Under the pieces are notes generated by a model. It had not been told where the DNA came from. It ran no database searches and saw only the letters and a list, made by a program, of their open reading frames with translations. Below are positions 1 through 64,000 of a stretch of DNA of 64,000 nt, one piece after another. The translations under genes and the position numbers were made by a program. This stretch comes from an uncultured virus (IMG/VR IMGVR_UViG_3300017971_000268) (lineage: Duplodnaviria > Heunggongvirae > Uroviricota > Caudoviricetes), in IMG/VR virus record IMGVR_UViG_3300017971_000268; one strand, given 5' to 3'. Position 1 is the first letter of the stretch; the number at the start of each line of letters is the position of its first letter.

Positions 1-504
1 AATGCGAGAAAAGTATTATATATTTATAATGCCTTAACAACGAGATTTTTGTATATCGCAAAAAAGAAATTTGATAAGTCAATTATTGATATACAAAACG
101 TATCTAATGATATCATACATCAAATACTCCCAGAGATTTCTGTGGATATTTATGTAGACGATTCTAAAGCTAAAAAGTTAATAATAGGGTTTAATGTAGA
201 TAATAAACCTAGAAGTTATAAGAGATTATCTGGTGGTCAACAAACGATAGTAAATATTGGTTTGCGTCTTGGTTTTTCTAAAGTTATTAAGAAAAGAGCT
301 AAAACTAATATAGGGTTTGTTGTTTTAGATGAGCCTTTTGGAGTGTTGGATGAGTATAGTAAAACTCTTGTAAGAAGGATGCTCACTTTAATGTTGGATT
401 GGTTTGAGCAAGTTATTGCTATTTCTCATGTTGATAGTATTAAGGAATTCCCTAATATAATTACTGTTAGGTTCTCTCCAGAGAAGATTAGTTATATTAA
501 TTAA
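1..504 (+). CDS. SbcC/Rad50/gp46-like ABC ATPase, C-terminal part (gene starts before window)
   Basis: Frame open from base 1; ABC signature LSGGQ, Walker B VVLDEPF, H-loop ISH. Confidence 0.9.
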   Translation, partial: NARKVLYIYNALTTRFLYIAKKKFDKSIIDIQNVSNDIIHQILPEISVDIYVDDSKAKKLIIGFNVDNKPRSYKRLSGGQQTIVNIGLRLGFSKVIKKRAKTNIGFVVLDEPFGVLDEYSKTLVRRMLTLMLDWFEQVIAISHVDSIKEFPNIITVRFSPEKISYIN

Positions 505-514
505 GTAGGTGAAG

Positions 515-673
515 ATGAAAGTTCAAAAAATGAGAGTAGTGTTTTGTCCTTTTTGCGGGCATCCACAATATGCTTTTGTTAAAGATGATGATGAAATAGG
601 GGAAGTTACTTGTGAAGATTGTAAAAAAGAATACAATCCTAAAGATTATGTAGATACTCCAGCACCCTATTAA
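515..673 (+). CDS. small zinc-ribbon protein, 52 aa (not in ORF track)
   Basis: MKVQKMRVVFCPFCGHP...VTCEDCKKEY; two CxxC motifs; RBS AGGTGA. Confidence 0.7.
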   Translation: MKVQKMRVVFCPFCGHPQYAFVKDDDEIGEVTCEDCKKEYNPKDYVDTPAPY

Positions 674-686
674 GTTTATAATTAGT

Positions 687-710
687 TAGCAAGATTTTTA
701 TGTCTTGCTA
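687..710 (+). terminator. putative intrinsic terminator
   Basis: TAGCAAGA/TCTTGCTA stem followed by T-rich tract. Confidence 0.5.
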
Positions 711-726
711 TCTTTATTTATAGGAG

Positions 727-2190
727 ATGAATATGATATTAAATAAAGTTTATGAAGAATTCGTAGAAACAACAGGATTAACAGATAGTATGTACAAAAC
801 AGTCTTTGTTCAAATAGGAGACGTTTTGAGTTTAATTAACAACGTTACTTGGATGAGTTTAGTTTATAGTATCGGAGATAGTTCTTATCCAACAGATTTT
901 ATGGGTAAAGCTCCAACACCTTTATATGTTGTGGAGATAGCCCAAAATCTTTTTGAAAAATCTTACACATTCCCAGAAAGTAGTAAAGTTGAATTGGATG
1001 TTAGATTTAAAGGAAAGTTTTTAAAAGTTACTTGCGAAGGTGATAAGGTTAATATTCCTCAAGAATTGGGGTATGTAAAACATTATTCACTATTTCCTTT
1101 TTTTCTTATTACTAAAAAAGTTTATGATATTTTTGAGGAATTTGATAGTCTGTTTTCTTTTGTAAACAGATTTAAAACAAAAGTCAAATCTATTTACGCT
1201 CCATTAGAACAGAATTTTGAAAAGACAATAGTTAAAAAGTCAATTGATAGTGGGAATGTCACAAATTCTGGAGTTGCTTCAAGATTAGGTTTAGTAGAAA
1301 ATATGAAGAAAAATAGAGATGATTTATTAAAGAGAACCGAAAAATTGAGAAATGATAGGGAAAAGCTTGTTCAAGATAAAAATAATATTTCTCAAATATT
1401 AAAAAAGAAAGAGGGTTTGTTTTTTGAAAAATCAAATCTCGATAAAGAGTACGAATTATTACAAGAAAGTTATGATAAAGATAAGAAGAAGTTTGATAAG
1501 GTGGTGGATATTCTTGCTACAATAGATTCTGAATTATTATCTCAAAATAATTCAGAAACTCCAAACAATACTGAAATAATATATCTCAAGGAGAAGAAAG
1601 ATGCTTTTACGGGAGAAAAGATAGCATTAGAGAATTCTTTAAATGATACACATTCATTAAAAGAGTCTTTATTGGTAAGAATTAATTCTCTTAAAAACGA
1701 CATTACTAACGGTGGTGATTATAATGCTACCGATGTTGGTGTTATGGAGAGTAAAATTGCAGCTGTTGATAAAGAAAGGGATGAGATATATGGTGCATTA
1801 GTTACATTGGAGAATGAGATAAAACAACAGAGTGCATCTGCCTCTAATGAAAGCAAACAAATAGAGATGAGTAAAGAGACTCCAATGCCGTCTGGAATTG
1901 ATTCTATTTCTAGAAAGAATATAGTAGAACATTTATCTAGTCCTTTACAGCCAACATCTGTTACAACTGTAATGAACTATTTAAGATATTATTTTGCGTA
2001 TCATACAACTAAAATAGCGACACAATTAAGTACTGTTCATTCTAATGTTGATCAAATAGCGTTACAATCTCTTGCTTGTAAGCTTACTTTGGTTAGACAT
2101 TTTGGAGTGTACTATAACAATGTGTTCTCTGCTGTTAATTTCGTTGATGATAGGGTAGGACACGTAACATTGGTAGATGTTAAAGCATAA
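727..2190 (+). CDS. long coiled-coil hypothetical protein
   Basis: 487 aa, K/E/L heptad-rich centre; RBS AGGAG. Confidence 0.75.
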   Translation: MNMILNKVYEEFVETTGLTDSMYKTVFVQIGDVLSLINNVTWMSLVYSIGDSSYPTDFMGKAPTPLYVVEIAQNLFEKSYTFPESSKVELDVRFKGKFLKVTCEGDKVNIPQELGYVKHYSLFPFFLITKKVYDIFEEFDSLFSFVNRFKTKVKSIYAPLEQNFEKTIVKKSIDSGNVTNSGVASRLGLVENMKKNRDDLLKRTEKLRNDREKLVQDKNNISQILKKKEGLFFEKSNLDKEYELLQESYDKDKKKFDKVVDILATIDSELLSQNNSETPNNTEIIYLKEKKDAFTGEKIALENSLNDTHSLKESLLVRINSLKNDITNGGDYNATDVGVMESKIAAVDKERDEIYGALVTLENEIKQQSASASNESKQIEMSKETPMPSGIDSISRKNIVEHLSSPLQPTSVTTVMNYLRYYFAYHTTKIATQLSTVHSNVDQIALQSLACKLTLVRHFGVYYNNVFSAVNFVDDRVGHVTLVDVKA

Positions 2191-2591
2191 TGCGTCCTTT
2201 TTTAGATTGGCTCTTTAGAAGGAAGGGTCGTGTCGCTAAAAAGTTTTTAGATGATGTAAAGATGATGAATAGTCTATCAAATGAGATTAAGACGAAGCAA
2301 GAGAGATTGGATACGCTTGAATACCATACTTTGTTAGAGAAAAAAGAAGAATTTTATTTGTCATTATCTAATTTTTTAGAATTAATGGAAATCTCTAACC
2401 TTGGTATGCAAGAAATCCTAAAGAGGTGTAAACACGTTTCAGAGCTTGATGGTAAGTCTTGTTCTGTAATAGAAATACACGCTGTTTTAGAAGATAATCA
2501 CATAGTTCTTTGTCCTGACGTTAAAGAATGTGATAAACATAAAGGTATGGATAGTGAAAAGATGAAAATAGCAATGATTAGGAGAAAATGA
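2190..2591 (+). CDS. hypothetical protein
   Basis: Translationally coupled ORF (TAATG). Confidence 0.7.
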   Translation: MRPFLDWLFRRKGRVAKKFLDDVKMMNSLSNEIKTKQERLDTLEYHTLLEKKEEFYLSLSNFLELMEISNLGMQEILKRCKHVSELDGKSCSVIEIHAVLEDNHIVLCPDVKECDKHKGMDSEKMKIAMIRRK

Positions 2592-2592
2592 A

Positions 2593-2898
2593 ATGGATAA
2601 ATTAATAGTTTATTTTTTCAGCACTATTTTTGCGATTGGTCTTGTTATTGTAACAGTTATTTGGGAAGGTTTTGCTATTTATAAATTGTGGGAGTGGTTT
2701 ATAGTTTCCACTTTTGGATTACCTGTGATATCCATTCCAATAGCAATTGGAATTAGCCTTTTTGTTAATGTAGTTAATTATAAATCCCCTTCTATTGGAG
2801 AGAGTGACAAAAAGAGTTTGAAAAAATTTGGTATAAAACAATTATCAATTGGGTTTTCATTGTTAATAGGATATGTTGTTAAGACGTACTTTATGTAA
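2593..2898 (+). CDS. membrane protein (about 3 TM)
   Basis: Hydrophobic segments; WEWFIV...FGLPVISIPIAIGI. Confidence 0.7.
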   Translation: MDKLIVYFFSTIFAIGLVIVTVIWEGFAIYKLWEWFIVSTFGLPVISIPIAIGISLFVNVVNYKSPSIGESDKKSLKKFGIKQLSIGFSLLIGYVVKTYFM

Positions 2899-2908
2899 AG
2901 GATTATAA

Positions 2909-3721
2909 ATGAATCAAGATAATCAAAACGAAATAATAATTAATTCTGACACAGGAGAACCTGAAACGTCTACTGAATTAGTTCCAGTAGAAACTCCTAC
3001 TACATCAATTCAAGAAGAAGATACCGCAACCTATGGAAGAGTTTTAAAAAGAAGTACTATATGTACTGTTTGCAATCATCCACAATATAGAGAAATAAAT
3101 CTTATGCGTGCTCGTGACCATATGCCTTTAGACGAAATATCAAGACTTATGTTGGTATCTGTGGATGCATTAAGAATACATTTTAAGAATCATTATATGA
3201 TTTCTGAATCTAATAGCAGAATTATTGCTTTAAGAGAAGACGCAAGCCCAGAAGCAAATGAGCTTGTTAGAAAAATCTTTGATAAAGAGATTGATTTATT
3301 TTCTGGTGCTCAAAGTGTTTTAGAATCTAAAGCCGAAAGGTTAAATGCGATTAGAAGTAGGATGCAACTATTAACCGATAGGCAAGAGATAGATGCGTTG
3401 GATGATATAGAGACTGCTGAATTTATTAGTTTGAATAAACTAGCAGAGGAAACAGAAAATTCTGTATTAAAAGCTTATCAAATAATCGATAAAAAGCTTT
3501 TTCCTATGAAGAAAGAGGAATTGTCCAATGCTATCCTTCAGTATAAATTAAATATTTTAAGTAAGATGCTTGACCAGATTCAAATAGTCTTTCTTGAGTT
3601 TGAGAGTAACGCACAGTTTAAACCACTAATCGATGAATTAAGGAGGGCATTAGCATCGAGATTTAATCAAATTGAAGATGAGATTCTTAAATCTGGTGGC
3701 ATTATGCAACAAAATCAATAA
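2909..3721 (+). CDS. Zn/HTH protein, possible terminase small subunit
   Basis: CTVCNHP...LRIHFKNH Zn-HTH-like motif followed by helical region. Confidence 0.45.
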   Translation: MNQDNQNEIIINSDTGEPETSTELVPVETPTTSIQEEDTATYGRVLKRSTICTVCNHPQYREINLMRARDHMPLDEISRLMLVSVDALRIHFKNHYMISESNSRIIALREDASPEANELVRKIFDKEIDLFSGAQSVLESKAERLNAIRSRMQLLTDRQEIDALDDIETAEFISLNKLAEETENSVLKAYQIIDKKLFPMKKEELSNAILQYKLNILSKMLDQIQIVFLEFESNAQFKPLIDELRRALASRFNQIEDEILKSGGIMQQNQ

Positions 3722-3724
3722 AGG

Positions 3725-4753
3725 ATGTGTGAGGTATTTATTATAATGGCTACACAAGTTACATGCAATAATTGTGGTAAGGATTTTAACGTTACACCAT
3801 CAAGATTTGAGACGAGAGATTTTTTCTTTTGTTGTAAAAAATGTGAGGGAGAATACAGAAAAGTAGAACCTAATATGAAATGTCCTATTTGTGATAAATC
3901 TTTTCATATAAAACCTTATAGAATAAAACGTTTATCAAATGGGGAAGAGGTTTGCTGTTCTAAAGAATGTTCTAATATCCATAAAATGGAAAGGATGCTT
4001 GGGGAAAATAATCATCAATATGGTTTAAAAGGTGAATTAAACTCAAGTTTTAAAAAAGATTTTAAATTTTCTAGATATGGATATTTATTGGTAAGATATG
4101 TAGATCATCCTTTTAGGGGTAAAGATGATTTTATTCTTTTTCACAGAATTATTATGGAAGAATTTTTGAAAAATAATTATCCCGATAGTCCCTATTTAGT
4201 TACAGTTGAAGGTTTTGGCGAACTTTTATTTTTGGACAAAAGCATTGTAGTTCATCACAAGAATGAAAATAAATTAGATAATAGAATTTCAAATCTTAAA
4301 TGTATGTTTAAAGGAGAACATACTAGTTATCATAATGTAATTGGTAAAAAGAAAAAAGTAGCTACAACCCCTCTTGTTAAAATGGATTTAGATGATGCTG
4401 CTCAAGATATAATGAGTAATGAGAACGTAACGATTCCTCCTAAAGATTCTAAATTAATAAAAACAAACCTTTTTATAGCAATCCCTAAAAATCATGTTGG
4501 TCTTATATGGTCGAGAAGCGGAATGTCTGTTAAAAACAAAATTGAAGTTGGTGCTGGTTGTATAGATTCGGGATATAGGGGTGAAGTTAAAGTTCATTTA
4601 TACAATTATGGAAACAATTATTTTAAAGTTAATAAGGGGGATAGGATAGCACAGTTATTAACAATACCTATTAATCCTTATGAATATGAAGAAGTAGATG
4701 ATCTAGATGAAACTAAAAGAGGTTCTGGAGGTTTTGGACATTCTGGAACATAA
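3725..4753 (+). CDS. dut: HNH endonuclease-dUTPase fusion (start probably 3746)
   Basis: N-terminal Cys clusters and VVHHKNENKLDNRISNL...H (HNH); C-terminal trimeric dUTPase motifs RSG, IDSGYRGEV, GDRIAQL, RGSGGFGHSG. Confidence 0.9.
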   Translation: MCEVFIIMATQVTCNNCGKDFNVTPSRFETRDFFFCCKKCEGEYRKVEPNMKCPICDKSFHIKPYRIKRLSNGEEVCCSKECSNIHKMERMLGENNHQYGLKGELNSSFKKDFKFSRYGYLLVRYVDHPFRGKDDFILFHRIIMEEFLKNNYPDSPYLVTVEGFGELLFLDKSIVVHHKNENKLDNRISNLKCMFKGEHTSYHNVIGKKKKVATTPLVKMDLDDAAQDIMSNENVTIPPKDSKLIKTNLFIAIPKNHVGLIWSRSGMSVKNKIEVGAGCIDSGYRGEVKVHLYNYGNNYFKVNKGDRIAQLLTIPINPYEYEEVDDLDETKRGSGGFGHSGT

Positions 4754-4781
4754 AAATAATTCTTAAAGGAGAAAAATTATT

Positions 4782-4970
4782 ATGCAACAGGTTATCACTA
4801 AAACTAAAAATTATGAAAGGGGTGTTATTGTAAATTCAGATATTATAAAAGAAAAATGCCCAGTCAATCCGAAACACCAATTAAGTACCAATATTATGGG
4901 TGAACTTGTTTGTTCTGTATGTTTTTTAACATTAAAAGATTTAAAAAAAATGATGGAGGTAGACAAGTAA
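4782..4970 (+). CDS. small Zn-binding hypothetical protein
   Basis: CPVNPKH...CSVC; RBS AGGAG. Confidence 0.6.
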   Translation: MQQVITKTKNYERGVIVNSDIIKEKCPVNPKHQLSTNIMGELVCSVCFLTLKDLKKMMEVDK

Positions 4971-5233
4971 TGTATGAGACAGATCAACATTTAAATAACA
5001 TATATGATAATTGTAATCAAATTATAGATTTTTTAGATGAAATAAATAGTTCTGAAAGGAAAGACAATATAGCATATTATACTGTTCGTGCAGCAGAATG
5101 CCTAGGAAACATTAGGAGTATTGTTTCAATGTTGTGTACAAACGTTGTAGAGAAGTCCGACAAACTAATTGCTTTGGAAAATCAATTAAATACGGCACAC
5201 GATATTCTTGATGATATTGAAATGGAGGGATGA
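4970..5233 (+). CDS. hypothetical protein
   Basis: Coupled TAATG start with GGAGG RBS. Confidence 0.6.
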   Translation: MYETDQHLNNIYDNCNQIIDFLDEINSSERKDNIAYYTVRAAECLGNIRSIVSMLCTNVVEKSDKLIALENQLNTAHDILDDIEMEG

Positions 5234-5421
5234 TTATGTGTAATAATAAAAAAGTGAAGGAAGGGGCATATGTCCCTCCTTGTAGTTTTTTCTTTTGTTT
5301 TTTGGGAGATGATAAAAGAATAAAAGAATCTGATTTAGATAAGATATGGTTGGATTCAATAAGAGATAGTATAGAATATGAAAAGGAAATAATTGAAAAT
5401 GAATTATCTACATTTTTTTAA
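5230..5421 (+). CDS. hypothetical protein
   Basis: ATGA overlap, GGAGG RBS. Confidence 0.5.
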   Translation: MIMCNNKKVKEGAYVPPCSFFFCFLGDDKRIKESDLDKIWLDSIRDSIEYEKEIIENELSTFF

Positions 5422-5434
5422 AGGAGACATATAA

Positions 5435-8400
5435 ATGAATAAGAATGTTTTCAAAACAGCATTTCAAGAGTTTATATTCGTTAGAACTTATTCTAGATGG
5501 TTAGATAAAGAAAACAGAAGAGAGACTTGGGAAGAAGCAGTAGATCGTTATTGTACATATATGAAAGAAAAGCATGGAGATAAAATATCAGATAAAGAAT
5601 ATAAGGATGTGCATGATTCCATTTTAAATATGGAAGTAATGCCATCAATGAGAGCTATGTGGGTTGCAGGGAAAGCTTTAGACATTGAAAACTTTTCTGG
5701 TTACAATTGTTTGGGAGAAGATACTGAATTTGTTACAGATAAGGGTGTCAAATCTTTCAGAGATTTTAAAGACGGTGATAAGATTGTTGTTTTAACTCAT
5801 AAAAACAATTGGAAGAAAGCTGTAGTTAAAAACTTCGGAAAGCAGAAACTAAACAAGATTACGTATGGTCTTGGAGGAAGAGGATTAGACAACATTGTCT
5901 ATGCTACAGAGGATCACAGGTGGTTTTTGAATGATTCTGAAGAAGTTGTTACAGAAATAAAAGAAAAAGATAATCTTTTAAAAAGTTGTTACAGAAAAAC
6001 TTTTGATTTTGATTCTGCAACTCCAGAAGAAAAAACATATTGGTGTTATGGTTTTGTTTATGGAGATGGGACTAAAATAAAAAGAAATGGAGAATATAAG
6101 CATAGTTTGGTAAGATTATTAGGTGATAAAAAAATATATTTAAATCGTTTTGAAGAAGTTGGTTTTAAAACGTCTGTGTCGGACAGTATAGATGGGGGTT
6201 GTTATGCTTATACTGGAGAATATTTAAAAACGTTACCTAAAATTGAAAAAGAGCCTTTGGGGAAAATAGAGGCTTTTGTAGACGGTCTTCTTTGTGCAGA
6301 TGGAGGTAGAAAATATGTAAAAGACAATTTCTATTTTTGCAACATTCAGCAATCTGGAGAGGAGGGTATTAGTTTTATAAGAAAAGCTTTTCCTATGTGT
6401 GGTTATTTTATTGTTAGAGAGGATGATTATACTGGTGAGACTACTAATTATGGAGAAAGAAATAAAACAATAAGATTTTCTTTTAACAATCCTTACGCTA
6501 CAGAGTACAATTCGTTGTATACTGTAAGAAAAATTGATGTTAGTTATAAAGAAGAGGATGTTTGGTGTCTTGTTGTTGAAGATGATAAAAGTTTTGTTTT
6601 GAAGAATGGATTAGTCACAGGAAATTGTGCTTTTACAACAATACAAAATCTAAAGGATTTTGCTGAAATACTTTATATTTTAATGAATGGTACTGGTGTT
6701 GGTTTTTCTGTAGAAAGAAAGTTTGTTAATAACCTTCCTTTAATACAGGAAGTAAATACCAACGAGGCAAAAGAAATGATAACCTTTGCAGATAGTAAAT
6801 TGGGGTGGGCTAAAGGTTATGAAAAAGTTTTGAATTGTTTATGGAACGGAATTGACTTTGAGTGTGATTACAGCAAGATTCGACCAAGGGGTTCTCGATT
6901 AAAAACATTTGGTGGACGAGCTTGTCTTACAGGCAATACTGTTGTATACAAAGATAGGAAGAAAAGTAGAGGTTGCAACGAGATTACTATTAAAGATCTT
7001 TATGATATGAAGGTTTCAGGTAAAAGAAAACATTTTTCTGAAAGCAATCAACCTGGACCATCCCATTTTAATAAGGTAAAATTGCGTTCTTTAGACGAAG
7101 AATCTGGAGTATTTTTTAGAAATCAATTAATAGATGTTGTTGACAATGGTGTTGCTCCTATATTTGAAATAGTAACTGAAAGTGGTTATAAAATCAAAGC
7201 AACTTCTAATCACAGATTTATGAAAGATACAGGAGAATGGTGTTATGTATCTGATTTTTCAAACGGAGATTTGATTGCTATTAATGGTTCTAAAGAAAAG
7301 AAGACAGGTGTTTGCATTGATTGTGGTATATTTGTTAGTAGGAGAGCTATAAGATGCAGATCTTGTGCCAATAAAAATCAACAAAAAAATGATTGTTTGC
7401 CCACAACTGTTAGACAAAGAAAAGAATGTCAAAAAGATAAAAAAGATTTTTGTGAATTGTGTAAACACAATGGTTCAGTTAGTAAACTTCAAGTTCACCA
7501 CAAAGACGGAAATCCTTATAACAATAAAAAAGAGAACAAGCAAACTTTATGTGAAAAATGCCACAGAAAAGAAGATGCTAGACGAACTACTTTTGGTAAT
7601 CCTTACTCTCATAGATATTTATCTTATGATAAAATAGTTTCTGTTGACTATGTAGGTAAAGAGCAGGTTTATGATTTGGTTATGGAGGCTCCTAACCATA
7701 ATTTCGTAGCTAACGGGTTTGTTTCACACAACAGTGGTCCAGAACCTCTTAAAAATCTTGTTGATTTCACCACAGATATAGTTGAACAAAATAGGGGTTA
7801 TAGAATTCAACCTATAGACGCACACGATATTTGCTGTAAAATAGCAGAAATTGTTGTGGTTGGAGGAACTCGCAGAAGTGCTTTGTTAAGTTTATCTGAT
7901 TTAACTGATAATCAAATGGCTCACGCTAAATCTGGAGAATTTTGGAATACAGCACCACAAAGGTCAATGTCAAATAACAGCGTTTCTTATACAAGAAAAC
8001 CTGATATGGTTTCATTTTTGGATGAATGGAAAAATCTTTATAAGTCAAAGAGTGGGGAACGAGGGTTTTTTAATAGAGTTGCTACTCAAAAAAAAGCTAG
8101 TGAGAATGATAGGAGAGATGGTTCTAAAGTTATTGGAACTAATCCTTCATTGAGAAAAGGAACAAAAATAATAACAACGGATGGTCTTTTAAACATAGAA
8201 GATTTAGAAGGTAAAGAATTTGATATTATTAATCTTAATGGAAAAGTGAGTAAAGCTAAATGTTGGTTATCTGGTAAAAGCAAAAAATTATACCGAGTTA
8301 AATTTGTTGGAGGACACGAATATTATTGTACTGCTGAACACAAGTGGCCTGTTTATGAAGATGGTGAATATTTTAAAAAAGAAACCACAGAAATTTTTTC

Positions 8401-11245
8401 TAATGACTGGATTGCTGTAAATAAAAACGATGCTTTACCTTTTGGGAATCAAGGTAATTACTATGATGGTTTTTTTATTGGATGGATTTATGGAGATGGT
8501 GCTGTAGGTAATAGATCTACTGGTGAAAGAATCACTTCTTTATGTGTTTCTGAAGAAGCATTTAAAATGGGTATTGGAGATATTCTTTTAGAAAAGTTGC
8601 ATATGATAACAGGCGGAAAGCAAAAGTGGATTGATAGAACAGTCGATAAATCAACTTATGAAATGACTATTACCAATAAAAAATTAGATGATTATCTTGA
8701 TTCTTTTGAAGTTAAAAGGAAAGAACACGGTTTACCAAAATTTATTTTTAATAAAGCTAGTGAAGATTTTAGGAAAGGTTTTCTTGATGGTATTTTATCG
8801 AGTGATGGACATATTGAACAATCAACAAAAAATTCATATAGGTTAACCTTTATATCGAGTCATAAAAAAATAGCAGAGGACATATCAACTCTTTTTGGTA
8901 TGTATGGTATAAAAAATTCTATTATGTTTAAACAAACTACAGCATCTTTTCCTAACGGAAGAGATTATGATAGGTTATATAATAGATATACTGTTCGTGT
9001 CTCAGATATTCATTCGATGCAACATTTATCTAGTTTACTTTCTTTAAAAAACACTAAAAATGATGAGAGATTAAGTAGTGTTCAAAACATAGAACCTCGT
9101 CATACAATAAACAAAAATAATATTAAAGTTATTAGTGTTGAAGAGACAGATTTGTTTGAAGATGTTTGGGATGTTTCTGTTTTTGATGATACTCATTGTT
9201 TTCAATTAACTCAATGTGTTACTGGAAACTGTGGCGAAGTCCTCCTTCGGGACAAATCTCTCTGCAATTTAACAGAAGTTGTTATTAAGCCAGAAGATAA
9301 TTTTGATTCTCTTAAAAGAAAGATAAAAATAGCAACTATGCTAGGTACGTGGCAAGCAGCACTTACAAATTTTAAATTTGGTAGTAAAAAATGGAAAGAG
9401 AATTGTGACGAAGAAGCATTGTTAGGAGTATCCTTGACTGGTGCTAGAGATCACAAAATATTGGGAACAGTAAATGATACTGCAAAGAAATGGATAGCGG
9501 ATTTAAAGCACATAGCTATTGCGACCAATAAGAAAATTGCACCAAAGATTGGAATTAATAGAGCCGCCGCAATTACCTGTATAAAACCATCTGGATGTTT
9601 GTCTGTAGATTCTTTAATTACTACAAACGAAGGTATTTTAGAATTACAAGAAATAGGAGATGTTGTTGGAGATGCTTGGCAAGATCATAAAATTTATGTT
9701 GAGCAAGAGAATTCCGCAGAACTATCAACTAAATTTCATGTTAATGGAGAAAGTCCTACTAAACTTATTCATATGAGTTCAGGAGTTGTGTTGGAATCTA
9801 CTTTAAATCACAAATTTAGGGTTATGGAAAAAGGCGAGTATGTTTGGAAAGAGGCGAGGGATATAATAAACGGGGATTGTCTTCCTTATAAAATTGGGGG
9901 GTATGCGGGAGGTTCTTACCAAGAGTTAACAAAAGTTTCTCCTCCGTATTGTAATGTTAAAGAAATATTACAACCAGAGAAATTAGAAGAAGATTTAGCA
10001 TACGTTCTTGGACTGTATGCTGGAGATGGTAGTACTCATAAAAAAGGCATACGTATAGCAGGACATATTGATAAGAAAGAAAGTTTGTATAAAGCATCAG
10101 AAATTATTAAAAGATTTTTTAATATAGATTGTATTATTTATGAAAGAACATCTGGAAATAATGCTGATTTGTATGCAAATTCTACTTTTTTATTATCTTT
10201 TTTAAGAGCTAATGATTTAGTTAAAAATAAAACAGAACATGTTGAGATTCCATTGGTTATTAGAAAATCTCCTGCTTCAGTAATAAAAGCATTTGTAGAC
10301 GGTTTGTTTGATGCAGATGGTTGTGAGTCTTCTAGTGGATACAAAATATTATGTACTGTGTCTGAAAAGTTAGCAAAACAACTACCTGTAGTTTTAAGAT
10401 GTCTTGGATATGCTTGTTCTTGTAAATTAATGCCTCCAACGAAATCTTCATTAGGTAATAGGATGAGGTATAGAATTACAATTGTGAGAGGAAGAGATGG
10501 GGAATACAACAAAAGTGGTCTTGGAAAATACTATAAAATGTTGGATGATTTCAATATGAAAAATTTCATACCAGATATTGTTGAGTATGTTGAAGATAGT
10601 CATAGTAACACAGCAGATTTGGAAGTTCCTAATAATAATACATATATTGCCAATTCTTATGTTAGTCATAATACTGTATCCTTATTAGTTGATTGTTCAC
10701 CAGGGGCACATACTCGGCAAACAAGCACGGGATATTATATAAGGAGAGTTAGAATATCAGCTACTGACCCACTATGTTCATTGTTAAGGGAACAAGGTAT
10801 TCCAGCACTTCCAGAAGTTGGGCAATCAAAAGATAATTGCAGTACATTTGTTTTAGAATTCCCTTGCAAAGCACCAAAAGGGGCTAAAACAAAATATGGA
10901 GAAACAGCAAAAGAACAATTAGAATATTGGAAGATGTATAGAGATTTTTATTGTGAACACAACCCATCAATAACAATTTCTGTTAAAGAGGATGAGTGGT
11001 TAGATACAGCAGCGTGGGTTTATAAAAATTTTGATAATATTGGAGGATTGACTTTTTTGCCATCTAGCGATCATGTATATCAACTAGCTCCTTATGAGGA
11101 TATTGATAGAGAAGAATATGAAAAAAGATTAAAAGATTTTCCTAAAAATATAGATTTTAGTGTATTATCAAAATATGAAAAAGAAGATGCAACGGAAGGT
11201 GCTAGAGAGTTTGCTTGTTCTGGAGACAAGTGCGAATTAGTCTAA
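5435..11245 (+). CDS. nrdJ: class II (AdoCbl-dependent) ribonucleotide reductase with four inteins; spliced product about 640 aa
   Basis: Exteins join to RTYSRW...RETW, GYNCAF, GGRASGPEP, VVGGTRRSA, GTNPCGEV, KPSGTVSLL and C-terminal ACSGDKCEL. Confidence 0.95.
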   Translation: MNKNVFKTAFQEFIFVRTYSRWLDKENRRETWEEAVDRYCTYMKEKHGDKISDKEYKDVHDSILNMEVMPSMRAMWVAGKALDIENFSGYNCLGEDTEFVTDKGVKSFRDFKDGDKIVVLTHKNNWKKAVVKNFGKQKLNKITYGLGGRGLDNIVYATEDHRWFLNDSEEVVTEIKEKDNLLKSCYRKTFDFDSATPEEKTYWCYGFVYGDGTKIKRNGEYKHSLVRLLGDKKIYLNRFEEVGFKTSVSDSIDGGCYAYTGEYLKTLPKIEKEPLGKIEAFVDGLLCADGGRKYVKDNFYFCNIQQSGEEGISFIRKAFPMCGYFIVREDDYTGETTNYGERNKTIRFSFNNPYATEYNSLYTVRKIDVSYKEEDVWCLVVEDDKSFVLKNGLVTGNCAFTTIQNLKDFAEILYILMNGTGVGFSVERKFVNNLPLIQEVNTNEAKEMITFADSKLGWAKGYEKVLNCLWNGIDFECDYSKIRPRGSRLKTFGGRACLTGNTVVYKDRKKSRGCNEITIKDLYDMKVSGKRKHFSESNQPGPSHFNKVKLRSLDEESGVFFRNQLIDVVDNGVAPIFEIVTESGYKIKATSNHRFMKDTGEWCYVSDFSNGDLIAINGSKEKKTGVCIDCGIFVSRRAIRCRSCANKNQQKNDCLPTTVRQRKECQKDKKDFCELCKHNGSVSKLQVHHKDGNPYNNKKENKQTLCEKCHRKEDARRTTFGNPYSHRYLSYDKIVSVDYVGKEQVYDLVMEAPNHNFVANGFVSHNSGPEPLKNLVDFTTDIVEQNRGYRIQPIDAHDICCKIAEIVVVGGTRRSALLSLSDLTDNQMAHAKSGEFWNTAPQRSMSNNSVSYTRKPDMVSFLDEWKNLYKSKSGERGFFNRVATQKKASENDRRDGSKVIGTNPSLRKGTKIITTDGLLNIEDLEGKEFDIINLNGKVSKAKCWLSGKSKKLYRVKFVGGHEYYCTAEHKWPVYEDGEYFKKETTEIFSNDWIAVNKNDALPFGNQGNYYDGFFIGWIYGDGAVGNRSTGERITSLCVSEEAFKMGIGDILLEKLHMITGGKQKWIDRTVDKSTYEMTITNKKLDDYLDSFEVKRKEHGLPKFIFNKASEDFRKGFLDGILSSDGHIEQSTKNSYRLTFISSHKKIAEDISTLFGMYGIKNSIMFKQTTASFPNGRDYDRLYNRYTVRVSDIHSMQHLSSLLSLKNTKNDERLSSVQNIEPRHTINKNNIKVISVEETDLFEDVWDVSVFDDTHCFQLTQCVTGNCGEVLLRDKSLCNLTEVVIKPEDNFDSLKRKIKIATMLGTWQAALTNFKFGSKKWKENCDEEALLGVSLTGARDHKILGTVNDTAKKWIADLKHIAIATNKKIAPKIGINRAAAITCIKPSGCLSVDSLITTNEGILELQEIGDVVGDAWQDHKIYVEQENSAELSTKFHVNGESPTKLIHMSSGVVLESTLNHKFRVMEKGEYVWKEARDIINGDCLPYKIGGYAGGSYQELTKVSPPYCNVKEILQPEKLEEDLAYVLGLYAGDGSTHKKGIRIAGHIDKKESLYKASEIIKRFFNIDCIIYERTSGNNADLYANSTFLLSFLRANDLVKNKTEHVEIPLVIRKSPASVIKAFVDGLFDADGCESSSGYKILCTVSEKLAKQLPVVLRCLGYACSCKLMPPTKSSLGNRMRYRITIVRGRDGEYNKSGLGKYYKMLDDFNMKNFIPDIVEYVEDSHSNTADLEVPNNNTYIANSYVSHNTVSLLVDCSPGAHTRQTSTGYYIRRVRISATDPLCSLLREQGIPALPEVGQSKDNCSTFVLEFPCKAPKGAKTKYGETAKEQLEYWKMYRDFYCEHNPSITISVKEDEWLDTAAWVYKNFDNIGGLTFLPSSDHVYQLAPYEDIDREEYEKRLKDFPKNIDFSVLSKYEKEDATEGAREFACSGDKCELV
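5708..6625 (+). mobile_element. intein NrdJ-1 (LAGLIDADG, 306 aa)
   Basis: N|CLGEDT...VTGN|C; FVYGDG and LLCADG motifs. Confidence 0.9.
6923..7732 (+). mobile_element. intein NrdJ-2 (HNH type, 270 aa)
   Basis: A|CLTGNT...VSHN|S; CELC...VHHKDGNPYNN...LCEKCH. Confidence 0.9.
8147..9229 (+). mobile_element. intein NrdJ-3 (LAGLIDADG, 361 aa, Ser1)
   Basis: NP|SLRKGT...VTGN|CGE; WIYGDG and ILSSDG. Confidence 0.9.
9596..10672 (+). mobile_element. intein NrdJ-4 (LAGLIDADG, 359 aa)
   Basis: SG|CLSVDS...VSHN|T; LYAGDG and LFDADG. Confidence 0.9.
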
Positions 11246-11257
11246 AGGAGAATTAAT

Positions 11258-11938
11258 ATGAAACAATTATTGGATTTAACTAATGTTTCTACTAAAAGAT
11301 GTTTTATAGTTGGAGAACTTAATGGTAATTATGATATTCTTATGAGGATGTTGTATGAACAAAGATTCTCTCACAACGATACTCTTATTGTTACTGGTGA
11401 TTTTTTTAATGTAGATTATATTAAATCGATAGATGCTACTGTCTTTTTAAGGAATTCTATGAATTGTTATTCTGTAAAGGGTAGCAAAGAAATCAGGCTA
11501 TTGGAAAATCTGGAAAATCAAGACAAAGTTGAAGATGTTCATAACAAATTACAGGGAAAACTGAAAGAGCCATTAGTTGAATTCATAAAAGAACTCCCTT
11601 TAATAATTAAGATTAGGGATTATTATATCATTAATGCTGGTGTTGATCCCTCAAAAACATTAGATGAACAGGATTTGGAGGTGTTTTATAGTATAGGAGA
11701 GTATGATAAAGATAGTCGTTTCTATCAATATCCTAATCCAGAGGGATCTTCTTGGTATAATACACCATATTTAGTAGAGGGAAAGCATGTTAAGATATGT
11801 TTCAGTAAGATTTATCTAGATGATATTGAAGTTCCGGCAGGATATAATTTAGGCACTAATTCTCAAGTTCAGCCATTACTGAGGACTTTAATTCTTGATA
11901 AAACACAAGAAATTCCAGTTATTATTAAGACAAAGTAG
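11258..11938 (+). CDS. calcineurin-like (NinI/PPP) metallophosphoesterase homolog with degenerate active site
   Basis: Motif spacing retained but GELNG, GDFFNVD, GSKE, NAG replace GDxHG, GDxxDRG, GNHE, HAG. Confidence 0.75.
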   Translation: MKQLLDLTNVSTKRCFIVGELNGNYDILMRMLYEQRFSHNDTLIVTGDFFNVDYIKSIDATVFLRNSMNCYSVKGSKEIRLLENLENQDKVEDVHNKLQGKLKEPLVEFIKELPLIIKIRDYYIINAGVDPSKTLDEQDLEVFYSIGEYDKDSRFYQYPNPEGSSWYNTPYLVEGKHVKICFSKIYLDDIEVPAGYNLGTNSQVQPLLRTLILDKTQEIPVIIKTK

Positions 11939-12001
11939 ACTTAACATTTAAGAAATAATTCTTATATTTTATTTGTATAATGAATTAGGAGGACTTTTAG
12001 A

Positions 12002-12451
12002 ATGAATAGAAAAAATTGGAACAGTTCAGATATGGAATATATTGTACCATTATACAGAATGGCTATGTCAAGAGTTCCTAATGAGAAAATAGCAGATTGG
12101 TTGGCTGTAAATGGAATGAGATATTCAAATCAACTAGTTAAAAGGACTTTGAGGATGGCTGCAAGGGAAGATTTAATAGATTATCTCATCAAGGAAGAAG
12201 AAATAAACCTTGGTGATGATATTAAATCAAGAATGACTGCAAGGATAGGAAAGGTTATAGGTATTAGACCAGATGGTGATACTATTGAAGTTAAATGGGA
12301 AACGGGTGGAAGACAACTTCTATCAAAAGAAAGCGTTTTCAAATTAAGGACTAAAGAAATTGTTGAAACTAAAGACTTTTCAAAAGTTTGTACTCCAAAG
12401 GATGACACATATAAGAAAATGGAAGAACAAAATATTTACCCAAAAGGATAA
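12002..12451 (+). CDS. hypothetical protein, possible SH3/KOW-like C-terminal domain
   Basis: LGDDIKS...IGKVIGIRPDGDTIEVKW; strong RBS. Confidence 0.6.
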   Translation: MNRKNWNSSDMEYIVPLYRMAMSRVPNEKIADWLAVNGMRYSNQLVKRTLRMAAREDLIDYLIKEEEINLGDDIKSRMTARIGKVIGIRPDGDTIEVKWETGGRQLLSKESVFKLRTKEIVETKDFSKVCTPKDDTYKKMEEQNIYPKG

Positions 12452-12456
12452 AAATA

Positions 12457-12585
12457 ATGAGACCTGATTTAAAGGATATGCAAAGTGCTGAAATTTATAG
12501 AAGGCTTGATGAAAGATTAAAAAAGAAAAAAGAAAAAGAGATTAAAGAATCTCAAGATACTCAATCAAAAGAAAATGAAGATTAA
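12457..12585 (+). CDS. small charged protein, 42 aa
   Basis: MRPDLKDMQSAEIYRRLDERLKKKK...; AAGGA RBS. Confidence 0.4.
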   Translation: MRPDLKDMQSAEIYRRLDERLKKKKEKEIKESQDTQSKENED

Positions 12586-12615
12586 ACCTATTAAAATTTA
12601 AAGGAGATATATGAT

Positions 12616-12777
12616 ATGGAAAGATTAGATGAAAACAGCACTAAATTTAAGGTTCAGAAACTTATTGAAGGTATGATAACGAGAGTTTTCAATGGTTCTG
12701 TTCCAGAAACTACATTAATCCCCGTTGTGGAGGAAATTGACAAACTCTATAAAGAGGGGAAAGAAAATATAACATAA
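12616..12777 (+). CDS. small hypothetical protein, 53 aa
   Basis: MERLDENSTKFKVQKL...; AAGGAG RBS. Confidence 0.5.
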   Translation: MERLDENSTKFKVQKLIEGMITRVFNGSVPETTLIPVVEEIDKLYKEGKENIT

Positions 12778-12787
12778 GAACATAGGA

Positions 12788-13723
12788 ATGAGCATATTAG
12801 ATTATCAGCACGACACATTGTCTCCAAGAATTTGGAGATCAACTGGAGAGTTACGACAAGGTGTTCAGGAATTTATATTTGATTCTTTAAAAGCTTTTTT
12901 TGAGCATGAAGATATTACTGGTTGGGAAGAGTTTGTTAAAAGAATCTACATAGGTAGCAGTCTCGCTACCTATTTTTATACTGAAACATCTGATTTAGAT
13001 GTTAAAGTCATAGTAGATGTTGATTCATTCAGAGAAAACAATAAAAGAATGGAAAGTCTCTTTGATGATGATATCTTAGAATACTTGATAGATGCTGGAC
13101 GAAAGAGTTACTGGTTAACCGCTATGGTTCCAGGGACTTTACATGTCCTAGACTTTTATTTTTATTCTACAACTGAAGCTAAAGAAATAAACCTATTAAA
13201 ATATGATAGTCTATATGATGTTATTGAAAACAAGTGGATAAAAGAACCTAAAAAATTAATAGGAGGGTTATCTCCTATTGCTGTTTTAAATTTTGCTAAA
13301 GAAAAAGCACAGCCATATCTAGATAGTCTAACTTTAAACATAGCTAAAACAAAGAGAGACACTATTGATTTAATGGTCCTCATAGATTATCTAAAAACTT
13401 TGGATGGTGATGATTTAAGTAGTTATGCAATGGCTGTTGTAGAAAGTTTAGATGTGGTTAACAATGATATTGAAGAATTAATTGAAGATCGTGATATCAT
13501 AAGGAATTTAAGACACACGACTTTTGAAAAGAAAGAACTACGTTCAGAATTAGAAAAAATAATGGGTTCAATTAACTACTCAGATGAGAATCTTATTTTT
13601 AAAGTTCTTCAGCGTTATGGTTATATGAGAATTTTATCGGAGATAAAAGAATTATTTAGAGATAAGCACATATCTCTAGAAGAAATACCTGAACTTGCAG
13701 AAATTTTAAACATAAGGGAGTAA
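12788..13723 (+). CDS. Pol-beta superfamily nucleotidyltransferase
   Basis: IYIGSSLA...SDLDVKVIVD (GS, DxD), probable third acidic residue in LDFY; helical C-terminal domain. Confidence 0.75.
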   Translation: MSILDYQHDTLSPRIWRSTGELRQGVQEFIFDSLKAFFEHEDITGWEEFVKRIYIGSSLATYFYTETSDLDVKVIVDVDSFRENNKRMESLFDDDILEYLIDAGRKSYWLTAMVPGTLHVLDFYFYSTTEAKEINLLKYDSLYDVIENKWIKEPKKLIGGLSPIAVLNFAKEKAQPYLDSLTLNIAKTKRDTIDLMVLIDYLKTLDGDDLSSYAMAVVESLDVVNNDIEELIEDRDIIRNLRHTTFEKKELRSELEKIMGSINYSDENLIFKVLQRYGYMRILSEIKELFRDKHISLEEIPELAEILNIRE

Positions 13724-13724
13724 C

Positions 13725-15005
13725 ATGGAAAAGCAAGCAGGGAAAATTCTAGATTTCTTTAAATCTTTTTTTAGTAACAAGATTGAAGATATTGGTACGG
13801 AGCCTTCTTTGACAGAAGAAGAACAAGCCAAAGAAAAAGAACTTGAAGTAGAAACCACTCAGGAAAAGATAGACGAAAGGGAAGAGCAAGGAATTCCAGA
13901 AGAACAACCCCCAATAGATAACGAAGTTTTAATTGATGATATTGAAGAAGAAACAGGAGAAGTTGAAAAACATCCTTATAAGATAATCTTACCTCCAGAA
14001 CTAGAAGCACGATTAGGTGATCCCGCAGTAGATCACTCATATTCAGCTTTAAAATATTTAGAGAGTCTCGGATACAAGACGTTTCGTTTTGTTGTAAATC
14101 CAGCATCTTCTCACAAATCCGATATTTGTGATGAGATAGCGAAAAAGAATCCTTGGGAACTTACACCACATCTACAAAATGCTGTAGCAGAGGCCAATGC
14201 AAAAGGATATCCTGTTGCTCCGATATTTTTTTTGACTCATGTCAACTCTTGGGGTTATTTGTGGGTACATGCACCTACAAGTATTGACCAGATTCCTAAT
14301 AATGCCCCTGGAATTCATATGTATGATGACCAAGAAGATATTGATTATGATAAGGATCAATTATTAACTTTTTTGGAGGATGTTATTGTTGATAGATATA
14401 CGTTAGCACCAGACATGTTTGAAACGATTACACCAGTAGGTGAACTACACAAAGAACTGTTTGAAGAGGAAGGTCCCTTTAGTTTTGAAACAGTTGAACC
14501 TACTGGAGAAAAAAGTACAAGGTTTTTTTCCAATAAAAATAAAGTAAAATATGGGGAATATAATAATGACGAAACAGTTAAGCATTCTGGAGATGTTCCA
14601 ACAAGATGTTTTTCCAATAATGACATAATAAAAAAATCTGATTCTAATTGGATAGAATCAGTTAAGCCTATTAAAACTAGGAAGAACACATTTATAAGAA
14701 ACGAAATAGGATTGGTTCAACTTATTCCTAAAGGCAGTATAGGAATTCAGATTGGTATTTATAATGATATTGCTAAAATATTCTTTTCTGATTTAGAAAG
14801 AGCGATATTAGTACCTAAAAATAGTGTAAAAATTGTAGAATTAAAAGAATCTGATAAAAATGAAGTTGACAGAGGAATGTTTGTGTCTATAGATGGAGAC
14901 TTAGCATTGGCAATGGGAATGATGGATGAGAATCTTCTTGTCTATGAGCCAGAATATGAAGATTATGTAGGTACAGATGAATGGCGGCTATTAGAGATCG
15001 TTTAA
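13725..15005 (+). CDS. acidic hypothetical protein with weak MuF-like segment
   Basis: Glu-rich N-terminus; FRFVV...DICD...THVNSWGYL. Confidence 0.55.
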   Translation: MEKQAGKILDFFKSFFSNKIEDIGTEPSLTEEEQAKEKELEVETTQEKIDEREEQGIPEEQPPIDNEVLIDDIEEETGEVEKHPYKIILPPELEARLGDPAVDHSYSALKYLESLGYKTFRFVVNPASSHKSDICDEIAKKNPWELTPHLQNAVAEANAKGYPVAPIFFLTHVNSWGYLWVHAPTSIDQIPNNAPGIHMYDDQEDIDYDKDQLLTFLEDVIVDRYTLAPDMFETITPVGELHKELFEEEGPFSFETVEPTGEKSTRFFSNKNKVKYGEYNNDETVKHSGDVPTRCFSNNDIIKKSDSNWIESVKPIKTRKNTFIRNEIGLVQLIPKGSIGIQIGIYNDIAKIFFSDLERAILVPKNSVKIVELKESDKNEVDRGMFVSIDGDLALAMGMMDENLLVYEPEYEDYVGTDEWRLLEIV

Positions 15006-15154
15006 GAAAGATACTCGAACAGGATTTAATATTAGAATTTAAAGATCACAACGCCCTAGAAAACCAAGAGAAATGGAACGCCACCCTAAAAATTATTAAA
15101 ACCAAAATTGAAAGTGTTATAGACAAGATAGAAGATGTTTATAAATCTCAATGA
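14981..15154 (+). CDS. small helical protein, 57 aa
   Basis: MAAIRDRLRKILEQDL...; fills the gap to the convergent gene. Confidence 0.45.
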   Translation: MAAIRDRLRKILEQDLILEFKDHNALENQEKWNATLKIIKTKIESVIDKIEDVYKSQ

Positions 15155-15735
15155 AACTTTGAATTGAACGAAGCTATTGTCATAATTAAATCCTCATTGT
15201 CAATGAATTCTTCCAAAGAAGATAAGTTTTGATGTGTTGATCCTTTTCTAACATATTCTTTTATTTGCAACATTTGATTTATCCTTGTAAAAGGATTATT
15301 GCAAGTTTTGTGCATATAAAGAAGATCTCCTAACCGTTTTCTTTTTAGCAATTTAATTATTGTATTTAAGAATGTTGAGTCTGGGAATGGCGGGGTATAA
15401 ATATAATACCCTCCGTTCGGTATTCTTTTTAGTAATTTATATTTTTCAAGACGTTTTATACGGTATTCTTGAGATGTTTCGGTAGTACCTAATGCCTCTG
15501 ATAGAAAGTTTAAACTAGGATTACATATAGGATTTTTATGTTTCCTTACTTGAATGTCTGATAAATCTTTTAAAATATAATAAGTTTCTTTATCCTGGGC
15601 AGATAAAACTTTATATCCGAATCTAATATACATTATGGGATTAACGGGATTACCAATATTAAGTTCTTCGAGAACAGTATCAATCCTAGATTGCCCACCA
15701 TTTGATGTAATCAAATACCAATCTTTATCTTTCAT
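15148..15735 (-). CDS. winged-HTH DNA-binding protein
   Basis: CNPSLNFLSEALGTTETSQEYRIKRLEKYKLLKR. Confidence 0.65.
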   Translation of the reverse strand: MKDKDWYLITSNGGQSRIDTVLEELNIGNPVNPIMYIRFGYKVLSAQDKETYYILKDLSDIQVRKHKNPICNPSLNFLSEALGTTETSQEYRIKRLEKYKLLKRIPNGGYYIYTPPFPDSTFLNTIIKLLKRKRLGDLLYMHKTCNNPFTRINQMLQIKEYVRKGSTHQNLSSLEEFIDNEDLIMTIASFNSKFH

Positions 15736-15879
15736 GCCATAGTGTTGTATGTTATTTTATTTTGTAAGAAAAACCTAATATCTTTTTAATGCAGAAATAA
15801 AGCAACAAAAATTTTTAAAATTAATATTTTTTTATTGTATTTTATTTTGTTTAATATATTGTTGTCACATACAATATGA

Positions 15880-16068
15880 TTGGAGGATATGAAATTAATG
15901 GGAAGAAAGAAAATAAATCCTGCGAGCAAGGCGGTAGTTGCTTCTTTTTCAGTAAGCCCACAACATGTTAAGATGATAGATGCCCTTGTAAAAAAAGAGA
16001 AGAAAGGTAAGTCAGTTTTAATTCAGAATTTAATAGAAAAAGAATACACCAAAAAAATAGGTAAATAG
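15880..16068 (+). CDS. ribbon-helix-helix (CopG-like) protein
   Basis: VASFSVSPQHVKMIDALVKKEKKGKSVLIQNLIEK. Confidence 0.7.
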   Translation: MEDMKLMGRKKINPASKAVVASFSVSPQHVKMIDALVKKEKKGKSVLIQNLIEKEYTKKIGK

Positions 16069-16070
16069 CA

Positions 16071-16658
16071 ATGCCGAGAACACTTGTTGACGAAAATAAC
16101 ATAAGTCCAAATACTTTTACTAATACAATGGAAGAAGTGTTTGGTAGATTTGAAGAAATGTATAAGCAGTTTCAAGAAGGTTTTTCTTATGATGAGTTTA
16201 GTAGTGTCAAAGTTCTTTTTGATACGAATATGGTTCGTTTAGATGATGTTACTGACATAGAGATAATAATAGATGAGATAAACAAAGTTTCTGGAAGAAT
16301 ATTTATGTATGGTGCTTTATATGAATCGCAACAAAGAGTTCTACATCAATTAGAGGATGAGTATGAAATATGGTTTGCTGAAAAGTATGTCATCGTGGAT
16401 TCAAACCCAGAACCAGCAGAAGATACTACAGAAGTAGGGAAAAAGATTAAAAAAAAGAAACAACGAACCGAAACACAAAAAGAACAATTAATAATTGTTG
16501 CTTATGGTGATGAGTATTCCGCATTTAAAGAAAGAATTAGGAACGAAACTAGAAGATTAGGTTTAGTTAAAAGAGTTGTTAATAGCCTCGATAGTTATTC
16601 CTACAAGCTTCATAGTATTTTAAACTACAGACAAATAGCATTACAAAAAGGATTATAA
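16071..16658 (+). CDS. UvsY-like recombination mediator (tentative)
   Basis: Helical protein, TETQKEQLI..., C-terminal SYKLHSILNYRQ; RecA, SSB and SF2 helicase in the same arm. Confidence 0.5.
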   Translation: MPRTLVDENNISPNTFTNTMEEVFGRFEEMYKQFQEGFSYDEFSSVKVLFDTNMVRLDDVTDIEIIIDEINKVSGRIFMYGALYESQQRVLHQLEDEYEIWFAEKYVIVDSNPEPAEDTTEVGKKIKKKKQRTETQKEQLIIVAYGDEYSAFKERIRNETRRLGLVKRVVNSLDSYSYKLHSILNYRQIALQKGL

Positions 16659-16684
16659 AATTAATAATTTTTTTAAAAAAATTG

Positions 16685-16713
16685 TTGACTTTTTTATGTC
16701 TCTTATATACATT
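16685..16713 (+). promoter_or_regulatory. sigma70-like promoter
   Basis: TTGACT-N17-TACATT with A-tract upstream. Confidence 0.7.
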
Positions 16714-16813
16714 GAGTTTAATGTATGATGTGTGTATAAATTAAAAAAATTTAATTTTATCATTAAAATTTTTAATTATTTAATTAATATTTATTAGTTA
16801 TATGAGGGATTAG

Positions 16814-16954
16814 ATGATTACGTGGATATTTATAGCGTGTGGCATACTTTTCCTAATTACGATAATAAGGATTATCGTCTCTGTCAAAGTTATTACAAAA
16901 GATCCTGATGATTTACAGGTTCGATTAGACGTAAAACAAAAGATGATGAAATAA
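16814..16954 (+). CDS. small membrane peptide, 46 aa
   Basis: MITWIFIACGILFLITIIRIIVSV...; GAGGG RBS. Confidence 0.5.
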   Translation: MITWIFIACGILFLITIIRIIVSVKVITKDPDDLQVRLDVKQKMMK

Positions 16955-17005
16955 TATGAATAAGATGATGCCTATTTTTAAGAATAAAAATGACAGAGGG
17001 AAATT

Positions 17006-17197
17006 ATGGAACTTAATGTTGAAGAGGCATCAAGAAAAATTTGTCCCATGTCTTTTTCTGTTTACGTTTTAGAAGATTCTGATTATAAAGAGAGTGTTTA
17101 TTCTATGTGTAAATCAGAAAAGTGTATGGCATGGTCGTGGACAAAGGAAGAGGAAAAGAAAGGTTATTGTAAATTCATAATTAATAAAATTGGATAG
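17006..17197 (+). CDS. Cys-rich hypothetical protein
   Basis: KICPM...CKSEKCMAWSW...GYC. Confidence 0.65.
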   Translation: MELNVEEASRKICPMSFSVYVLEDSDYKESVYSMCKSEKCMAWSWTKEEEKKGYCKFIINKIG

Positions 17198-17429
17198 GAG
17201 ATTAACTATGGCTGAATTACTTAAATTTTGGAAGATTCAAACATATAGTCCTGATGAGTTTTTTAAAAAAGTTTGCAATGCTGAAGATGAGAAAATTATA
17301 TCGAGAAAGCAAGGAAAGAGTCTTATTAATCTTTTTTCAAGATTAAAGAGTAAGACAAGTAATAATCTGTCAAAGAAGGATAATAAATGTATCGATACTG
17401 TCTTTGAATTTTTGGAAATCGTGTTTTAA
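17190..17429 (+). CDS. hypothetical protein
   Basis: ORF in operon; AGGAG before the internal ATG. Confidence 0.55.
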   Translation: MDRRLTMAELLKFWKIQTYSPDEFFKKVCNAEDEKIISRKQGKSLINLFSRLKSKTSNNLSKKDNKCIDTVFEFLEIVF

Positions 17430-17432
17430 ACA

Positions 17433-18131
17433 TTGAGTTTTATTATGAACGCAGTAAAATTAAACACTACAGCAGTTAATAATTATTCTAAAAGACCTTT
17501 TAGAATAATTTTATTTTTAAGAAGTTTTTTTTGTGTTTTTAATTTTCTTTTTATCAAATTACGGAATAATTTATTTGGATATTCTAGTAATTGTAAACAT
17601 ATTAATAAAACTTCTTTTAGACCAGTTGCTGACATAGAAGAAAGAAAAACAAATATTTATGATTTTAATAAGATTAAAAAAAATAGAAAGAAACATAAAA
17701 GAATAAAAACATCTAAACGATATAAAAAGTCCCACCTAAAATTTAAATTACCGTCCATAGGATTACCTTCTATTAACTTCCCTAAAATAAATTGGGACGT
17801 ATTTATTCCATTTTTGAAAATTGTTTTTAAATATCTTTTTATATTATCGTTGTGCTTTTCTATAGTATTTGGATTTTTATGGTTATTTACATCAGAGATA
17901 CTAGATATACTTAAAACAGAACAAGATTTGACTAGAAAAAAAGTAATTAGGTCAATAGTACTTGAAGAAGTTACTCCAGAGAGAGCAAGAGTTGAAAGTT
18001 TTTCAAACAGATTAATAGAAGTAGAAGAGGCTTTGAATTTAAAAAAGAATCCACAACTTAAACCGAAAAAGAAGAAAAAGAGAAAATATCGAGTTATGAA
18101 CAGTAAAAAAGTAAAATACATTATAAGGTAA
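17433..18131 (+). CDS. basic membrane-anchored protein
   Basis: TM segment YLFILSLCFSIVFGFLWLF; Lys-rich. Confidence 0.55.
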   Translation: MSFIMNAVKLNTTAVNNYSKRPFRIILFLRSFFCVFNFLFIKLRNNLFGYSSNCKHINKTSFRPVADIEERKTNIYDFNKIKKNRKKHKRIKTSKRYKKSHLKFKLPSIGLPSINFPKINWDVFIPFLKIVFKYLFILSLCFSIVFGFLWLFTSEILDILKTEQDLTRKKVIRSIVLEEVTPERARVESFSNRLIEVEEALNLKKNPQLKPKKKKKRKYRVMNSKKVKYIIR

Positions 18132-18137
18132 TTTATT

Positions 18138-18788
18138 ATGATTAAGAAAAAGGATGTATCAAAAGTTGTTAAAGATAGGAGAACCCATTATCATTTACCA
18201 AAAGCTCATTTTAGAGTTTTATTAGGAATTGTTATAGCCTTGTTTGTAACATCTTTTGTATCTACCACTATAATAGTTGTGTCGAGAAATGAATCTATTG
18301 ATTCAAATTCTTATTTAGGCAGATTGAAAAAAGCAAAAGAAAAATATGAATATTTTACTGAGAAATTAACAACTCTTGAATTGCTTAATTATTGGACAAA
18401 TAATTATGTAGATGTCGAATATAAAAAAAATGGAAACATTAAATTTAAGGAAGCTGATTGTGTATCAGCAGTATACCATTGTTTGGAACATTATGGATAT
18501 TTAAGAAGCATTCTTAATGTTAATAGTATGGTAAGAGAACTGAAAAGGACAAAATCGAAAAGAATCTCAAACAAAAAAGAATTACGACCTGGAAATCTTT
18601 TGTTTCTTAATGAACATGTTGCCCTTGTAGCTGGACTAACTCCTTCAGGATTAATTATTTACATTGATGTTAATGGTAAGAATATGGGGTTTGGGATTAA
18701 CACTATAAAGTTTGATTCTAAAAGAATCGAAGGAATTTATAAAATGTCATTCGAGATGTGGGCTGGAGATTTAATAAATCAAGTGTAG
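18138..18788 (+). CDS. membrane-anchored NlpC/P60-like cell-wall peptidase
   Basis: N-terminal TM; ADCVSAV (Cys) and RPGNLLF..EHVALV (His). Confidence 0.7.
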   Translation: MIKKKDVSKVVKDRRTHYHLPKAHFRVLLGIVIALFVTSFVSTTIIVVSRNESIDSNSYLGRLKKAKEKYEYFTEKLTTLELLNYWTNNYVDVEYKKNGNIKFKEADCVSAVYHCLEHYGYLRSILNVNSMVRELKRTKSKRISNKKELRPGNLLFLNEHVALVAGLTPSGLIIYIDVNGKNMGFGINTIKFDSKRIEGIYKMSFEMWAGDLINQV

Positions 18789-19156
18789 GCACATATATGG
18801 TATTTCCTAAATTAGATGAATTTTATATTAATCTTTCCTACATTATTCAGTACATTGTGTATTATGGATATACTATCAATGAAAGAGGATACAAGAAAAA
18901 ATTCGGTAAAGAATTGGATTACCTTGTAAACCTAGAAATTATAGAAAAATATGAATTAGTATTATATAAAACCCCCAAGTTGATAATGTGTGATGTATCT
19001 TTTACGGTTAAATCTAATAAAAAATATAAAACTTACGAGGTCAGATTAGACTTAACTAAAAATATGCATAATGGTGTCTCGCTTTTACATAATAATAATG
19101 TATATTTTTTTGATGTATTTTGTATAAGCTATGGAAAAGATAGCGGATTATTGTAA
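18758..19156 (+). CDS. hypothetical protein
   Basis: ORF in operon. Confidence 0.5.
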   Translation: MGWRFNKSSVGTYMVFPKLDEFYINLSYIIQYIVYYGYTINERGYKKKFGKELDYLVNLEIIEKYELVLYKTPKLIMCDVSFTVKSNKKYKTYEVRLDLTKNMHNGVSLLHNNNVYFFDVFCISYGKDSGLL

Positions 19157-19176
19157 AGGAAGACGTATATTAAAAT

Positions 19177-19359
19177 ATGGGAAATCTCATAAAATTTTGT
19201 ATTGAATGTGGTACTTGGACAAATCAGATTGAAGTTAAGCCTAATAAATTCAAATGTTTGGGATGTAAGAAAACAAGCCACATTTTCAATCCCATCTTCA
19301 ATTCAGAAGAACTGCAAAAAATAAAAAATAGATTGACAAAAAAATTAGTTGAAGAATAA
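19177..19359 (+). CDS. zinc-ribbon protein
   Basis: FCIECG...KCLGC. Confidence 0.65.
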   Translation: MGNLIKFCIECGTWTNQIEVKPNKFKCLGCKKTSHIFNPIFNSEELQKIKNRLTKKLVEE

Positions 19360-19657
19360 AAAAGTTGTTGAAAAGTTAAGGGCGATATTAAGAATGATTA
19401 ATCAAGAAAATCGTAAAGATGAAATTGAGAAAACTTTAATTGGCATAATTTCAAAATGTTTGTGTATAGATGGGTCGGAGATAGCACCAGAATCAAACCT
19501 CTTTAACGATTTAAGTATTGACGATTTAGATTTTATAGAAATTTTAACAACAATTGAAGGGCTTCTGAACATAGAGATATCAGAATCGGAATCTGATGTC
19601 TTTTCAAGTGTTCAGAGCTTATTAGATTGTGTTGAAAATAAATTACAAGAAAATTAA
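19349..19657 (+). CDS. acyl carrier protein homolog lacking the phosphopantetheine Ser (start probably 19393-19394, MINQE)
   Basis: EIAPESNLFNDLSIDDLDFIEILTTIEGLLNIEISESES..FSSVQSLLDCV follows the AcpP pattern. Confidence 0.8.
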   Translation: MKNKKVVEKLRAILRMINQENRKDEIEKTLIGIISKCLCIDGSEIAPESNLFNDLSIDDLDFIEILTTIEGLLNIEISESESDVFSSVQSLLDCVENKLQEN

Positions 19658-19862
19658 CGTGTGTGTTAAAGTAGGAGTATAAGAAGACAAAGGTGGGGAA
19701 TTCGTTTGTAAGAATAGGAGAAACTTTGGACTGATTTTTTGACATAGTACTACAATAACATTATTGCACGTAATTTTAAATGCCTTTTTAGTTCAATAAA
19801 AATCAATAAAATCTAAAAAGCTCATTTAATAATCAATAAAAAACCAATGGAGGTATTTTAAA

Positions 19863-21104
19863 ATGATTTATGCATTAGAAACTTATTTTGGTGAACTGGA
19901 TGAATCTGGTTCGTCAGGAGACTACGCAGTAGAAAAAACTATTACTTCGGACTCTAACGGAAACCCGATTAACAACGTTTTAAGGATTGTAAATCCCGAT
20001 TCAGTATTCAAGTATTGGAGATCTTGGCCAGCTTGTGATGATGGAGAAGTTCGTCCTTTTATAATTGCGAATGATTATGAGGGTGACGGAATTCTTGCCA
20101 AGCTTTTAGGGGATTATCATCCTTTTAAATGGTTTGTTGGGGGTATTCTAGAATCAACGAAAGATGAGAATAATCAGAAAAAGTATATTTATGAAGAGAC
20201 TGACCCTGAACTTATACTTCAAATAGCTTACAACAATGATAGATCTGGTGGTTCTGGGCATTGGAGACCTCGAAAAGAGTACGCTTTTAATATTATTGAC
20301 AGACAGCCTGAATCAAAAGGAGAGCATGTAGGTCAAAACTGGTGTGCTGTTAACTCTCATACTAAATTATTAAGAATGCCATCAACCGCTTTGGAACAGT
20401 TAAAAGCTGTTTATGAAGCTAATGGTAAAGTTGATGAATATGATATTAATTATACAAAGCAAGGCAAAGGCAGAAACACAAAACACTACATTCAAAGAGC
20501 TGGAGAAAAATTACCTAATATCGTAATAGGGTATCTCACACAAGAAGAAAAAACATATCAAACCTATGATTTAAAAGAAGAGTGTAAACTCTCATCTGCA
20601 CAATACATATTAAAGTATCTAGCAAATACCATACAAAGAGTAGACGGTGTTTTGGGTACAAGTTATTATCAAGAACTACAAAAACAGGCTGAAATTGAAA
20701 AAGCCGAATGGAACGCCCAAAAACAGGATGCTGCTCCAGTTAATGTTGCGACAACATCTCCTCCGCCTACAACAACGCCTTCCCCTACTGTGGTTCAACA
20801 TACTCCACCACAGCAACAAACTCAACCACCAAGTACGGAGCAGGTTCAACAACCTCAAGCGATTCCAACACCGCAAGAACAGACTCCTCCAGCAGCACCT
20901 GTGAGGAGTAGGGTTCCAATTGCTTCTGACGAGAAAACGATAGATTGTCCGTTCTGTAAAAAGAGCATACCAGAGTCTTCAGAAACTTGTCCTGAATGCA
21001 ATAACAAGTTAATGGAACCCTGTGATAAATGTAAGACTCCTTTTAGTATTCTCGAAACAACGTGTCCTAATCCAGACTGTAAAGCACAGTATAAGGTTGG
21101 TTAA
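19863..21104 (+). CDS. gp32-like ssDNA-binding protein with P/Q-rich linker and C-terminal double zinc ribbon
   Basis: WRPRKEYAFNIIDR, YDINYTKQGKGRNTKHY; four C-terminal Cys pairs; position in replication cluster. Confidence 0.65.
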   Translation: MIYALETYFGELDESGSSGDYAVEKTITSDSNGNPINNVLRIVNPDSVFKYWRSWPACDDGEVRPFIIANDYEGDGILAKLLGDYHPFKWFVGGILESTKDENNQKKYIYEETDPELILQIAYNNDRSGGSGHWRPRKEYAFNIIDRQPESKGEHVGQNWCAVNSHTKLLRMPSTALEQLKAVYEANGKVDEYDINYTKQGKGRNTKHYIQRAGEKLPNIVIGYLTQEEKTYQTYDLKEECKLSSAQYILKYLANTIQRVDGVLGTSYYQELQKQAEIEKAEWNAQKQDAAPVNVATTSPPPTTTPSPTVVQHTPPQQQTQPPSTEQVQQPQAIPTPQEQTPPAAPVRSRVPIASDEKTIDCPFCKKSIPESSETCPECNNKLMEPCDKCKTPFSILETTCPNPDCKAQYKVG

Positions 21105-21659
21105 ATGTATTTGGGATTGGATTTGTCATTATCGGGTAGTGGTGTTGTTGTAATTGATTCCAGTTACAGCATTATTCACAAAGAACTTCTCTCTACACCA
21201 ATGAAGGGTGTAGAGAGATTGTTCTTTCTCGAAGAGAAATTTGTGAATTCGATTTCTAAATATATTAGAGATTTAAAATTAGTGTGTATAGAATCTCCAG
21301 CCTATGGGGTTTCAGAAGGAAATCTTTTTAGTTTAGGTCAATGGGGCGGAATAGTAGAATTAAATCTTTTTAAGTTAGGATTGAAATTTATTTATGCAAG
21401 TCCAACACAATTAAAGAAATATGTACTAGGTTCTGGAAAAGGACAAAAAACATTAATGCTATTAAAAACTTTTCAACAATTTAATGAAGAATTTGATGAT
21501 GATAATATTTGTGATGCTTATTCCTTATCAAGGATTGCCCATGATTATCATTTTAAATATGAATTGAATAAAGATATTAAAACTAAAAAATATCAATTGG
21601 AAGTATTAAAAAGTATACACAAGAGTTTGACAGAGAAAGATGATGGAACTGTTATATGA
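21105..21659 (+). CDS. ruvC: RuvC-like Holliday junction resolvase
   Basis: YLGLDLSLSGSG, VCIESPAY, PTQLKKYVLG, DDNICDAY. Confidence 0.85.
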   Translation: MYLGLDLSLSGSGVVVIDSSYSIIHKELLSTPMKGVERLFFLEEKFVNSISKYIRDLKLVCIESPAYGVSEGNLFSLGQWGGIVELNLFKLGLKFIYASPTQLKKYVLGSGKGQKTLMLLKTFQQFNEEFDDDNICDAYSLSRIAHDYHFKYELNKDIKTKKYQLEVLKSIHKSLTEKDDGTVI

Positions 21660-22213
21660 GTAAAGCATTTTCTCATGATAGGGTGAACACGGGAAAAGAG
21701 GAATGGTTAACTCCTCCAGAAATAATAAAAGTACTGGGGGAGTTTGATTTGGATCCTTGTGCTCCTATAACCCGTCCTTGGGATATGGCAAAGAATCATT
21801 ATACTATTAATGATCATGGATTGTTACAGAAATGGGAGGGGAGAATTTGGCTTAATCCTCCCTATGGTAACAAAACACATGATTGGTTGTTAAAATTAGC
21901 AAATCATGGCAATGGTATTGCTTTGACATTTGCTAGAACAGAAACGCTTATGTTTTTTGATTGTGTTTGGGATAAAGCAGACGCTGTTTTCTTTTTTAAG
22001 GGAAGATTAAAGTTTTATCATAGAGATGGAAGTGAGGGAGATACTGCCGGAGCACCGAGCATTTTAATAGCATATGGTTTTGATAATGTAGTATCTCTTA
22101 AAAATAGTGGGTTAAATGGTAAGTTCATTTTATTAAATGAAGAATATAAAGTTAAATTAAAAGAAAATGAAATTAAAGACAATATAGTTGAAGAAGTTTC
22201 ATTATTTAATTAA
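21656..22213 (+). CDS. phage DNA N6-adenine methyltransferase (Dam-like)
   Basis: EWLTPPEI, FDLDPCA, WLNPPY, ARTET, GRLKF. Confidence 0.9.
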   Translation: MSKAFSHDRVNTGKEEWLTPPEIIKVLGEFDLDPCAPITRPWDMAKNHYTINDHGLLQKWEGRIWLNPPYGNKTHDWLLKLANHGNGIALTFARTETLMFFDCVWDKADAVFFFKGRLKFYHRDGSEGDTAGAPSILIAYGFDNVVSLKNSGLNGKFILLNEEYKVKLKENEIKDNIVEEVSLFN

Positions 22214-22225
22214 GGAGGGAGTCAG

Positions 22226-22447
22226 ATGTTAGATAAGCTTAAAGAAATTTTTGGAGATATGTCTAAGTGGATTCTTTTAGGCATAGTAGGAATTGCTGTA
22301 ATACTAGGTATAGTTCTTTTTGTTTTTATAATTAAAAACATTAAGATTGTTATCATATGTGGTGTTATAGCATTGGTAGTTGGAGTTGTTGGTTATATTC
22401 TCTATATGAAATTTAAACCTAAAGCTTCAGAATTATTAATATTTTAA
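22226..22447 (+). CDS. 2-TM membrane protein
   Basis: Two hydrophobic helices; AGGAGG RBS. Confidence 0.7.
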   Translation: MLDKLKEIFGDMSKWILLGIVGIAVILGIVLFVFIIKNIKIVIICGVIALVVGVVGYILYMKFKPKASELLIF

Positions 22448-22476
22448 ATATGGGAGAGGTTAAATCTCTCCCATAT
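22448..22476 (+). terminator. hairpin/terminator
   Basis: ATATGGGAGAG/CTCTCCCATAT 11-bp stem. Confidence 0.6.
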
Positions 22477-22487
22477 ATTAATTTGAA

Positions 22488-22949
22488 ATGAATTTTGAAC
22501 CGCCTGTTGGATATAGGGTGTTAATTATAAGGACTTTAGAAAGAGGTCACGAAATTAAGTATTATCAAGATGGGAAAGTATTTACATTAGAAAAAGCATT
22601 AGAAATAGTTAAGGTAGCAATCCCTATGTTAACTCCAAACAGAGAAGAGAAAAGACAAAACGGTAGACGTTTCAAAGAAGACGGTGAAGAAATGTTTACT
22701 TTAACTGCTCAAGATCAGCATGGAGTGATGGTTAAGGATGAAGCTATTCCTAAAAGAAGAATAAGAAGACTTACCCCTAAAGAATGTGAACGTTTGATGG
22801 GATTGGAAGATGATTGGACGAGATGGGGTATTGATGAAGATGGTAATGAATATGAAGTCTCGGATACACAACGCTATCGGATGGCTGGAAATGGTGTTGT
22901 AGTAGACGTTGTAAGAGAGATTATAAGGAGATTGGTTAATGCAAGTTGA
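22488..22949 (+). CDS. C-terminal part of a C5-cytosine DNA methyltransferase (split or truncated)
   Basis: FTLTAQDQHGV, IRRLTPKECERLMG (motif IX), QRYRMAGNGV (motif X); no PC catalytic motif. Confidence 0.75.
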   Translation: MNFEPPVGYRVLIIRTLERGHEIKYYQDGKVFTLEKALEIVKVAIPMLTPNREEKRQNGRRFKEDGEEMFTLTAQDQHGVMVKDEAIPKRRIRRLTPKECERLMGLEDDWTRWGIDEDGNEYEVSDTQRYRMAGNGVVVDVVREIIRRLVNAS

Positions 22950-25900
22950 AGAAATAAGAGCCATACCTCAAGGAATCAGAACTCGACCTCAGATGTTGGA
23001 CAAGGTTTTTGATAACAAGTTCTGTAAAAAATGTAAGCTCTATCAATGTGCAAAGAATCCTTATATAGAAGGAAGGGGCAATAAGAATGCTAAATTATTA
23101 ATTATAGGTGAAGCTCCTGGAAAAAATGAAGATGAGATGGGACAAGTTTTTGTAGGAAGTTCTGGAAAGACTTTGCAGGAAAGGCTTAATAGATATGATA
23201 TTGATTATTATATAACCAACGCTGTAAAATGTTTAGACGGTAAATCCTTAGTAAAAACAAAAGAAGGTAATAAGCGGATTAATTGGATAGTAAAAAACAA
23301 ATGGGATGGTGAAGTTCTTTCTATTAATAAAGATGGTGAGTTTGTCTGGAAAAATATTTATGGTTGGCACAGAAGTCTCATTAATAATAGAGACATATAT
23401 AAAATATCAATAATAGATGGTAAAAACAATCCAAATGGAAAACCTAACATTTTAGTAACAGAAGATCATATTATTATTACTGAAAGAGGTGAGGTTTTAG
23501 CAAAAGATCTTGTTTCTGGAAAGGATAAAATTGCTACTGGAACTCCTTATTTTGGAGGACATAGATCAGAACAATTAATTATTGGATCATTGATGGGGGA
23601 TGCGTTTGTTTCAAATAGAAATTATTTAGAAGAAAGACATTCTCTGAAACAAAGAGAATACCTACTTTTAAAAACCAAATTGTTGGAATATTGGAAACCC
23701 TCTATAAGTAAAGGAACTATTAGAAACAACAAAAAATCTTATTCTTATATTGGGTATAGGATTTCAAGTACATTATTTTTTAAACAATTAAGGAAACAGT
23801 TTTATAAAAACGGGAAAAAAATTTTTCCCGAACATTATGTAAATAGATTAAATATTTTTGGACTAGCTATAATTTTTATGGATGATGGCTACGGTAGATA
23901 TTATGATAATAATAAGCATTCGAGAAGTGAGGACACGTTTCAAGTTGAAATTGCATTAGGAAAGATTGATGAAAAATCAGCCAAAAACATTGTGAACAGG
24001 TTTAAAGAATTAGGGTATGATGTATATGTTACAAATAAAGATATTTATAGATTAAGATTTAAATATAAAAAGGCTTATAAATTCTTAAAGGATATTGCAA
24101 AATATGTTCCCCATAGTATGAGGTATAAGTTGCCCGAATCTTTGAGAGATTATCCTTTTATGGAAAGTGCTTACAAACCAGAAAAAACAAAGACATACTA
24201 TTCTGAAATAAATGTTTCAAAAGTGGATTATTCAAAATTATCTAATTCAAAATCGGTTTATTGTATTGATGTAAAAGATACTCATAACTTTGTAACACCT
24301 TCTGGAGTTGTTCATAATTGTAGACCTACAGATGCTCAATCTAAAAATAGAACTCCTAGACCTGTTGAGATTAAATGTTGTCTTCCTTTTACAATGAAAA
24401 TAATAGAAGAAATAAAGCCTAAAGTTATATTAACATTAGGAAGAATACCGATGTCTCAAATACTTGGATTGAATTTAAGTATGAAGATTATGAGAGGGCA
24501 TACCTATTACCATCCAGAATTAAATGTTACAATAATTCCCACATACCACCCTGCATATTTAGGGAGAGTTAACGATGCTTTATATTACAAACAATTCGAA
24601 AATGATTTATTAATTGCTAATAATTTAGCGTATGCTCCGGCAAAAAGAATATTACCACCGTCACCAATTTCTATGAAAGATCCAATAGAAATAAAGGAGT
24701 ATTTAGAATCATTATTAAACGTTGATGCTATTGCAATAGACTTAGAAACAAGTGGGACTGATCATATTAATGATAAAATAACTGATATATCTTTTTGTGC
24801 TAAAGCTGGTGAGGGTGTTCACATATCTTGGGATGATATAATACCTCATTTTGAATTATTGAGTGAGGTAATGATGTCAGATGCTGTTAAGGTTGGTCAG
24901 AACTTTACTTTTGATATAAAGTTTTTAAGAATGGCTGGAGTAGATGTTAACAATTATTCTTTTGATACCTTACTAGCAGAACATATGTTAACAATGAGTT
25001 ATGAAAAGAAAGAAGTGAGTGGTTTGTATAAATTGAAGAACATGGCATGGAAAGGAACTCCTATGGGAGGTTACGAAGAAGTTCTTGGCTCTGGAGGAAT
25101 CAAAAAAGCGGTTAAAAAGAAAGAGAAAAAGAAAGATGAAGATGTTTTTCAAGGAAATTTATTTGAAAATCCTAATGAAAAAAAGAATGAAGAGCTAGAA
25201 AAATTTGCAAACGTTATAGATGTTATTAGAAAGAAAAAGTTAGAGGATTCTGGATTAGAACCTTTAGAATATTATTCAGCAATGGATGCGGACGTTACAT
25301 TTAGACTTTTTCAAAGACAGAAACCTTTGATTGATAAAGATTTCTCTTTTCCTTTTTATGAAATAGTAATGCCGTTATCATGGACATTAATGAGAGTAGA
25401 GGAAAATGGTATTAGGTTAAATTCGGATTATATGAATTCTATTAAGATTGATAATCTAGAAAATATGGAAAGATGTAAACAAGAATTATTTAATCTGGCA
25501 GGGAAAGAATTTAATTTAAACTCTACTGATGATTTAAAAGATTTAATATTTAATAAGTTAAAGATAACACCTAGTGATGAATTTAAAACCAAACCAAGCA
25601 AAACCTATCCTGATGGGCAGTACTCAACCGATGAAAAAGCAATAGCGTATTATAGCTCGAAAAATCCAGCATTGAATTTTTTGATTGAATACAGAAAACT
25701 TTACAAAGAGAACTCTACTTATATAGACGGCTTTAAAAAATTTATGCAAGAAGATACTTGGAGAGTCCATCCTAATTATTTACAACACTCAACTGCTACT
25801 GGAAGATTGAGTTGTATTTCGGAAGGGACGAAAATAACGATGGTTGGAGAAGAAAGAAATATAGAAAATGTTAAAGTTGGTGATTTAGTTTATTGTTATG

Positions 25901-28722
25901 ATGAAAAAGGCGAATTGAAAATATCAAAAGTTACGAATGTTTTTAATAATGGCATTCAAGATTGTATTAAATTAAAATGGCAAAGTAGTGGTTCTGGAGA
26001 TATTGGAGAATTAGTATTAACACCAAATCATTTAGTAAAACACAAATATAAAGGGTGGATTCGTGCTGATTCATTAAATCGATATGATAAGATTTTTCAT
26101 TTAAGAAAGTCCTTACAGAAAAATGGTAGAATTAGATTATATGGGACTAACAAGTTTATGAAATTTGAGGAGCAAGTTATAAAGGAAGAATATTTTAAAG
26201 CTCCATCTAGTTTATTAATTCATCATAAAGATGAAAATCCGTCAAATAATAAAATTTCAAATTTTGAAATTTTATCTAATTCAAAACATTCAAAATTACA
26301 CTCTATAAAATTGGTAAAAGAGGGAAGAATTAAATGGGATCATTTAGATAAGTATAGAGATAAGATAAAACGAAGAACTGGTAAAAACCATTATTATTGG
26401 AAAGAATTTAATAAAGAAGATCTTATCCAAATGTTAGAAAATGCTAATGGAGTGATATCTAATTTAAAGATTGACAAAGAAACATTTAGAAATAAATGCA
26501 AATTAGTTGGTTTTGATTATAAAAAATATAAATATTTTTATTCTAAAAAAGTTGGATATCTTGATGAGAAAAAAATTGTTAATGTTTTATATAAATTTGA
26601 AAAAGAATCCAATTCATTTGATAAATGTGCAAGGTACTTAGGAATAGGTAGATCTAAACTTAAAGAGTTATGTGACTATTACGGTATTTCTACAAATCAT
26701 ATGATTTTATCTGTAACACCTTTTGGAAAATGCAAAGTATATGATCTAGAAGTAGAAGAACACCACAATTTCATTGCTAATGAAATTTGTGTTCATAATT
26801 GTCTTTCCCCACCTATTCAAACCATCCCTAGAAAGAACAAGATTAGAAACATGATTGTTCCCAGAGATGGAGGAAAGCTTGTTGTTGCAGACTTATCTCA
26901 AATAGAATTAAGAATCTTGGCAATGATTAGTGGTGATCAAAGAATGATAAACGCTTTTGAAAGTGGTGTTGATTTTCATACTGCAACAGCTTGCAGTATG
27001 TTTAGAATAAATCCTAATGAATTTGATAAAAATAATTCTAAACATAATGAATTTAGAAGTGTTGCAAAATGTGTTCATCCATCATCTTTAATTATTTATA
27101 ATCTTGAAATAAAAAGAATGTGTGATATTGTTAAGAATAGTAAAGAAGATTCTTTTGAAAAAATACAAGGACATATTTGGAACGGTAAAAATATTGTTGA
27201 TTTAAAAAACACATATAAATCTAACAAAGGTAAGAGAATATTAATTTCTGCTCACAAGTCTATTTTAGTGTGTTCTGAAAATCATCAAGTACAGTTAAAA
27301 GATGGTTCGTTAAAAAAGGCAAAAGATATTAAAGAGAAAGATGTTTTATGTGATGTATCCTTTCCTGATTTAGTGTCAATGCCACAAAGTATTAAGATAA
27401 ATCCTTTTAATGGAGAAGATGAACAAGGATTAACATTATGGTTAGATGAAAAATGGGCATATTTAGCTGGCGTATATACAGGAGATGGGTGCTATGCTGA
27501 AAAACATATTAGTATTTCTACTGGAAGTGAAAGCAAACACGAAGATTGGAAGGATGTTTTAATAAAAGCTTTTGATGATGTCGGAATTTATGCTAAAAAA
27601 AGAGATTCTCATTTTGATAAAAAAAGAAATAGAAATAGTAAAAGTAGTTCTGTGTACGTTGGTTCAACTAGAACAAGAAGATTTTTTGATAAACTTGAAC
27701 TGACAAAAGAGGGTGAAGGAAAAACATTAAGAGTTCCTCTGTGGGTGTTAAATAATTATGATAATTGTTGGGCATTCCTTGGTGGATTATTGGATACTGA
27801 TGGAACAGTTACAACTGATCCATTAAGTAGAACATTGTCTATTACAACAAAGTCTTGGGAGTTAATGCAGGATTTAACAGTATTGTTAAACAGATTAGGA
27901 ATTGAATACGGAATAGAAAATACTTTCAATAAAACATATAAAAGATATTATTTTAGAGTGCAGATTTATGCACGAAATACTGAAGAGATTTTTAATAGAA
28001 AGATAATGCGTTGTCCATACAAAGTTGAAAGATTAAAGAAAAAAGTAGAGACCCTTAAAAACAGAAGAAGATCTAACCATAACAAAGATAATTTTGTTAA
28101 AAGAATTGAAGTATTAGATGAGGGAGATTTATTTGATATTGAAGTTGATTCTAAAGATCATCTTTATTGGGTAAATGGTATAGTAACTCACAACACAATA
28201 AACTTCGGAATAGCTTACGGAAGAGGTGCTTATTCTATCGTTGTTGAGTTAAGAGACTTCTATGGTATTGATATTACTCAAGATGAGGCAAGTAACTTTA
28301 TTAACACTTTTTATGGGACGTATAAAGATGTTAAAAGATGGATGATAGAGACAGTTAATTTTGCAAGAACTTATGGATATGTTGAAACAATTTATGGTAG
28401 AAAGAGATTTTTACCTATGATACATAGTTCTAATACAGAAGATAAAGCGAAAGCAGAGAGACAGGCAGTTAATACTATGATTCAATCTTCTGCATCAGAC
28501 GTGAACAACATTGCACTTATTAGAATAGGGAAATGGTTGGACGATAGCAATAAAAAATCTATGCTAATCGGATGTGTTCACGATAGTATTTTAGTAGATA
28601 GCCCAGAGGATGAGGTTGAAGAAGTTTCTGAAAAACTTGTGGAGTGTATGACTAAAGATGTACCACGAATAACTATTCCGCTTAAAGCGGATTTAGATAT
28701 ATTAGACAAATGGGAGAAATGA
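22939..28722 (+). CDS. polA: family-4 UDG fused to family A DNA polymerase, three inteins; spliced product about 860 aa
   Basis: UDG: GEAPG, TNAVK|CRP, TYHPAY; exonuclease: IDLET, NFTFD, YSAMDAD; polymerase: TGRLS, ADLSQIELR, AK|TINFGIAYG, VHDSI. Confidence 0.95.
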   Translation: MQVEEIRAIPQGIRTRPQMLDKVFDNKFCKKCKLYQCAKNPYIEGRGNKNAKLLIIGEAPGKNEDEMGQVFVGSSGKTLQERLNRYDIDYYITNAVKCLDGKSLVKTKEGNKRINWIVKNKWDGEVLSINKDGEFVWKNIYGWHRSLINNRDIYKISIIDGKNNPNGKPNILVTEDHIIITERGEVLAKDLVSGKDKIATGTPYFGGHRSEQLIIGSLMGDAFVSNRNYLEERHSLKQREYLLLKTKLLEYWKPSISKGTIRNNKKSYSYIGYRISSTLFFKQLRKQFYKNGKKIFPEHYVNRLNIFGLAIIFMDDGYGRYYDNNKHSRSEDTFQVEIALGKIDEKSAKNIVNRFKELGYDVYVTNKDIYRLRFKYKKAYKFLKDIAKYVPHSMRYKLPESLRDYPFMESAYKPEKTKTYYSEINVSKVDYSKLSNSKSVYCIDVKDTHNFVTPSGVVHNCRPTDAQSKNRTPRPVEIKCCLPFTMKIIEEIKPKVILTLGRIPMSQILGLNLSMKIMRGHTYYHPELNVTIIPTYHPAYLGRVNDALYYKQFENDLLIANNLAYAPAKRILPPSPISMKDPIEIKEYLESLLNVDAIAIDLETSGTDHINDKITDISFCAKAGEGVHISWDDIIPHFELLSEVMMSDAVKVGQNFTFDIKFLRMAGVDVNNYSFDTLLAEHMLTMSYEKKEVSGLYKLKNMAWKGTPMGGYEEVLGSGGIKKAVKKKEKKKDEDVFQGNLFENPNEKKNEELEKFANVIDVIRKKKLEDSGLEPLEYYSAMDADVTFRLFQRQKPLIDKDFSFPFYEIVMPLSWTLMRVEENGIRLNSDYMNSIKIDNLENMERCKQELFNLAGKEFNLNSTDDLKDLIFNKLKITPSDEFKTKPSKTYPDGQYSTDEKAIAYYSSKNPALNFLIEYRKLYKENSTYIDGFKKFMQEDTWRVHPNYLQHSTATGRLSCISEGTKITMVGEERNIENVKVGDLVYCYDEKGELKISKVTNVFNNGIQDCIKLKWQSSGSGDIGELVLTPNHLVKHKYKGWIRADSLNRYDKIFHLRKSLQKNGRIRLYGTNKFMKFEEQVIKEEYFKAPSSLLIHHKDENPSNNKISNFEILSNSKHSKLHSIKLVKEGRIKWDHLDKYRDKIKRRTGKNHYYWKEFNKEDLIQMLENANGVISNLKIDKETFRNKCKLVGFDYKKYKYFYSKKVGYLDEKKIVNVLYKFEKESNSFDKCARYLGIGRSKLKELCDYYGISTNHMILSVTPFGKCKVYDLEVEEHHNFIANEICVHNCLSPPIQTIPRKNKIRNMIVPRDGGKLVVADLSQIELRILAMISGDQRMINAFESGVDFHTATACSMFRINPNEFDKNNSKHNEFRSVAKCVHPSSLIIYNLEIKRMCDIVKNSKEDSFEKIQGHIWNGKNIVDLKNTYKSNKGKRILISAHKSILVCSENHQVQLKDGSLKKAKDIKEKDVLCDVSFPDLVSMPQSIKINPFNGEDEQGLTLWLDEKWAYLAGVYTGDGCYAEKHISISTGSESKHEDWKDVLIKAFDDVGIYAKKRDSHFDKKRNRNSKSSSVYVGSTRTRRFFDKLELTKEGEGKTLRVPLWVLNNYDNCWAFLGGLLDTDGTVTTDPLSRTLSITTKSWELMQDLTVLLNRLGIEYGIENTFNKTYKRYYFRVQIYARNTEEIFNRKIMRCPYKVERLKKKVETLKNRRRSNHNKDNFVKRIEVLDEGDLFDIEVDSKDHLYWVNGIVTHNTINFGIAYGRGAYSIVVELRDFYGIDITQDEASNFINTFYGTYKDVKRWMIETVNFARTYGYVETIYGRKRFLPMIHSSNTEDKAKAERQAVNTMIQSSASDVNNIALIRIGKWLDDSNKKSMLIGCVHDSILVDSPEDEVEEVSEKLVECMTKDVPRITIPLKADLDILDKWEK
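23230..24318 (+). mobile_element. intein in the UDG domain (LAGLIDADG, 363 aa)
   Basis: K|CLDGKS...VVHN|CRP; GSLMGDA and IFMDDG. Confidence 0.9.
25813..26799 (+). mobile_element. PolA intein (HNH type, 329 aa)
   Basis: S|CISEGT...CVHN|C; IHHKDENPSNNKISNF. Confidence 0.9.
27070..28194 (+). mobile_element. PolA motif-B intein (LAGLIDADG, 375 aa)
   Basis: K|CVHPSS...VTHN|T; VYTGDG and LLDTDG. Confidence 0.9.
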
Positions 28723-28723
28723 T

Positions 28724-29836
28724 ATGGAAATAACATTAGATAAAATGAAATTAAGTACTACATTGTCGTTTTTGGACAAGGTAATCAAGAAAAAAGATGT
28801 AAGTGAGGTTTATAAAAATTGCCAGTTTAAATTTGAAAATAATTCTCTTACTTTGTATGCTTGTGGTGGACAGTATGTAGTTAAATCTAGTTATGGTAGA
28901 ATTGGTGCTACGAACATGAGTTGCCTTGTTGAATATGATGCATTAAATAAATTGATTCCTCTTTTGGATAATGATGAAATAATATTTAAGTTCAATTCGG
29001 ATAATATGGTCATCTTTGATGGTGGAAACGAGTATACTTTTCAATATTTTGTGGAAGGTGATTTTGCTAATATAATCGATAGTTTGAGTTTGCAAGTGAG
29101 TAGTGAGCCTATAGTTGTAATAGATGTTAGTGAACTTGAGAAAATAAATAAATTTGTATATCCTTGTATAGATACTACAAAAAATGCAACTCTTTGTGGG
29201 GTTTTTTATGATGGTAATTTTGTTACTACTGATATAAAAAGTTGTGCAATTTATCATTACGATGAAAAAGAGAGTGATGATACTATATTTATACCAAAGG
29301 ATGGCTTTGATATTATTAGCACTTTATCTGAAAAGGATTTAACATTTTCTTTTCATCATTCGGAAAACATAGTAATAGCACAATCTGAAAATGTTTCTTA
29401 TTTAATTCCTTTAATGTCTGCGAAGTTCCCTAGCTATAAACCTCTTGTTGAGCATGTGAGTAAATATAAAAACCAAGTAAGGATTGATAAAGGAAAATTT
29501 GTAAAATCTTGTAGTAAACTCCTTGCATTCTCAACGTCTATGTTTAGTGCTGTTAATAAAGCAGATTTTGAAATTAATGATATAATTAATATGAAAGCTG
29601 GCTCTGATAGAAAAAGAGCTATAGAAGAATTGGCTCCTATAGAATCTAATAGTAACGGGAAAGTAGGATTTTCTGTTAATGTAGCTCAACTTTTGAGTCA
29701 GGTTTCTAAAATAGATGAATCAGAAATAACACTTAAATATGAAGAGGGATCTAAAAACCCTCTATATTTTTATGGAGATGAAAACAAAATGTACCTTACT
29801 ACGTTACTAGTTGGAGGAGAAGAGAATGGAGAATGA
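28724..29836 (+). CDS. dnaN: beta-type sliding clamp
   Basis: 370 aa; LCGVFY..FVTTD, KFPSYKPLV, GFSVNVAQL, NPLYF in DnaN-like order; directly after the polymerase. Confidence 0.75.
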   Translation: MEITLDKMKLSTTLSFLDKVIKKKDVSEVYKNCQFKFENNSLTLYACGGQYVVKSSYGRIGATNMSCLVEYDALNKLIPLLDNDEIIFKFNSDNMVIFDGGNEYTFQYFVEGDFANIIDSLSLQVSSEPIVVIDVSELEKINKFVYPCIDTTKNATLCGVFYDGNFVTTDIKSCAIYHYDEKESDDTIFIPKDGFDIISTLSEKDLTFSFHHSENIVIAQSENVSYLIPLMSAKFPSYKPLVEHVSKYKNQVRIDKGKFVKSCSKLLAFSTSMFSAVNKADFEINDIINMKAGSDRKRAIEELAPIESNSNGKVGFSVNVAQLLSQVSKIDESEITLKYEEGSKNPLYFYGDENKMYLTTLLVGGEENGE

Positions 29837-31178
29837 TTTACCAGATGTAATAAAAGAAATTAACAAAAGCAAAAAAGCAACAAAGATAACAACACTGACA
29901 AAAGCTAAAGCGGCTCGACTTAAAAAAATGTTTTCTGGTTCTGTATCTGTAGATGCTATTTCAAATGGTGGTTATGCTTATCGAAGAATACATCTGTCTT
30001 TTGGTTCAAAGAGTGCTGGAAAGAATGCTCTCCTTTATCAAATGATGGCATATAATCAAAGACTTTGTAGAGATTGTGGTGGAATTAGAGCAATTTATTG
30101 GGGAGTTAAAGAAGATAGACATTCACTTTTTATGAAATACGTATTAAAAATACCTCAATGTTTGTGTGGAGGTCAAGGAAAAATATTCTTAATTCTTGAT
30201 TATGAAAAATCAATTGATGTTGAGGAACCTAGAAAGGTAGAGGTTGTAGAATGTTTTGACAGGACTACTGGAGAACAGGTTTCTGATGTAGAATATGAAG
30301 ATGCTAATGATAAATACAAAAAGCTATGTGCTAAAGAAAAACTCACAGAGAAACAACAAAAAACACTTGAAGATTTAGAAGTTTGGTTAGATAAGCTTGA
30401 TGTTAAAAAGCAAATCATTGAACAATTGTCTACTGCTGATTATCTTGTTGCGTGTGGGGTTCTTATTGATGAACTTCTAATTGCTGACCCAGAAGATACC
30501 GAAGAAGGTATTGAACATTGTAGAAAGATAATTAAAGAAAGAGGTGTTGACGGGATTATCTGGGATTCAATTCAAGCAGCAATACCTAAATGGGTTAAAG
30601 AGAGAGATGCCGAAGCTGATACAATGGGTAAAGAGGCAAAGCAAAACGCATTATTAATGCGTCATATCTGTAGTTCCTTTGCAGCAAGAGATTTAGAAGA
30701 TGAGATGGAAGCATATAAACCAGGTTTCTTCTTGACAAGTCAAATGAGAAGTTCTATGAGTATGTATGAGCAAGATAGCTATTCTGGAGGACATGGAATA
30801 AAACATCATATAAGTTTTGCTTTAGAGCACAAACGTAATAAATTTTTAAAAGAAGATGGAACTGAAGCGTCTTTTAAAGAACAATTCTACGGGCAAGAAA
30901 TAAGATTACGTGCAGAAAAGAATAAGTTTGGTCCTCCTGGAGATATGTATACTGTCGATTATTATTTCAGAGAATCTGAGCATCATAGTGTTGGAGAGAT
31001 TGATCATACAAAAGAGATAGTTAATTTAGGTATTTCTAAGGGACTTATTGAAAGGGCTGGAGCATATTATAAAACTAAGGGAGAGTCATTTCAGGGGATG
31101 GCAAGACTTACAGAATTCTTTAGAGAGAATCCTGAATTTGTAGGAAACTTGTATGAAGATATACAAGAGAAATTATAA
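29826..31178 (+). CDS. recA: RecA/UvsX recombinase with insertions
   Basis: SGSVSVDAISNGG, GSKSAGKN, IIWDSI, SQMR, SGGHGIKH, KNK, IERAGAYY, FQG. Confidence 0.85.
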   Translation: MENDLPDVIKEINKSKKATKITTLTKAKAARLKKMFSGSVSVDAISNGGYAYRRIHLSFGSKSAGKNALLYQMMAYNQRLCRDCGGIRAIYWGVKEDRHSLFMKYVLKIPQCLCGGQGKIFLILDYEKSIDVEEPRKVEVVECFDRTTGEQVSDVEYEDANDKYKKLCAKEKLTEKQQKTLEDLEVWLDKLDVKKQIIEQLSTADYLVACGVLIDELLIADPEDTEEGIEHCRKIIKERGVDGIIWDSIQAAIPKWVKERDAEADTMGKEAKQNALLMRHICSSFAARDLEDEMEAYKPGFFLTSQMRSSMSMYEQDSYSGGHGIKHHISFALEHKRNKFLKEDGTEASFKEQFYGQEIRLRAEKNKFGPPGDMYTVDYYFRESEHHSVGEIDHTKEIVNLGISKGLIERAGAYYKTKGESFQGMARLTEFFRENPEFVGNLYEDIQEKL

Positions 31179-31657
31179 TGGATAACAAAAAGAGGTCAAA
31201 GAAACGAGAGAATAAAGGAGCATCAAATATAGGTGGAAGAAGTCACCCTAATTCTGGAGCAGTTTGGTATAGAAAAGGAGATTACTCTAACGAGAATTTC
31301 TTAATAGAAGATAAATATACTGATGCTGACTATTACTCTCTTTCTTTATCTGTTTTAAATACTGTCGAAAAACATGCTAATAAGGTTGGTAAAATACCTG
31401 TAGTAAGCATAGGTTTTGAGTCGTATAAGAAAGATTACGCAGTTTTAAGAGAGTGTGATTGCTCTCATATTGTAGATGAAGATATAGAAATTATTGAAAC
31501 CGATAAGAAAAGCAAGAGAATCTACTGTGAAGAACTACAAAAAAAATATGTAAATTGCGAAAATATTTTTCTTTTTAAAGTTAAACTACGTGATAGATTT
31601 TATTATATTTTAATGCTAAATGACTTTGAAGATAACATAGATAAATTTTTTTGTTAG
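31178..31657 (+). CDS. PD-(D/E)xK nuclease, Hjc-like
   Basis: RE...NSGA..KGD...LIEDK. Confidence 0.7.
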   Translation: MDNKKRSKKRENKGASNIGGRSHPNSGAVWYRKGDYSNENFLIEDKYTDADYYSLSLSVLNTVEKHANKVGKIPVVSIGFESYKKDYAVLRECDCSHIVDEDIEIIETDKKSKRIYCEELQKKYVNCENIFLFKVKLRDRFYYILMLNDFEDNIDKFFC

Positions 31658-31666
31658 GAGAGATTC

Positions 31667-32368
31667 ATGGCTAAATGTCCAGAATGTAATGGATCAGGTT
31701 TCATACTAAAGAAAGATAAATACGATGAAGATGTTTGGTCTCCTTGTGAATGCAGAAAGAAAAGAGAAGCAGAAGTTTCTACAGAGATTAAATTTACAGA
31801 GGCTAACATTAGAAAATCATTACGAAGATATACTTTTGAAGACTACCTTAAATACCCGTTTAAAAGAAAAGACAAATTACATAACGCCCCACAAATAAAA
31901 GAATTTCAAAATTATTTAGAGAATCCTTCTGATTTTCTTGATAATTATTCTGTGTTATGGATTTGGGGAACTGATGCTAATGCTGGTCACACAACCCTAG
32001 CATCAATTTTAGGCATTAAATTACTTGAGTTTGGATATAAAGTTAGATTTTTGGAGATACAACACTTGATAGAAGCCTTTACAAAGTTTGATGAAAAAGA
32101 AGTATTTTTTACAGAACTTAAAAAATTTGATATTTATATTATTAATGATGCGTTTGATGTTGATAGGGGTCATGTCGGAGGAAAATATTCTCAGGTTCAT
32201 TTATACCAATTTATTAATGATGCATTAATTGATGGAAAACATTTTATAATGACATCAAACAGGTTAGTTCGTGACATAGACAAAGGTGATTTAAAAGATT
32301 TCGAACAATCGAAAATAATAATATCAAGGTCAGTCAAACAATTAGAGTTTAGAGGTTCTATAGATTGA
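31667..32368 (+). CDS. DnaC/IstB-like helicase loader with degenerate P-loop
   Basis: CPECNGSG...PCEC, YTFEDY, WGTDANAGHTT, IYIINDA, MTSN. Confidence 0.7.
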   Translation: MAKCPECNGSGFILKKDKYDEDVWSPCECRKKREAEVSTEIKFTEANIRKSLRRYTFEDYLKYPFKRKDKLHNAPQIKEFQNYLENPSDFLDNYSVLWIWGTDANAGHTTLASILGIKLLEFGYKVRFLEIQHLIEAFTKFDEKEVFFTELKKFDIYIINDAFDVDRGHVGGKYSQVHLYQFINDALIDGKHFIMTSNRLVRDIDKGDLKDFEQSKIIISRSVKQLEFRGSID

Positions 32369-32685
32369 GTAAAAAAAGGAAGGGAGAAGACAGTAATTTT
32401 GAAAAATCTGTAGATGGATTATCAGCAGAAACTATAGCAACATTAAGATGGAAAGCAAATGAGTTAGGCTGTAGTGTTGGTGAACTCGTGGCAGAAATAT
32501 TTTTCGGTTACATTTGTGAAATGGAAGAAGCAATGTTAAGATTTTTTAAAAGGGCTTTAGAACAAAAATATAAAGAAAGTGATATTAAAGATGTTGCAAT
32601 GTTTACTTTTGGAGCAGACAAGGAAGATGTTGAATTTTTGTTTATGAAAGCTAAAAAAGAAGAATCTAAAAAAAAGAAAAAGTAG
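32365..32685 (+). CDS. RHH/Arc-like protein
   Basis: SVDGLSAETIATLRWKANELGCSVGELVAEI. Confidence 0.5.
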   Translation: MSKKRKGEDSNFEKSVDGLSAETIATLRWKANELGCSVGELVAEIFFGYICEMEEAMLRFFKRALEQKYKESDIKDVAMFTFGADKEDVEFLFMKAKKEESKKKKK

Positions 32686-32916
32686 GTGGTAGTTATGGCT
32701 TATGCGTGTAGTATGAGAGTCGCAGGCATAGAGTTCGATATTTATAATGGGGAAAGAGTAAGTCCTACTTTAACAAAGTGGGATTATTACGTAACCCCAA
32801 GATTGGCTATGCAAATTGACAAGTGGCGCATACAGAATTCTGTTGATAAAATATCTACAAAAGAGCAGATGGAGTTTTTAATCAGTCAAGGCTTTATAAA
32901 AAAATATAGTGAATAA
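32686..32916 (+). CDS. hypothetical protein
   Basis: ORF in operon. Confidence 0.55.
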   Translation: MVVMAYACSMRVAGIEFDIYNGERVSPTLTKWDYYVTPRLAMQIDKWRIQNSVDKISTKEQMEFLISQGFIKKYSE

Positions 32917-32932
32917 GTAGGAGATTCATGTA

Positions 32933-35467
32933 ATGGCGAATCCTTTAAAAGATATCGGAGGAATACCTGTAAATGAAGATAATGAAGCTTTAATCATTAC
33001 CAATGCTATTAAGAACAAAAAGAACAGAGAAATATTTGTTCGACACATTGATTATAGGTTATTCAGAAGAAAAGAATTTCAAACAATGGCGTTTGCTATT
33101 CAAGCTATTGAAACCTCAAATATGGAAATGAATACTGATGCTATTATTTTGAAATCTAAAACTTGTCCTATTAAAAAAATAGTTGATTTTGAATTTATAG
33201 AAACACTTAAAGAAAATTTTCCTGAAGTGCCGGAGTCAAATTTTATAGAACATCTTGTAACACTTCGTACTGATAGTGTCAAAGCTCAAGCATTTGATTT
33301 GGTTCATAAGTCTCTTATTAGATCCTTTATGAATCCTCAAGCTGGAATAAAGGATCTCGAAGTTAGGGTACAGGCATTACAAGATTTAATAACATCTGGA
33401 TACTCTTCAACAGAATGCCAGTTTCTTACTATGAAAGAGGCTGTAGCTGAATATGTATATGATAAAGAGCATGGGGTAAGGAGTAGAACTACTGGTTTCA
33501 GACAATTAGACGAAAAACTTATTCAAGGCTTGAAAGAGGAATGGATTTCAATTATTGCAGGTCTGGCGAACATGGGGAAGACACATACTTTAAACACTCC
33601 TATAATAATGTATGATGGGAGTATTAAAATGATTCAAGATATTGAAGTTGGGGATTTGTTGATGGGCGTTGATTCTCTGCCTAGAAAAGTTACTCGAACA
33701 TGGACGGGTGTAGATGATATTTATACAATAAATCAATGTAAAGGGGATGCATATGAAGTAACTGGTCAACATTTATTATCTTTAAAAAGAAGTTATAATC
33801 AATATTATAAACCAGATAAAAAATTACCTATCAATGAAAGAAGAATAACTCATCCAAAAGGAGAAGTTTTAAATATATCTGTATTAGATTATTTAAAAAA
33901 AGGGAACGGGTGGAAGACTATGTGGAAAGGTTACAAATCAGAGGGATGGGAAATGCCTGAAAGAAAAGTTGAATTGTCTCCTTATTTTTTAGGAATCTGG
34001 TTATCTGATGGAAATAATGATAGTCAATTAATTACAAATCCTGACATTGAAGTTAGAAAATTTTTAAAAGATTATGCTTCATCTTTTAATATGTATTATA
34101 CCGAAAGACAAAAAAAAGATTCTGATTGTTATACTTGTGTTATAAAAAAACGTGGTGAAAATAAAAATATTATAAAAGATTATCTCGAAGATTATAATTT
34201 ATTTAAAAATAAACACATTCCTGATGATTTTAAATATACTTCACGCAAGAAAAGAATGGAACTTTTAAGTGGTTTATTAGATGGTGATGGTTATTTAACA
34301 TACGTAACCTATGAAATTTCAACAAAATATGAACAATTAAAAGATGACATCTTATATTTAGCAAGAAGTTTGGGTTTTTATTCAGTAGCTAAATATGAAA
34401 AAAAGAAAATCAAATCAATTGGTTTTGAGGGTAAATATTGGCGTATAAGAATAGTAGGAGATACGTACCTAATACCGTGTAAAGTTAAAAGAAAAAAAGC
34501 AAAAAAAATAAAAAGGAGAAAAAACTTTTTATTTACAGGATTTAATGTAAAATACAAAGGAAAAGACAAGTTTTATAGTATTTCTCTGGAAGATACTACG
34601 GATCAATTGTATTTATTAGGAGATGGAACTGTAACCCATAATTCTTCCTTTGCTTTGTCTATGATGAATAATTTATCAAACAAAGGAGTTCCTTCCGCAA
34701 ATTTTGCATTAGAGATGCCTAATCAATCTATTATAACAAAGTTACTTGCTTTTAATACAAATCTTACTATTAGAAAGGTAGCTATTGAATGGGATAATTT
34801 AGATGTTATAGAAAAGAAAGTCTATGAACATGAACTTGAAAGACTTGCAAGAAATCAATACATATATTTGAATGATAAACCATCACAAGGATTGTCAGAT
34901 ATTAAAGAACAGACTATGTTACTTCAAGATAAAATAGCAACTGTTGATAAATCTTTTGATGGATATATTGTAATATTAATAGACTTGTTTGGGAAAATAA
35001 AAGAATTTCTTGGAAGTGATAACTTTGCTAGAGATTATGAGCAAAGATGTAATGAAGTTCAGGCTATGACACGGGAACTTGGTGTACATATGTGTTTAGT
35101 AGCACAAATAGTTAGATCAGTAATGCAACGTAAATTTAAACGACCTTCTCTAGCTGATATTAAAAATGCTGGTGCATTAGGAGAGATTGCTGATTTAATT
35201 TTTGGTATTCACCGCCCAAATTATGACCCCGAAGTAGCACTCAAAAGTCAATTAGCATACGGACAAGGTAATGAAGAAATTGAACCAAATCCTGATGAGA
35301 ATTTAGCAGAGATATTAATACTTAAAGGTAGAATGGCACAAGCCAATCAACTTGTAAACTTTTATTTTGATCCTAATACAACACGGTTTAGTCCTATTGA
35401 GGAAGATTATCAGAATGAGCTAAACGCAACTAAATTCGATGATGATGATTGGGATAATCAATTTTGA
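32933..35467 (+). CDS. dnaB: replicative DnaB helicase with intein; spliced product about 490 aa
   Basis: TGFRQLD, AGLANMGK|S, FALEMP, VAQI, RPSLADIKNAGALGEIADLI. Confidence 0.92.
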   Translation: MANPLKDIGGIPVNEDNEALIITNAIKNKKNREIFVRHIDYRLFRRKEFQTMAFAIQAIETSNMEMNTDAIILKSKTCPIKKIVDFEFIETLKENFPEVPESNFIEHLVTLRTDSVKAQAFDLVHKSLIRSFMNPQAGIKDLEVRVQALQDLITSGYSSTECQFLTMKEAVAEYVYDKEHGVRSRTTGFRQLDEKLIQGLKEEWISIIAGLANMGKTHTLNTPIIMYDGSIKMIQDIEVGDLLMGVDSLPRKVTRTWTGVDDIYTINQCKGDAYEVTGQHLLSLKRSYNQYYKPDKKLPINERRITHPKGEVLNISVLDYLKKGNGWKTMWKGYKSEGWEMPERKVELSPYFLGIWLSDGNNDSQLITNPDIEVRKFLKDYASSFNMYYTERQKKDSDCYTCVIKKRGENKNIIKDYLEDYNLFKNKHIPDDFKYTSRKKRMELLSGLLDGDGYLTYVTYEISTKYEQLKDDILYLARSLGFYSVAKYEKKKIKSIGFEGKYWRIRIVGDTYLIPCKVKRKKAKKIKRRKNFLFTGFNVKYKGKDKFYSISLEDTTDQLYLLGDGTVTHNSSFALSMMNNLSNKGVPSANFALEMPNQSIITKLLAFNTNLTIRKVAIEWDNLDVIEKKVYEHELERLARNQYIYLNDKPSQGLSDIKEQTMLLQDKIATVDKSFDGYIVILIDLFGKIKEFLGSDNFARDYEQRCNEVQAMTRELGVHMCLVAQIVRSVMQRKFKRPSLADIKNAGALGEIADLIFGIHRPNYDPEVALKSQLAYGQGNEEIEPNPDENLAEILILKGRMAQANQLVNFYFDPNTTRFSPIEEDYQNELNATKFDDDDWDNQF
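33581..34642 (+). mobile_element. DnaB Walker-A intein (LAGLIDADG, 354 aa, begins with Thr)
   Basis: GK|THTLNTPIIMYDG...VTHN|S; WLSDG and LLDGDG. Confidence 0.88.
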
Positions 35468-36429
35468 TTAATGTATCTGACATATTAGATGATATCGGAT
35501 TAGATTATAGAGAAGTTGGAAAAAGCTTTAGAGTTAAGTGTTGGCATCACGATGAAGGTGTCCCGTCAATGTTTATTAATAAAGAATCTGGAGTGTATCA
35601 TTGCTTTAGCTGTCATAGTTCTGGAAACATATTTCAACTTATTACAGAACATCTTGGATTAACTGGATTCGATTTAGTAAAATACTTAGCTGACTTCTCT
35701 ATTAACTTGACAGAGGAAGAAATATATAATAGATTAAAAAATCACATAGGATCTAGAAAACCAAAAGAAGTAAAACAAGTACGAAAGCTTATAAGAATAC
35801 CAGAATACAAAACCATAGAAAATAATGATTATCTTGAAAATAGAGGAATAACTAAAGAAGAAATAAAACAATGGGAAATGGGGGTTGTTTCTGGCAATCA
35901 AACACACAAAGAATTCTTACCTTATAGAAATTGGATTTATATTCCTATAATTCAAAATGGTGTTTTTGAAAATTATTTCTTGAGAAGTCCTTTTAACAAT
36001 AGAAAGATATATGGTAAATTTCCTAGAAAAAATCTTTTATTTGGATTAGATAGTTGTACAGATTACAGTAAAACTATTTATGTAGTAGAGGGTATCTTTG
36101 ATATGATTTTTTTGAGAAAGATAAGAGTTCAAGTTGTTGCAGCTCTTTCTAACAGGTTGCATAAAGAACAATTAGAACTCCTTAAAAAATATAAAAGAGT
36201 AGTACTCGTGCCAGATGCGGACAGCCCTGGATTTGAGTTAGTTAAAACAGCTTTACCTTTAATATATAGTACTAGTCTCGGAGTATGTTCTATCCCTAAT
36301 GGTAAGAAAGATACTGCTGATTGTACTATAGATGAATTAATAGAAATGACTTATAATGAAAAAAGTATTTTAGATTTTATTTTTAATGAGAGGTTAGATT
36401 ATGGAAATGCGAGACACCAGTTCTTCTAA
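35464..36429 (+). CDS. dnaG: DNA primase (Zn finger + TOPRIM)
   Basis: CWHH...CFSC; VVEGIFD; PDADSPG. Confidence 0.9.
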   Translation: MINVSDILDDIGLDYREVGKSFRVKCWHHDEGVPSMFINKESGVYHCFSCHSSGNIFQLITEHLGLTGFDLVKYLADFSINLTEEEIYNRLKNHIGSRKPKEVKQVRKLIRIPEYKTIENNDYLENRGITKEEIKQWEMGVVSGNQTHKEFLPYRNWIYIPIIQNGVFENYFLRSPFNNRKIYGKFPRKNLLFGLDSCTDYSKTIYVVEGIFDMIFLRKIRVQVVAALSNRLHKEQLELLKKYKRVVLVPDADSPGFELVKTALPLIYSTSLGVCSIPNGKKDTADCTIDELIEMTYNEKSILDFIFNERLDYGNARHQFF

Positions 36430-36613
36430 TATTGCACAGGTTGGATACGATACAGCAGAAAAAGTATTACGTATTGTATTTCAAACAGGAGCAATATATG
36501 ATTACACAAATGTGGACGAGCTAACTTATCGACAGTTATTGCAATCTCCTTCGGTCGGTAAATTTTTTCACAGATACATCAAAGGTAGCTTTGATTTTAA
36601 TAGAATTAAGTAA
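36401..36613 (+). CDS. KTSC domain protein
   Basis: SSNIAQVGYD...LRIVFQTGAIYDY...SPSVGKFF. Confidence 0.9.
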   Translation: MEMRDTSSSNIAQVGYDTAEKVLRIVFQTGAIYDYTNVDELTYRQLLQSPSVGKFFHRYIKGSFDFNRIK

Positions 36614-36620
36614 AAAATTG

Positions 36621-36666
36621 TTGACTATTAATAGGGTTTTGTATACATTAGATATGTGTATACATT
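36621..36666 (+). promoter_or_regulatory. promoter with tandem TGTATACATT operator-like repeats
   Basis: TTGACT-N17-TACATT; TGTATACATT at 36640 and 36657. Confidence 0.7.
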
Positions 36667-36697
36667 CATTTAAATTGTTTATAAGGAGATTATAGAA

Positions 36698-36868
36698 ATG
36701 ATTAGAAAACAATTCTATTTTACTGAAAGTGAGGATAAGGCTGTTAAAAAAGTTGCGAAAGAAAGCGGGCTTCCAGCAGCAGAAATAATAAGGAGGTTTA
36801 TAGATTATTGTTTAAATCAAGAGAATTTAGATAATATTATATATAAAACGAGGAAAAACAAGAAATGA
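36698..36868 (+). CDS. CopG-like RHH protein, 56 aa (not in ORF track)
   Basis: MIRKQFYFTESEDKAVKKVAKESGLPAAEIIRRFIDYCL; AAGGAG RBS; ATGA coupling. Confidence 0.8.
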   Translation: MIRKQFYFTESEDKAVKKVAKESGLPAAEIIRRFIDYCLNQENLDNIIYKTRKNKK

Positions 36869-37293
36869 AAGTAATTGTAAATGTGGATGGTATTTTACCA
36901 GTATTAGATGATATGATAATAAAGGGTTTGGAACAAGAGGGTTATCCCACTTGTTTAGGGAATATGATACCCCCATTATTAATGAGAAAAATTGAGGTAG
37001 ATGAAGAAAAAGTACTAAAAGTAAAAGGGCTTACTCCTACAACTGAAATTGTTTTGGAAGATGTCTCGCAAGTTGTGGAAAGTAATGTTGATATTGTAAA
37101 TAATAGGGTTATGACTCAAGAAGGAATTGACTATATTAATGAGTATAAAACAAATAGGGCAGAAATGTATGTAAAGCAGTTAGTTAAGTGTATTAGTTGT
37201 GAATATGTTGATACGTGTTATAAACTAACCACAACTTATTTAACACTCATAAGTATAGAAGAAAAAGCAAAGGAGACTAATTCGACATGTTAG
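36865..37293 (+). CDS. hypothetical protein in the tubulin operon
   Basis: CISCEYVDTC motif; overlaps genes on both sides. Confidence 0.7.
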   Translation: MKVIVNVDGILPVLDDMIIKGLEQEGYPTCLGNMIPPLLMRKIEVDEEKVLKVKGLTPTTEIVLEDVSQVVESNVDIVNNRVMTQEGIDYINEYKTNRAEMYVKQLVKCISCEYVDTCYKLTTTYLTLISIEEKAKETNSTC

Positions 37294-38366
37294 GAAAAAC
37301 AGTACAGATTATAGGAGTGGGTCAATGTGGGTGTAGGCTTGGTATGACTTTTGAAAAACAAGGAATACCAGCACTTTACATTAATTCAGATGAAGTTGAT
37401 TTTAGGGATTTTAATGCGAGACCAGATCAAACTCTCTTGATAGAAGGTTCTGGTACTGGGGGATCTCCTTCAAAAGGAGCTGAATTATTTAGAAAGCACA
37501 AGAGTTCTATTATTAGTTTTTTAAGAGAACGTTTAGATAAAAATAAAATAATATGGGTATTGTGGGGAAGTGGAGGAGGTACTGGAAATTCAATAGGACC
37601 TCTTTTATTAGAGTATTTATCTGAACATAAATATGTTACTGGATGTATTACAACTTTACCGCCTAAGATGTTAGATATTCTGGCAACTGATAATGCTATG
37701 AAGACTTTGAAAAAGTTGAAAGATGTTAATACGAGAATGACTGTACTCGCAGACAATGAATACCTTGTAAATAAGATTGGTGTTGGTGGTGATTGGTGGA
37801 AGAAAGTTAACAGCCATATCTGTTCTACAATTCTTTCTGCCTTTGATTTGTTAAGAGAAGGGAAGACTACTCAAAGTGGGCTAGGTTCTATTGATAAGGG
37901 TGAGATAATGAGGATTATGCAATATGGAAACGGTTTAACAGATGTTAGAGTTGTATATCTTTCTCCTTATGATTTTGATTTAGAGAATAAAGATTTGTTA
38001 AAGAAATTACTTGAGCCTTCTCTTATTGAAGGTTATAACTATAAAAATACATTAGCTTATCTTGTAGGAATAGATTTGCCAAGGCAAGGAAATTACACAG
38101 AGATTTCAAAGAAGATATTTGATAGTACAAGAGCGAGCTTTGGAAATGCTATATCACGATTAGGCATGTTCGTTGATCCTTTTCTTAATGATGTTATAAG
38201 AGTAACAATGATTAATGCTGGATTGAAACTACCTAAATCTTTAAAGGTAAAGATGAATAATTTAAAGAGGGATGAGGCTAGATTTATTGAGAAAAGAAAT
38301 AGAGAAGAAACTATGGACTTCTCTGAATTAGAAGAAGGTGTTTTAGAAGAAGACTTTCAATTGTAA
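37287..38366 (+). CDS. tubulin/FtsZ-family GTPase (TubZ/PhuZ-like)
   Basis: IGVGQCG, INS, GSGTGG, GSGGGTGN signature, DNE, IDKGE T7 loop, acidic tail. Confidence 0.9.
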   Translation: MLGKTVQIIGVGQCGCRLGMTFEKQGIPALYINSDEVDFRDFNARPDQTLLIEGSGTGGSPSKGAELFRKHKSSIISFLRERLDKNKIIWVLWGSGGGTGNSIGPLLLEYLSEHKYVTGCITTLPPKMLDILATDNAMKTLKKLKDVNTRMTVLADNEYLVNKIGVGGDWWKKVNSHICSTILSAFDLLREGKTTQSGLGSIDKGEIMRIMQYGNGLTDVRVVYLSPYDFDLENKDLLKKLLEPSLIEGYNYKNTLAYLVGIDLPRQGNYTEISKKIFDSTRASFGNAISRLGMFVDPFLNDVIRVTMINAGLKLPKSLKVKMNNLKRDEARFIEKRNREETMDFSELEEGVLEEDFQL

Positions 38367-38369
38367 GAG

Positions 38370-38798
38370 GTGAATATGGATTTAAATATAACTCAAGTTT
38401 GTAATACTGTTCAATATTTTGAAAAGCCTGTTAAAACTAATTACTCGACAAGAGAGGGAGGCTTTCCTACAGACACATTTAAAATTAGCCAGACGTACGT
38501 TGATTTTATTATAGAGATATCTGGTCTTACGATGATGACAATGACACGCAATTGTGATTATGATATTTTTAGAGATATGATATTACATGCACTTCCTCCT
38601 AGATTTAGAAATGCTGATTTGGAGATTATAGAGTTAATGAATCATCCGATGGAACACGCAACAAAATTTGGTATTGTAATAAAAGGGTACAACGGAAATG
38701 TTTATACTCCGTCAGAAACAAAGCGGTGGATTTATTGTCCGAGTTGTGGAGTACCATTGAAAAACCATAGTTGTGAATACTGTGGATTACAATTATAA
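38370..38798 (+). CDS. hypothetical protein with C-terminal zinc ribbon
   Basis: CPSCG...CEYCG. Confidence 0.65.
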   Translation: MNMDLNITQVCNTVQYFEKPVKTNYSTREGGFPTDTFKISQTYVDFIIEISGLTMMTMTRNCDYDIFRDMILHALPPRFRNADLEIIELMNHPMEHATKFGIVIKGYNGNVYTPSETKRWIYCPSCGVPLKNHSCEYCGLQL

Positions 38799-38808
38799 GG
38801 AGAAAAAA

Positions 38809-38979
38809 ATGACTAAACTTATTAGATGTAAAGAATGTGGAGAAACTTTTGAACCAATTATTGTTGATGATAAGGTTCACAATAAAGGAATCAAACAAGA
38901 TTGTCCTAATTGTGGAGAAGTAAATTTATTTAAACCCTCTGAAGTTGATGGTAAGGGTGATGACGTATTAGGAAAATGA
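38809..38979 (+). CDS. zinc-ribbon protein
   Basis: IRCKECG...CPNCG; AAGGAG RBS. Confidence 0.65.
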   Translation: MTKLIRCKECGETFEPIIVDDKVHNKGIKQDCPNCGEVNLFKPSEVDGKGDDVLGK

Positions 38980-39206
38980 TTATGTCAGGAAAACGAGCAG
39001 TTTCTTTATATATTAGAGATGAAAAAGAATACAAAGCCTTGAGAGACGAGGTTAAAAATTTGTGGTATAAAAAATACGGAATTGCATTATCAATAGGAGA
39101 AGTTGTTATGTATTCTTTAAATTTTACTAAAGAGGAGTTATTGAAAACGGACAAGTCTAGGAACAATCAAACTCCTTCTAAAAAATATTCGAGGTTGAGT
39201 TCTTGA
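38976..39206 (+). CDS. RHH-like protein
   Basis: RAVSLYIRDEKEYKALR...LSIGEVV. Confidence 0.5.
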   Translation: MIMSGKRAVSLYIRDEKEYKALRDEVKNLWYKKYGIALSIGEVVMYSLNFTKEELLKTDKSRNNQTPSKKYSRLSS

Positions 39207-40663
39207 TAGTATCTGATAAAATATATATACGATTAAGTGAAATAGAAAACCATGTTTCAAACATATGTAATATGTTTACTTATCCAAATCCAGAGTACCA
39301 CCGAAATAAAAAATTGAAATTATCTGTAAGAAAAATATCACCCTCATTAAAGAACTATAAGTTTCAAGGTGTGGGAGAAGGTAGGATGTTGATTTTACCA
39401 AGAGGTTGTTTATCAAAACTCAAGGATTATTTTAAGAATAATAATATGTTTGTAAGAGTTTTGGATGATAGGATAGAACACCCTCCTATTGATTGTAAAC
39501 TGAAAGAAACTAATTTAGAACCCCAACAGCATCAATTAATTAATGCATTTGTAAATGATGAGGGAGGTCTTGTGGAAGCTCTTCCAGGAGCGGGAAAAAC
39601 TATAGGAATACTAGGTTTGATAGACACCATCAAACAACCAACTATAATACTTATGCACGAAGAAGGTTTGCAGAAACAATGGATTAAAGAAATAAAAAAG
39701 CGTATGAAAGGTAACTTTGTACTTGGAAGGTGGGATGGTAATCACAAGACTAGGGGTGATATTGATGTTGGTCTTGTTCAAACAGTTCACAAACAGGTTG
39801 ATTTAAATCCCAACTTTTTAGATTCCTATGGAATGATTGTTTTGGATGAAGCCCATCACGGAAGTGCTGCAACTTTCTTGAAGACTTTAAATTCTTCTCG
39901 TTCTAAATATAGAGTTGGTGTTACTGGTACAGTAGAAAGAAAAGATCAAATGCATATCCTTCTTTATGATGTAATAGGAAAAGTTCTCCTTGTTATTAAG
40001 GACAAGGATTTGAAACATAGAATCACCCCTTTTGAATATGAGATGGTAAATACTAACATAAGTATAGAATTACCTACAAATCAAAGATGGGTTAATAAAA
40101 AAAGGGTAAACGTACTAAATCCAACAGGAACAATAACTTTGTTGACAAAAATAGATAAAAGGAATACAATGATTATTAATAATATAATTAATGACATTGA
40201 AATAGGTCATTTCCCGTTAGTTCTTTCTGACAGAGTGGATCACATTACTTTTCTAGATTACAGATTGAACGAGATGGGATACAATTCTATACTTATAAAG
40301 GGGGGTGCAACTAAAAAATCTGAAAAGATTAACTGGGATGAAATTAGGGAAGATACAACTATACAAGTTATTTGTGCATCAACAAAGAAAGCTGAAGAAG
40401 GTTTAGATTTACCAAGACTTTCTTCGTTACATTTAACATGCATGTCATCTAACTATCCCAAATTTAAACAAAAGATAGGGAGAATCAGGAGAAAATTAGA
40501 GGGGAAACCTACTCCTAAAGTCTACTATTATGTTGATAATTTAGCGTATATTTTTGAATTAAGTAAAGATACATATGTTAAGAAACACATTTTAAGTTAT
40601 ACAGCTAAAAATGTTTCTAAATATTTTACCAAACTACAGGATGAATATTATGAAGAAAAATAA
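39203..40663 (+). CDS. SF2 DNA helicase (UvsW-like)
   Basis: PGAGKT, LDEAHH, TGT, EGLDLP, QKIGRIRR. Confidence 0.9.
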   Translation: MIVSDKIYIRLSEIENHVSNICNMFTYPNPEYHRNKKLKLSVRKISPSLKNYKFQGVGEGRMLILPRGCLSKLKDYFKNNNMFVRVLDDRIEHPPIDCKLKETNLEPQQHQLINAFVNDEGGLVEALPGAGKTIGILGLIDTIKQPTIILMHEEGLQKQWIKEIKKRMKGNFVLGRWDGNHKTRGDIDVGLVQTVHKQVDLNPNFLDSYGMIVLDEAHHGSAATFLKTLNSSRSKYRVGVTGTVERKDQMHILLYDVIGKVLLVIKDKDLKHRITPFEYEMVNTNISIELPTNQRWVNKKRVNVLNPTGTITLLTKIDKRNTMIINNIINDIEIGHFPLVLSDRVDHITFLDYRLNEMGYNSILIKGGATKKSEKINWDEIREDTTIQVICASTKKAEEGLDLPRLSSLHLTCMSSNYPKFKQKIGRIRRKLEGKPTPKVYYYVDNLAYIFELSKDTYVKKHILSYTAKNVSKYFTKLQDEYYEEK

Positions 40664-40714
40664 AACTCTTTGTGTTAAAGAGGAAAAATACAAGAAGATT
40701 TATATGAGTGTACT

Positions 40715-41497
40715 ATGGACAAAGCAGCATATGAGAAAGCTGTCCGTCTTAGTCGAAACTTTAATAGCAGGAGTGCGGAAGATACAAAAGAGCTTTATGG
40801 AATTATTCAAAGAGCTGTTAAACTTGCACAAAGAGGTAAAGAGGATAATATTGGGAGAAATGACAGGGAAGTTAAAAGAGCAAAAGCTTTTCTGTTAGAG
40901 GTTTATGAGCCGTATATTAAAAAAATGGCGGGTAAATATTTTCCGTCAGTAGAGACTCCATTAGATTTTGAAGATGTTATACAAGAGGTTTATTTAATAT
41001 TTTTGTCTCTTATAAATAAGTATGACGAAAATATTTCTTCCTTTTCGTATTACATTAATTTGATGTTGCCTCAGTATATGTCGGTGTGGGTACATAAGAT
41101 TAATTCAACAGTTTACGTTCCTGTTGATATTAAGATTGTTGAAGCGACTTTATGTCATCCGGCATTTGATTCATCCGTTAAGGTTTACGACTATCTTAAT
41201 GGATGGATTTTAGAGAAGGAGTTTGTATCTTTTATAGAAGAAAGGTCTATGAAGAGTTCTAGGAGTGAGACTGTAAAGGAGGTATGTGACAAGATATTTT
41301 TAGGAAACACAACGTGTTCTGAATTAGCTACTGAGTTGGGAATTAGTTATCACGCTGTGTATGAGATTATCAACAAGATTAAGATGGAGTTAAGACACTT
41401 TTTCAATGAGAATCTCTTTTCTGAATATACTGTTACAAGTACTGGAGATTATGGATTATTTGAGGATGGATATGAGTTCGAATATAAATATAAATAG
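40715..41497 (+). CDS. phage sigma70-family factor
   Basis: Region 2 YEPYIKKMA...EDVIQE...FSYY; region 4 SELATELGISYHAV. Confidence 0.8.
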   Translation: MDKAAYEKAVRLSRNFNSRSAEDTKELYGIIQRAVKLAQRGKEDNIGRNDREVKRAKAFLLEVYEPYIKKMAGKYFPSVETPLDFEDVIQEVYLIFLSLINKYDENISSFSYYINLMLPQYMSVWVHKINSTVYVPVDIKIVEATLCHPAFDSSVKVYDYLNGWILEKEFVSFIEERSMKSSRSETVKEVCDKIFLGNTTCSELATELGISYHAVYEIINKIKMELRHFFNENLFSEYTVTSTGDYGLFEDGYEFEYKYK

Positions 41498-41666
41498 AGA
41501 AGAACCTGTGAGGACTATTTCAACACATGTTCCTGCTCATATTTATAATGCATATTCGAATAAGGTGAAATTTTACGAATTGAATTCTCATGATGTTATG
41601 GGTTATCTAGTTAAGAAATTTATAGAAGGAGATTTTGACGAAGACTTTTCAATACCAAAAGATTAA
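41472..41666 (+). CDS. RHH-like protein
   Basis: RTISTHVPAHIYNAY...DVMGYLVKKFIEG. Confidence 0.55.
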   Translation: MSSNININREEPVRTISTHVPAHIYNAYSNKVKFYELNSHDVMGYLVKKFIEGDFDEDFSIPKD

Positions 41667-41699
41667 ACCATATTAATTAAATTAGCAGGAGGATATGAT

Positions 41700-42092
41700 A
41701 TGAAAATTAACAAAGTGTTTGTCTACGGTACCTTACGTAGAGGTCTTAGTAGAAATGGTGTCTTACAAAGAACTTCTGAATTCATTGGTGTAGGCACTTG
41801 TAAATACAAAAAGATGTTTGATTTAGGGAGTTTTCCAGCAGTTATTAACTCCGATGATGAAAAGGATGTAATTGTTGGAGAGCTTTACGAAATGCGCAAT
41901 CCAGAAGAAGTTCTTTCAATACTCGATTCCATTGAAGGAGTTCCCCACCTTTATAGACGTGATTCAGTTAAAGTAAATATAGATGGAAAAGAAATTGACA
42001 GTTGGTTGTATATTTACAATACTGACAAAGAAAGATTGAAAGATTGTGAACACGTCAAATCTGGAGATTATTCAGATAGACTATGGTTCTAA
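41700..42092 (+). CDS. gamma-glutamylcyclotransferase (AIG2-like)
   Basis: VFVYGTLRRG, FPAV, VGELYE, LDSIEG...Y. Confidence 0.9.
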   Translation: MKINKVFVYGTLRRGLSRNGVLQRTSEFIGVGTCKYKKMFDLGSFPAVINSDDEKDVIVGELYEMRNPEEVLSILDSIEGVPHLYRRDSVKVNIDGKEIDSWLYIYNTDKERLKDCEHVKSGDYSDRLWF

Positions 42093-42111
42093 CATGTGAA
42101 AGGAGTTTTTT

Positions 42112-42264
42112 ATGAAAAAATTATTGACTTTATTAGTTTCTTTGGCGATTATTATGGCTATTGTAGGTTGTTCAAAACCTCCAACAGACGATAGCAAAGT
42201 TAAAGATCCTCAAAAGAAAGAGGATGTCGATAAAAAAGTCGATAAGAAAGCAAAAAAGAAGTAG
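42112..42264 (+). CDS. small lipoprotein, 50 aa (not in ORF track)
   Basis: MKKLLTLLVSLAIIMAIVG-C lipobox, K/D-rich tail; AAGGAG RBS. Confidence 0.8.
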   Translation: MKKLLTLLVSLAIIMAIVGCSKPPTDDSKVKDPQKKEDVDKKVDKKAKKK

Positions 42265-42271
42265 TGTTAAG

Positions 42272-42304
42272 TAAAATGCCCTTGCCAAAAGCGAGGGCAT
42301 TTTA
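42272..42304 (+). terminator. intrinsic terminator, probably bidirectional
   Basis: TAAAATGCCCTTGC-CAAAA-GCGAGGGCATTTTA. Confidence 0.8.
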
Positions 42305-42349
42305 AAAAAGATACTTAAAGATTATCACTTTCCAATTATATTTTAAATA

Positions 42350-42394
42350 GAACTGCAAGAAATCCAAGAAGTCTTTAGCTTCGTGACAGTTCAC
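42350..42394 (+). mobile_element. IS200/IS605-like right-end remnant
   Basis: GAACTG...AAGAAGTCTTTAGCTTCGTGACAGTTCAC resembles tnpB element ends; no tnpB gene here. Confidence 0.45.
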
Positions 42395-42424
42395 ATTGCA
42401 ACTAAGTTTAAAGGATGGTAAGGG

Positions 42425-45400
42425 ATGGGAATAGGTGATAAACTATTAGATAAAAATTACGAACCTTCCTCACAACCAACAAACAGAATAGAATCTCCAT
42501 TTTTTAAGAAGATTATAAAATGTCCGGTAAATTTTACTGAGGATATTATTGAGTATGTTGAATCTCCAGAATTTTTAGGTATGACTTTACGCCCACTTCA
42601 GAGAAAATTTCTTGAAGAGCTTTTTTATGTTAATCCAGATGGTTCATATAAATATGAACAAGGAGTTATGTGTTGTGGAATGAGGGGTGGTAAATCGCAC
42701 TCTATAAAAGAGCAAATTTTAATGTATGATGGAACATTAAAAGAGATTGGGAAAATACAGATTGGTGATATTGTAATGGGACCAGATTCTACTCCAAGAA
42801 AGGTTCTTAATACCTCACGAGGAGAATCTGAAATGTTTGAGATAAAACAATCATGTGCTGATACATATATTATAAATGATGCACACATTCTTTCTTTAAA
42901 GAAAGCTCAGTCTGTAAACTGTTCTCTTGGAAAAAACAGGAAGTCAAATGTTAGATACGGTAATGAACCAGATATAGTCAACATTCCTATAAAAGAATAT
43001 TTAAAGAAATCTAAAAAATGGAAATATTTCTTTAGAGGATATAAAGCAGGATTGATTAAATTCGAGGAACAACCTATCTCTATTGATCCTTATTTGGTTG
43101 GACAGTGGTTAGCAGACGGTCATGCTACTGAGTTAAGAATTACAAAAACCGATGCTGATTTAAAAGAATGGATTTATAAATTTGCTAAAGAAAATGATTT
43201 GATTGTAAAAGAATACCAAAAAAAGAATACAATTGCTAAAGATTTTTATTTTGATAAATCTAATGGTAACTCGAATAAAATATGGAATGAATTTAAAAAA
43301 TTAAATCTTCCAGATAATAAACATATCCCGCAATGCTATATTAGTAATAGCAAAGAAATAAGATTAGAATTGCTTGCTGCTTTAATTGATGGAGATGGTC
43401 ATCATAGATTAAATAGACATGGATATGATATTGCATTTTCTAATGAGACATTGGCAATGGATACCAAAAGATTAGCAGATACCCTTGGATATAGAACTCA
43501 TATTCAAAAAAAGAAAACATCTTGTAAAAATAAAGAAACTGGTTATAATTTTGAAGGGGAAGCTTGGAGACTTTCCATCTATGGCAATGTATGGGAAATA
43601 CCTTGTAAGGTTAAAAGAAAACAATATGTTCATAATGGTAAACGTACTAACAAAGAAGAGGGTTTATCATCATTAAAAGTCACCTCTATTGGTTGGGGTA
43701 AATATGCTGGAATAGGTGTTGATGGAGATAACCTGTATTGCCTTGCAGACGGAACGGTTACACATAATTCTTGGACTGCTGCTTTCATAACAACCTTTAT
43801 GACTCAACTAATGTTGAAGTACGATAATCCGGCACAAGAGTTTGGACAAGCCCCTGGTACTCGTATTACCGGACAGATTATAGCATCTTCAGAAGTACAA
43901 GCGAAAGAGACAGCTTATGCGGCAGTTGAGTCCATTCTTGATTATGGTCATTGGTGGCAGAAATATATTGCGTATTTAAAAGAGAGAGAAGAAACTGAAG
44001 GAAAACATACATTATATCAAGAATTAAAATTAGCTAGAGAATTTCCAGAAAAGAATGTTGCTGTACTTTCTCTTCACAGTAACTCTGCTGCCCTTGCTGG
44101 TAAGACAAGTTATTGTGTTGTTCTTGATGAATTAAGTCGATTTGATGTGGCAGATGGGATGGTGCAATCTAGAACACAAAAATCAACAGCAAACGCTGTT
44201 TATGATACGGTTGCTAGAGCGTGCTCAAGTCTTAAACAGATAAGCAAGGTCGTCACGATATCGAGTCCTATGTATGAGGACGATTACACAATGAGATTAT
44301 TGTGTATGGCAAAGGATTGTTGGGTAGGAGAAATGTCTCCTATTATTGATGCTTTGAGAAACAAAACTGTAACCAAAGTTCCTACCCTATATGGTATGCA
44401 CGCCACAACCTTTGAGTTAAACCCAAAAACAGAAGAAAATCCTGGAGGTTTTGTTAGAGGGGAAGATTTTGAATCAGCAAGACTACAGAATCCCGAAGCC
44501 TACAATCGTGACTACCTTGCTTGTCCGCCTTCTACTGTTAATCCGTTCTTCGAGTTTCCAGAAAAAATTGATAGAGTTGTTATAGATAGGGAAAAGAAAG
44601 TTGCCTTTTCTGATAAGATGATAGAGGAATCTATTCAAACAGCAAATGGGATTGAGATGCGAATGTATATTGGTAAGAATATAATGCCTCTTAAACCTGA
44701 TAAAATGAATAAGTATTATATTTGTGTTGACCAGGGCGAAAAGCGTGACCACTTTGCTTTGGCAATGGGGCATGTTGAATCTATGCCTATTGATGTTACT
44801 AACGATAAAGGTGATATCGAAAAAGCGAGTAGATTAAAGATAATAATAGATTTTGTTACTGGTTGGATTCCAGATAAACAGAATAGAATAACAGTTTCAT
44901 TTGCAAATGTGGAGGAAGTAATTAAAGTATTATGTCAGAGTTTCCATGTTGGCGTGGTCACTTATGACCAATGGTCTAGTGCAGAATCAATACAAAGATT
45001 ATTTTCCGAAGGTGTTAATACACAACAATTAGGTGCTACATTATCAATGTACGAAACATTTAAACAATTAATTTATCAAGGTCAATTAGAACTTCCTAAA
45101 CATGAGATACTTTTAAAAGAATTAAAACAGTTAACATTAATAAAAGGTAAGAAACTCGATCACCCATCTTCTGGAAGTAAAGACTATTCTGATGCTGTCT
45201 GTCGAGTATGTTGGTTATGTTATGAAGATTATATTATGGAGACTGTTCATGGGCAGCATATGTTACCTTATAAACAAAATCTTCCAACACTACGTTCGGT
45301 TGCATCTGCTTATGAGATTATGAGACAAAACGATATGAATCCTCATGGAGCTATTTGGAATCAATCTCAAAGTGGTCAAGGAGTTTTTGGTGATACTTTT

Positions 45401-45442
45401 ATTGTAAGAACTAATGTGATTCCTAATATTAAAGGTAATTAG
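42425..45442 (+). CDS. terL: terminase large subunit with intein; spliced product about 647 aa
   Basis: LRPLQ, GMRGGK|S, VLDELSRF, ISSP, ICVDQG..D, TYDQWSS, DHPSSGSKDYSDAV. Confidence 0.9.
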   Translation: MGIGDKLLDKNYEPSSQPTNRIESPFFKKIIKCPVNFTEDIIEYVESPEFLGMTLRPLQRKFLEELFYVNPDGSYKYEQGVMCCGMRGGKSHSIKEQILMYDGTLKEIGKIQIGDIVMGPDSTPRKVLNTSRGESEMFEIKQSCADTYIINDAHILSLKKAQSVNCSLGKNRKSNVRYGNEPDIVNIPIKEYLKKSKKWKYFFRGYKAGLIKFEEQPISIDPYLVGQWLADGHATELRITKTDADLKEWIYKFAKENDLIVKEYQKKNTIAKDFYFDKSNGNSNKIWNEFKKLNLPDNKHIPQCYISNSKEIRLELLAALIDGDGHHRLNRHGYDIAFSNETLAMDTKRLADTLGYRTHIQKKKTSCKNKETGYNFEGEAWRLSIYGNVWEIPCKVKRKQYVHNGKRTNKEEGLSSLKVTSIGWGKYAGIGVDGDNLYCLADGTVTHNSWTAAFITTFMTQLMLKYDNPAQEFGQAPGTRITGQIIASSEVQAKETAYAAVESILDYGHWWQKYIAYLKEREETEGKHTLYQELKLAREFPEKNVAVLSLHSNSAALAGKTSYCVVLDELSRFDVADGMVQSRTQKSTANAVYDTVARACSSLKQISKVVTISSPMYEDDYTMRLLCMAKDCWVGEMSPIIDALRNKTVTKVPTLYGMHATTFELNPKTEENPGGFVRGEDFESARLQNPEAYNRDYLACPPSTVNPFFEFPEKIDRVVIDREKKVAFSDKMIEESIQTANGIEMRMYIGKNIMPLKPDKMNKYYICVDQGEKRDHFALAMGHVESMPIDVTNDKGDIEKASRLKIIIDFVTGWIPDKQNRITVSFANVEEVIKVLCQSFHVGVVTYDQWSSAESIQRLFSEGVNTQQLGATLSMYETFKQLIYQGQLELPKHEILLKELKQLTLIKGKKLDHPSSGSKDYSDAVCRVCWLCYEDYIMETVHGQHMLPYKQNLPTLRSVASAYEIMRQNDMNPHGAIWNQSQSGQGVFGDTFIVRTNVIPNIKGN
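42695..43768 (+). mobile_element. TerL Walker-A intein (LAGLIDADG, 358 aa, Ser1)
   Basis: GK|SHSIKEQILMYDG...VTHN|S; WLADG and LIDGDG. Confidence 0.9.
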
Positions 45443-45998
45443 AAATTATAGAGGTTTGACAGAGAAGAACTGACTTTTTATAATTATTATATATTGGTTT
45501 TACATACGTTTTCCAGTATTTATATTTTCTTCTATTACTATTAGTTCCTGCATGGTACATTCTAGATGCTTCGGCTTTATTTCCTCTCGCTTTTTTTAAA
45601 CAATACTTCAAATAGCCTATTCCTAATTTTAAATTTAAATCAATATTGTAAATGTCATTAGGGTTTCCTCTATAATGAAACGCCATGACTTGCATCAATC
45701 CTCTCGCATTAGATTTTGATTTAGCATATTGCATCTTTTTTAATGTTGGTCGCCATATTCTATGATAAGATTCTTTATTAATAATAGCACATACAAAGCG
45801 AGAATCTATTTTATTTTTCTCACTCCACATATAGATTCTATAAAAAATCTTTTGTGACAACCAGGGATACATCTTTTTTAATTGGTGACAGTATAATTCT
45901 CTTTTAATTTCTAAAGAATTAAGAATAGTAGGTGAATAACATACCACCATAAAAACAGTTATTATTTTAATGTAGCGAAAGACTATGTTTTTTATCAT
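45429..45998 (-). CDS. lytic transglycosylase (SLT domain) with N-terminal signal/anchor
   Basis: AIINKES, ARGLMQVM, NLKLGIGYL, YHAG. Confidence 0.85.
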   Translation of the reverse strand: MIKNIVFRYIKIITVFMVVCYSPTILNSLEIKRELYCHQLKKMYPWLSQKIFYRIYMWSEKNKIDSRFVCAIINKESYHRIWRPTLKKMQYAKSKSNARGLMQVMAFHYRGNPNDIYNIDLNLKLGIGYLKYCLKKARGNKAEASRMYHAGTNSNRRKYKYWKTYVKPIYNNYKKSVLLCQTSIISNYL

Positions 45999-45999
45999 C

Positions 46000-47112
46000 T
46001 CATTTTACTTTATAAGTCTTATTCAAAAACTCTGAAAATTCTTTTCCCTTTACGAAAGGCTGAATCCAGATGAGCTTTGTATCTAATCTACCTTTACCGA
46101 TTGGTTGATTTCTCCAATGCCCTCTTACAGTCCATTGTCCAGAATATTCACGCTTTATACCATCCCGTTCTGTTAAGTCAAGTGATTTTTTATAATTTTT
46201 ATCAATAACTATTTCTCTTCCAAGATAATAATAAGGTAAGTTAGAATACTTTTTTGCTCTTTTTATTTTCTTTTTGCTTTTAAGATTTGATATGTCTTTA
46301 GGTTTTATTTCTATTGGTTTCTTGTCTTGTGTATTTATATAAAGTAATGTGTTTATTATAAAGCAAAAAACTTTTTCTAAAAATGCCCTACTATAATCTT
46401 TTCTATTCAACATTTTAGGAAGTTTGTCGTTATCATCTAAAATACCTTGAACCTGTTCAAATATATCTCCCTCCTTAAATAGAATATTCCAATAGTAAAG
46501 AGAATTTCTGGGGTCACTTCTTGCAAGGAATTCATCACTAATAGCTACAATAACAAGACTTTTTAATACATCACTACTTGCGCAATGATGATGTCCTTCA
46601 GACATTTCAAGAGGATTAACTTCATCTTTATCTAGAAGGATAACGTAAAATCCATCTAAAGGAATTCCAGTAGGGTTTATAAATTTTGTTGTTTTTGGTA
46701 AAGTTATATAAATACATCTATATGGACTTCTTAAAAAGAATGAATCTATTTTTTTTATTTCAGTATCTAAAAGCATTTGAGTTAAATCTTCTGTTAATCT
46801 AAATACTTTCTTTCCAGACTTATAGAACATATATGGTGCATATGTTTCCCAAAAGGCTGCACGTTGTTCATCGAGAGATCTCCTAATAGATTTAGGACCT
46901 CCTTTATAAACCTTATCATCGATTGTCATTACTAATGATAGTATTCTTCTATCATAGATATAAGCATCATAACCGCTTACTTTTTCAGCATTGTCCATAC
47001 TGTCCATTAATTCACAAAAACCTTTATCAGATTTAAAATAATCTTTTAAAAGCATATCCATATTTTCTATATAGCTTTCATAATGAATTCTATTATGATG
47101 CTTGTCGCCCAT
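46000..47112 (-). CDS. phage hypothetical protein with C-terminal VRGHWR motif
   Basis: WTVRGHWRNQPIGKG...IWIQPFVKG. Confidence 0.75.
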   Translation of the reverse strand: MGDKHHNRIHYESYIENMDMLLKDYFKSDKGFCELMDSMDNAEKVSGYDAYIYDRRILSLVMTIDDKVYKGGPKSIRRSLDEQRAAFWETYAPYMFYKSGKKVFRLTEDLTQMLLDTEIKKIDSFFLRSPYRCIYITLPKTTKFINPTGIPLDGFYVILLDKDEVNPLEMSEGHHHCASSDVLKSLVIVAISDEFLARSDPRNSLYYWNILFKEGDIFEQVQGILDDNDKLPKMLNRKDYSRAFLEKVFCFIINTLLYINTQDKKPIEIKPKDISNLKSKKKIKRAKKYSNLPYYYLGREIVIDKNYKKSLDLTERDGIKREYSGQWTVRGHWRNQPIGKGRLDTKLIWIQPFVKGKEFSEFLNKTYKVK

Positions 47113-47124
47113 TTCACAACCTCC

Positions 47125-47556
47125 TTAATCCATTTCTGCAATATCTTCGTCTGTTATTTCTAAACAATCAATCTTATCTCTACAATCCTCTAAAAAGATA
47201 TGGAGGAAAGGAGCATTTATTCTAGGACTTAATCCTCTAACTAGAGTACTTCCTATATCATCTTTGTATTTCCAAACAGGAATGTTAAACTTATTATATC
47301 CCCAACCATCATCAAATTTCTCAAAAATATGTATTATGAGTTTTTCGTCAACTCCACACCTATCAAATCCTTTAGGCATACCTAAAAAGAATTTACCAAT
47401 AACAGGAAATCCCCTTGTACCTACAACGTGCTTACCTCAACTCATACACTTTTCATCGTGTTCATATTCTCCAAAGCAACCATCTTCAGTACTACTTCCA
47501 CAAACACAACCAGGACATTGATATTTTTCTATTGCTTTCTTTATATCGTCTTTCAT
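47125..47556 (-). CDS. Cys-rich protein interrupted by in-frame TGA (candidate selenoprotein or pseudogene)
   Basis: AAGGAG RBS and ATG at 47556; YQCPGCVCG...CMS-TGA(47437-47439)-GKHVVGT...LGMPKGF continues in frame into track ORF 47125-47379. Confidence 0.7.
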
Positions 47557-47557
47557 G

Positions 47558-47824
47558 TTACTTCTCCTTTTTAATAGAAATTTTTAGAAAAGAATTCTTA
47601 CCATCCCATCCATTATTAATAGGTAGATTTTCCAGACACCAATGTACTTTTGGGGCTTTATCTTTTTTAACCATCTTCTCATAATATTTATAATGTTGTG
47701 ATTTTCTAAAACAATCAAAACAATAATAAAAAGTATATCCCAATATTGTTACTGTTTCTAGTCCAGAATCATCATCACACAAACAACCACATTCATCACA
47801 TTCAACATATAATAATTTAGCCAT
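47558..47824 (-). CDS. Zn-finger hypothetical protein
   Basis: CDECG...CFDC. Confidence 0.65.
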   Translation of the reverse strand: MAKLLYVECDECGCLCDDDSGLETVTILGYTFYYCFDCFRKSQHYKYYEKMVKKDKAPKVHWCLENLPINNGWDGKNSFLKISIKKEK

Positions 47825-47826
47825 TA

Positions 47827-48207
47827 TTAAATCTCCAATAATCTTTCTATTACTGATACAACTCTATTTAAAAATACTTTTCTTTGATTACTATCTCCAG
47901 CTATGCCAAAAATACTGTGAAATGTTGTCATTATGTCTTCAATAGCCTTGTCTCTTTCTTGTTTAGCTTTGTCTATATACATATCATCTCTTGGCAAACC
48001 CATCCTCCATTCTTTTTTAAACCTGTCTAGAACTTTTGATGAGAATTTGTGGTACTTATCCATCTCTGCTAATCTAGACATAGGGACTGCGGGATTGAAC
48101 ATTGAGGCATAAACATTCTTGCAAGTGTTCTCTAATCCTATAAAGAACTCGTTCATTTTAAAATCAACTCTTGCTTGAACTTCTTTTTCTATATTATTTT
48201 CGTTCAT
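47827..48207 (-). CDS. hypothetical protein
   Basis: Tightly packed ORF. Confidence 0.65.
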   Translation of the reverse strand: MNENNIEKEVQARVDFKMNEFFIGLENTCKNVYASMFNPAVPMSRLAEMDKYHKFSSKVLDRFKKEWRMGLPRDDMYIDKAKQERDKAIEDIMTTFHSIFGIAGDSNQRKVFLNRVVSVIERLLEI

Positions 48208-48209
48208 AA

Positions 48210-48725
48210 TTATTTAGTCTCCATAAGTTCAGTATAGTTGAATTTCTTTTTTAAAGATTCTTTTATGTTTATATAATCTCCGTCAGATTTTAAGAAATCA
48301 TTATTATATAAAATAATGTATTTGCGAACTTTAAGTTTCATTTCTACAAAATCTTTTCCATCTTGAGTTATTCTATAATATCCTACTCGGTTGCTACCAT
48401 CATCTCTTCTTCCTTTTTGTTTTTCTATTAAATTGAAAAATCTTAATTTAGGAAAATCTCCTCGAATGGATGGAGGTATATTTTTTATCTTTTTCAAATA
48501 ATCTTCTACATGAAAAAATGAATTATTGTTCTCTTTATTCTTTTTATAAATCAATATTAATGCATAAGCCATTGCTCCTGTTAAGGATCTTTTATATTTT
48601 TTTGCTACTTGTCCACAACAAGGACATGTCTTTAATTTAAAAGTATCTAATTCTTTTAAGAATTCTTCTTTAACTATATAAAAAGGTCTTTCATCTATTA
48701 ATATTCTTCTCATATTACACCTCAT
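48210..48725 (-). CDS. Zn/winged-helix hypothetical protein
   Basis: CPCCGQ...KLRFFNLIE...GYYRITQDGKDF. Confidence 0.65.
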   Translation of the reverse strand: MRCNMRRILIDERPFYIVKEEFLKELDTFKLKTCPCCGQVAKKYKRSLTGAMAYALILIYKKNKENNNSFFHVEDYLKKIKNIPPSIRGDFPKLRFFNLIEKQKGRRDDGSNRVGYYRITQDGKDFVEMKLKVRKYIILYNNDFLKSDGDYINIKESLKKKFNYTELMETK

Positions 48726-49240
48726 TTTTGTTCTTTATTTTCTTCCTCTTCAACGGCTCTCCTTTCATTGTCCATTATTATGTGATGTCTTTTACAGAAC
48801 CAATCAACATCGAGGACTTTCTCTTTCTCATAACTGTAATGATGTGCCTCTAAGTCTTCTGTTTCCCTGCATCTAGGAAATTGACACTTACATCCAGACG
48901 CTATTTTTCCGTTTCGAATTGCTTTGCGAACAGTTTCACGAGCATAAACACGCTCTGGGTAGCGTTCTCTCTCAATCTTTTTGTAATGATAATTGTCCTG
49001 AGAAATCCCCCCTTTCCAATTAGCGTTTTCTTCTCCCGATTTAGATTGTAATCTTTCAATCGCTTCGGGAGATCTCTTTATTTTATATTTCTGCAAAGCA
49101 TTCTTCACTTCCTTTGCTGTTCTATCAAACATATCACCAAGCTCTTGATTAGACTTGGTTTCTGCCAGTTCTCTTAATTGATCCCTTTCAGCTTTAGTCC
49201 ATCCTTTAGTTCGGCTCATCGTACCACCCTCTTTGTTCAT
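48722..49240 (-). CDS. HTH + HNH endonuclease-like protein
   Basis: WTKAERDQL HTH; NANWKGG; CQFPRC...LEAHH...WFCKRHH. Confidence 0.7.
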   Translation of the reverse strand: MNKEGGTMSRTKGWTKAERDQLRELAETKSNQELGDMFDRTAKEVKNALQKYKIKRSPEAIERLQSKSGEENANWKGGISQDNYHYKKIERERYPERVYARETVRKAIRNGKIASGCKCQFPRCRETEDLEAHHYSYEKEKVLDVDWFCKRHHIIMDNERRAVEEEENKEQK

Positions 49241-49297
49241 TTGTTTTTCTCCTCAATATCTTTATCTATCAATCTTCTTAGTTGTATACATTAGGAA

Positions 49298-49828
49298 TCA
49301 AACTCCTTTAAACTTTTTATTAAGCATTTTAACTATATCATTGTGAGTCATAGAGTCTGTTAATACTTTTTCTTCATCCGGTTCATCGTGAAGATACTTT
49401 TCTACCATCCAATATTCATTAGCATCAGGTTTTTCATCATGCATTTTCTTTTCTCTCTTTTCCATATCTTCTTTATAAAACCAGCATCGAGAATCATTTG
49501 CTACACAAATCATACATATAGTCCCTAAGACTCTTTTAATAGTTTCGTAACCTATTTTATCTGTACCATAAATATTTTCCATTCTTTCCCATAAAGAATC
49601 CACATCTTTTTTAGGGGCTTGTCCTGACTCTCCAATTATAAATGCAAATTGAAAATAACCTCCAGAATTCACAATGTTTCTTGAAGATATATATTCCGTA
49701 AAAATTCTTTTAGCTTTGTTGTATGTAGACATGCCCATTTTCTTTTGAGCATTTTTAATAAAATCACTCTTTTCTAATTTGTCCGGTGATATTGAAAAAG
49801 TTTTTTGAAAATTTTTTAAAGGCATCAT
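49298..49828 (-). CDS. hypothetical protein
   Basis: ORF with GAGG RBS. Confidence 0.65.
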   Translation of the reverse strand: MMPLKNFQKTFSISPDKLEKSDFIKNAQKKMGMSTYNKAKRIFTEYISSRNIVNSGGYFQFAFIIGESGQAPKKDVDSLWERMENIYGTDKIGYETIKRVLGTICMICVANDSRCWFYKEDMEKREKKMHDEKPDANEYWMVEKYLHDEPDEEKVLTDSMTHNDIVKMLNKKFKGV

Positions 49829-50151
49829 TTGACCTCCTCATTATTAAATCTTTCAAACACATGATAAACGGTATCTTTTATTATAAAAGTTTTTATATGT
49901 TTTCTAATAATACCTTTATCATATTTGATTTCAGAACCTGTGAAAAACATTTCAAATATCCTCTCTTCAGTATCTTCTTTTGCTTCAATATTTAAAAGAA
50001 CCCAAATATACGGTTTATCATTATGAACAACTATGTCTAATATTTCAGATCCTTTTGGTAAAGTTGCTTTCCACATTCTTCCATAAGTTAAATTGTATTT
50101 CCATACAGTTTTTATAACTGTTATCTCTTTTTTAGATTTTGACTTACTCAT
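49825..50151 (-). CDS. phage hypothetical protein
   Basis: VWKY...LPKGSEIL...TG...VYHVFE. Confidence 0.65.
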   Translation of the reverse strand: MSKSKSKKEITVIKTVWKYNLTYGRMWKATLPKGSEILDIVVHNDKPYIWVLLNIEAKEDTEERIFEMFFTGSEIKYDKGIIRKHIKTFIIKDTVYHVFERFNNEEVK

Positions 50152-50689
50152 TTAGACCCCTCTCTAATTCTTTTAATTCTTTTCTCAAAGATGTCTCACC
50201 TATTCTAAGATAAGCCAACATTATTCTTAATGTTTTATTCTTTCCAGTAACTTTTAATATTTTTTCTGTTAAATTATATTTTCTTCTCCATCCTTGAACA
50301 GATGCCAGAGATATTTCCATTTGCTTTGCCATTTCATAATCATTTAATAGATACTCTCCTTCTTCATCCTTTTTATTAAATTCTAAAAATTGTGCAATCT
50401 TTTCATCTGGCCAAGGTTCTCTTAAAGAACCTCTTCCATTACTATAATTATGATGGTTAAGACGTTCTTTGTTTCTTTCTTCTATTCCATCAGACTTCTT
50501 TTCTTTCCAGTAAGGATGTCTATTTCTAGCATAGTTAATATCATCAGAAGTATACCCTGTAATAATTACCCACCTTCTTGCTATCCTACCTTTTCTTCCA
50601 CTAGGTATAGAACTGTTTAGACACATATCTATAAATTCCATAGGATTTTTTGCGTTTAATATTTCTTCCTCCGTATATCCTTGTTTCAT
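50144..50689 (-). CDS. HTH-like protein, paralog of 53221-53736
   Basis: CLNS...GRK...ARNRHPYWK...WPD. Confidence 0.75.
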   Translation of the reverse strand: MKQGYTEEEILNAKNPMEFIDMCLNSSIPSGRKGRIARRWVIITGYTSDDINYARNRHPYWKEKKSDGIEERNKERLNHHNYSNGRGSLREPWPDEKIAQFLEFNKKDEEGEYLLNDYEMAKQMEISLASVQGWRRKYNLTEKILKVTGKNKTLRIMLAYLRIGETSLRKELKELERGLNE

Positions 50690-50700
50690 TTTAGAACTCC

Positions 50701-51498
50701 TTATCTATGACGAGAACTCCTAATAGCTTCCATAAGCAACCACAATTGTTTATTTAGCTTAACTTCTTGCTGAATGTTATTAATAGTTCTTGTCTTTCTT
50801 TCTCTGTTTGCACTATCAGTATATTCAACGCCACCCTTTATTACATTTTCTTGAATGATATTAAATATTTTCCAGAGATTATCTTCTTTGTCTTCCTCTC
50901 TGCGAGGTTCTATCAACCTCATAGGCTCAATAGATTTATTATCTTCTCCAAATCTTAATAGATGAGCTGATTCCGCTAACCATTTCTTTTCATTGTTTGC
51001 GAGTTTAATTGTTTGGTACTCTTCAATCTTTGAGAAGATTTGTGAGAACCCACTTACGATTTCTGTAATAGCTTTTTCTATACTAATGAAATCAACGTTG
51101 ATATGTTTCACAGAAAGATTGCCGAAGATTTCAACCGGAGTAATCAAACCATTTCCGCACACAAGTTCATTAATAGCAATGCTCATCATTACTCTGTATG
51201 ATCTGTCGTGAGAACCAGTATAATGAAGCTCCGGTATCCTGTCTCCAACTTTTGTGTACTTTGCCTGGTCTGGCGTTCTGAAACGTATTGAGTGTTTTTG
51301 AAAACCCATATACTTTTCATCTCTCGGTATGCTTTGTTTAACTTCTGCGGGATACCAACCAAGCTTTTCCATATCATCTATAATCTTATAGGTTGGTATG
51401 TATACATATTTGTCAGACACATCTTTTGCTGGACTCATAGCATAAACGCTAGGAGCTTTGGCTTTAATTTGTTCTTTGGTTAAAAAAGTATGTTCCAT
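50701..51498 (-). CDS. DUF932/DUF945-family protein
   Basis: APSVYA...SDKYVYIPT...LVCGNGL...PRREED...LWKIFNIIQEN...LNKQLW; start MEHTF after TTAGCAGGAGG. Confidence 0.85.
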   Translation of the reverse strand: MEHTFLTKEQIKAKAPSVYAMSPAKDVSDKYVYIPTYKIIDDMEKLGWYPAEVKQSIPRDEKYMGFQKHSIRFRTPDQAKYTKVGDRIPELHYTGSHDRSYRVMMSIAINELVCGNGLITPVEIFGNLSVKHINVDFISIEKAITEIVSGFSQIFSKIEEYQTIKLANNEKKWLAESAHLLRFGEDNKSIEPMRLIEPRREEDKEDNLWKIFNIIQENVIKGGVEYTDSANRERKTRTINNIQQEVKLNKQLWLLMEAIRSSRHR

Positions 51499-51511
51499 AT
51501 TAATCCTCCTG

Positions 51512-51862
51512 CTAAGAATCAATTCTTAATGGTTTTGTAAATACATCAAGAAGTTTTTTTGCTTTACTTTTATCTTCTTTCTTTTTTACCTTTGCTTTTC
51601 TTGTCTTCCATTTCTTAGAATATGGTGTTACAAGATATCCATCTTTATGCATTTCTGCTTTATGTTCCCATATTAATTGTTTAGTATCTGGTACTAATAA
51701 TGTTTTGGGAGTGCCGTGTGTAGGTTTTCCTTTCTCGTCTACCCTTCTATAAAGAAAAGGACCTTTATCGCCTCTTGTTTTTATTGCGAAGGTTGTTCTT
51801 TCCTCTCTTCGAAATTTATCATAGTATTTAATTTTAACATATTCCATATTACTACCCCTCAA
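51512..51862 (-). CDS. basic hypothetical protein
   Basis: ORF in operon. Confidence 0.6.
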   Translation of the reverse strand: MRGSNMEYVKIKYYDKFRREERTTFAIKTRGDKGPFLYRRVDEKGKPTHGTPKTLLVPDTKQLIWEHKAEMHKDGYLVTPYSKKWKTRKAKVKKKEDKSKAKKLLDVFTKPLRIDS

Positions 51863-52250
51863 ACCAATACATTTCTTCTTTAATCGATTTTAATCTGTTA
51901 ATACATTCAGAAATCAGAATGAAATTGCTTTTTAGTTGAAGTACTAATAAACCGATTGCTTTTTTATTAAAATCGGTTTCTTTTTCTTTTTCTTCCTCTA
52001 GTTCACGAACTGTCTTTGCAACATAGCTTCGACATTTGCCTAGATACGTTCTTAATTTTGTAATGTCTTTTTTGTTTATTGTATGATTCTTTGGGTGAGT
52101 TAATTTATTTATTATATATTTACTATCATCGTCTATTTCAAAGTTTTTAAGATAAGCCAAATCAGAAATCATTGATACGACTTCTGAATCTTTCTGTTCA
52201 TTCTCATTAAATTGATATTCATAATAAGTTACTTTTGATTTTATATCCAT
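51852..52250 (-). CDS. hypothetical protein
   Basis: ORF with AGGAGG RBS. Confidence 0.6.
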   Translation of the reverse strand: MDIKSKVTYYEYQFNENEQKDSEVVSMISDLAYLKNFEIDDDSKYIINKLTHPKNHTINKKDITKLRTYLGKCRSYVAKTVRELEEEKEKETDFNKKAIGLLVLQLKSNFILISECINRLKSIKEEMYWFEG

Positions 52251-53002
52251 TGTAAGAACCTCCTTATAAAATAGTTCTTTTTTACATATCTTTTAATAGC
52301 TTTTTGATATCTCTTCCTTGTAAGAGTTCTCATTCCAGGGGCAGAATTTACTTCGTAAATATAGAAGTTGCCAGTTTCAGAATTAAAACCAACGTCTACT
52401 GCACCAAAGACAAGCCCTAAACATTCAACAGATTTTATTATCTGTTCTTTCATTTCTCGTGGTAATCTTTTCTTATATCTTATATACTTATAACCTTTTT
52501 CTAGATTCTTTATCCAATGAGAATAATAACCTTTTTTTAAAACTTTCTCGTCTGTGTGAAAGACTCTTCCATCCATAACGTGACATCTGTATTCAGTATC
52601 ACATTTTACAAACTCTTCAAAGTAATAATCATCAAAACATCGAGGCAATTCATATTTAGACTCTATTAATCTCATACCTCTCCCTTGAGAATGGTTTGTA
52701 TTTTTAATAACTATAGGAAACGTTTCGGGACAGTTAGTAAAATACTTTGGGGTTGTAATATTATTTTCTACAAAAAGTTTCTTCATTTTTAATTTGTTGA
52801 TGCAATTCCTTATTGATTCTCTAGAATTAAATTCCAAATCACCAATCATGTTTTTATTTTTAAGATATCCAAATCTTATTATGACAGAACATTTGTAGAG
52901 AGGGAATTTAAATTTCTTATGACTTTCGTAATAAGATAAAACAGTAGGACACTCTCTTTCTTTTCTAGTCCAAAAATATTTTAATAGTAAAGCATCAACC
53001 AT
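52241..53002 (-). CDS. ATP-grasp ligase (RimK-like)
   Basis: NKLKMK, FPIVIK..HSQGRG, EYRCHV, FGAVDV, YEVNSAPGM. Confidence 0.85.
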   Translation of the reverse strand: MVDALLLKYFWTRKERECPTVLSYYESHKKFKFPLYKCSVIIRFGYLKNKNMIGDLEFNSRESIRNCINKLKMKKLFVENNITTPKYFTNCPETFPIVIKNTNHSQGRGMRLIESKYELPRCFDDYYFEEFVKCDTEYRCHVMDGRVFHTDEKVLKKGYYSHWIKNLEKGYKYIRYKKRLPREMKEQIIKSVECLGLVFGAVDVGFNSETGNFYIYEVNSAPGMRTLTRKRYQKAIKRYVKKNYFIRRFLQWI

Positions 53003-53005
53003 TAT

Positions 53006-53224
53006 TTACCATCCTATAAATGATTCCCAAACATCAAACGGAACTCTAAAAGATTCTTTAAAAGTTCCAGTTCCATCATCTGCCCTTTTAATAAACTTAT
53101 CATCTTTTATCGTTACCTCTACAGGAATCTTTCTTAATTGTGTTTTGAACATCTTATTTATCTTTTCCAATTTGTGTTCAGTATCAATGTTTGTGATTGT
53201 GTAAACTGTACTTTCTTTCATCAC
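53006..53224 (-). CDS. hypothetical protein
   Basis: ORF in operon. Confidence 0.55.
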   Translation of the reverse strand: MMKESTVYTITNIDTEHKLEKINKMFKTQLRKIPVEVTIKDDKFIKRADDGTGTFKESFRVPFDVWESFIGW

Positions 53225-53736
53225 CCTCTCCTACTCAACTCTCTTAAATGAGCCTCACATCTTTTCATTAATTCAATAAAAGCCTTACTAACTCTTTTTG
53301 TTTTTCTTATCTTAAATATGAGATTTCTTTTTCTCCTCATATGTTGAATACTTGGTATCGTTGTCTCAAACATTTTTGCAAGTTCTCTATCACAATGAAT
53401 ATATTTTCCATTTTTATCTTTCACATCAACTTCTAGAAACTTTTTAATGTCTTTATCGGGCCAAGCTATTCCATGTCCTCTATCTTCTGTGTAGTCAAAC
53501 TCACTCCAACGTGCCATATTTCTAACTTGATATCCTTCCTGTTTCTTTTTCTTCCAGTAAGGGTGTCTGTGTCTTGCATGTTTGATATCTTCTACGGTAT
53601 GACCTGTTTTCTCCATCCACTCTTTTGCGAGAGCAATCTTTCTTCCTCTCTTTATTTTACTATTCAAACACCTATCAATATATTGTTCCGGTGTTTTAGA
53701 ATTAAGTACTTGTCTTTCTGTAAAATTATTTTCCAT
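53221..53736 (-). CDS. HTH-like protein, paralog of 50144-50689
   Basis: CLNS...GRK...ARHRHPYWK...WPD...ELAKMFETTIPSIQ. Confidence 0.75.
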   Translation of the reverse strand: MENNFTERQVLNSKTPEQYIDRCLNSKIKRGRKIALAKEWMEKTGHTVEDIKHARHRHPYWKKKKQEGYQVRNMARWSEFDYTEDRGHGIAWPDKDIKKFLEVDVKDKNGKYIHCDRELAKMFETTIPSIQHMRRKRNLIFKIRKTKRVSKAFIELMKRCEAHLRELSRRG

Positions 53737-53738
53737 TT

Positions 53739-54347
53739 CTACTCCTTTACAATCTTTAAACTTACAATATTCTCTAACTTGAAACCTAATTGTAAAATTT
53801 CTATTTCTTGAAGACCCGTAGAGGTTTGCCTATTATAGGATTCATATCCTTTCTTTGCACTTTCTTGAAGGTAAGGTTCTATTTCTTCATAGTCAACAAC
53901 ACTCTTTCCAGCTTTGTCTGTGGTATACTCAACACCAATTTTAATTCGATCTTTACGAATAGCAAATCGAACATATTCGTCTCCACTATCATCTTCCTTT
54001 TTGTTGTAAAGCATTCCACGAATCTTCTCATACCCAGATTCCTTAAAACCTGTACTACCATCATTCTTTTTTTCTGTGTCTGGATATAATATAAGACCGC
54101 CTTCTTCTGTACACTGTCTGAAATATCCTCTCTCATCATAAACAAGTGTATAGATTGTGTGTTTGTAAGCTTTTTTAGAAGGATTAGAGCCGCCTTCTTT
54201 CATTTTAGGAAGTTCTTCTTTAGAAACCCCCTGTTTTTTCAGATAGTTCCTTTTATTGAGGACTTTCGCATCACTACGATACTTTAATTCGAATTTCGTT
54301 CCGTTAGTTATACCTAACGCATTTTCCCTAATAATCTCCTGTTTCAT
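53739..54347 (-). CDS. hypothetical protein with its own promoter and operator
   Basis: TTAGCAGGAGG RBS; promoter upstream. Confidence 0.75.
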   Translation of the reverse strand: MKQEIIRENALGITNGTKFELKYRSDAKVLNKRNYLKKQGVSKEELPKMKEGGSNPSKKAYKHTIYTLVYDERGYFRQCTEEGGLILYPDTEKKNDGSTGFKESGYEKIRGMLYNKKEDDSGDEYVRFAIRKDRIKIGVEYTTDKAGKSVVDYEEIEPYLQESAKKGYESYNRQTSTGLQEIEILQLGFKLENIVSLKIVKE

Positions 54348-54380
54348 CCTAAACCTCCTGCTAAAAAGTAAATTGAATGA

Positions 54381-54427
54381 TAACTAATGTATACATTCAA
54401 TATACATTAGTTACTCGAAATTGTCAA
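54381..54427 (-). promoter_or_regulatory. promoter overlapped by a 13-bp inverted-repeat operator
   Basis: TTGACA-N17-TATATT on - strand; TAACTAATGTATA-N7-TATACATTAGTTA at 54381-54413. Confidence 0.8.
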
Positions 54428-54867
54428 TCATTTTTTTGTAAAATTATTAATTTTTTATTCAAATTATTAACTGTAGCCCTCACAAAATCTATAGCACCTT
54501 TCATTTCAGAATCAAAGCTTTCCCAATGCTCTGGATAATTCTCTGTGCATTCCCATTCGTCAAGATTTACTGTACCAGACCATAAAAAACCTAGTTCTAG
54601 AAAGGCTATTTCGAAATTGTTTAATACTTCAACAGCTCTTTTTAACTTTTCTATCTTTTCTGATTCTAGATTCCAGGACAATTCTACTCCACAATGAGGA
54701 CAGTATTTAAAAGTGATATGTATAACATCACATTTGCATAAAGGACATCCAAAATATTCATCATCTTGTTTCATATCCTCTGTCATTATAACTATTTCAT
54801 TCATTTTTACTCCTCCTTTAGAATGGTATGTCTCCATCATAAAATGGATTTGGTATAAGTTCTCCAT
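54424..54867 (-). CDS. hypothetical protein with zinc ribbon
   Basis: CPLC...YCPHCG; start probably MNEIV after AGGAGG. Confidence 0.6.
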   Translation of the reverse strand: MENLYQIHFMMETYHSKGGVKMNEIVIMTEDMKQDDEYFGCPLCKCDVIHITFKYCPHCGVELSWNLESEKIEKLKRAVEVLNNFEIAFLELGFLWSGTVNLDEWECTENYPEHWESFDSEMKGAIDFVRATVNNLNKKLIILQKND

Positions 54868-55054
54868 TTTCCATTTTCATATACTTTCTGCTTCCTTTCC
54901 TAGCCTCTCGGATACGAGACGCAACCAATTCTGCTATATCTGGATTAGTTTTTAAGATGTCTATAATTTCGTCTACGGATGCAACTTCTAGCTGAACAAT
55001 TATATCACTGATGAATTTTTGTATAGCATCTTTTAAATCTTTACTAAATCTCAT
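54818..55054 (-). CDS. small protein ending in DGDIPF
   Basis: AGGAG RBS; SSB-tail-like C-terminus. Confidence 0.65.
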   Translation of the reverse strand: MRFSKDLKDAIQKFISDIIVQLEVASVDEIIDILKTNPDIAELVASRIREARKGSRKYMKMENGELIPNPFYDGDIPF

Positions 55055-55082
55055 AGTTATCTCCTATAAATAAAATAAGTAA

Positions 55083-55104
55083 GCCACCGAAATGGTTCGG
55101 TGGC
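55083..55104 (-). terminator. intrinsic terminator
   Basis: GCCACCGAA/TTCGGTGGC stem, T-rich tail on - strand. Confidence 0.8.
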
Positions 55105-55113
55105 GAACTTCTG

Positions 55114-55968
55114 TTATTCATAGTAATAAATCAAAGGTGCTACAAAATTGTCTGGAACACCAACTACCGCACCGTTGTCAGTAACATACTCCAACTTTCG
55201 TACTGTTATATTATTCACTGTTTGTGTAGTACATCCGTTTTCATTTGAAAAACTTGAGAATGTCATAACACTTTGGGTTATGTTGTCGTCAAGCTGGAAG
55301 TATTTACCATTATCAACATTCTTTAACAATCTTTTTCTACTGGCTGAATGTGTATTTACATTAACGTATGCAACGTTTCCACTACAATCAAAATTAGTGT
55401 AGAAGATATTATCTGTATAAAAAGATATTTCTCCAGCGTTGCTTTTAACAGCATAAAAGTACCCTTCTGGTGAAAGAATGTAATCGGTGTCTATAGACGT
55501 ACCTAAAAATTCTCCAAGTACTACTCCATTACCATCCTTAACTTTCAACGTTTTGTTATGAACAAGAATCTCCCAACTGTCTCCATCCCAAATATATGCT
55601 GTACTATTATCCGTGTTATAATAAGCATCGTTTAAATTTGGGCTACTTGGGATACTTTCATTATCGAAGTATCCAAGCCAATTAATGGAAATGCCATCCG
55701 TACCATCCGTACCATCTGTACCATTTAAGTTAATGGTATGATAATCTGTTCCATCACAATACTGAAACTCTTGCAAATCTATAATATAATATAGAAATCC
55801 ATCCGTTTCGTTATTGCAAGTTGGAAGATCATCTGCTGTAAGAATAACCCTTGCGGGATTTCCGCTTACGTCTTTACCTGAAGAAATAATTTCCCCTTCT
55901 TCAGGAGCTTCAGCACATCCCATTAGTGCAACAGCAACCAGTGTTAGAATAATAAATGTTTGTTTCAT
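55114..55968 (-). CDS. lipoprotein with short collagen-like repeat
   Basis: MKQTFIILTLVAVALMG-C lipobox; GTDGTDGTDG. Confidence 0.8.
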   Translation of the reverse strand: MKQTFIILTLVAVALMGCAEAPEEGEIISSGKDVSGNPARVILTADDLPTCNNETDGFLYYIIDLQEFQYCDGTDYHTINLNGTDGTDGTDGISINWLGYFDNESIPSSPNLNDAYYNTDNSTAYIWDGDSWEILVHNKTLKVKDGNGVVLGEFLGTSIDTDYILSPEGYFYAVKSNAGEISFYTDNIFYTNFDCSGNVAYVNVNTHSASRKRLLKNVDNGKYFQLDDNITQSVMTFSSFSNENGCTTQTVNNITVRKLEYVTDNGAVVGVPDNFVAPLIYYYE

Positions 55969-56001
55969 CTTTTCCTCCTGCTAAATTTGTTTTGATTCTA
56001 A

Positions 56002-56517
56002 CTAAACTATTACTACCTCCTTATCAAATTTTTCTTTGTTTCCCTCCTTTCATAAGTGATATTGATTTGTAGTATCTACCAACCTACTTTGTGCTGGATA
56101 TAATTCCACAGCTTCATTTTCTTCTCCAATTAATTCATTTTTTATTCTTTGGAAATGTCTCCAATCTCTGACAGGATGCTTGTCTAATCTTTTAATAGAC
56201 AAATGCAACATTTTAGGAAACCCCTTTGGAGTTTCTTCGTTAAAGATGCTGACCTAGTACAAATTATTAACCCAAATTTCGCACTCAAAACTTCTTTTCA
56301 GTACCTTGTCAACGGTGAACGATTCCCACCCTCGCTCAAGGAGTTCCTCTCGCAACTCCGAGATTTGCGATTGGGTTGGTACAGTTCCTTTTTTGAAAAG
56401 TGTACATTCTTTTGGTTTTCTTCTCCGATTCTTTTTCATACGCACACTCCTTATCAAAGACTCAATCGAGACACCTTGATAAAGGTGTCCCTGTTCAGTC
56501 TCTAACTGTACTTCCAA
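56002..56517 (-). pseudogene. phage protein gene interrupted by in-frame TAG and TGA
   Basis: EIWVNNLY-TAG(56254-56256)-VSIF...MLHLSIKRLDKHPVRDWRHFQRIKNELIGEENEAVELYPAQSRLVDTTNQYHL-TGA(56050-56052). Confidence 0.65.
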
Positions 56518-57098
56518 TGGATATCCTCGTGGAGAGCCATTTCTGATTCATAATCATAATTAAATATATGACCATTATGACACTCTCTAATCTGATGTCC
56601 TTTGTAAAGTTCCTCTACCACTTTAGACATTGCGTTACAGAAAGGACACCTTATCTTTTGGTATTTCTTTCTCTTGTAGTATTGTTCAATGTTAAGACTT
56701 TCGTGAGGGACGATTTCTTGGTTCTCAACTTTACCTTGTTCCCTCATTTTCTCTTCGTTTTTAATTTGTTCAATAAGTCTTTTGTTAAGAACCTCACCAC
56801 AATTACAACATCTAATTCTTTTGGGAACCCACGTCTTACAGCCTTCGCAATAGACTCCGTGTTGTTTGTAGTATTCAATAACTTCATTTGCCTCTTTCTC
56901 TATGTAATGCTGTTTGGTTTTTATACCAAAAAGCAAACAAAAGAATTTCCAAATAGTTTTGAGAACAACAATAATCACTTCTATGATTGTTTTAAATATC
57001 CAAACAATTCCTACAGCGATTATACCTCCGATAAATAAGGAGATAGAAGCTTTTGCTAAACTTCCTATAAAATTAAAAAGCTTATCTAAAGTGTTCAT
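56502..57098 (-). CDS. membrane protein with zinc ribbons
   Basis: N-terminal TM; CEGC, CCNC, CPFC, ECHNGH. Confidence 0.65.
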   Translation of the reverse strand: MNTLDKLFNFIGSLAKASISLFIGGIIAVGIVWIFKTIIEVIIVVLKTIWKFFCLLFGIKTKQHYIEKEANEVIEYYKQHGVYCEGCKTWVPKRIRCCNCGEVLNKRLIEQIKNEEKMREQGKVENQEIVPHESLNIEQYYKRKKYQKIRCPFCNAMSKVVEELYKGHQIRECHNGHIFNYDYESEMALHEDIHWKYS

Positions 57099-57108
57099 CT
57101 TTTACCTC

Positions 57109-57336
57109 CTATGGTCCAAACAACAATTTAAAAAACGGTCCGAAGAGTGGTATTATTAAATATTCAAACACAAGAAGTGCTGAAATGATAGTGCCTAGTA
57201 TATATCCAATTATACCATAAGGCATAGTGCTTCCAACAAGATACCAGAATTGGTGCCTTCTTACTAAGCCTCTTCTCTCGCTAGAGTCCCTCTCGTAGTG
57301 ATGACCGACGTTTTTTAAGTATCTTTCTTTGTTCAT
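57109..57336 (-). CDS. membrane protein
   Basis: Hydrophobic C-terminal half; AGGAGG RBS. Confidence 0.6.
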   Translation of the reverse strand: MNKERYLKNVGHHYERDSSERRGLVRRHQFWYLVGSTMPYGIIGYILGTIISALLVFEYLIIPLFGPFFKLLFGP

Positions 57337-57338
57337 AT

Positions 57339-57590
57339 TTAACCTCCTACTAAAACGCTTACTATACAGAAAAGAACATAAAAAACAAAAAGTATTACTG
57401 GCAGTACAAATAATATAAAAAAGAATACATATATTATTGATACAGAAGAAAGAAATCCTCCGACTGCCATCCAGAAACCAGCTTTTCTTCTTTTATCTTC
57501 AAGTGTTGGCTCATGATAATCAATTCTCATCATTTGTTTGCCTCCTTTATTAATGTTCTGTTCCCCTGTCTTTAATTCCTGCGGGGTCAA
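57339..57590 (-). CDS. membrane protein
   Basis: Hydrophobic C-terminal half; start probably MMRID. Confidence 0.6.
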   Translation of the reverse strand: MTPQELKTGEQNINKGGKQMMRIDYHEPTLEDKRRKAGFWMAVGGFLSSVSIIYVFFFILFVLPVILFVFYVLFCIVSVLVGG

Positions 57591-58080
57591 TTACTTCTAA
57601 ATATATTCCAAGTCCACTTATAATATCATTATAAGGTAACTTTAAGAAATCAATGATTTCTATAAACATTTTTATTATCATTGAATTAGGTACGCTTACG
57701 TTAGCAATTAATGGGGTTATCGAAATAAATAAAGACAATGCTTTGTGTATTGGATTATCGTTATCTATTACTTGAACAAATCCTGAGATAGAAAGTAAAC
57801 TTTCCTTTATTATTTTAGGACTTCCTCCAATATTCAAATCCTTTTGAACTCTATCCATCATAAAATTATCAAAAGAAATCTCAAGAGTTTTATCCAAAAT
57901 AGAAAAGACAAACAAAGAAAAGTAATCTTGTTTGTTTTCCATAGTAAGATTCTCAAAAGTTTCTCCCACTTTTTCAAAACCTTCTTCTCTAAGAGTTTTA
58001 TTCAAACTATCAAGAAAGCTTTTGTAATCTTTATCATTTAAATTCAATGCTTCAAATAAAGTTTCTTTTTTGTGATCCAT
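57550..58080 (-). CDS. hypothetical protein
   Basis: Coupled ORF. Confidence 0.6.
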   Translation of the reverse strand: MDHKKETLFEALNLNDKDYKSFLDSLNKTLREEGFEKVGETFENLTMENKQDYFSLFVFSILDKTLEISFDNFMMDRVQKDLNIGGSPKIIKESLLSISGFVQVIDNDNPIHKALSLFISITPLIANVSVPNSMIIKMFIEIIDFLKLPYNDIISGLGIYLEVIDPAGIKDRGTEH

Positions 58081-58277
58081 TAGTTTACCTCACTATTCCT
58101 ATCGTTTGATTCTTTAAATGCCTTTAGCTCTTTTTCAACAGCATCAGTAAAAATTCTGCTGTTGTAACCCATAATTAATTGATTCTTTTCTTTAATCATC
58201 TTCTTGTACTCATCATACAAGTTATCGTCTACGCTAACTTTTATAACCATTTTAATTCCTCCGAAATATAAACTCAC
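58080..58277 (-). CDS. RHH-like protein
   Basis: VIKVSVDDNLYDEYKKMIKEK...SRIFTDAVEKEL. Confidence 0.6.
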   Translation of the reverse strand: MSLYFGGIKMVIKVSVDDNLYDEYKKMIKEKNQLIMGYNSRIFTDAVEKELKAFKESNDRNSEVN

Positions 58278-58285
58278 TCTATTAT

Positions 58286-58314
58286 AATATAACTAAATTT
58301 CCCTTTTTTGTCAA
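58286..58314 (-). promoter_or_regulatory. sigma70-like promoter
   Basis: TTGACA-N17-TATATT on - strand. Confidence 0.7.
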
Positions 58315-58388
58315 CAAAAATTCCCCAAAAAGTACCTAAAAATTCCTCAAAAAGGGAATTTTATTACCTTGAAATTTTAAATTTTTAG

Positions 58389-58417
58389 TTGACTTTTGTG
58401 ACATAACTATTTAAATT
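58389..58417 (+). promoter_or_regulatory. divergent sigma70-like promoter with no + strand ORF downstream
   Basis: TTGACT-N17-TAAATT. Confidence 0.55.
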
Positions 58418-58421
58418 GTAA

Positions 58422-58583
58422 AAAAGATATAAAAACGTAGTCACACCTATGTTTCTACTCCGATATCTTTTATACACACAAAGTAACTATCTTTAAACCT
58501 CCTGCTAAAAACAGTTTAAAGATAAAAGACGGAACAAAGCCTTTTCCTCGCCAGAGTATGTCCAAGGAAAAGGCTTTTCTTTT
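58422..58583 (+). ncRNA. candidate three-hairpin small RNA with anti-RBS loop
   Basis: Stems 58422-30/58463-71, 58488-98/58514-24 (loop CTCCTGCTAAAAACA) and 58536-48/58565-77 followed by a U tract. Confidence 0.6.
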
Positions 58584-58609
58584 ATTTATCTCGGATACGA
58601 GATAGATAA

Positions 58610-58951
58610 TTATATTTTAGGCAATCTCCCACAACCTTCAAGTTTTGAAATATCAACTCCCTTGTAACGCATTTTTTTAACGAATTCTTCTTCACAGGTT
58701 TTACTACAAGCGTAACCTTCACTATACTCATCTGAAATATGTATAGTGTCAATTGCTTTATGTTCCTTCTTACAAACATTACATCTTACAATTTCAGCAT
58801 CCCAGTATTGACATACATTTCCTACATAATCTTCAACAGCATCACAACCCTCAATCATTGGCGGTTCTCCTGGTTCCCATTGTGTATCGGGATAACCTTT
58901 TGTTCTATGATTTACAGAGTGTTTGCAGTTCCAACAAGATTTGTTATTCAT
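58610..58951 (-). CDS. Cys-rich hypothetical protein
   Basis: CWNCKH, CNVC, ACSKTC; GGAGG RBS. Confidence 0.65.
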   Translation of the reverse strand: MNNKSCWNCKHSVNHRTKGYPDTQWEPGEPPMIEGCDAVEDYVGNVCQYWDAEIVRCNVCKKEHKAIDTIHISDEYSEGYACSKTCEEEFVKKMRYKGVDISKLEGCGRLPKI

Positions 58952-59025
58952 TATTAACCTCCATTGAGAGATAGTTATTAACTCTGAAACCAGGACATGT
59001 CCGATTTCAGGGTTGAAAATTATCT

Positions 59026-59397
59026 CTACGTGATTGTTATTTCTATCTCAAAACTACCATCACCACCTGTATTAATTGTGTGATAGTGTTTACTTTCTGA
59101 ACGGAGATAGAAAGTTTTCTTTAGAAAGTCAGTCCAAACAGTTCCCTCATTAGAGAATAGATATCCAACATCTCCAACAACTATTTCTCCGTTTGTTTCA
59201 ATTGTTGTCTCTCCTTTGAGTTCTCCTAGCCAACAATCTTTTATATGATACTTAACTTTCCTTAATCCTTTCTCAACTTTCACAAGAGTACAATTTCCAC
59301 CGGAATTATCAATGTTACCTCCATAATGTTTTATAAAATCGTGGTCGGTAATTGATATGTTTCCGGCATCAACTGGAAATGTTTCTGTTATTTTCAT
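59026..59397 (-). CDS. hypothetical protein
   Basis: VDAGNI...D...GY...TGGDGSF. Confidence 0.7.
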   Translation of the reverse strand: MKITETFPVDAGNISITDHDFIKHYGGNIDNSGGNCTLVKVEKGLRKVKYHIKDCWLGELKGETTIETNGEIVVGDVGYLFSNEGTVWTDFLKKTFYLRSESKHYHTINTGGDGSFEIEITIT

Positions 59398-59570
59398 ATA
59401 TACTCCTTTACAAATAGTTTCAAATCACCTTTCTTGTAAAAGGTTTTATATGTTGGATTTTTTTTCTTAACATTCTTTTCGTAGTTTATTGCATTTTCTT
59501 CCGTAGCAAAAAATTCATTTGCTACAACTTCACAATCGGCATTAATAACAGTAACTACCCAAACTTCCAT
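59394..59570 (-). CDS. small hypothetical protein, 58 aa
   Basis: MEVWVVTV...FFATEENA; AGGAGG RBS; ATGA coupling. Confidence 0.6.
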   Translation of the reverse strand: MEVWVVTVINADCEVVANEFFATEENAINYEKNVKKKNPTYKTFYKKGDLKLFVKEYI

Positions 59571-59651
59571 AAGTTTCCTCCTAACAAACTGACATTAAAA
59601 ACAATAAAAATCCTCCGATTTATAATTAATTTTTTTTCTGTTACATCTATC

Positions 59652-59987
59652 TTAAACCCCTTGAACATTTATTCTATTACCGTTACTATTAACAACCATA
59701 CCTTCTTCAAAGACACAATCATCATTATACAACCAAGTACCTCTGTGTTGATACACATTTATGGGTGAGAATCTATTGATTCTTTCTTTAGTAGTAGGAG
59801 TTCTCCAACCACCAGTATGAAGTTCATAGTAGTCATTTGGTTTAATGATAATGATGTCTGTTCTATGCAAACATATATGGTAGTTATGGCCGTTCTTATA
59901 AAGCCTAGTATTATTAGCAATAGGCTTACCTTTTTCTTTATCCTTTGCACTTTCATATAGTTCTTTTGCTTCATTATACGTTAGCAT
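59652..59987 (-). CDS. phage hypothetical protein
   Basis: NNTRL...LHRTDII...GGWRTPTTKERINRF. Confidence 0.75.
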   Translation of the reverse strand: MLTYNEAKELYESAKDKEKGKPIANNTRLYKNGHNYHICLHRTDIIIIKPNDYYELHTGGWRTPTTKERINRFSPINVYQHRGTWLYNDDCVFEEGMVVNSNGNRINVQGV

Positions 59988-59993
59988 ATCTAT

Positions 59994-60046
59994 ACCTCCT
60001 TGAAATATTATTTGTTCTGGTTTTATTTAAAAAACATTTAACGCTC
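59994..60046 (-). repeat. 53-bp 5' leader repeat, copy 1
   Basis: 35 of the first 38 nt identical to 63123-63175. Confidence 0.8.
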
Positions 60047-60110
60047 TTTATATTATTTCTTAACTCACCAATATCATCTACATAATCAATTACTAAATCA
60101 AAGCAAGAAT

Positions 60111-60521
60111 CTACGTCTGTGAATAAAAGCCTTGATCCTTTGCATCCTCACTACTTTCCCAACCAAAGTAATCGTTATCTTCATAACACTTGCTATGAAA
60201 TAACTTAATGAATTGGCTGTTTTTGGGATTCCCCTCACCACTCCAAATCATTTTGATATACTTTAGTCTTATTTCTTCGTGCTTTTCTTCATCTTTTCTT
60301 AACTTCTTATACTTTTTAATGTTTCCTTTAAGATACATAAGTACCATAATATCCCACTCACCATCATCGTTTAGAATCGCCCCATATCCATCATAACTAC
60401 CCTCTATAGTCTGTCCATTAGGTAGTAACAATGTGCATTGGTTCAATTCCATAGGTGGATGGTCATAAGGGTTTTTAATAGAAACACCACATACCGGACA
60501 TTCCCACGAATATAATCCCAT
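60111..60521 (-). CDS. phage hypothetical protein
   Basis: MGLYSWECPVC...YDGYG...H..C...DQGF. Confidence 0.7.
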   Translation of the reverse strand: MGLYSWECPVCGVSIKNPYDHPPMELNQCTLLLPNGQTIEGSYDGYGAILNDDGEWDIMVLMYLKGNIKKYKKLRKDEEKHEEIRLKYIKMIWSGEGNPKNSQFIKLFHSKCYEDNDYFGWESSEDAKDQGFYSQT

Positions 60522-60525
60522 ATCT

Positions 60526-60840
60526 TTACCTCCTCTTTTTATAAATCTTTTCTAAAGTATCTAATAAGTTGTCTGATAAATTAAATAATAACCTATAGCT
60601 AATTTTAACTTTCCCACTCTCTATATTAGATATATATTGCTGTGTACAACCCATTTTATCCGCAAGTTCTTTTTGAGTTAATCTACATAACATCCTTATG
60701 TATATAATGGTATCACCATCAAACATTTTAACTGAATCTATTGCTTTTTTTATTTCCCCTAAATCGTTCACTATCTTTAGCATACTCTCTATGTGATATC
60801 CCATACCTTTACCTCCATCTATAGCTTTAATTTGTTCCAT
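60526..60840 (-). CDS. XRE-family HTH protein
   Basis: LTQKELADKMGCTQQYISNIESGK. Confidence 0.85.
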   Translation of the reverse strand: MEQIKAIDGGKGMGYHIESMLKIVNDLGEIKKAIDSVKMFDGDTIIYIRMLCRLTQKELADKMGCTQQYISNIESGKVKISYRLLFNLSDNLLDTLEKIYKKRR

Positions 60841-61301
60841 TGTATAGAATTATTATCTATACTTATTTCAAACACACCTATCATATTACACTTTTTACAC
60901 ATCACCTCTATACTAGCCTTACTTTCACTTTTAGATAGTTTAGTTAAATGTTTACACGCTTTTATACTATTTTTATCTAGTATATGGTCGCAATTTATTT
61001 TATTATTAACATCCTTAACAATGTCTAATAAACTAATCAAAACCTTTATAGAAGCCTTTTCTCTACCAGACTCTATATGACTTAGATATTGTTGAGTTAT
61101 TCCAAGAGCTTTGGCAAACTCAATTTGAGTCATTCTAACAAAACTTCTTATTCTTTTAAAAGTCATACCTCCAAAATCCTCTATTATATTAACAGACTCC
61201 TCAACAGTCCTTAACTCCTTTTCCCATAATAAAAACATTTTCTTTCTATTTCTACGATTTCTGTCTACCATACCTTTGAAAACCCTTCGTTTCTCGACCA
61301 T
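60819..61301 (-). CDS. XRE-family HTH protein
   Basis: MTQIEFAKALGITQQYLSHIESGR. Confidence 0.85.
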   Translation of the reverse strand: MVEKRRVFKGMVDRNRRNRKKMFLLWEKELRTVEESVNIIEDFGGMTFKRIRSFVRMTQIEFAKALGITQQYLSHIESGREKASIKVLISLLDIVKDVNNKINCDHILDKNSIKACKHLTKLSKSESKASIEVMCKKCNMIGVFEISIDNNSIQWNKLKL

Positions 61302-61389
61302 TCACTAACCTCCTTTAAATATAAATAATCTTTATCTAACCTACCACATTGGATAGGTTAGCTACTGACTATTTATACATTAAATACTG

Positions 61390-61632
61390 TTATCTTATTA
61401 CATCAGTTACGCAAACAACTTCGTCAGAATTAGGGTTTAAATCATTCCAAAAAGACTCATACTTTTCCTTAACACCTTGCTCAGTATCAATACCTGTAAA
61501 CAAGCTATTAGTATCAGTATCAATCATTTCTATTCTTGACTCACCAACAACCTCGTTGGTTTCCCTATCTCTTGCGAGTGCAGTTACATAGAATAACATA
61601 TTAAACCTCCATTTCAAATAGACATTCTGCAA
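61390..61632 (-). CDS. hypothetical protein
   Basis: Start probably MLFYV after GGAGG. Confidence 0.6.
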   Translation of the reverse strand: MQNVYLKWRFNMLFYVTALARDRETNEVVGESRIEMIDTDTNSLFTGIDTEQGVKEKYESFWNDLNPNSDEVVCVTDVIR

Positions 61633-62071
61633 TTATCCATTCCACGTCTTTTTCTTTCCAAGATTTTTTTATTTCTTCATAGTCATATCCATAGGAACAT
61701 AGAACATCAATTATTTGATCTTCTGTATAATCATTTAGATTAACAGTTTCTCTTATATGTTGTACTGTGCCATCTGGATATTTAACATCCTCCATAAATT
61801 CATATAGTTCATCACTTATTTTTCTTCCATACTGATTAAATGATGGGTCAGTTAATGTCCATACTGAAAGTGGTACTGGTTTTCCTTTTTCGTTCTTTCC
61901 AGTTTTAAGTATTTCTTTTCCACCACATTTATCAGTATCTTTGTATTCACAACGCAGACAGTATTCTATGCCGTGAAATTGAACTAACCAACATTCTGCT
62001 GTTAAATCAGACTGTTGGATAGTTTTTACATTACTGAGTTGACCATCTTCTCTTAAATTTTTTATTTTCAT
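61601..62071 (-). CDS. hypothetical protein
   Basis: ECW...C..C....KCGG; IIAECLFE. Confidence 0.65.
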   Translation of the reverse strand: MKIKNLREDGQLSNVKTIQQSDLTAECWLVQFHGIEYCLRCEYKDTDKCGGKEILKTGKNEKGKPVPLSVWTLTDPSFNQYGRKISDELYEFMEDVKYPDGTVQHIRETVNLNDYTEDQIIDVLCSYGYDYEEIKKSWKEKDVEWIIAECLFEMEV

Positions 62072-62130
62072 ATTAAACCACCTCCTTGATTAAAACTTGT
62101 GCCGACTCTCAACGAGAGCCAGCATAAATT

Positions 62131-63117
62131 TTACTCGCCTAATATTTTAACATCAACATCTTTGTTATCACCAATGATTGATTTAACCAGAGCAGTCATG
62201 TTCTGACCAATTCTGATTGCATCTTCTGGGTTTGCCAGACCAAACCCTTCACCATTGAAACCATCCATCATGGTATCAGGAGTCATCTCATACTTAGCAA
62301 ATCTGGTAATGTTAAGTTGATCTGTTCTTGTCAAAAGTAAGGGGTCATAGCCAGGTGGATTCATAATGTTATGGATACAAAAGTATGGATTTCTTTTGTT
62401 ATTCTTCATGAAGATAGGTCGTATTCTTTCCAACACTATCTTGAGATCATGAAGTTTCTCGTCAAGATATTTAAGCATACTCTCACCATAGTTATTACCA
62501 AATTTTAAGTCTTGTGCTATGTCCTTATCCAATCCTTTTAACTCTTTCAGCTTACGCAGAAAGTGTGGCTTACTAAGAAGTGTCATCCCAGCATATCGAA
62601 AGATGTCTTCTTTAATATCATGTAGGTCTGGGAGTGCTTTACCATTTCTTATTATCAAATTGCAAAGAAGAAATCTGCCCTCATCACTAACAGTAATATC
62701 AGCTTTAGGTATGGCTTTTGATATGTCTATCAGTGCCAATATGACAAGCAAACTATTGTACTCATTGCCCTGTACCTTACAGAAGGCACGTGCTTGTTTT
62801 TTAGGATTATCATTACGAAATGATATGTATCCAGCCTTTTTGAGTTCTCTGCATGTCTTGGCATGATCTCTGTTTTTGGCAAAGATTTCTGAATATCTTT
62901 TGCCTACTATCTCCCATGCCTTGTCCCTATATTTATTTATTAATGGGTTATCCCATTTAGGATAATAACTATAAGGATCAAGCCAGAAGTTTTCACATGA
63001 CCATACATCTTTAAACTTACCGCTGTTGTAATGTAGAGTGATCTCATACATCTTATTGATTTGAGAATCTGTAAATGGTTTATCAGGCGTAACCGTAAAG
63101 TGTAATGTTCTACCCAT
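62131..63117 (-). CDS. hypothetical protein (start MGRTLHF)
   Basis: AGGAGG RBS before ATG 63117; FCKVQGNE, VSDEG. Confidence 0.75.
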   Translation of the reverse strand: MGRTLHFTVTPDKPFTDSQINKMYEITLHYNSGKFKDVWSCENFWLDPYSYYPKWDNPLINKYRDKAWEIVGKRYSEIFAKNRDHAKTCRELKKAGYISFRNDNPKKQARAFCKVQGNEYNSLLVILALIDISKAIPKADITVSDEGRFLLCNLIIRNGKALPDLHDIKEDIFRYAGMTLLSKPHFLRKLKELKGLDKDIAQDLKFGNNYGESMLKYLDEKLHDLKIVLERIRPIFMKNNKRNPYFCIHNIMNPPGYDPLLLTRTDQLNITRFAKYEMTPDTMMDGFNGEGFGLANPEDAIRIGQNMTALVKSIIGDNKDVDVKILGE

Positions 63118-63122
63118 AATTA

Positions 63123-63175
63123 ACCTCCTTGAAATATTACCTGTTTTGGTTTTATTTAAATACACATTAAAGCTC
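63123..63175 (-). repeat. 53-bp 5' leader repeat, copy 2
   Basis: See copy 1. Confidence 0.8.
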
Positions 63176-63215
63176 TGAAACTTTTATCTACCTATAGTAT
63201 CGACACCTCTACCAT

Positions 63216-63255
63216 TTTACTTTAGTACTTTTTTGTTTACTTTAATACTTTTTTG
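63216..63255. repeat. 2 x 20-bp AT-rich direct repeat
   Basis: TTTACTTTAGTACTTTTTTG / TTTACTTTAATACTTTTTTG. Confidence 0.8.
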
Positions 63256-63332
63256 TGACCAACAATATATTTATATAAACATAAAACTACTATGTGTACA
63301 TAACCCCTATTTTTGACATTTGCGAATAACGA

Positions 63333-63387
63333 CGCCTAAACCTTCGCCTAAACCTTCGCCTAAACCTTCGCCTAAACCTTCGCCTAA
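63333..63387. repeat. 12-bp tandem repeat, about 4.5 copies
   Basis: (CGCCTAAACCTT)4 CGCCTAA. Confidence 0.95.
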
Positions 63388-63499
63388 GATTGGCGGAAAA
63401 ATGTGCGGAAGTGGCCAAATTTCCGTGCCAAAAAATTTTTTTCACAGTTGCGACTACCGACCTCATTGCCGAATAACGACCGCAAAAGTTTTTGCTGAA

Positions 63500-63527
63500 G
63501 TCTTTGCCCAAAATTTTGGGCAAAGAC
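63500..63527. repeat. perfect 28-bp palindrome
   Basis: GTCTTTGCCCAAAA|TTTTGGGCAAAGAC. Confidence 0.95.
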
Positions 63528-63797
63528 ATTTGCGACTAACTACCCTAAATTAAACAACTACTTTTGCGACTAACTATCCTTTTGCGACTAACTATCGCCA
63601 AGATTTTGGCGAAGGTCCTTTGCTGAAGTTTGGTTAGGTCGTTAGTCGCTGTTGTGTCGTTACTCGAAATATTTACAATGCCGACTAACTACCTCATTAG
63701 CGACTAACTACCTAGCACCAAATTGACTGCTGTTATTTTACATTTGCGACTAACTACCACATTTGCGACTAACTACCACATTTGCGACTAACTACCA
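63527..63797. repeat. iteron-like array of GCGACTAACTA
   Basis: Exact copies at 63532, 63566, 63584, 63700, 63746, 63765, 63784; (CATTTGCGACTAACTACCA)3 at 63741-63797. Confidence 0.92.
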
Positions 63798-64000
63798 AAC
63801 ATGAAAAAAACAGAACAGGTTTTTGATTTCTTAGGTGTTTTATTGTTTGGGCGTGCCTCTTGCCCCGATTCGCACCCTCGTTATAGCTGCAAAACTATTG
63901 ACTAATATGTATATATAGGAGTGTATCCTTTTATATACAGAATATTATTTAAATCCTGAAACTCTATTGAGAACAATTTCAGAGCTTAAATAGGCTTCTG

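Follow-up and report, generated by a model that had tools for sequence, protein, structure and literature searches.

A candidate small RNA of a giant phage with a hairpin loop predicted to pair with an extended ribosome-binding site on seven phage genes

What is made from a phage promoter that reads into an intergenic gap and faces no gene? The question is raised by a gap of 359 bp (58251-58609) that parts two minus-strand genes, 58610-58951 and 58080-58250, in an uncultured phage of the Caudoviricetes (IMGVR_UViG_3300017971_000268). By the window we mean the whole 64,000-nucleotide stretch of DNA that was analyzed; its positions 1-63375 are the right end of the 217,703-bp IMG/VR record (CheckV completeness 88%, 31% G+C). 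The + strand half of the window holds replication genes, several of which have inteins or homing endonucleases inside; among them are ribonucleotide reductase, DNA polymerase, helicase, and terminase. A phage sigma factor gene lies at 40715-41497. Between 45429 and 63529 stretches an arm of almost exclusively small minus-strand genes of unknown function, and the gap is in this arm. No tRNAs were found in the window. Since neither an integrase nor a resolvase was found in the phage genome, the phage is probably virulent. Intergenic DNA makes up 7.6% of the genome, and the set of 296 genes is a crude ORF-based call over which all counts are approximate. Among sequencing runs, a search for the stretch found three of DNA and none of RNA; the three, taken as contigs, gave an identical sequence, with 0 variants in 58389-58609. 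The features of the gap that bear on the question are as follows.

58286-58314, minus strand: divergent promoter TTGACA-17-TATATT, generic score 11/12, strict class, driving gene 58080-58250
58389-58417, + strand: candidate sRNA promoter, -35 TTGACT at 58389-58394, 17-nt spacer, -10 TAAATT at 58412-58417
58433-58454, + strand: 5' hairpin, 8 pairs including one G.U
58488-58524, + strand: seed hairpin, perfect 11-bp stem 58488-58498/58514-58524, 15-nt loop 58499-58513 CUCCUGCUAAAAACA
58494-58511, + strand: target-complementary stretch, 18 nt, core 58498-58508 complementary to TTAGCAGGAGG
58536-58589, + strand: intrinsic terminator, 13-bp perfect stem 58536-58548/58565-58577, then UCUUUUAUUUAU
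58582-58609, no strand assigned: second hairpin/palindrome centred on TCTCGGATACGAGA, then TTATATTTTA on the + strand

A first-pass annotation, made from the letters of the DNA, had placed a + strand promoter inside the minus-strand arm, and our analysis agrees. The promoter at 58389-58417 scores 9/12 as a generic sigma-70 match, and such matches are not enriched between genes (68 of 930, or 7.3%, vs an intergenic share of 7.6%). It also belongs to a strict class, TTGAC[AT]-N17-TA[AT]A[AT]T, that has 9 sites on both strands of the 217,703 bp vs 1.97 expected from base composition. Promoters of this class are usually preceded by a T-rich tract, and such a tract lies immediately upstream of 58389-58417. 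Seven of the nine strict-class sites are intergenic, and five of these seven stand 30-146 nt upstream of a gene on the same strand, among them the divergent neighbor 58314-58286 and the promoter of the best predicted target discussed below (54427-54399). The other two face no gene: 58389-58417 itself and a site at genome 72-100. Transcription from 58389-58417 is predicted, from the position of the promoter, to start near 58424. As a separate observation, the promoter at genome 72-100 leads into a ∼95-nt G+C-rich structured stretch with a terminator-like hairpin, apparently a second noncoding RNA.

The region downstream of the candidate promoter has no ORF, as had been claimed for it: the + strand between 58420 and 58583 contains none of at least 25 aa, and the one frame found by eye there is a 15-codon ATG frame at 58450 that lacks a Shine-Dalgarno (SD) sequence. 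Transcription is predicted to end at the last hairpin (58536-58577), which consists of 13 perfect pairs and is followed by TCTTTTATTTAT, with 9 T in the next 12 bases on the + strand. This combination of a G+C-containing stem and a following U tract is that of a Rho-independent terminator, and the genome scan, which gave 34 terminator-like sites, calls it on the + strand only, at -16.9 kcal/mol. The 5' flank of the terminator is A-rich (ACAAA), and its minus-strand tail (UUUGUUCCGUC, also given as TTTGTTCCGTC) begins UUUGUU; because of this flank and this tail, the hairpin may be a terminator for the upstream minus-strand gene 58610-58951 as well, or even chiefly for that gene. Bidirectional terminators occur several times in the phage genome. 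The second hairpin, at 58582-58609, may be a back-up + strand terminator, or it may be a DNA site, since its palindrome TCTCGGATACGAGA recurs 9 times in the genome. Promoter, hairpins, and terminator together therefore delimit a unit of ∼160 nt on the strand opposite to all neighboring genes. In silico, this unit has its own promoter, its own terminator, and no coding capacity, as is characteristic of the sRNA class. From these signals, 58424-58589 (+ strand) most likely constitutes a gene of its own, for a noncoding RNA of ∼160 nt, and we consider it probable that such an RNA is indeed made from this interval.

The predicted fold of the RNA is unusually stable, with a minimum free energy of -38.6 kcal/mol (z -5.52, 0 of 200 shuffles as stable). 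The three hairpins reported in the first-pass annotation, the last of them with a U tract, are all recovered (58433-58454, 58488-58524, and 58536-58577). In the centroid fold, the 5' hairpin is enclosed by a long-range stem, 58425-58431/58463-58469; its G.U pair is an A.C mismatch on the minus strand, where the stem is interrupted. The middle hairpin has the perfect 11-bp stem that had been described, with arms TATCTTTAAAC/GTTTAAAGATA around the 15-nt loop CTCCTGCTAAAAACA. All 15 loop bases are predicted to be accessible (unpaired probability 0.59-1.00), and 5 of the 18 bases of the target-complementary stretch (58494-58498) lie inside the stem, with an unpaired probability of 0.00-0.14. Positions 58494-58511 are identical, letter for letter, to + strand positions 54350-54367, and the RNA is therefore an 18/18 complement to a ribosome-binding site (RBS), that of the minus-strand gene 53739-54347, just as had been noticed on first reading.

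The core of this complementarity, TTAGCAGGAGG, is commoner than chance would give and is concentrated at RBSs. It occurs exactly in the window at 41682(+), 51505(-), 54354(-), 55974(-), and 58498(-), the last of these being the copy in the hairpin; with up to one mismatch there are 6 window sites vs 0.60 expected, a count reached in 0 of 100 shuffles. Genome-wide there are 7 exact copies, and the same pattern read backward, used as a control, has 0. Six of the seven stand 5-8 nt upstream of a gene's ATG; the remaining one is the hairpin-loop copy, an orphan. Two of the exact motif RBSs lie outside the window and belong to the genes at genome 124705-125448 and 148627-149178. A single 1-mismatch copy is found at an RBS, 57343-57353(-), where C is replaced by T and a G.U pair with the loop's G is retained; two further sites with 1 mismatch in the genome lie away from gene starts. 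The core complement had been claimed for the DUF932, lipoprotein, and cyclotransferase (GGCT) genes, and it is exact at all three (51505(-), 55974(-), and 41682(+)). The gene set, given as four, needs enlarging: those four are real, and the full set comprises six exact members and one G.U-wobble member, two of the seven lying outside the window.

The enrichment resides in the six bases upstream of the SD core. Among the 72 GGAGG sites that lead an ORF of 40 aa or more, TTAGCA stands directly upstream in 6, and any other hexamer is found at most 2 times. When the six positions were shuffled by column 20,000 times, the largest class never reached 6; the maximum was 5, seen in 9 shuffles. The genome-wide count at starts, which had been proposed as a check, thus favors the motif being real. 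Pairing with the usual 16S anti-SD tail does not explain the extension, as had also been said. The general RBS consensus of the phage is AAGGAGGT, as expected for the usual tail, and 83% of the 296 genes pair with the generic anti-SD core at -4 kcal/mol or better, vs 20% of in-gene controls. The GCA at -3 to -1 is unlike what pairs with that tail, and other phage RBSs favor A at these positions. Anti-SD variants are described as extending as CCUCCUUU(C) in a survey of ∼6,400 genomes (PMC10783764). A noncanonical host anti-SD is unlikely as the source of the extension because of the phage's own SD consensus, which is the basis on which we judge it.

The uniformity of the motif cuts two ways. 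Known sRNA target sets are less uniform than these six letter-identical 11-mers, which counts against reading the locus as an sRNA; they would fit equally well a copied RBS cassette or a protein operator, of which the orphan is simply another copy. Consider first the cassette. Here the + strand RNA unit is real, and its anti-RBS loop is incidental, a functionless or leftover copy of TTAGCAGGAGG. We think this explanation unlikely, and the same low likelihood attaches to its corollaries, namely, that the copy came, for example, from a duplication of the start region of gene 53739-54347, and that the RNA acts otherwise, as an antisense to read-through from the minus operon, as an operon insulator, or as a protein binder. 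In its favor, the orphan is oriented and laid out like a genuine RBS of this arm: 7 nt after GGAGG comes ATA, and in the look-alike gene ATG comes after 6 nt. The 18-nt identity with the start region of gene 53739-54347 suggests common descent, and six identical 11-mers suggest copying over convergence. Other orphan GGAGG sites also exist in intergenic DNA, 28 being listed under the crude annotation, in which small genes may be missed. However, a leftover copy accounts neither for the perfect 11-bp inverted repeat that places just the complementary bases in its loop nor for the end of the likeness to the donor after 18 nt. Moreover, the terminator (58536) and the site stand too close together for a promoter to fit between them, and what comes after the site is not a decayed ORF: 6 codons and then TAA.

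The orphan is itself a minus-strand SD, and this raises a different possibility, that the hairpin acts on the minus strand in read-through RNA from gene 58610-58951, where it would show the SD in its loop. Such an element might bind 30S subunits and so stabilize the downstream RNA, or it might be a decoy, or an operator, for some factor with UUAGCAGGAGG as its recognition sequence, CsrA included; we hold this to be improbable in either form. The STAB-SD element of cryIIIA provides the model for the first role: an orphan SD that binds 30S subunits and stabilizes the RNA downstream. In favor of such a role, the motif and five of its RBS copies are all on the minus strand, and GGA is present in the loop. 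A good fold is predicted for the minus strand as well (-47.7 kcal/mol, z -3.79). Gene 58610-58951 is not followed by a strong terminator on its own strand, so that read-through is possible. But the hairpin stands between the end of the upstream gene and the strict-class promoter at 58314-58286, so that, barring read-through, it is outside the mapped minus-strand unit; the site is upstream of the transcript from that promoter and not in it, the orphan SD lying ∼185 nt upstream of its -35. An element of the STAB-SD type is an SD that has no start codon and lies in the 5' untranslated region of the mRNA it stabilizes. The orphan has no ATG, GTG, or TTG at SD distance, yet it falls outside the mRNA of promoter 58314-58286 and so differs from that type as generally defined. 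As for CsrA, decoys of the CsrB/RsmZ type carry many short GGA loops, whereas there is a single hairpin with a 15-nt loop here. Genes for CsrA, RegA, and Hfq were sought in the 88%-complete phage genome at E up to 1, and none was found. The CsrA-type decoy on the minus strand, which had been offered as the alternative on first reading, is thus disfavored by the lack of a phage CsrA, by the single GGA loop, and by the position of the site upstream of the mapped minus-strand promoter; measured against the usual features of CsrA/RsmA decoys, the locus does not resemble one. A role on the minus strand also leaves the + strand promoter and the asymmetric T tract unexplained.

Returning to an RNA read from the + strand, we asked which phage mRNAs its loop would be expected to contact. 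A 20-nt stretch around the loop was paired with positions -35 to +20 of each of the 296 genes. Seven TIRs give duplexes of -20.3 to -27.4 kcal/mol, and the next best gives -16.9 (mean -9.25, sd 3.5, n=296). When the costs of opening the structures are subtracted, six motif genes take ranks 1-6 of 296 (-16.1 to -12.6 kcal/mol), and the next gene has -9.1. These energies restate the motif and are not independent evidence, but they do show that the geometry is suitable: the predicted duplexes reach from about -21 to -2, counted from the start codon. The RBSs of the motif genes in the window are listed here.

54350-54367, minus strand: best predicted target RBS, gene 53739-54347, 202 aa, no family, 18/18 pairing
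55974-55984, minus strand: motif RBS of gene 55114-55968, 284 aa, net -16.1 kcal/mol, rank 1/296
51505-51515, minus strand: motif RBS of the DUF932 gene 50701-51498, net -7.9 kcal/mol, rank 11
41682-41692, + strand: motif RBS of the gamma-glutamyl cyclotransferase-like (GGACT-like) gene 41700-42092, net -15.0 kcal/mol
57343-57353, minus strand: variant RBS TTAGTAGGAGG, gene 57109-57336 (75 aa, membrane-like), net -12.6 kcal/mol, rank 6

Gene 53739-54347, which has its own class promoter at 54427-54399, forms the strongest duplex (-27.4 kcal/mol, net -15.6). The DUF932 gene is only at rank 11 because its site is predicted to be structured. The TAG within its motif RBS is the stop codon of the upstream ORF. 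The N-terminus of the product of gene 55114-55968, MKQTFIILTLVAVALMGC, looks like a lipoprotein signal. The candidate locus is 0.9 to 87 kb from its predicted targets, and a single-stranded seed complementary to the RBSs of several distant mRNAs is, as predicted here, a feature of the sRNA class. The seven motif genes have no evident common function, and by eye they share no sequence downstream and no promoter or other motif upstream of their RBSs. A full-length RNAduplex comparison of the sRNA with its targets was dropped, as it gave unrealistic end-to-end duplexes.

An invariant site on a heterogeneous gene set could also be read by a protein. If TTAGCAGGAGG were an operator bound by a translational regulator, an RNA-binding protein of the phage or of its host, the RNA might only titrate or mimic that site; we give this a slim chance. 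T4 RegA acts in this way on a set of early mRNAs, and the 11-mer is invariant at 6 RBSs of genes that are as mixed as those of a temporal class. Most genes of the arm are without known function, and an unknown RNA-binding protein is therefore possible. However, no known translational-repressor family was found, and the C-to-U variant keeps its pairing while altering a base that a protein would read, which is a weak argument from one case. Nor does a protein operator need an exact antisense copy of itself in the exposed loop of a promoter-terminator unit.

We therefore favor an RNA that would act as a trans-acting anti-Shine-Dalgarno sRNA on a seven-gene phage regulon, and for the full mechanism, repression included, we put the chances at about even on in silico grounds. 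In outline, host RNA polymerase would transcribe the RNA from the early-type phage promoter 58389-58417, and the + oriented intrinsic terminator 58536-58589 would end it. The middle hairpin would expose a 15-nt single-stranded loop containing CCUCCUGCUAA, and this loop would pair with the SD plus its 6-nt upstream extension (UUAGCA-GGAGG) on seven phage mRNAs. Because the same loop could pair with this signature on all seven genes, one RNA could switch the set off. As an early sRNA, it would accumulate, mask the SD, and keep the 30S subunit off, and translation of the gene set would fall, probably along with mRNA stability. Many phage mRNAs would be contacted through the GGAGG core by itself; selectivity would come from the UUAGCA extension. 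The prime target would be gene 53739-54347, where 18 pairs run without a break. The class of the promoter, the terminator, the predicted fold, the enrichment of the motif, and the energies of pairing are computed results; synthesis of the RNA, its pairing in vivo, repression as the outcome, and the time at which it acts are what we infer. The idea of an sRNA reading an RBS address code, which the first-pass annotation put forward, is thereby retained in part: the + strand promoter, the terminator, the lack of an ORF, the open loop, the enrichment, and the ranking of the targets all stand behind it, but the identical 11-mers fit a cassette or a protein site too.

Where does such an RNA stand among known systems? 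Phage c4 RNA is close in outline; it is processed from the same transcript as its target. In c4 RNA of P1 and P7, loop sequences pair around the RBS of a phage mRNA and block translation, the function depends on RNA secondary structure, and the RNA controls one operon (icd/ant) in the immunity region of a temperate phage (PMC12197685). Like c4, the candidate would be a phage small RNA with a loop predicted to pair around an RBS. Unlike c4, it has its own predicted promoter and terminator and seven scattered genes as predicted targets, in a phage in which no integrase or resolvase was found. A second parallel is found in the C-rich-loop sRNAs of Firmicutes. The staphylococcal Rsa RNAs and RNAIII consist of a hairpin at the 5' end, a C-rich loop that is unpaired, and a terminator at the 3' end, and they block SD sequences; in loops of this kind, UCCC binds the SDs of several mRNAs and prevents formation of the initiation complex, with specificity arising from the nucleotides around the SD (PMC2790875). 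The candidate has the same layout of 5' hairpin, unpaired loop, and 3' terminator. Those sRNAs, however, are bacterial and combine a short UCCC with loosely related targets, whereas the candidate is viral, with the seed CCUCCUGCUAA and an identical 11-mer on its predicted targets. Neither by sequence nor by Rfam covariance model is the candidate a member of the c4 or RsaE-type families.

Other phage regulators differ in genomic arrangement, in targets, or in kind. The sar and OOP RNAs are cis-antisense RNAs, encoded opposite a single target. Both sar RNA (P22) and OOP RNA (lambda) lower phage protein synthesis by pairing with mRNA (PMC12197685). The candidate, unlike these, lies 0.9 to 87 kb away from the genes it is predicted to regulate. 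DicF, VpdS, and PreS are trans-acting sRNAs borne by phages or prophages; DicF blocks translation of ftsZ, and the three are described as Hfq-dependent with mainly host-gene targets (PMC12197685). The predicted targets of the candidate are, in contrast, the phage's own genes. T4 RegA is a protein that shuts off a set of phage early mRNAs at their initiation regions. The candidate, unlike RegA, would be an RNA, and no homologue of RegA was found in the phage genome. A phage sRNA with a self-regulon of this sort is not among the entries of the table in the review (PMC12197685), and a literature search found none, which is not proof of absence. On the predictions made here, the candidate is distinct in that it would be a virulent-type giant phage's own unit, with that phage's own scattered genes as predicted targets and an identical 11-mer at their RBSs.

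The RNA families and sequence collections that we searched gave no relative of the locus. Rfam 15 includes C4 antisense RNA and RsaE; it gave 0 matches at gathering score in the whole window, and in 58200-58700 at E up to 10 the best match had 22.4 bits vs a cut-off of 50. A blastn search with 58200-58700 had no match in the phage collection. In IMG/VR, the flanking proteins were found at 0 loci and the exact hairpin 29-mer had 0 matches; the 17-mer AAACCTCCTGCTAAAAA was found at 10 loci, by eye all unrelated and without the hairpin. The loop 17-mer has 68 loci in JGI metagenomes, where only the phage's own contig aligns over >31 nt or has the stem. Several of the other JGI loci are CCTCCTG...CAGGAGG terminator hairpins. 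At the protein level, a near-length search among 5.8 billion proteins returned no homologue of the 113-aa neighbor other than itself, and the sliding clamp had no match in isolate phages or IMG/VR. The closest relatives of the helicase and recombinase have at most 29% identity, and those of the DUF932 protein at most 34%. The sole DUF932 match in IMG/VR was considered as a relative and set aside, as it comes from an unrelated phage and is without the motif. None of the collections searched held a relative close enough for comparison of the intergenic DNA.

What is known of post-transcriptional control in lytic phage programs comes mostly from proteins (RegA, RegB) and from the single-target antisense RNAs that temperate phages encode. 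A more general form of the proposal, to which we give somewhat less than even odds, is that a virulent giant phage tags a subset of its genes with an invariant 11-nt "address" that the loop of one early sRNA would read. By analogy, and just as tentatively, such an sRNA could be regarded as the RNA counterpart of protein repressors like T4 RegA, providing a timed shut-off of a scattered regulon. If this were true, large phages would be able to build sRNA networks of their own, and the stereotyped RBS extensions on some phage genes that do not match 16S rRNA would have an explanation. A simple sequence rule would also follow, by which regulators of this kind and the genes they act on could be found in the genomes of uncultured phages: look for a hairpin loop, flanked by a promoter and a terminator, that contains an orphan copy, in antisense, of an RBS variant that is over-represented. 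For engineering, the same arrangement would offer a compact orthogonal translational switch.

The other side of the gap may bear on how the unit is controlled. Two features lie at or beyond the divergent promoter.

58294-58363, no strand assigned: inter-promoter repeats, AAAAATTCC(C/T)CAAAAAG x2, 22 nt apart, plus inverted TAAATTTCCCTTTTT/AAAAAGGGAATTTTA
58080-58250, minus strand: gene for a 56-aa protein, candidate regulator, directly downstream of the divergent promoter

Gene 58080-58250, the first of the minus-strand unit, begins 36 nt downstream of the divergent promoter 58314-58286. Its 56-aa product has no sequence match in Pfam, PHROG, or PDB, and the model of its structure is of low confidence (pLDDT 64), with an extended N-terminal segment and helices at 9-25 and 32-55. 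A strand-helix-helix topology like that of ribbon-helix-helix proteins is possible on this model; with a pLDDT of 64 and no match in Pfam, PHROGs, or PDB, an actual ribbon-helix-helix identity is a guess, and we did not adopt it. The repeats at 58294-58363 are possible operators, and the 56-aa protein may be a small repressor of one or both of the divergent promoters.

Outside the window, at genome 72-200, a second promoter of the strict class defined in this phage genome (here TTGACA-17-TAAAAT) has no gene in front of it. Downstream lie ∼95 nt of G+C-rich, structured sequence that include a terminator-like hairpin (-35.5 kcal/mol, z -3.61). Rfam holds no match for this structured stretch, which is probably another phage non-coding RNA.

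Features of the window and of the wider genome
Window 16685-16954, promoter-like site TTGACT-17-TACATT and an unannotated ORF
Window 54399-54385, genome 126132-126118 (-) and genome 130954-130968 (+), class promoters with TATATT and (G/T)AATGTA(T/C)AC
Window 54906-54920 and 58589-58603, palindrome TCTCG-GATA-CGAGA(C), with seven further copies elsewhere in the genome
Window 56016-56020 (-), second orphan Shine-Dalgarno (SD) site, AAGGAGGT, without a start codon
Window 58294-58363, between the divergent promoters, direct repeats AAAAATTCC(C/T)CAAAAAG, 22 nt apart
Window 58294-58363, between the divergent promoters, inverted repeats TAAATTTCCCTTTTT/AAAAAGGGAATTTTA

The hairpin immediately 3' of the terminator of the candidate sRNA (58424-58589, + strand) is one of nine copies of the TCTCG-GATA-CGAGA(C) palindrome in the 218-kb genome, and the 12-mer TCGGATACGAGA occurs eight times. 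Because most copies of the palindrome fall within coding sequence of one strand or the other, it looks from its distribution like a DNA-level site, such as an operator or the target of an endonuclease or methylase, rather than an RNA hairpin.

Possible operators also accompany promoters. In three class promoters TATATT is followed by the (G/T)AATGTA(T/C)AC box, which includes the palindrome TGTATACA and may be a common operator or an initial transcribed box. The repeats between the candidate sRNA promoter and the divergent promoter of a 56-aa gene (58080-58250) are likely operators, perhaps bound by the 56-aa protein.

About 40 nt separate the second orphan SD from the motif RBS (55974-55984, - strand) that lies downstream of it and serves the lipoprotein-like gene. 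ATAGTT follows both this orphan SD and the orphan in the sRNA hairpin, the minus-strand copy of the RBS motif that has no gene.

The genes for ribonucleotide reductase, DNA polymerase, replicative helicase, and large terminase (window 5435-11245, 22939-28722, 32933-35467, and 42425-45442) are much enlarged. They show Hint, LAGLIDADG, or HNH matches, which indicate multiple inteins or homing endonucleases in core genes.

The 113-aa protein neighbouring the candidate sRNA is also found on a 234,748-bp contig, and the true phage genome is therefore larger than the 217,703-bp record. The final 625 bases of the window (63376-64000) lie outside that record, past its end. Gene calling used a 50-aa cut-off and missed small genes, for example a membrane-like ORF of 46 aa (16814-16954) that has its own SD and lies 100 nt after the promoter-like site.

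Follow-up and report, generated by a model that had tools for sequence, protein, structure and literature searches.

Background

Iteron-based construction is shared by the replication origins of lactic-acid-bacterium phages, lambda ori and P1 oriR/incA, and many plasmid iterons follow a register of ~22 bp. Short repeats also mark other sites: TubR-type arrays look like contiguous 12-bp units, and attP arm-type sites like directional repeats in pairs or triples. To our knowledge, the uncultured jumbo phage lineage of ~235-250 kb considered here has no defined origin, centromere or master control site. For tubulin-based partition, the tubC of the C. botulinum prophage c-st is a non-coding stretch of ~350-500 bp in which direct and inverted repeats abound, with two iteron types in split blocks; all tubC sites described are located directly upstream of tubR (PMC6009700). 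In phage T5, the untranslated regions contain nine DRD direct repeats, palindromes and related blocks kilobases apart, as given in section 3.3 of 10.1101/866236.

The window analysed here is a stretch of 64,000 nucleotides from an uncultured jumbo phage (IMGVR_UViG_3300017971_000268). Its positions 63216-63800 (~600 bases, hereafter the block) contain no genes and several kinds of short repeats. Like the iteron origins mentioned above, the block is a single non-coding locus with ~19-bp directional repeats in tandem groups, an adjoining AT-rich tract that may melt and extra palindromes. In contrast to them, it has no recognised adjacent initiator gene, DnaA boxes or GATC clusters; it has instead an 18-19-bp register, shorter than that of many plasmid iterons, two interleaved extra motif families and a related block ~4 kb away.

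Anatomy of the block

The block is GC-richer than its flanks, as the earlier note had observed: the GC content is 42.3% in 63321-63800 versus 25.6% in 63118-63320 and 34.0% in 63801-64000. The first motif family is an iteron of 16-19 bp (A-type) with the core GCGACTAACTA, present in 12 copies. When one mismatch is allowed, the nine matches of the core in the window all lie within 63532-63794 (chance expectation 0.35; none of 100 shuffles reached nine). Seven are exact and two have one mismatch, in agreement with the seven exact cores and variants reported before. Furthermore, the 12 matches of the 16-mer TTTGCGACTAACTACC in the window, at up to four mismatches, are all located within 63319-63796 (~480 bp), 11 of them in the same orientation, versus a mean of 4.7 matches per 64 kb in 30 whole-window shuffles.

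These iterons lie on the plus strand as a variant, TTTGCGAATAACGACG, at 63319-63334, a pair of variants, GTTGCGACTACCGACC and TTGCCGAATAACGACC, spaced by 19 bp (63447-63481), a consensus copy (63529-63544), a pair spaced by 18 bp (63563-63596; an 18-bp unit in two copies at 63561-63596 according to TRF), a pair spaced by 19 bp (63678-63712) and three exact copies spaced by 19 bp (63743-63796; TRF reports ACATTTGCGACTAACTACC x3.1 at 63740-63797). The sole inverted iteron, GCGACTAACGACC on the minus strand, occupies 63637-63652, and its core at 63639-63649 is the inverted copy that had been noticed earlier.

The second family (B-type) is a 12-bp plus-strand tandem, CGCCTAAACCTT, at 63333-63387, detected by TRF with a 100% match in 4.6 copies, a number given by the window's own assembly alone and close to the ~4.5 copies previously proposed. 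Its final unit enters the first of three dyads. The earlier note had described repeated dyads of the form GCC.A..ATT..GGC; this literal pattern has no match, but the looser pattern GCC[ACT]A.{2,6}T[AGT]GGC has three matches in the window, all inside the block, at 63382, 63506 and 63597. Dyad 1 is GCCTAAGATTGGC (63382-63394). Dyad 2 forms a perfect 28-bp palindrome, GTCTTTGCCCAAAATTTTGGGCAAAGAC (63500-63527), and is preceded at 63491 by TTTGCTGAAGT, of which a second copy is found at 63619. Dyad 3, GCCAAGATTTTGGC (63597-63616), overlaps an inverted B-type unit, TTTGGCGAAGGT, with one mismatch. A 79-aa minus-strand frame translates the 12-bp array into RRRF repeats, has no ribosome-binding site and was judged spurious.

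To the left lies the AT-rich 20-bp doublet already recognised by the earlier note, TTTACTTTA(G/A)TACTTTTTTG, at 63212-63255 (63216-63256 according to TRF, 95% match). Its motif also exists in a 22-nt form, CATTTTACTTTAGTACTTTTTT (63212-63233), that includes TAAAAT when read on the minus strand. A second copy of this 22-nt motif is present ~4.07 kb past the window end, in the same orientation and with an iteron-like sequence beside it. The tract 63220-63299 is predicted to melt easily: its 40-bp duplex energy, a nearest-neighbour value that reflects composition only, is -40.3 to -42.9 kcal/mol, the mean for the window being -46.6 (sd 3.3), so that it ranks within the weakest 1-5% of all 40-bp stretches. 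Another AT-rich, weakly paired tract is located at 63880-63975, where the minus strand has a single sigma-70-like match (TTCTCA-18-AATAAT, 9/12). Folding of 63795-64000 gave weak signals (z -2.36 for the minus strand and -1.28 for the plus strand). In addition, a 23-nt inverted repeat (63166-63188 and 63969-63991, 83% matched, 11-nt exact core) brackets the block; estimated from its exact core, it is about what chance allows, and a MITE-like reading was dropped for that reason.

The iteron, 12-bp tandem, dyad and AT-rich motifs do not occur in the other 154 kb of the 217.7-kb record of this phage (G000), and the block motifs are absent from all the remaining intergenic sequence in the 218 kb covered, where predicted protein-binding motifs are nowhere clustered as densely as in the block. 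At least three unrelated motif families that are unique in the genome are thus interleaved in ~480 non-coding bases, which bears out the earlier description of a multi-protein cis site. Judged from this sequence organisation, the block is most likely a site where a nucleoprotein complex would assemble.

Assembly and position in the genome

The block is not the assembly artefact that the earlier note had considered. The sequence 63448-64000, including the iteron triple, is found unchanged in a separate 17,201-nt contig (L102). Moreover, each of two runs yielded a 412-nt contig covering 63358-63769 with zero differences, and a third run yielded low-depth pieces of the block whose letters all agree. 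One contig runs from 63768 through 64000 and at least 9.2 kb further, and independent contigs cross the block and reach at least 9.2-16.5 kb past the window. The record G000 ends at window position 63375, inside the 12-bp tandem, where other contigs break as well. No joints were seen at the block in the bridging contigs. Depth, taken as contig-level values in which read ends such as a permuted end are invisible, is 25-31 and similar on either side (25.6 versus 31.2; 24.3 versus 28.3). The block is therefore internal, bridged by contigs of similar depth on both sides, which argues against the packaging or terminus site proposed earlier.

The earlier note had also taken the block for the head of the early-gene arm. 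This placement did not stand: a minus-strand intrinsic terminator is located at ~64039-64086, ~40 nt past the window end (-29.6 kcal/mol, z -5.8, none of 200 shuffles as good), and the second AT-rich tract lies just downstream of it. Since the block sits between this terminator and the next minus-strand gene, a minus-strand promoter must lie in 63118-64040.

Blastn of 63100-64000 found no match in phage or plasmid collections, and no related block emerged from exact-pattern scans of viral contigs. Thirteen loci retrieved by a motif scan were unrelated tandem repeats, none of which contained GCGACTAAC. Rfam returned one chance-level match in the block (mir-722, E 0.6). A literature search with the iteron core 9-mer retrieved primer coincidences only among the matches listed, and a search for jumbo phage iterons or origins of replication found nothing related.

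Neighbouring genes and related contigs

The flanking gene (62131-63117, minus strand) starts with an ATG at 63117, with an AAGGAGG ribosome-binding site 7 nt upstream, and encodes a 328-aa protein. This protein has no Pfam or PHROG match, and its best PDB sequence match has an E of 0.72. It has 34 homologues, none of them named, one being on a 234,748-nt contig. Its structural model (pLDDT 89.9) combines a ferredoxin-like N-terminal part with helices; Foldseek returned no match at E <= 0.001, the best VIA-align Z was 6.2 and all Atlas leads were below 0.9. The idea that it is a winged-helix initiator gained no support, as no family, PDB sequence or fold match to such a Rep was found. Two XRE-type HTH genes (60526-61301) are located 2 kb downstream of the block.

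The binders named in the earlier note (ORFs 15148 and 2909 and the tubulin-operon proteins) received no support. For the putative wHTH ORF 15148, Pfam gave no match and the single-sequence model was too poor to use (pLDDT 36.6), and ORF 2909 matches only Sigma70_r4_2 (E 0.02). Of the 142-aa ORFs on either side of the tubulin gene, none has a PDB sequence match, and the sole Pfam match is one DZR (E 0.0023). Three RHH-like ORFs (G000:145781, window 15899 and window 36698) are also candidates for small DNA-binding proteins of the phage.

Homologues of the 328-aa gene in the complete relative G001 and in contig L158 have no comparable block upstream. In the related contig L159, a 390-bp gene-free block is found 0.8 kb upstream of the homologue. 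It contains four DnaA-box-like sites clustered in a scan, two of these four being perfect TTATCCACA, and then ~60 bp of near-pure A+T. The two blocks are alike in being gene-free and in lying upstream of the 328-aa gene or its homologue in the same co-directional small-gene arm. They differ in that the L159 block (~390 bp) is simpler and carries host-type DnaA boxes, whereas the block of the window carries phage-specific iterons. The syntenic arm of G001 includes a 5-kb repeat-rich, poorly coding region with a 21-bp unit x2.8 and six dispersed copies of a single 20-bp palindrome.

Possible functions of the block

We tentatively favour the view that the block is an iteron-type replication origin or replication-control locus of a jumbo phage of ~235 kb, a reading that falls short of even odds. 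The origin claim of the earlier note thus remains the best guess and stays unproven. In line with this view, 12 direct repeats follow an 18-19-bp spacing, where iteron origins have at least three direct repeats of 17-22 bp in register, and the tract 63220-63299 provides, on composition, the adjoining AT-rich element. The phage encodes its own replisome genes (DnaB_C, a DnaC-like loader, a primase, DNA_pol_A and a clamp), and no initiator or origin was recognised elsewhere in it, Pfam scans of 65 + 89 + 90 ORFs showing no Rep or DnaA family. The confinement of the motifs to the block, the DnaA-box block of L159 and the repeat-rich region of G001 also favour this view. However, the search for an adjacent initiator gene, which covered the left neighbour, gave no winged-helix match, and the homologues of this neighbour in G001 and L158 are not preceded by such a block. 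DnaA boxes are not enriched: 63118-64000 (883 bp) has six at up to two mismatches versus five per kb window-wide, and none with fewer than two, and the block has no GATC sites. A DnaA-box cluster at window 38781-38911 was dropped because it lies inside coding sequence for Cys-rich motifs. GC skew was read in G001 as strand-independent switches, the sequence to the right of the block being missing in G000; a two-breakpoint fit of third-position skew places the switches at ~210 kb and ~50 kb (RSS 581 to 464) and not at 92-99 kb, the region analogous to the block.

From the layout of the repeats, we infer binding, melting and a role in replication. A phage-encoded sequence-specific protein would bind the 12 mostly head-to-tail A-type iterons, which are arranged as singles, pairs and a triple in an 18-19-bp register, and one or two more proteins would occupy the B-type tandem of 12-bp units and the three dyads. 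Once loaded, the array might destabilise the adjoining AT-rich tract 63220-63299, where the DnaC-like loader, the DnaB-like helicase and the primase (window 31667-36429) could enter. The related block ~4 kb away may serve as an auxiliary or control site through pairing of iteron-bound proteins.

A possible but less probable explanation is that the block is an operator or enhancer-like array controlling the transcription unit headed by the 328-aa gene. Its location, with a strong minus-strand terminator on one side and the following minus-strand gene on the other, fits such a role, as do the two nearby XRE-type HTH genes and the reappearance ~4 kb upstream of the 22-nt motif, with TAAAAT on the minus strand and an iteron-like sequence adjoining. 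With the same limited likelihood, this motif would be a phage promoter element, the dyads would be operators of dimeric HTH repressors and the iterons would bind a cooperative regulator. The six dispersed palindromes of G001 also resemble multi-operator control regions. However, sigma-70-type matches are not enriched (3 versus 3.2 expected), the arm has a canonical promoter elsewhere (TTGACA-N17-TATATT at ~58278-58314), the block motifs occur at no other intergenic region of the 218 kb, and 12 iterons, 4.6 tandem units and three dyads are far above usual operator needs. Rather unlikely is a partition centromere whose arrays would load an adaptor, and this adaptor would couple the phage DNA, which may be a plasmid prophage, to filaments of the TubZ/RepX-like tubulin or a ParB-type system. 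It is suggested by the contiguous 12-bp units, reminiscent of TubR-type arrays, by the two ParB_N proteins of the phage and by its tubulin, whose closest solved relative is of the pXO1 RepX/TubZ type (4ei7, E 1.1e-10). The block also matches the style of the c-st tubC, as described in PMC6009700, in being non-coding, with direct and inverted repeats, two iteron kinds and split blocks, in a phage genome with a TubZ/RepX-like tubulin. In contrast to that tubC, it lies before an unrelated 328-aa gene, and no TubR-like protein was recognised in Pfam and PDB sequence searches. The tubulin centromere of the earlier note is not supported by the position of the tubulin gene (37287-38363), which leaves the block 25 kb away and not upstream of tubR-tubZ, nor by the palindromes that the operon has near its own promoter (TGTATACA x2, ahead of an RHH-like gene). 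Likewise, parS sites lie near parB, but the ParB_N genes (G000:145997-148607) are ~72 kb away beside six palindromes of their own (GTGACAGnnCTGTCAC, 145390-145590), none of these motifs is found in the block, and Pfam scans detected no ParA-type ATPase.

Far less probable is a physical-end, packaging or T5-like injection-stop region, or an attP with arm-type repeats, and the terminus reading is largely refuted. The T5 untranslated regions, as described in 10.1101/866236, are similarly intricate, with related repeat blocks kilobases apart, and the top cultured-phage matches of the phage helicase are T5-like (25-28% identity). However, those regions belong to a long terminal repeat, at a physical end of the genome, and have paired DnaA boxes, whereas the block is internal, with no doubled contig depth and no DnaA boxes above background, paired ones being absent. 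Bridging contigs without joints continue for at least 9.2-16.5 kb at similar depth, and the protein next to the block is also found on the 234,748-nt contig. The directional pairs and triple around palindromes do resemble arm-type sites, but no tyrosine integrase or serine recombinase was detected in G000 (217.7 kb of the ~235-kb phage) or in the complete relative G001 (PF00589 and PF00239, 0/2 records each), in a search whose controls were positive in 14/14 and 12/14 genomes. Equally improbable is a decoy or hijacked site, in which the iteron core would be recognised by a DNA-binding protein widespread in mobile or defence islands of Bacillota, and the block would titrate or exploit this host protein. 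Two TGCGACTAACT separated by 6-11 nt occur at seven loci in species genomes versus ~0.4 expected by our own estimate. Three of these loci are non-coding arrays with an 11-bp period in Bacillota: L160 belongs to an HEPN/TIR island, and L163 and L166 are just downstream of an AlbA_2/HATPase_c_4 regulator-like gene, in L163 with an Eco57I-type methylase gene on one side and a PglZ gene on the other. The metagenome contig L036 has, beside an EcoRI-type methylase gene, 21-bp iterons with the identical 14-mer ATTTGCGACTAACT, as well as TTAGGCGAA and a GGCGA...TCGCC dyad. However, the remaining four of the seven loci are repeats in coding sequence or other coincidences, periods are 11 or 21 bp versus 18-19 bp in the block, and no protein common to these loci and the phage was found. 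Apart from the selected iteron, L036 shares four or five 9-mers with the block versus 2.2 in shuffles, where the maximum was 12. A fuller version, slightly more doubtful still, would make the core TTGCGACTAAC the landing site of a protein organising non-coding 11-bp arrays in Bacillota BREX, restriction-modification and HEPN/TIR islands; the phage array, with a second site family common to L036, would capture or titrate this factor at the start of infection and would not be a classical origin or centromere.

Significance for the lineage

Phages of this lineage encode their own replisome, together with a TubZ/RepX-like tubulin, two ParB-like proteins and many inteins. Since the block is the densest predicted motif cluster in the 218 kb examined, it is an obvious handle for finding the initiator or adaptor proteins of the phage. 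As an origin, which we tentatively propose, it would provide a minimal replicon for a lineage without any cultured member. If, instead, the core motif is truly common to the arrays of defence islands, it would point to a DNA-binding factor linking phages and defence loci.

Anatomy of the repeat block

The non-coding block at ~63216-63800 is best described as a genuine internal array for several DNA-binding proteins, whose binding is predicted from the repeats themselves. TRF and motif scans recovered every element that the earlier note had listed. TRF delimits a 20-bp doublet (63216-63256), 4.6 copies of the 12-bp unit CGCCTAAACCTT (63333-63387; this copy number lacks independent support, unlike the rest of the block), two copies of an 18-bp unit (63561-63596) and 3.1 copies of a 19-bp unit (63740-63797). 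The iteron core GCGACTAACTA is present as seven exact and two one-mismatch copies, one of them inverted. All nine lie within 63532-63794, compared with 0.35 expected by chance, and none of 100 shuffles gave nine or more. With up to four mismatches, the 16-mer consensus TTTGCGACTAACTACC has 12 copies (11 direct, one inverted), which fall without exception in 63319-63796, the window being otherwise empty; whole-window shuffles give a mean of 4.7 matches per 64 kb. These iterons succeed one another as single, pair, single, pair, inverted single, pair and triple, spaced by 18-19 bp within groups. The GCC...GGC dyads stood in part: the literal pattern of the earlier note has no match, but a slightly looser one has three in the window, all inside the block. 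One of these forms the centre of a perfect 28-bp palindrome (63500-63527), and the third is overlapped by a further, inverted copy of the 12-bp unit (63605-63616).

All of these motifs are absent from the remaining 154 kb of G000, the 217,703-bp virus record overlapping the window. The iteron part is richer in GC (42.3%) than the sequence on either side (25.6% and 34.0%), overall GC being ~31%, and the tract 63220-63299 is among the least stable 1-5% of 40-bp windows. A 79-aa minus-strand frame (63290-63529) runs over the 12-bp tandem, read as RRRF four times; it lacks a ribosome-binding site and is unlikely to be a real gene. The whole block is flanked by an imperfect inverted repeat of 23 nt (63166-63188 and 63969-63991; 83% matched, exact over an 11-nt core), which may be due to chance.

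The genome that carries the block

Judged by Pfam and PHROG scans, the genome is that of a jumbo phage. Positions 1-63375 of the window correspond to G000:C1:154329-217703, the terminal part of a record that is listed as linear, with 88% completeness; the final 625 bases are absent from it. The replication module identified by the scans is laden with inteins and comprises ribonucleotide reductase, DNA_pol_A, clamp, RecA/UvsX-like protein, DnaC-like loader, DnaB-like helicase and primase. The phage also has a sigma factor, a tubulin (37287-38363), a large terminase that bears an intein (42425-45442) and a minus-strand arm of ~30 small genes (45.4-63.2 kb) including two XRE-type HTH genes (60526-61301). 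No close cultured phage was found, the tubulin has no match in the phage collection, and the top matches of the helicase are T5-like phages (25-28% identity).

Inteins or homing-endonuclease domains are present in ribonucleotide reductase, DNA polymerase A, the DnaB-like helicase and the large terminase (5435-11245, 22939-28722, 32933-35467 and 42425-45442), the polymerase being also fused with a UDG domain, and more inteins are found elsewhere in G000. The start of the record (G000:C1:195-4854) encodes a Vsr endonuclease, a C-5 cytosine methylase, a HindVP-type restriction endonuclease and two D12-class adenine methylases. Elsewhere in the genome there are genes for several STAS, response-regulator and PAS proteins.

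Integrity and position of the block

G000 stops at 63375, within the 12-bp tandem. Contigs of two runs, which hold 99% of sampled words and may be the source samples of the phage, are broken at the 12-bp and 19-bp tandems, the pattern expected of a 31-mer graph. A 412-nt contig covers 63358-63769 with zero differences, and contigs of 9,474 nt (one run) and 10,820 nt (the other) lead from 63768 through 64000 to at least 9.2 kb more. Depths of neighbouring contigs are alike in both runs (25.6 and 31.2; 24.3 and 28.3). A third run, from a different study, gave low-depth pieces with no differing letters. Furthermore, L102, a 17,201-nt metagenome contig, is identical to the window over 63448-64000; by its coordinates, it starts in the 12-bp tandem and ends ~16.5 kb past the window end. 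The 328-aa protein encoded to the left of the block is also recorded on a 234,748-nt contig. Since contigs span the block at similar depths, L102 is identical and this long contig exists, the block is real and internal, and the end of G000 at 63375 is an assembly break rather than a physical end. An assembly artefact is thus not borne out, the 412-nt contig and L102 both agreeing with the window, and the terminus or packaging site proposed in the earlier note is largely excluded by the contigs that cross the block. An attP site is largely excluded too, no integrase being found in G000 or in its complete relative G001.

In the 93 bases of L102 past the window, a 15-pair minus-strand hairpin followed by TTTCTTT (~64039-64086 in window-equivalent coordinates) has an energy of -29.6 kcal/mol (z -5.8). 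This terminator implies a minus-strand gene to its right, so that the block lies between it and the next gene, which encodes the 328-aa protein (62131..63117, minus strand; ATG at 63117, good ribosome-binding site). The block is therefore inside the minus-strand arm and not at its head, where it had been placed. A ~40-nt leader, TTTAAATAAAACCA(A/G)AACA..TAATATTTCAAGGAGGT, is common to this gene (63118-63160) and another minus-strand gene (59988-60030), and by its sequence is a duplicated translation-start cassette.

Possible functions of the block

An iteron-type replication origin or control locus is the reading we tentatively prefer, while holding it short of probable. Directional iterons abut a low-stability tract, the motifs are unique in the genome, the phage has its own helicase-loader-primase set, no origin was recognised elsewhere in the genome, and a gene-free block with DnaA-box-like sites occurs in the related contig L159. 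In the block itself, DnaA boxes are not enriched and GATC is absent. The model of the 328-aa neighbour is confident (pLDDT 89.9), with a ferredoxin-like N-terminal part and long helices; Foldseek gave nothing at E <= 0.001, VIA-align reached a Z of at most 6.2, and no winged-helix initiator was among the matches. Third-position GC skew was regressed on gene orientation and a two-breakpoint strand term. In G001, the fitted switches fall at ~50 kb and at ~210 kb, the latter being the divergent region on the ParB side, rather than at 92-99 kb (RSS 581 to 464); the same regression on G000 gave no clear switch positions. Phage skew is dominated by transcription, and the G001 result therefore argues only weakly against a main bidirectional origin at the equivalent site. 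A regulatory array upstream of a promoter is possible but rather doubtful. The interval from the terminator to the 328-aa gene must contain a promoter, and the 22-nt CATTTTACTTTAGTACTTTTTT (TAAAAT on the minus strand) recurs ~4.07 kb past the window end, in the same orientation, on a long contig that extends beyond 64000. Sequence with GACTAACT and CGAGTAAC follows this second copy; hence a related second block exists, and the repeated motif suggests a recurring promoter-plus-regulator module. However, sigma-70 matches are not enriched (3 versus 3.2 expected), the sole minus-strand candidate upstream of the gene being 63973-63944, and the size and uniqueness of the array point beyond an operator. 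Elsewhere in the arm, a canonical promoter lies at ~58278-58314. Origin and promoter roles are compatible, not exclusive.

A partition centromere is an unlikely but live rival; the tubulin and ParB gene sets each adjoin candidate sites of their own. The tubulin operon (36614-38798) encodes an RHH-like 56-aa protein (36698-36868; NikA-like, E 0.0014), a 142-aa protein, the tubulin, whose best solved relative is pXO1 RepX (TubZ-type, E 1.1e-10), and a second 142-aa protein with a zinc-ribbon hint. Its upstream region, of only 84 bp, holds two TGTATACA palindromes besides a TTGACT hexamer. A divergent intergenic region (G000:C1:145390-145590), ~6-9 kb ahead of the window, carries six GTGACAGnnCTGTCAC palindromes as a 23-bp tandem; next come an RHH-like ORF and the genes of two ParB_N proteins (324 and 305 aa; region to 148607). 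This array is likely a parS or an operator, accompanied by ParB-like proteins; Pfam scans showed no ParA-type ATPase. PMC6009700 places all described tubC sites directly upstream of tubR, with direct repeats in split blocks, that of c-st being a 350-500-bp region with two iteron types. The block is similar in style but lies elsewhere, so the tubulin centromere suggested in the earlier note lacks a defining feature.

Similar arrays in Bacillota and in the phage lineage

Prokaryote genomes, one per species, were scanned for two TGCGACTAACT spaced by 6-11 nt, which gave seven loci, versus ~0.4 by chance by our own estimate. Of these, four are explained by coding repeats or other coincidences, whereas three (L160, L163 and L166) are non-coding arrays of 11-bp period in defence-type neighbourhoods of Bacillota. 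In L160 (6001-6200), a HEPN gene and a TIR gene flank 18 tandem units, each TTGCGACTAAC or TTGCAACTAAC. The arrays of L163 (3958-4030) and L166 (5990-6250) are directly downstream of AlbA_2/HATPase_c_4 regulator-like genes, and that of L163 has an Eco57I-type methylase gene on one side and a PglZ gene on the other. Moreover, L036, a 1.6-kb metagenome contig, carries at 700-1080 three 21-bp iterons TTGATTTGCGACTAACTCAAYT and variants, with the 14-mer ATTTGCGACTAACT common to the block iterons, together with TTAGGCGAA and a GGCGA...TCGCC dyad GGCGAAAAATCGCC that resemble the B-type (12-bp tandem) motifs. These repeats adjoin an EcoRI-type methylase gene and, on the other side, a short ORF that we take to be HsdR-N-like. 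Beyond the selected iteron, L036 and the block share 4-5 9-mers versus 2.2 in shuffles, which is statistically thin, and no protein common to these loci and the phage was found. Going by its motifs, this resemblance may offer a thin lead and is not our explanation of the block.

Within the lineage, the 328-aa protein has 34 homologues, all unnamed. In G001 (252,876 bp, syntenic with G000 but inverted), the homologue (63% identical) lies within a co-directional gene run with no repeat block upstream, and L158, a 291-kb relative, has no gene-free gap above ~280 bp within 10 kb upstream of its homologue. However, ~19-24 kb upstream in the same arm, G001 has a poorly coding region (94.3-99.5 kb) with six copies of the palindrome TAACTATGGATCCATAGTTA, 2.8 copies of a 21-bp unit and other repeats, none resembling the window motifs, adjoining a divergent point at 92.3-92.8 kb. 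In L159, a 41.7-kb contig, a gene-free block of 390 bp (L159:8837-9223) precedes the homologue by 0.8 kb. Four clustered DnaA-box-like sites were scored there by scan, two of them perfect and abutting (five in the same orientation by eye), and next comes a stretch of ~60 bp of almost pure A+T. The anatomy matches a DnaA-dependent origin, or else DnaA-box sites in the style of T5. Repeat-rich cis blocks are thus recurrent in this arm across the lineage, with motifs and positions that are lineage-specific.
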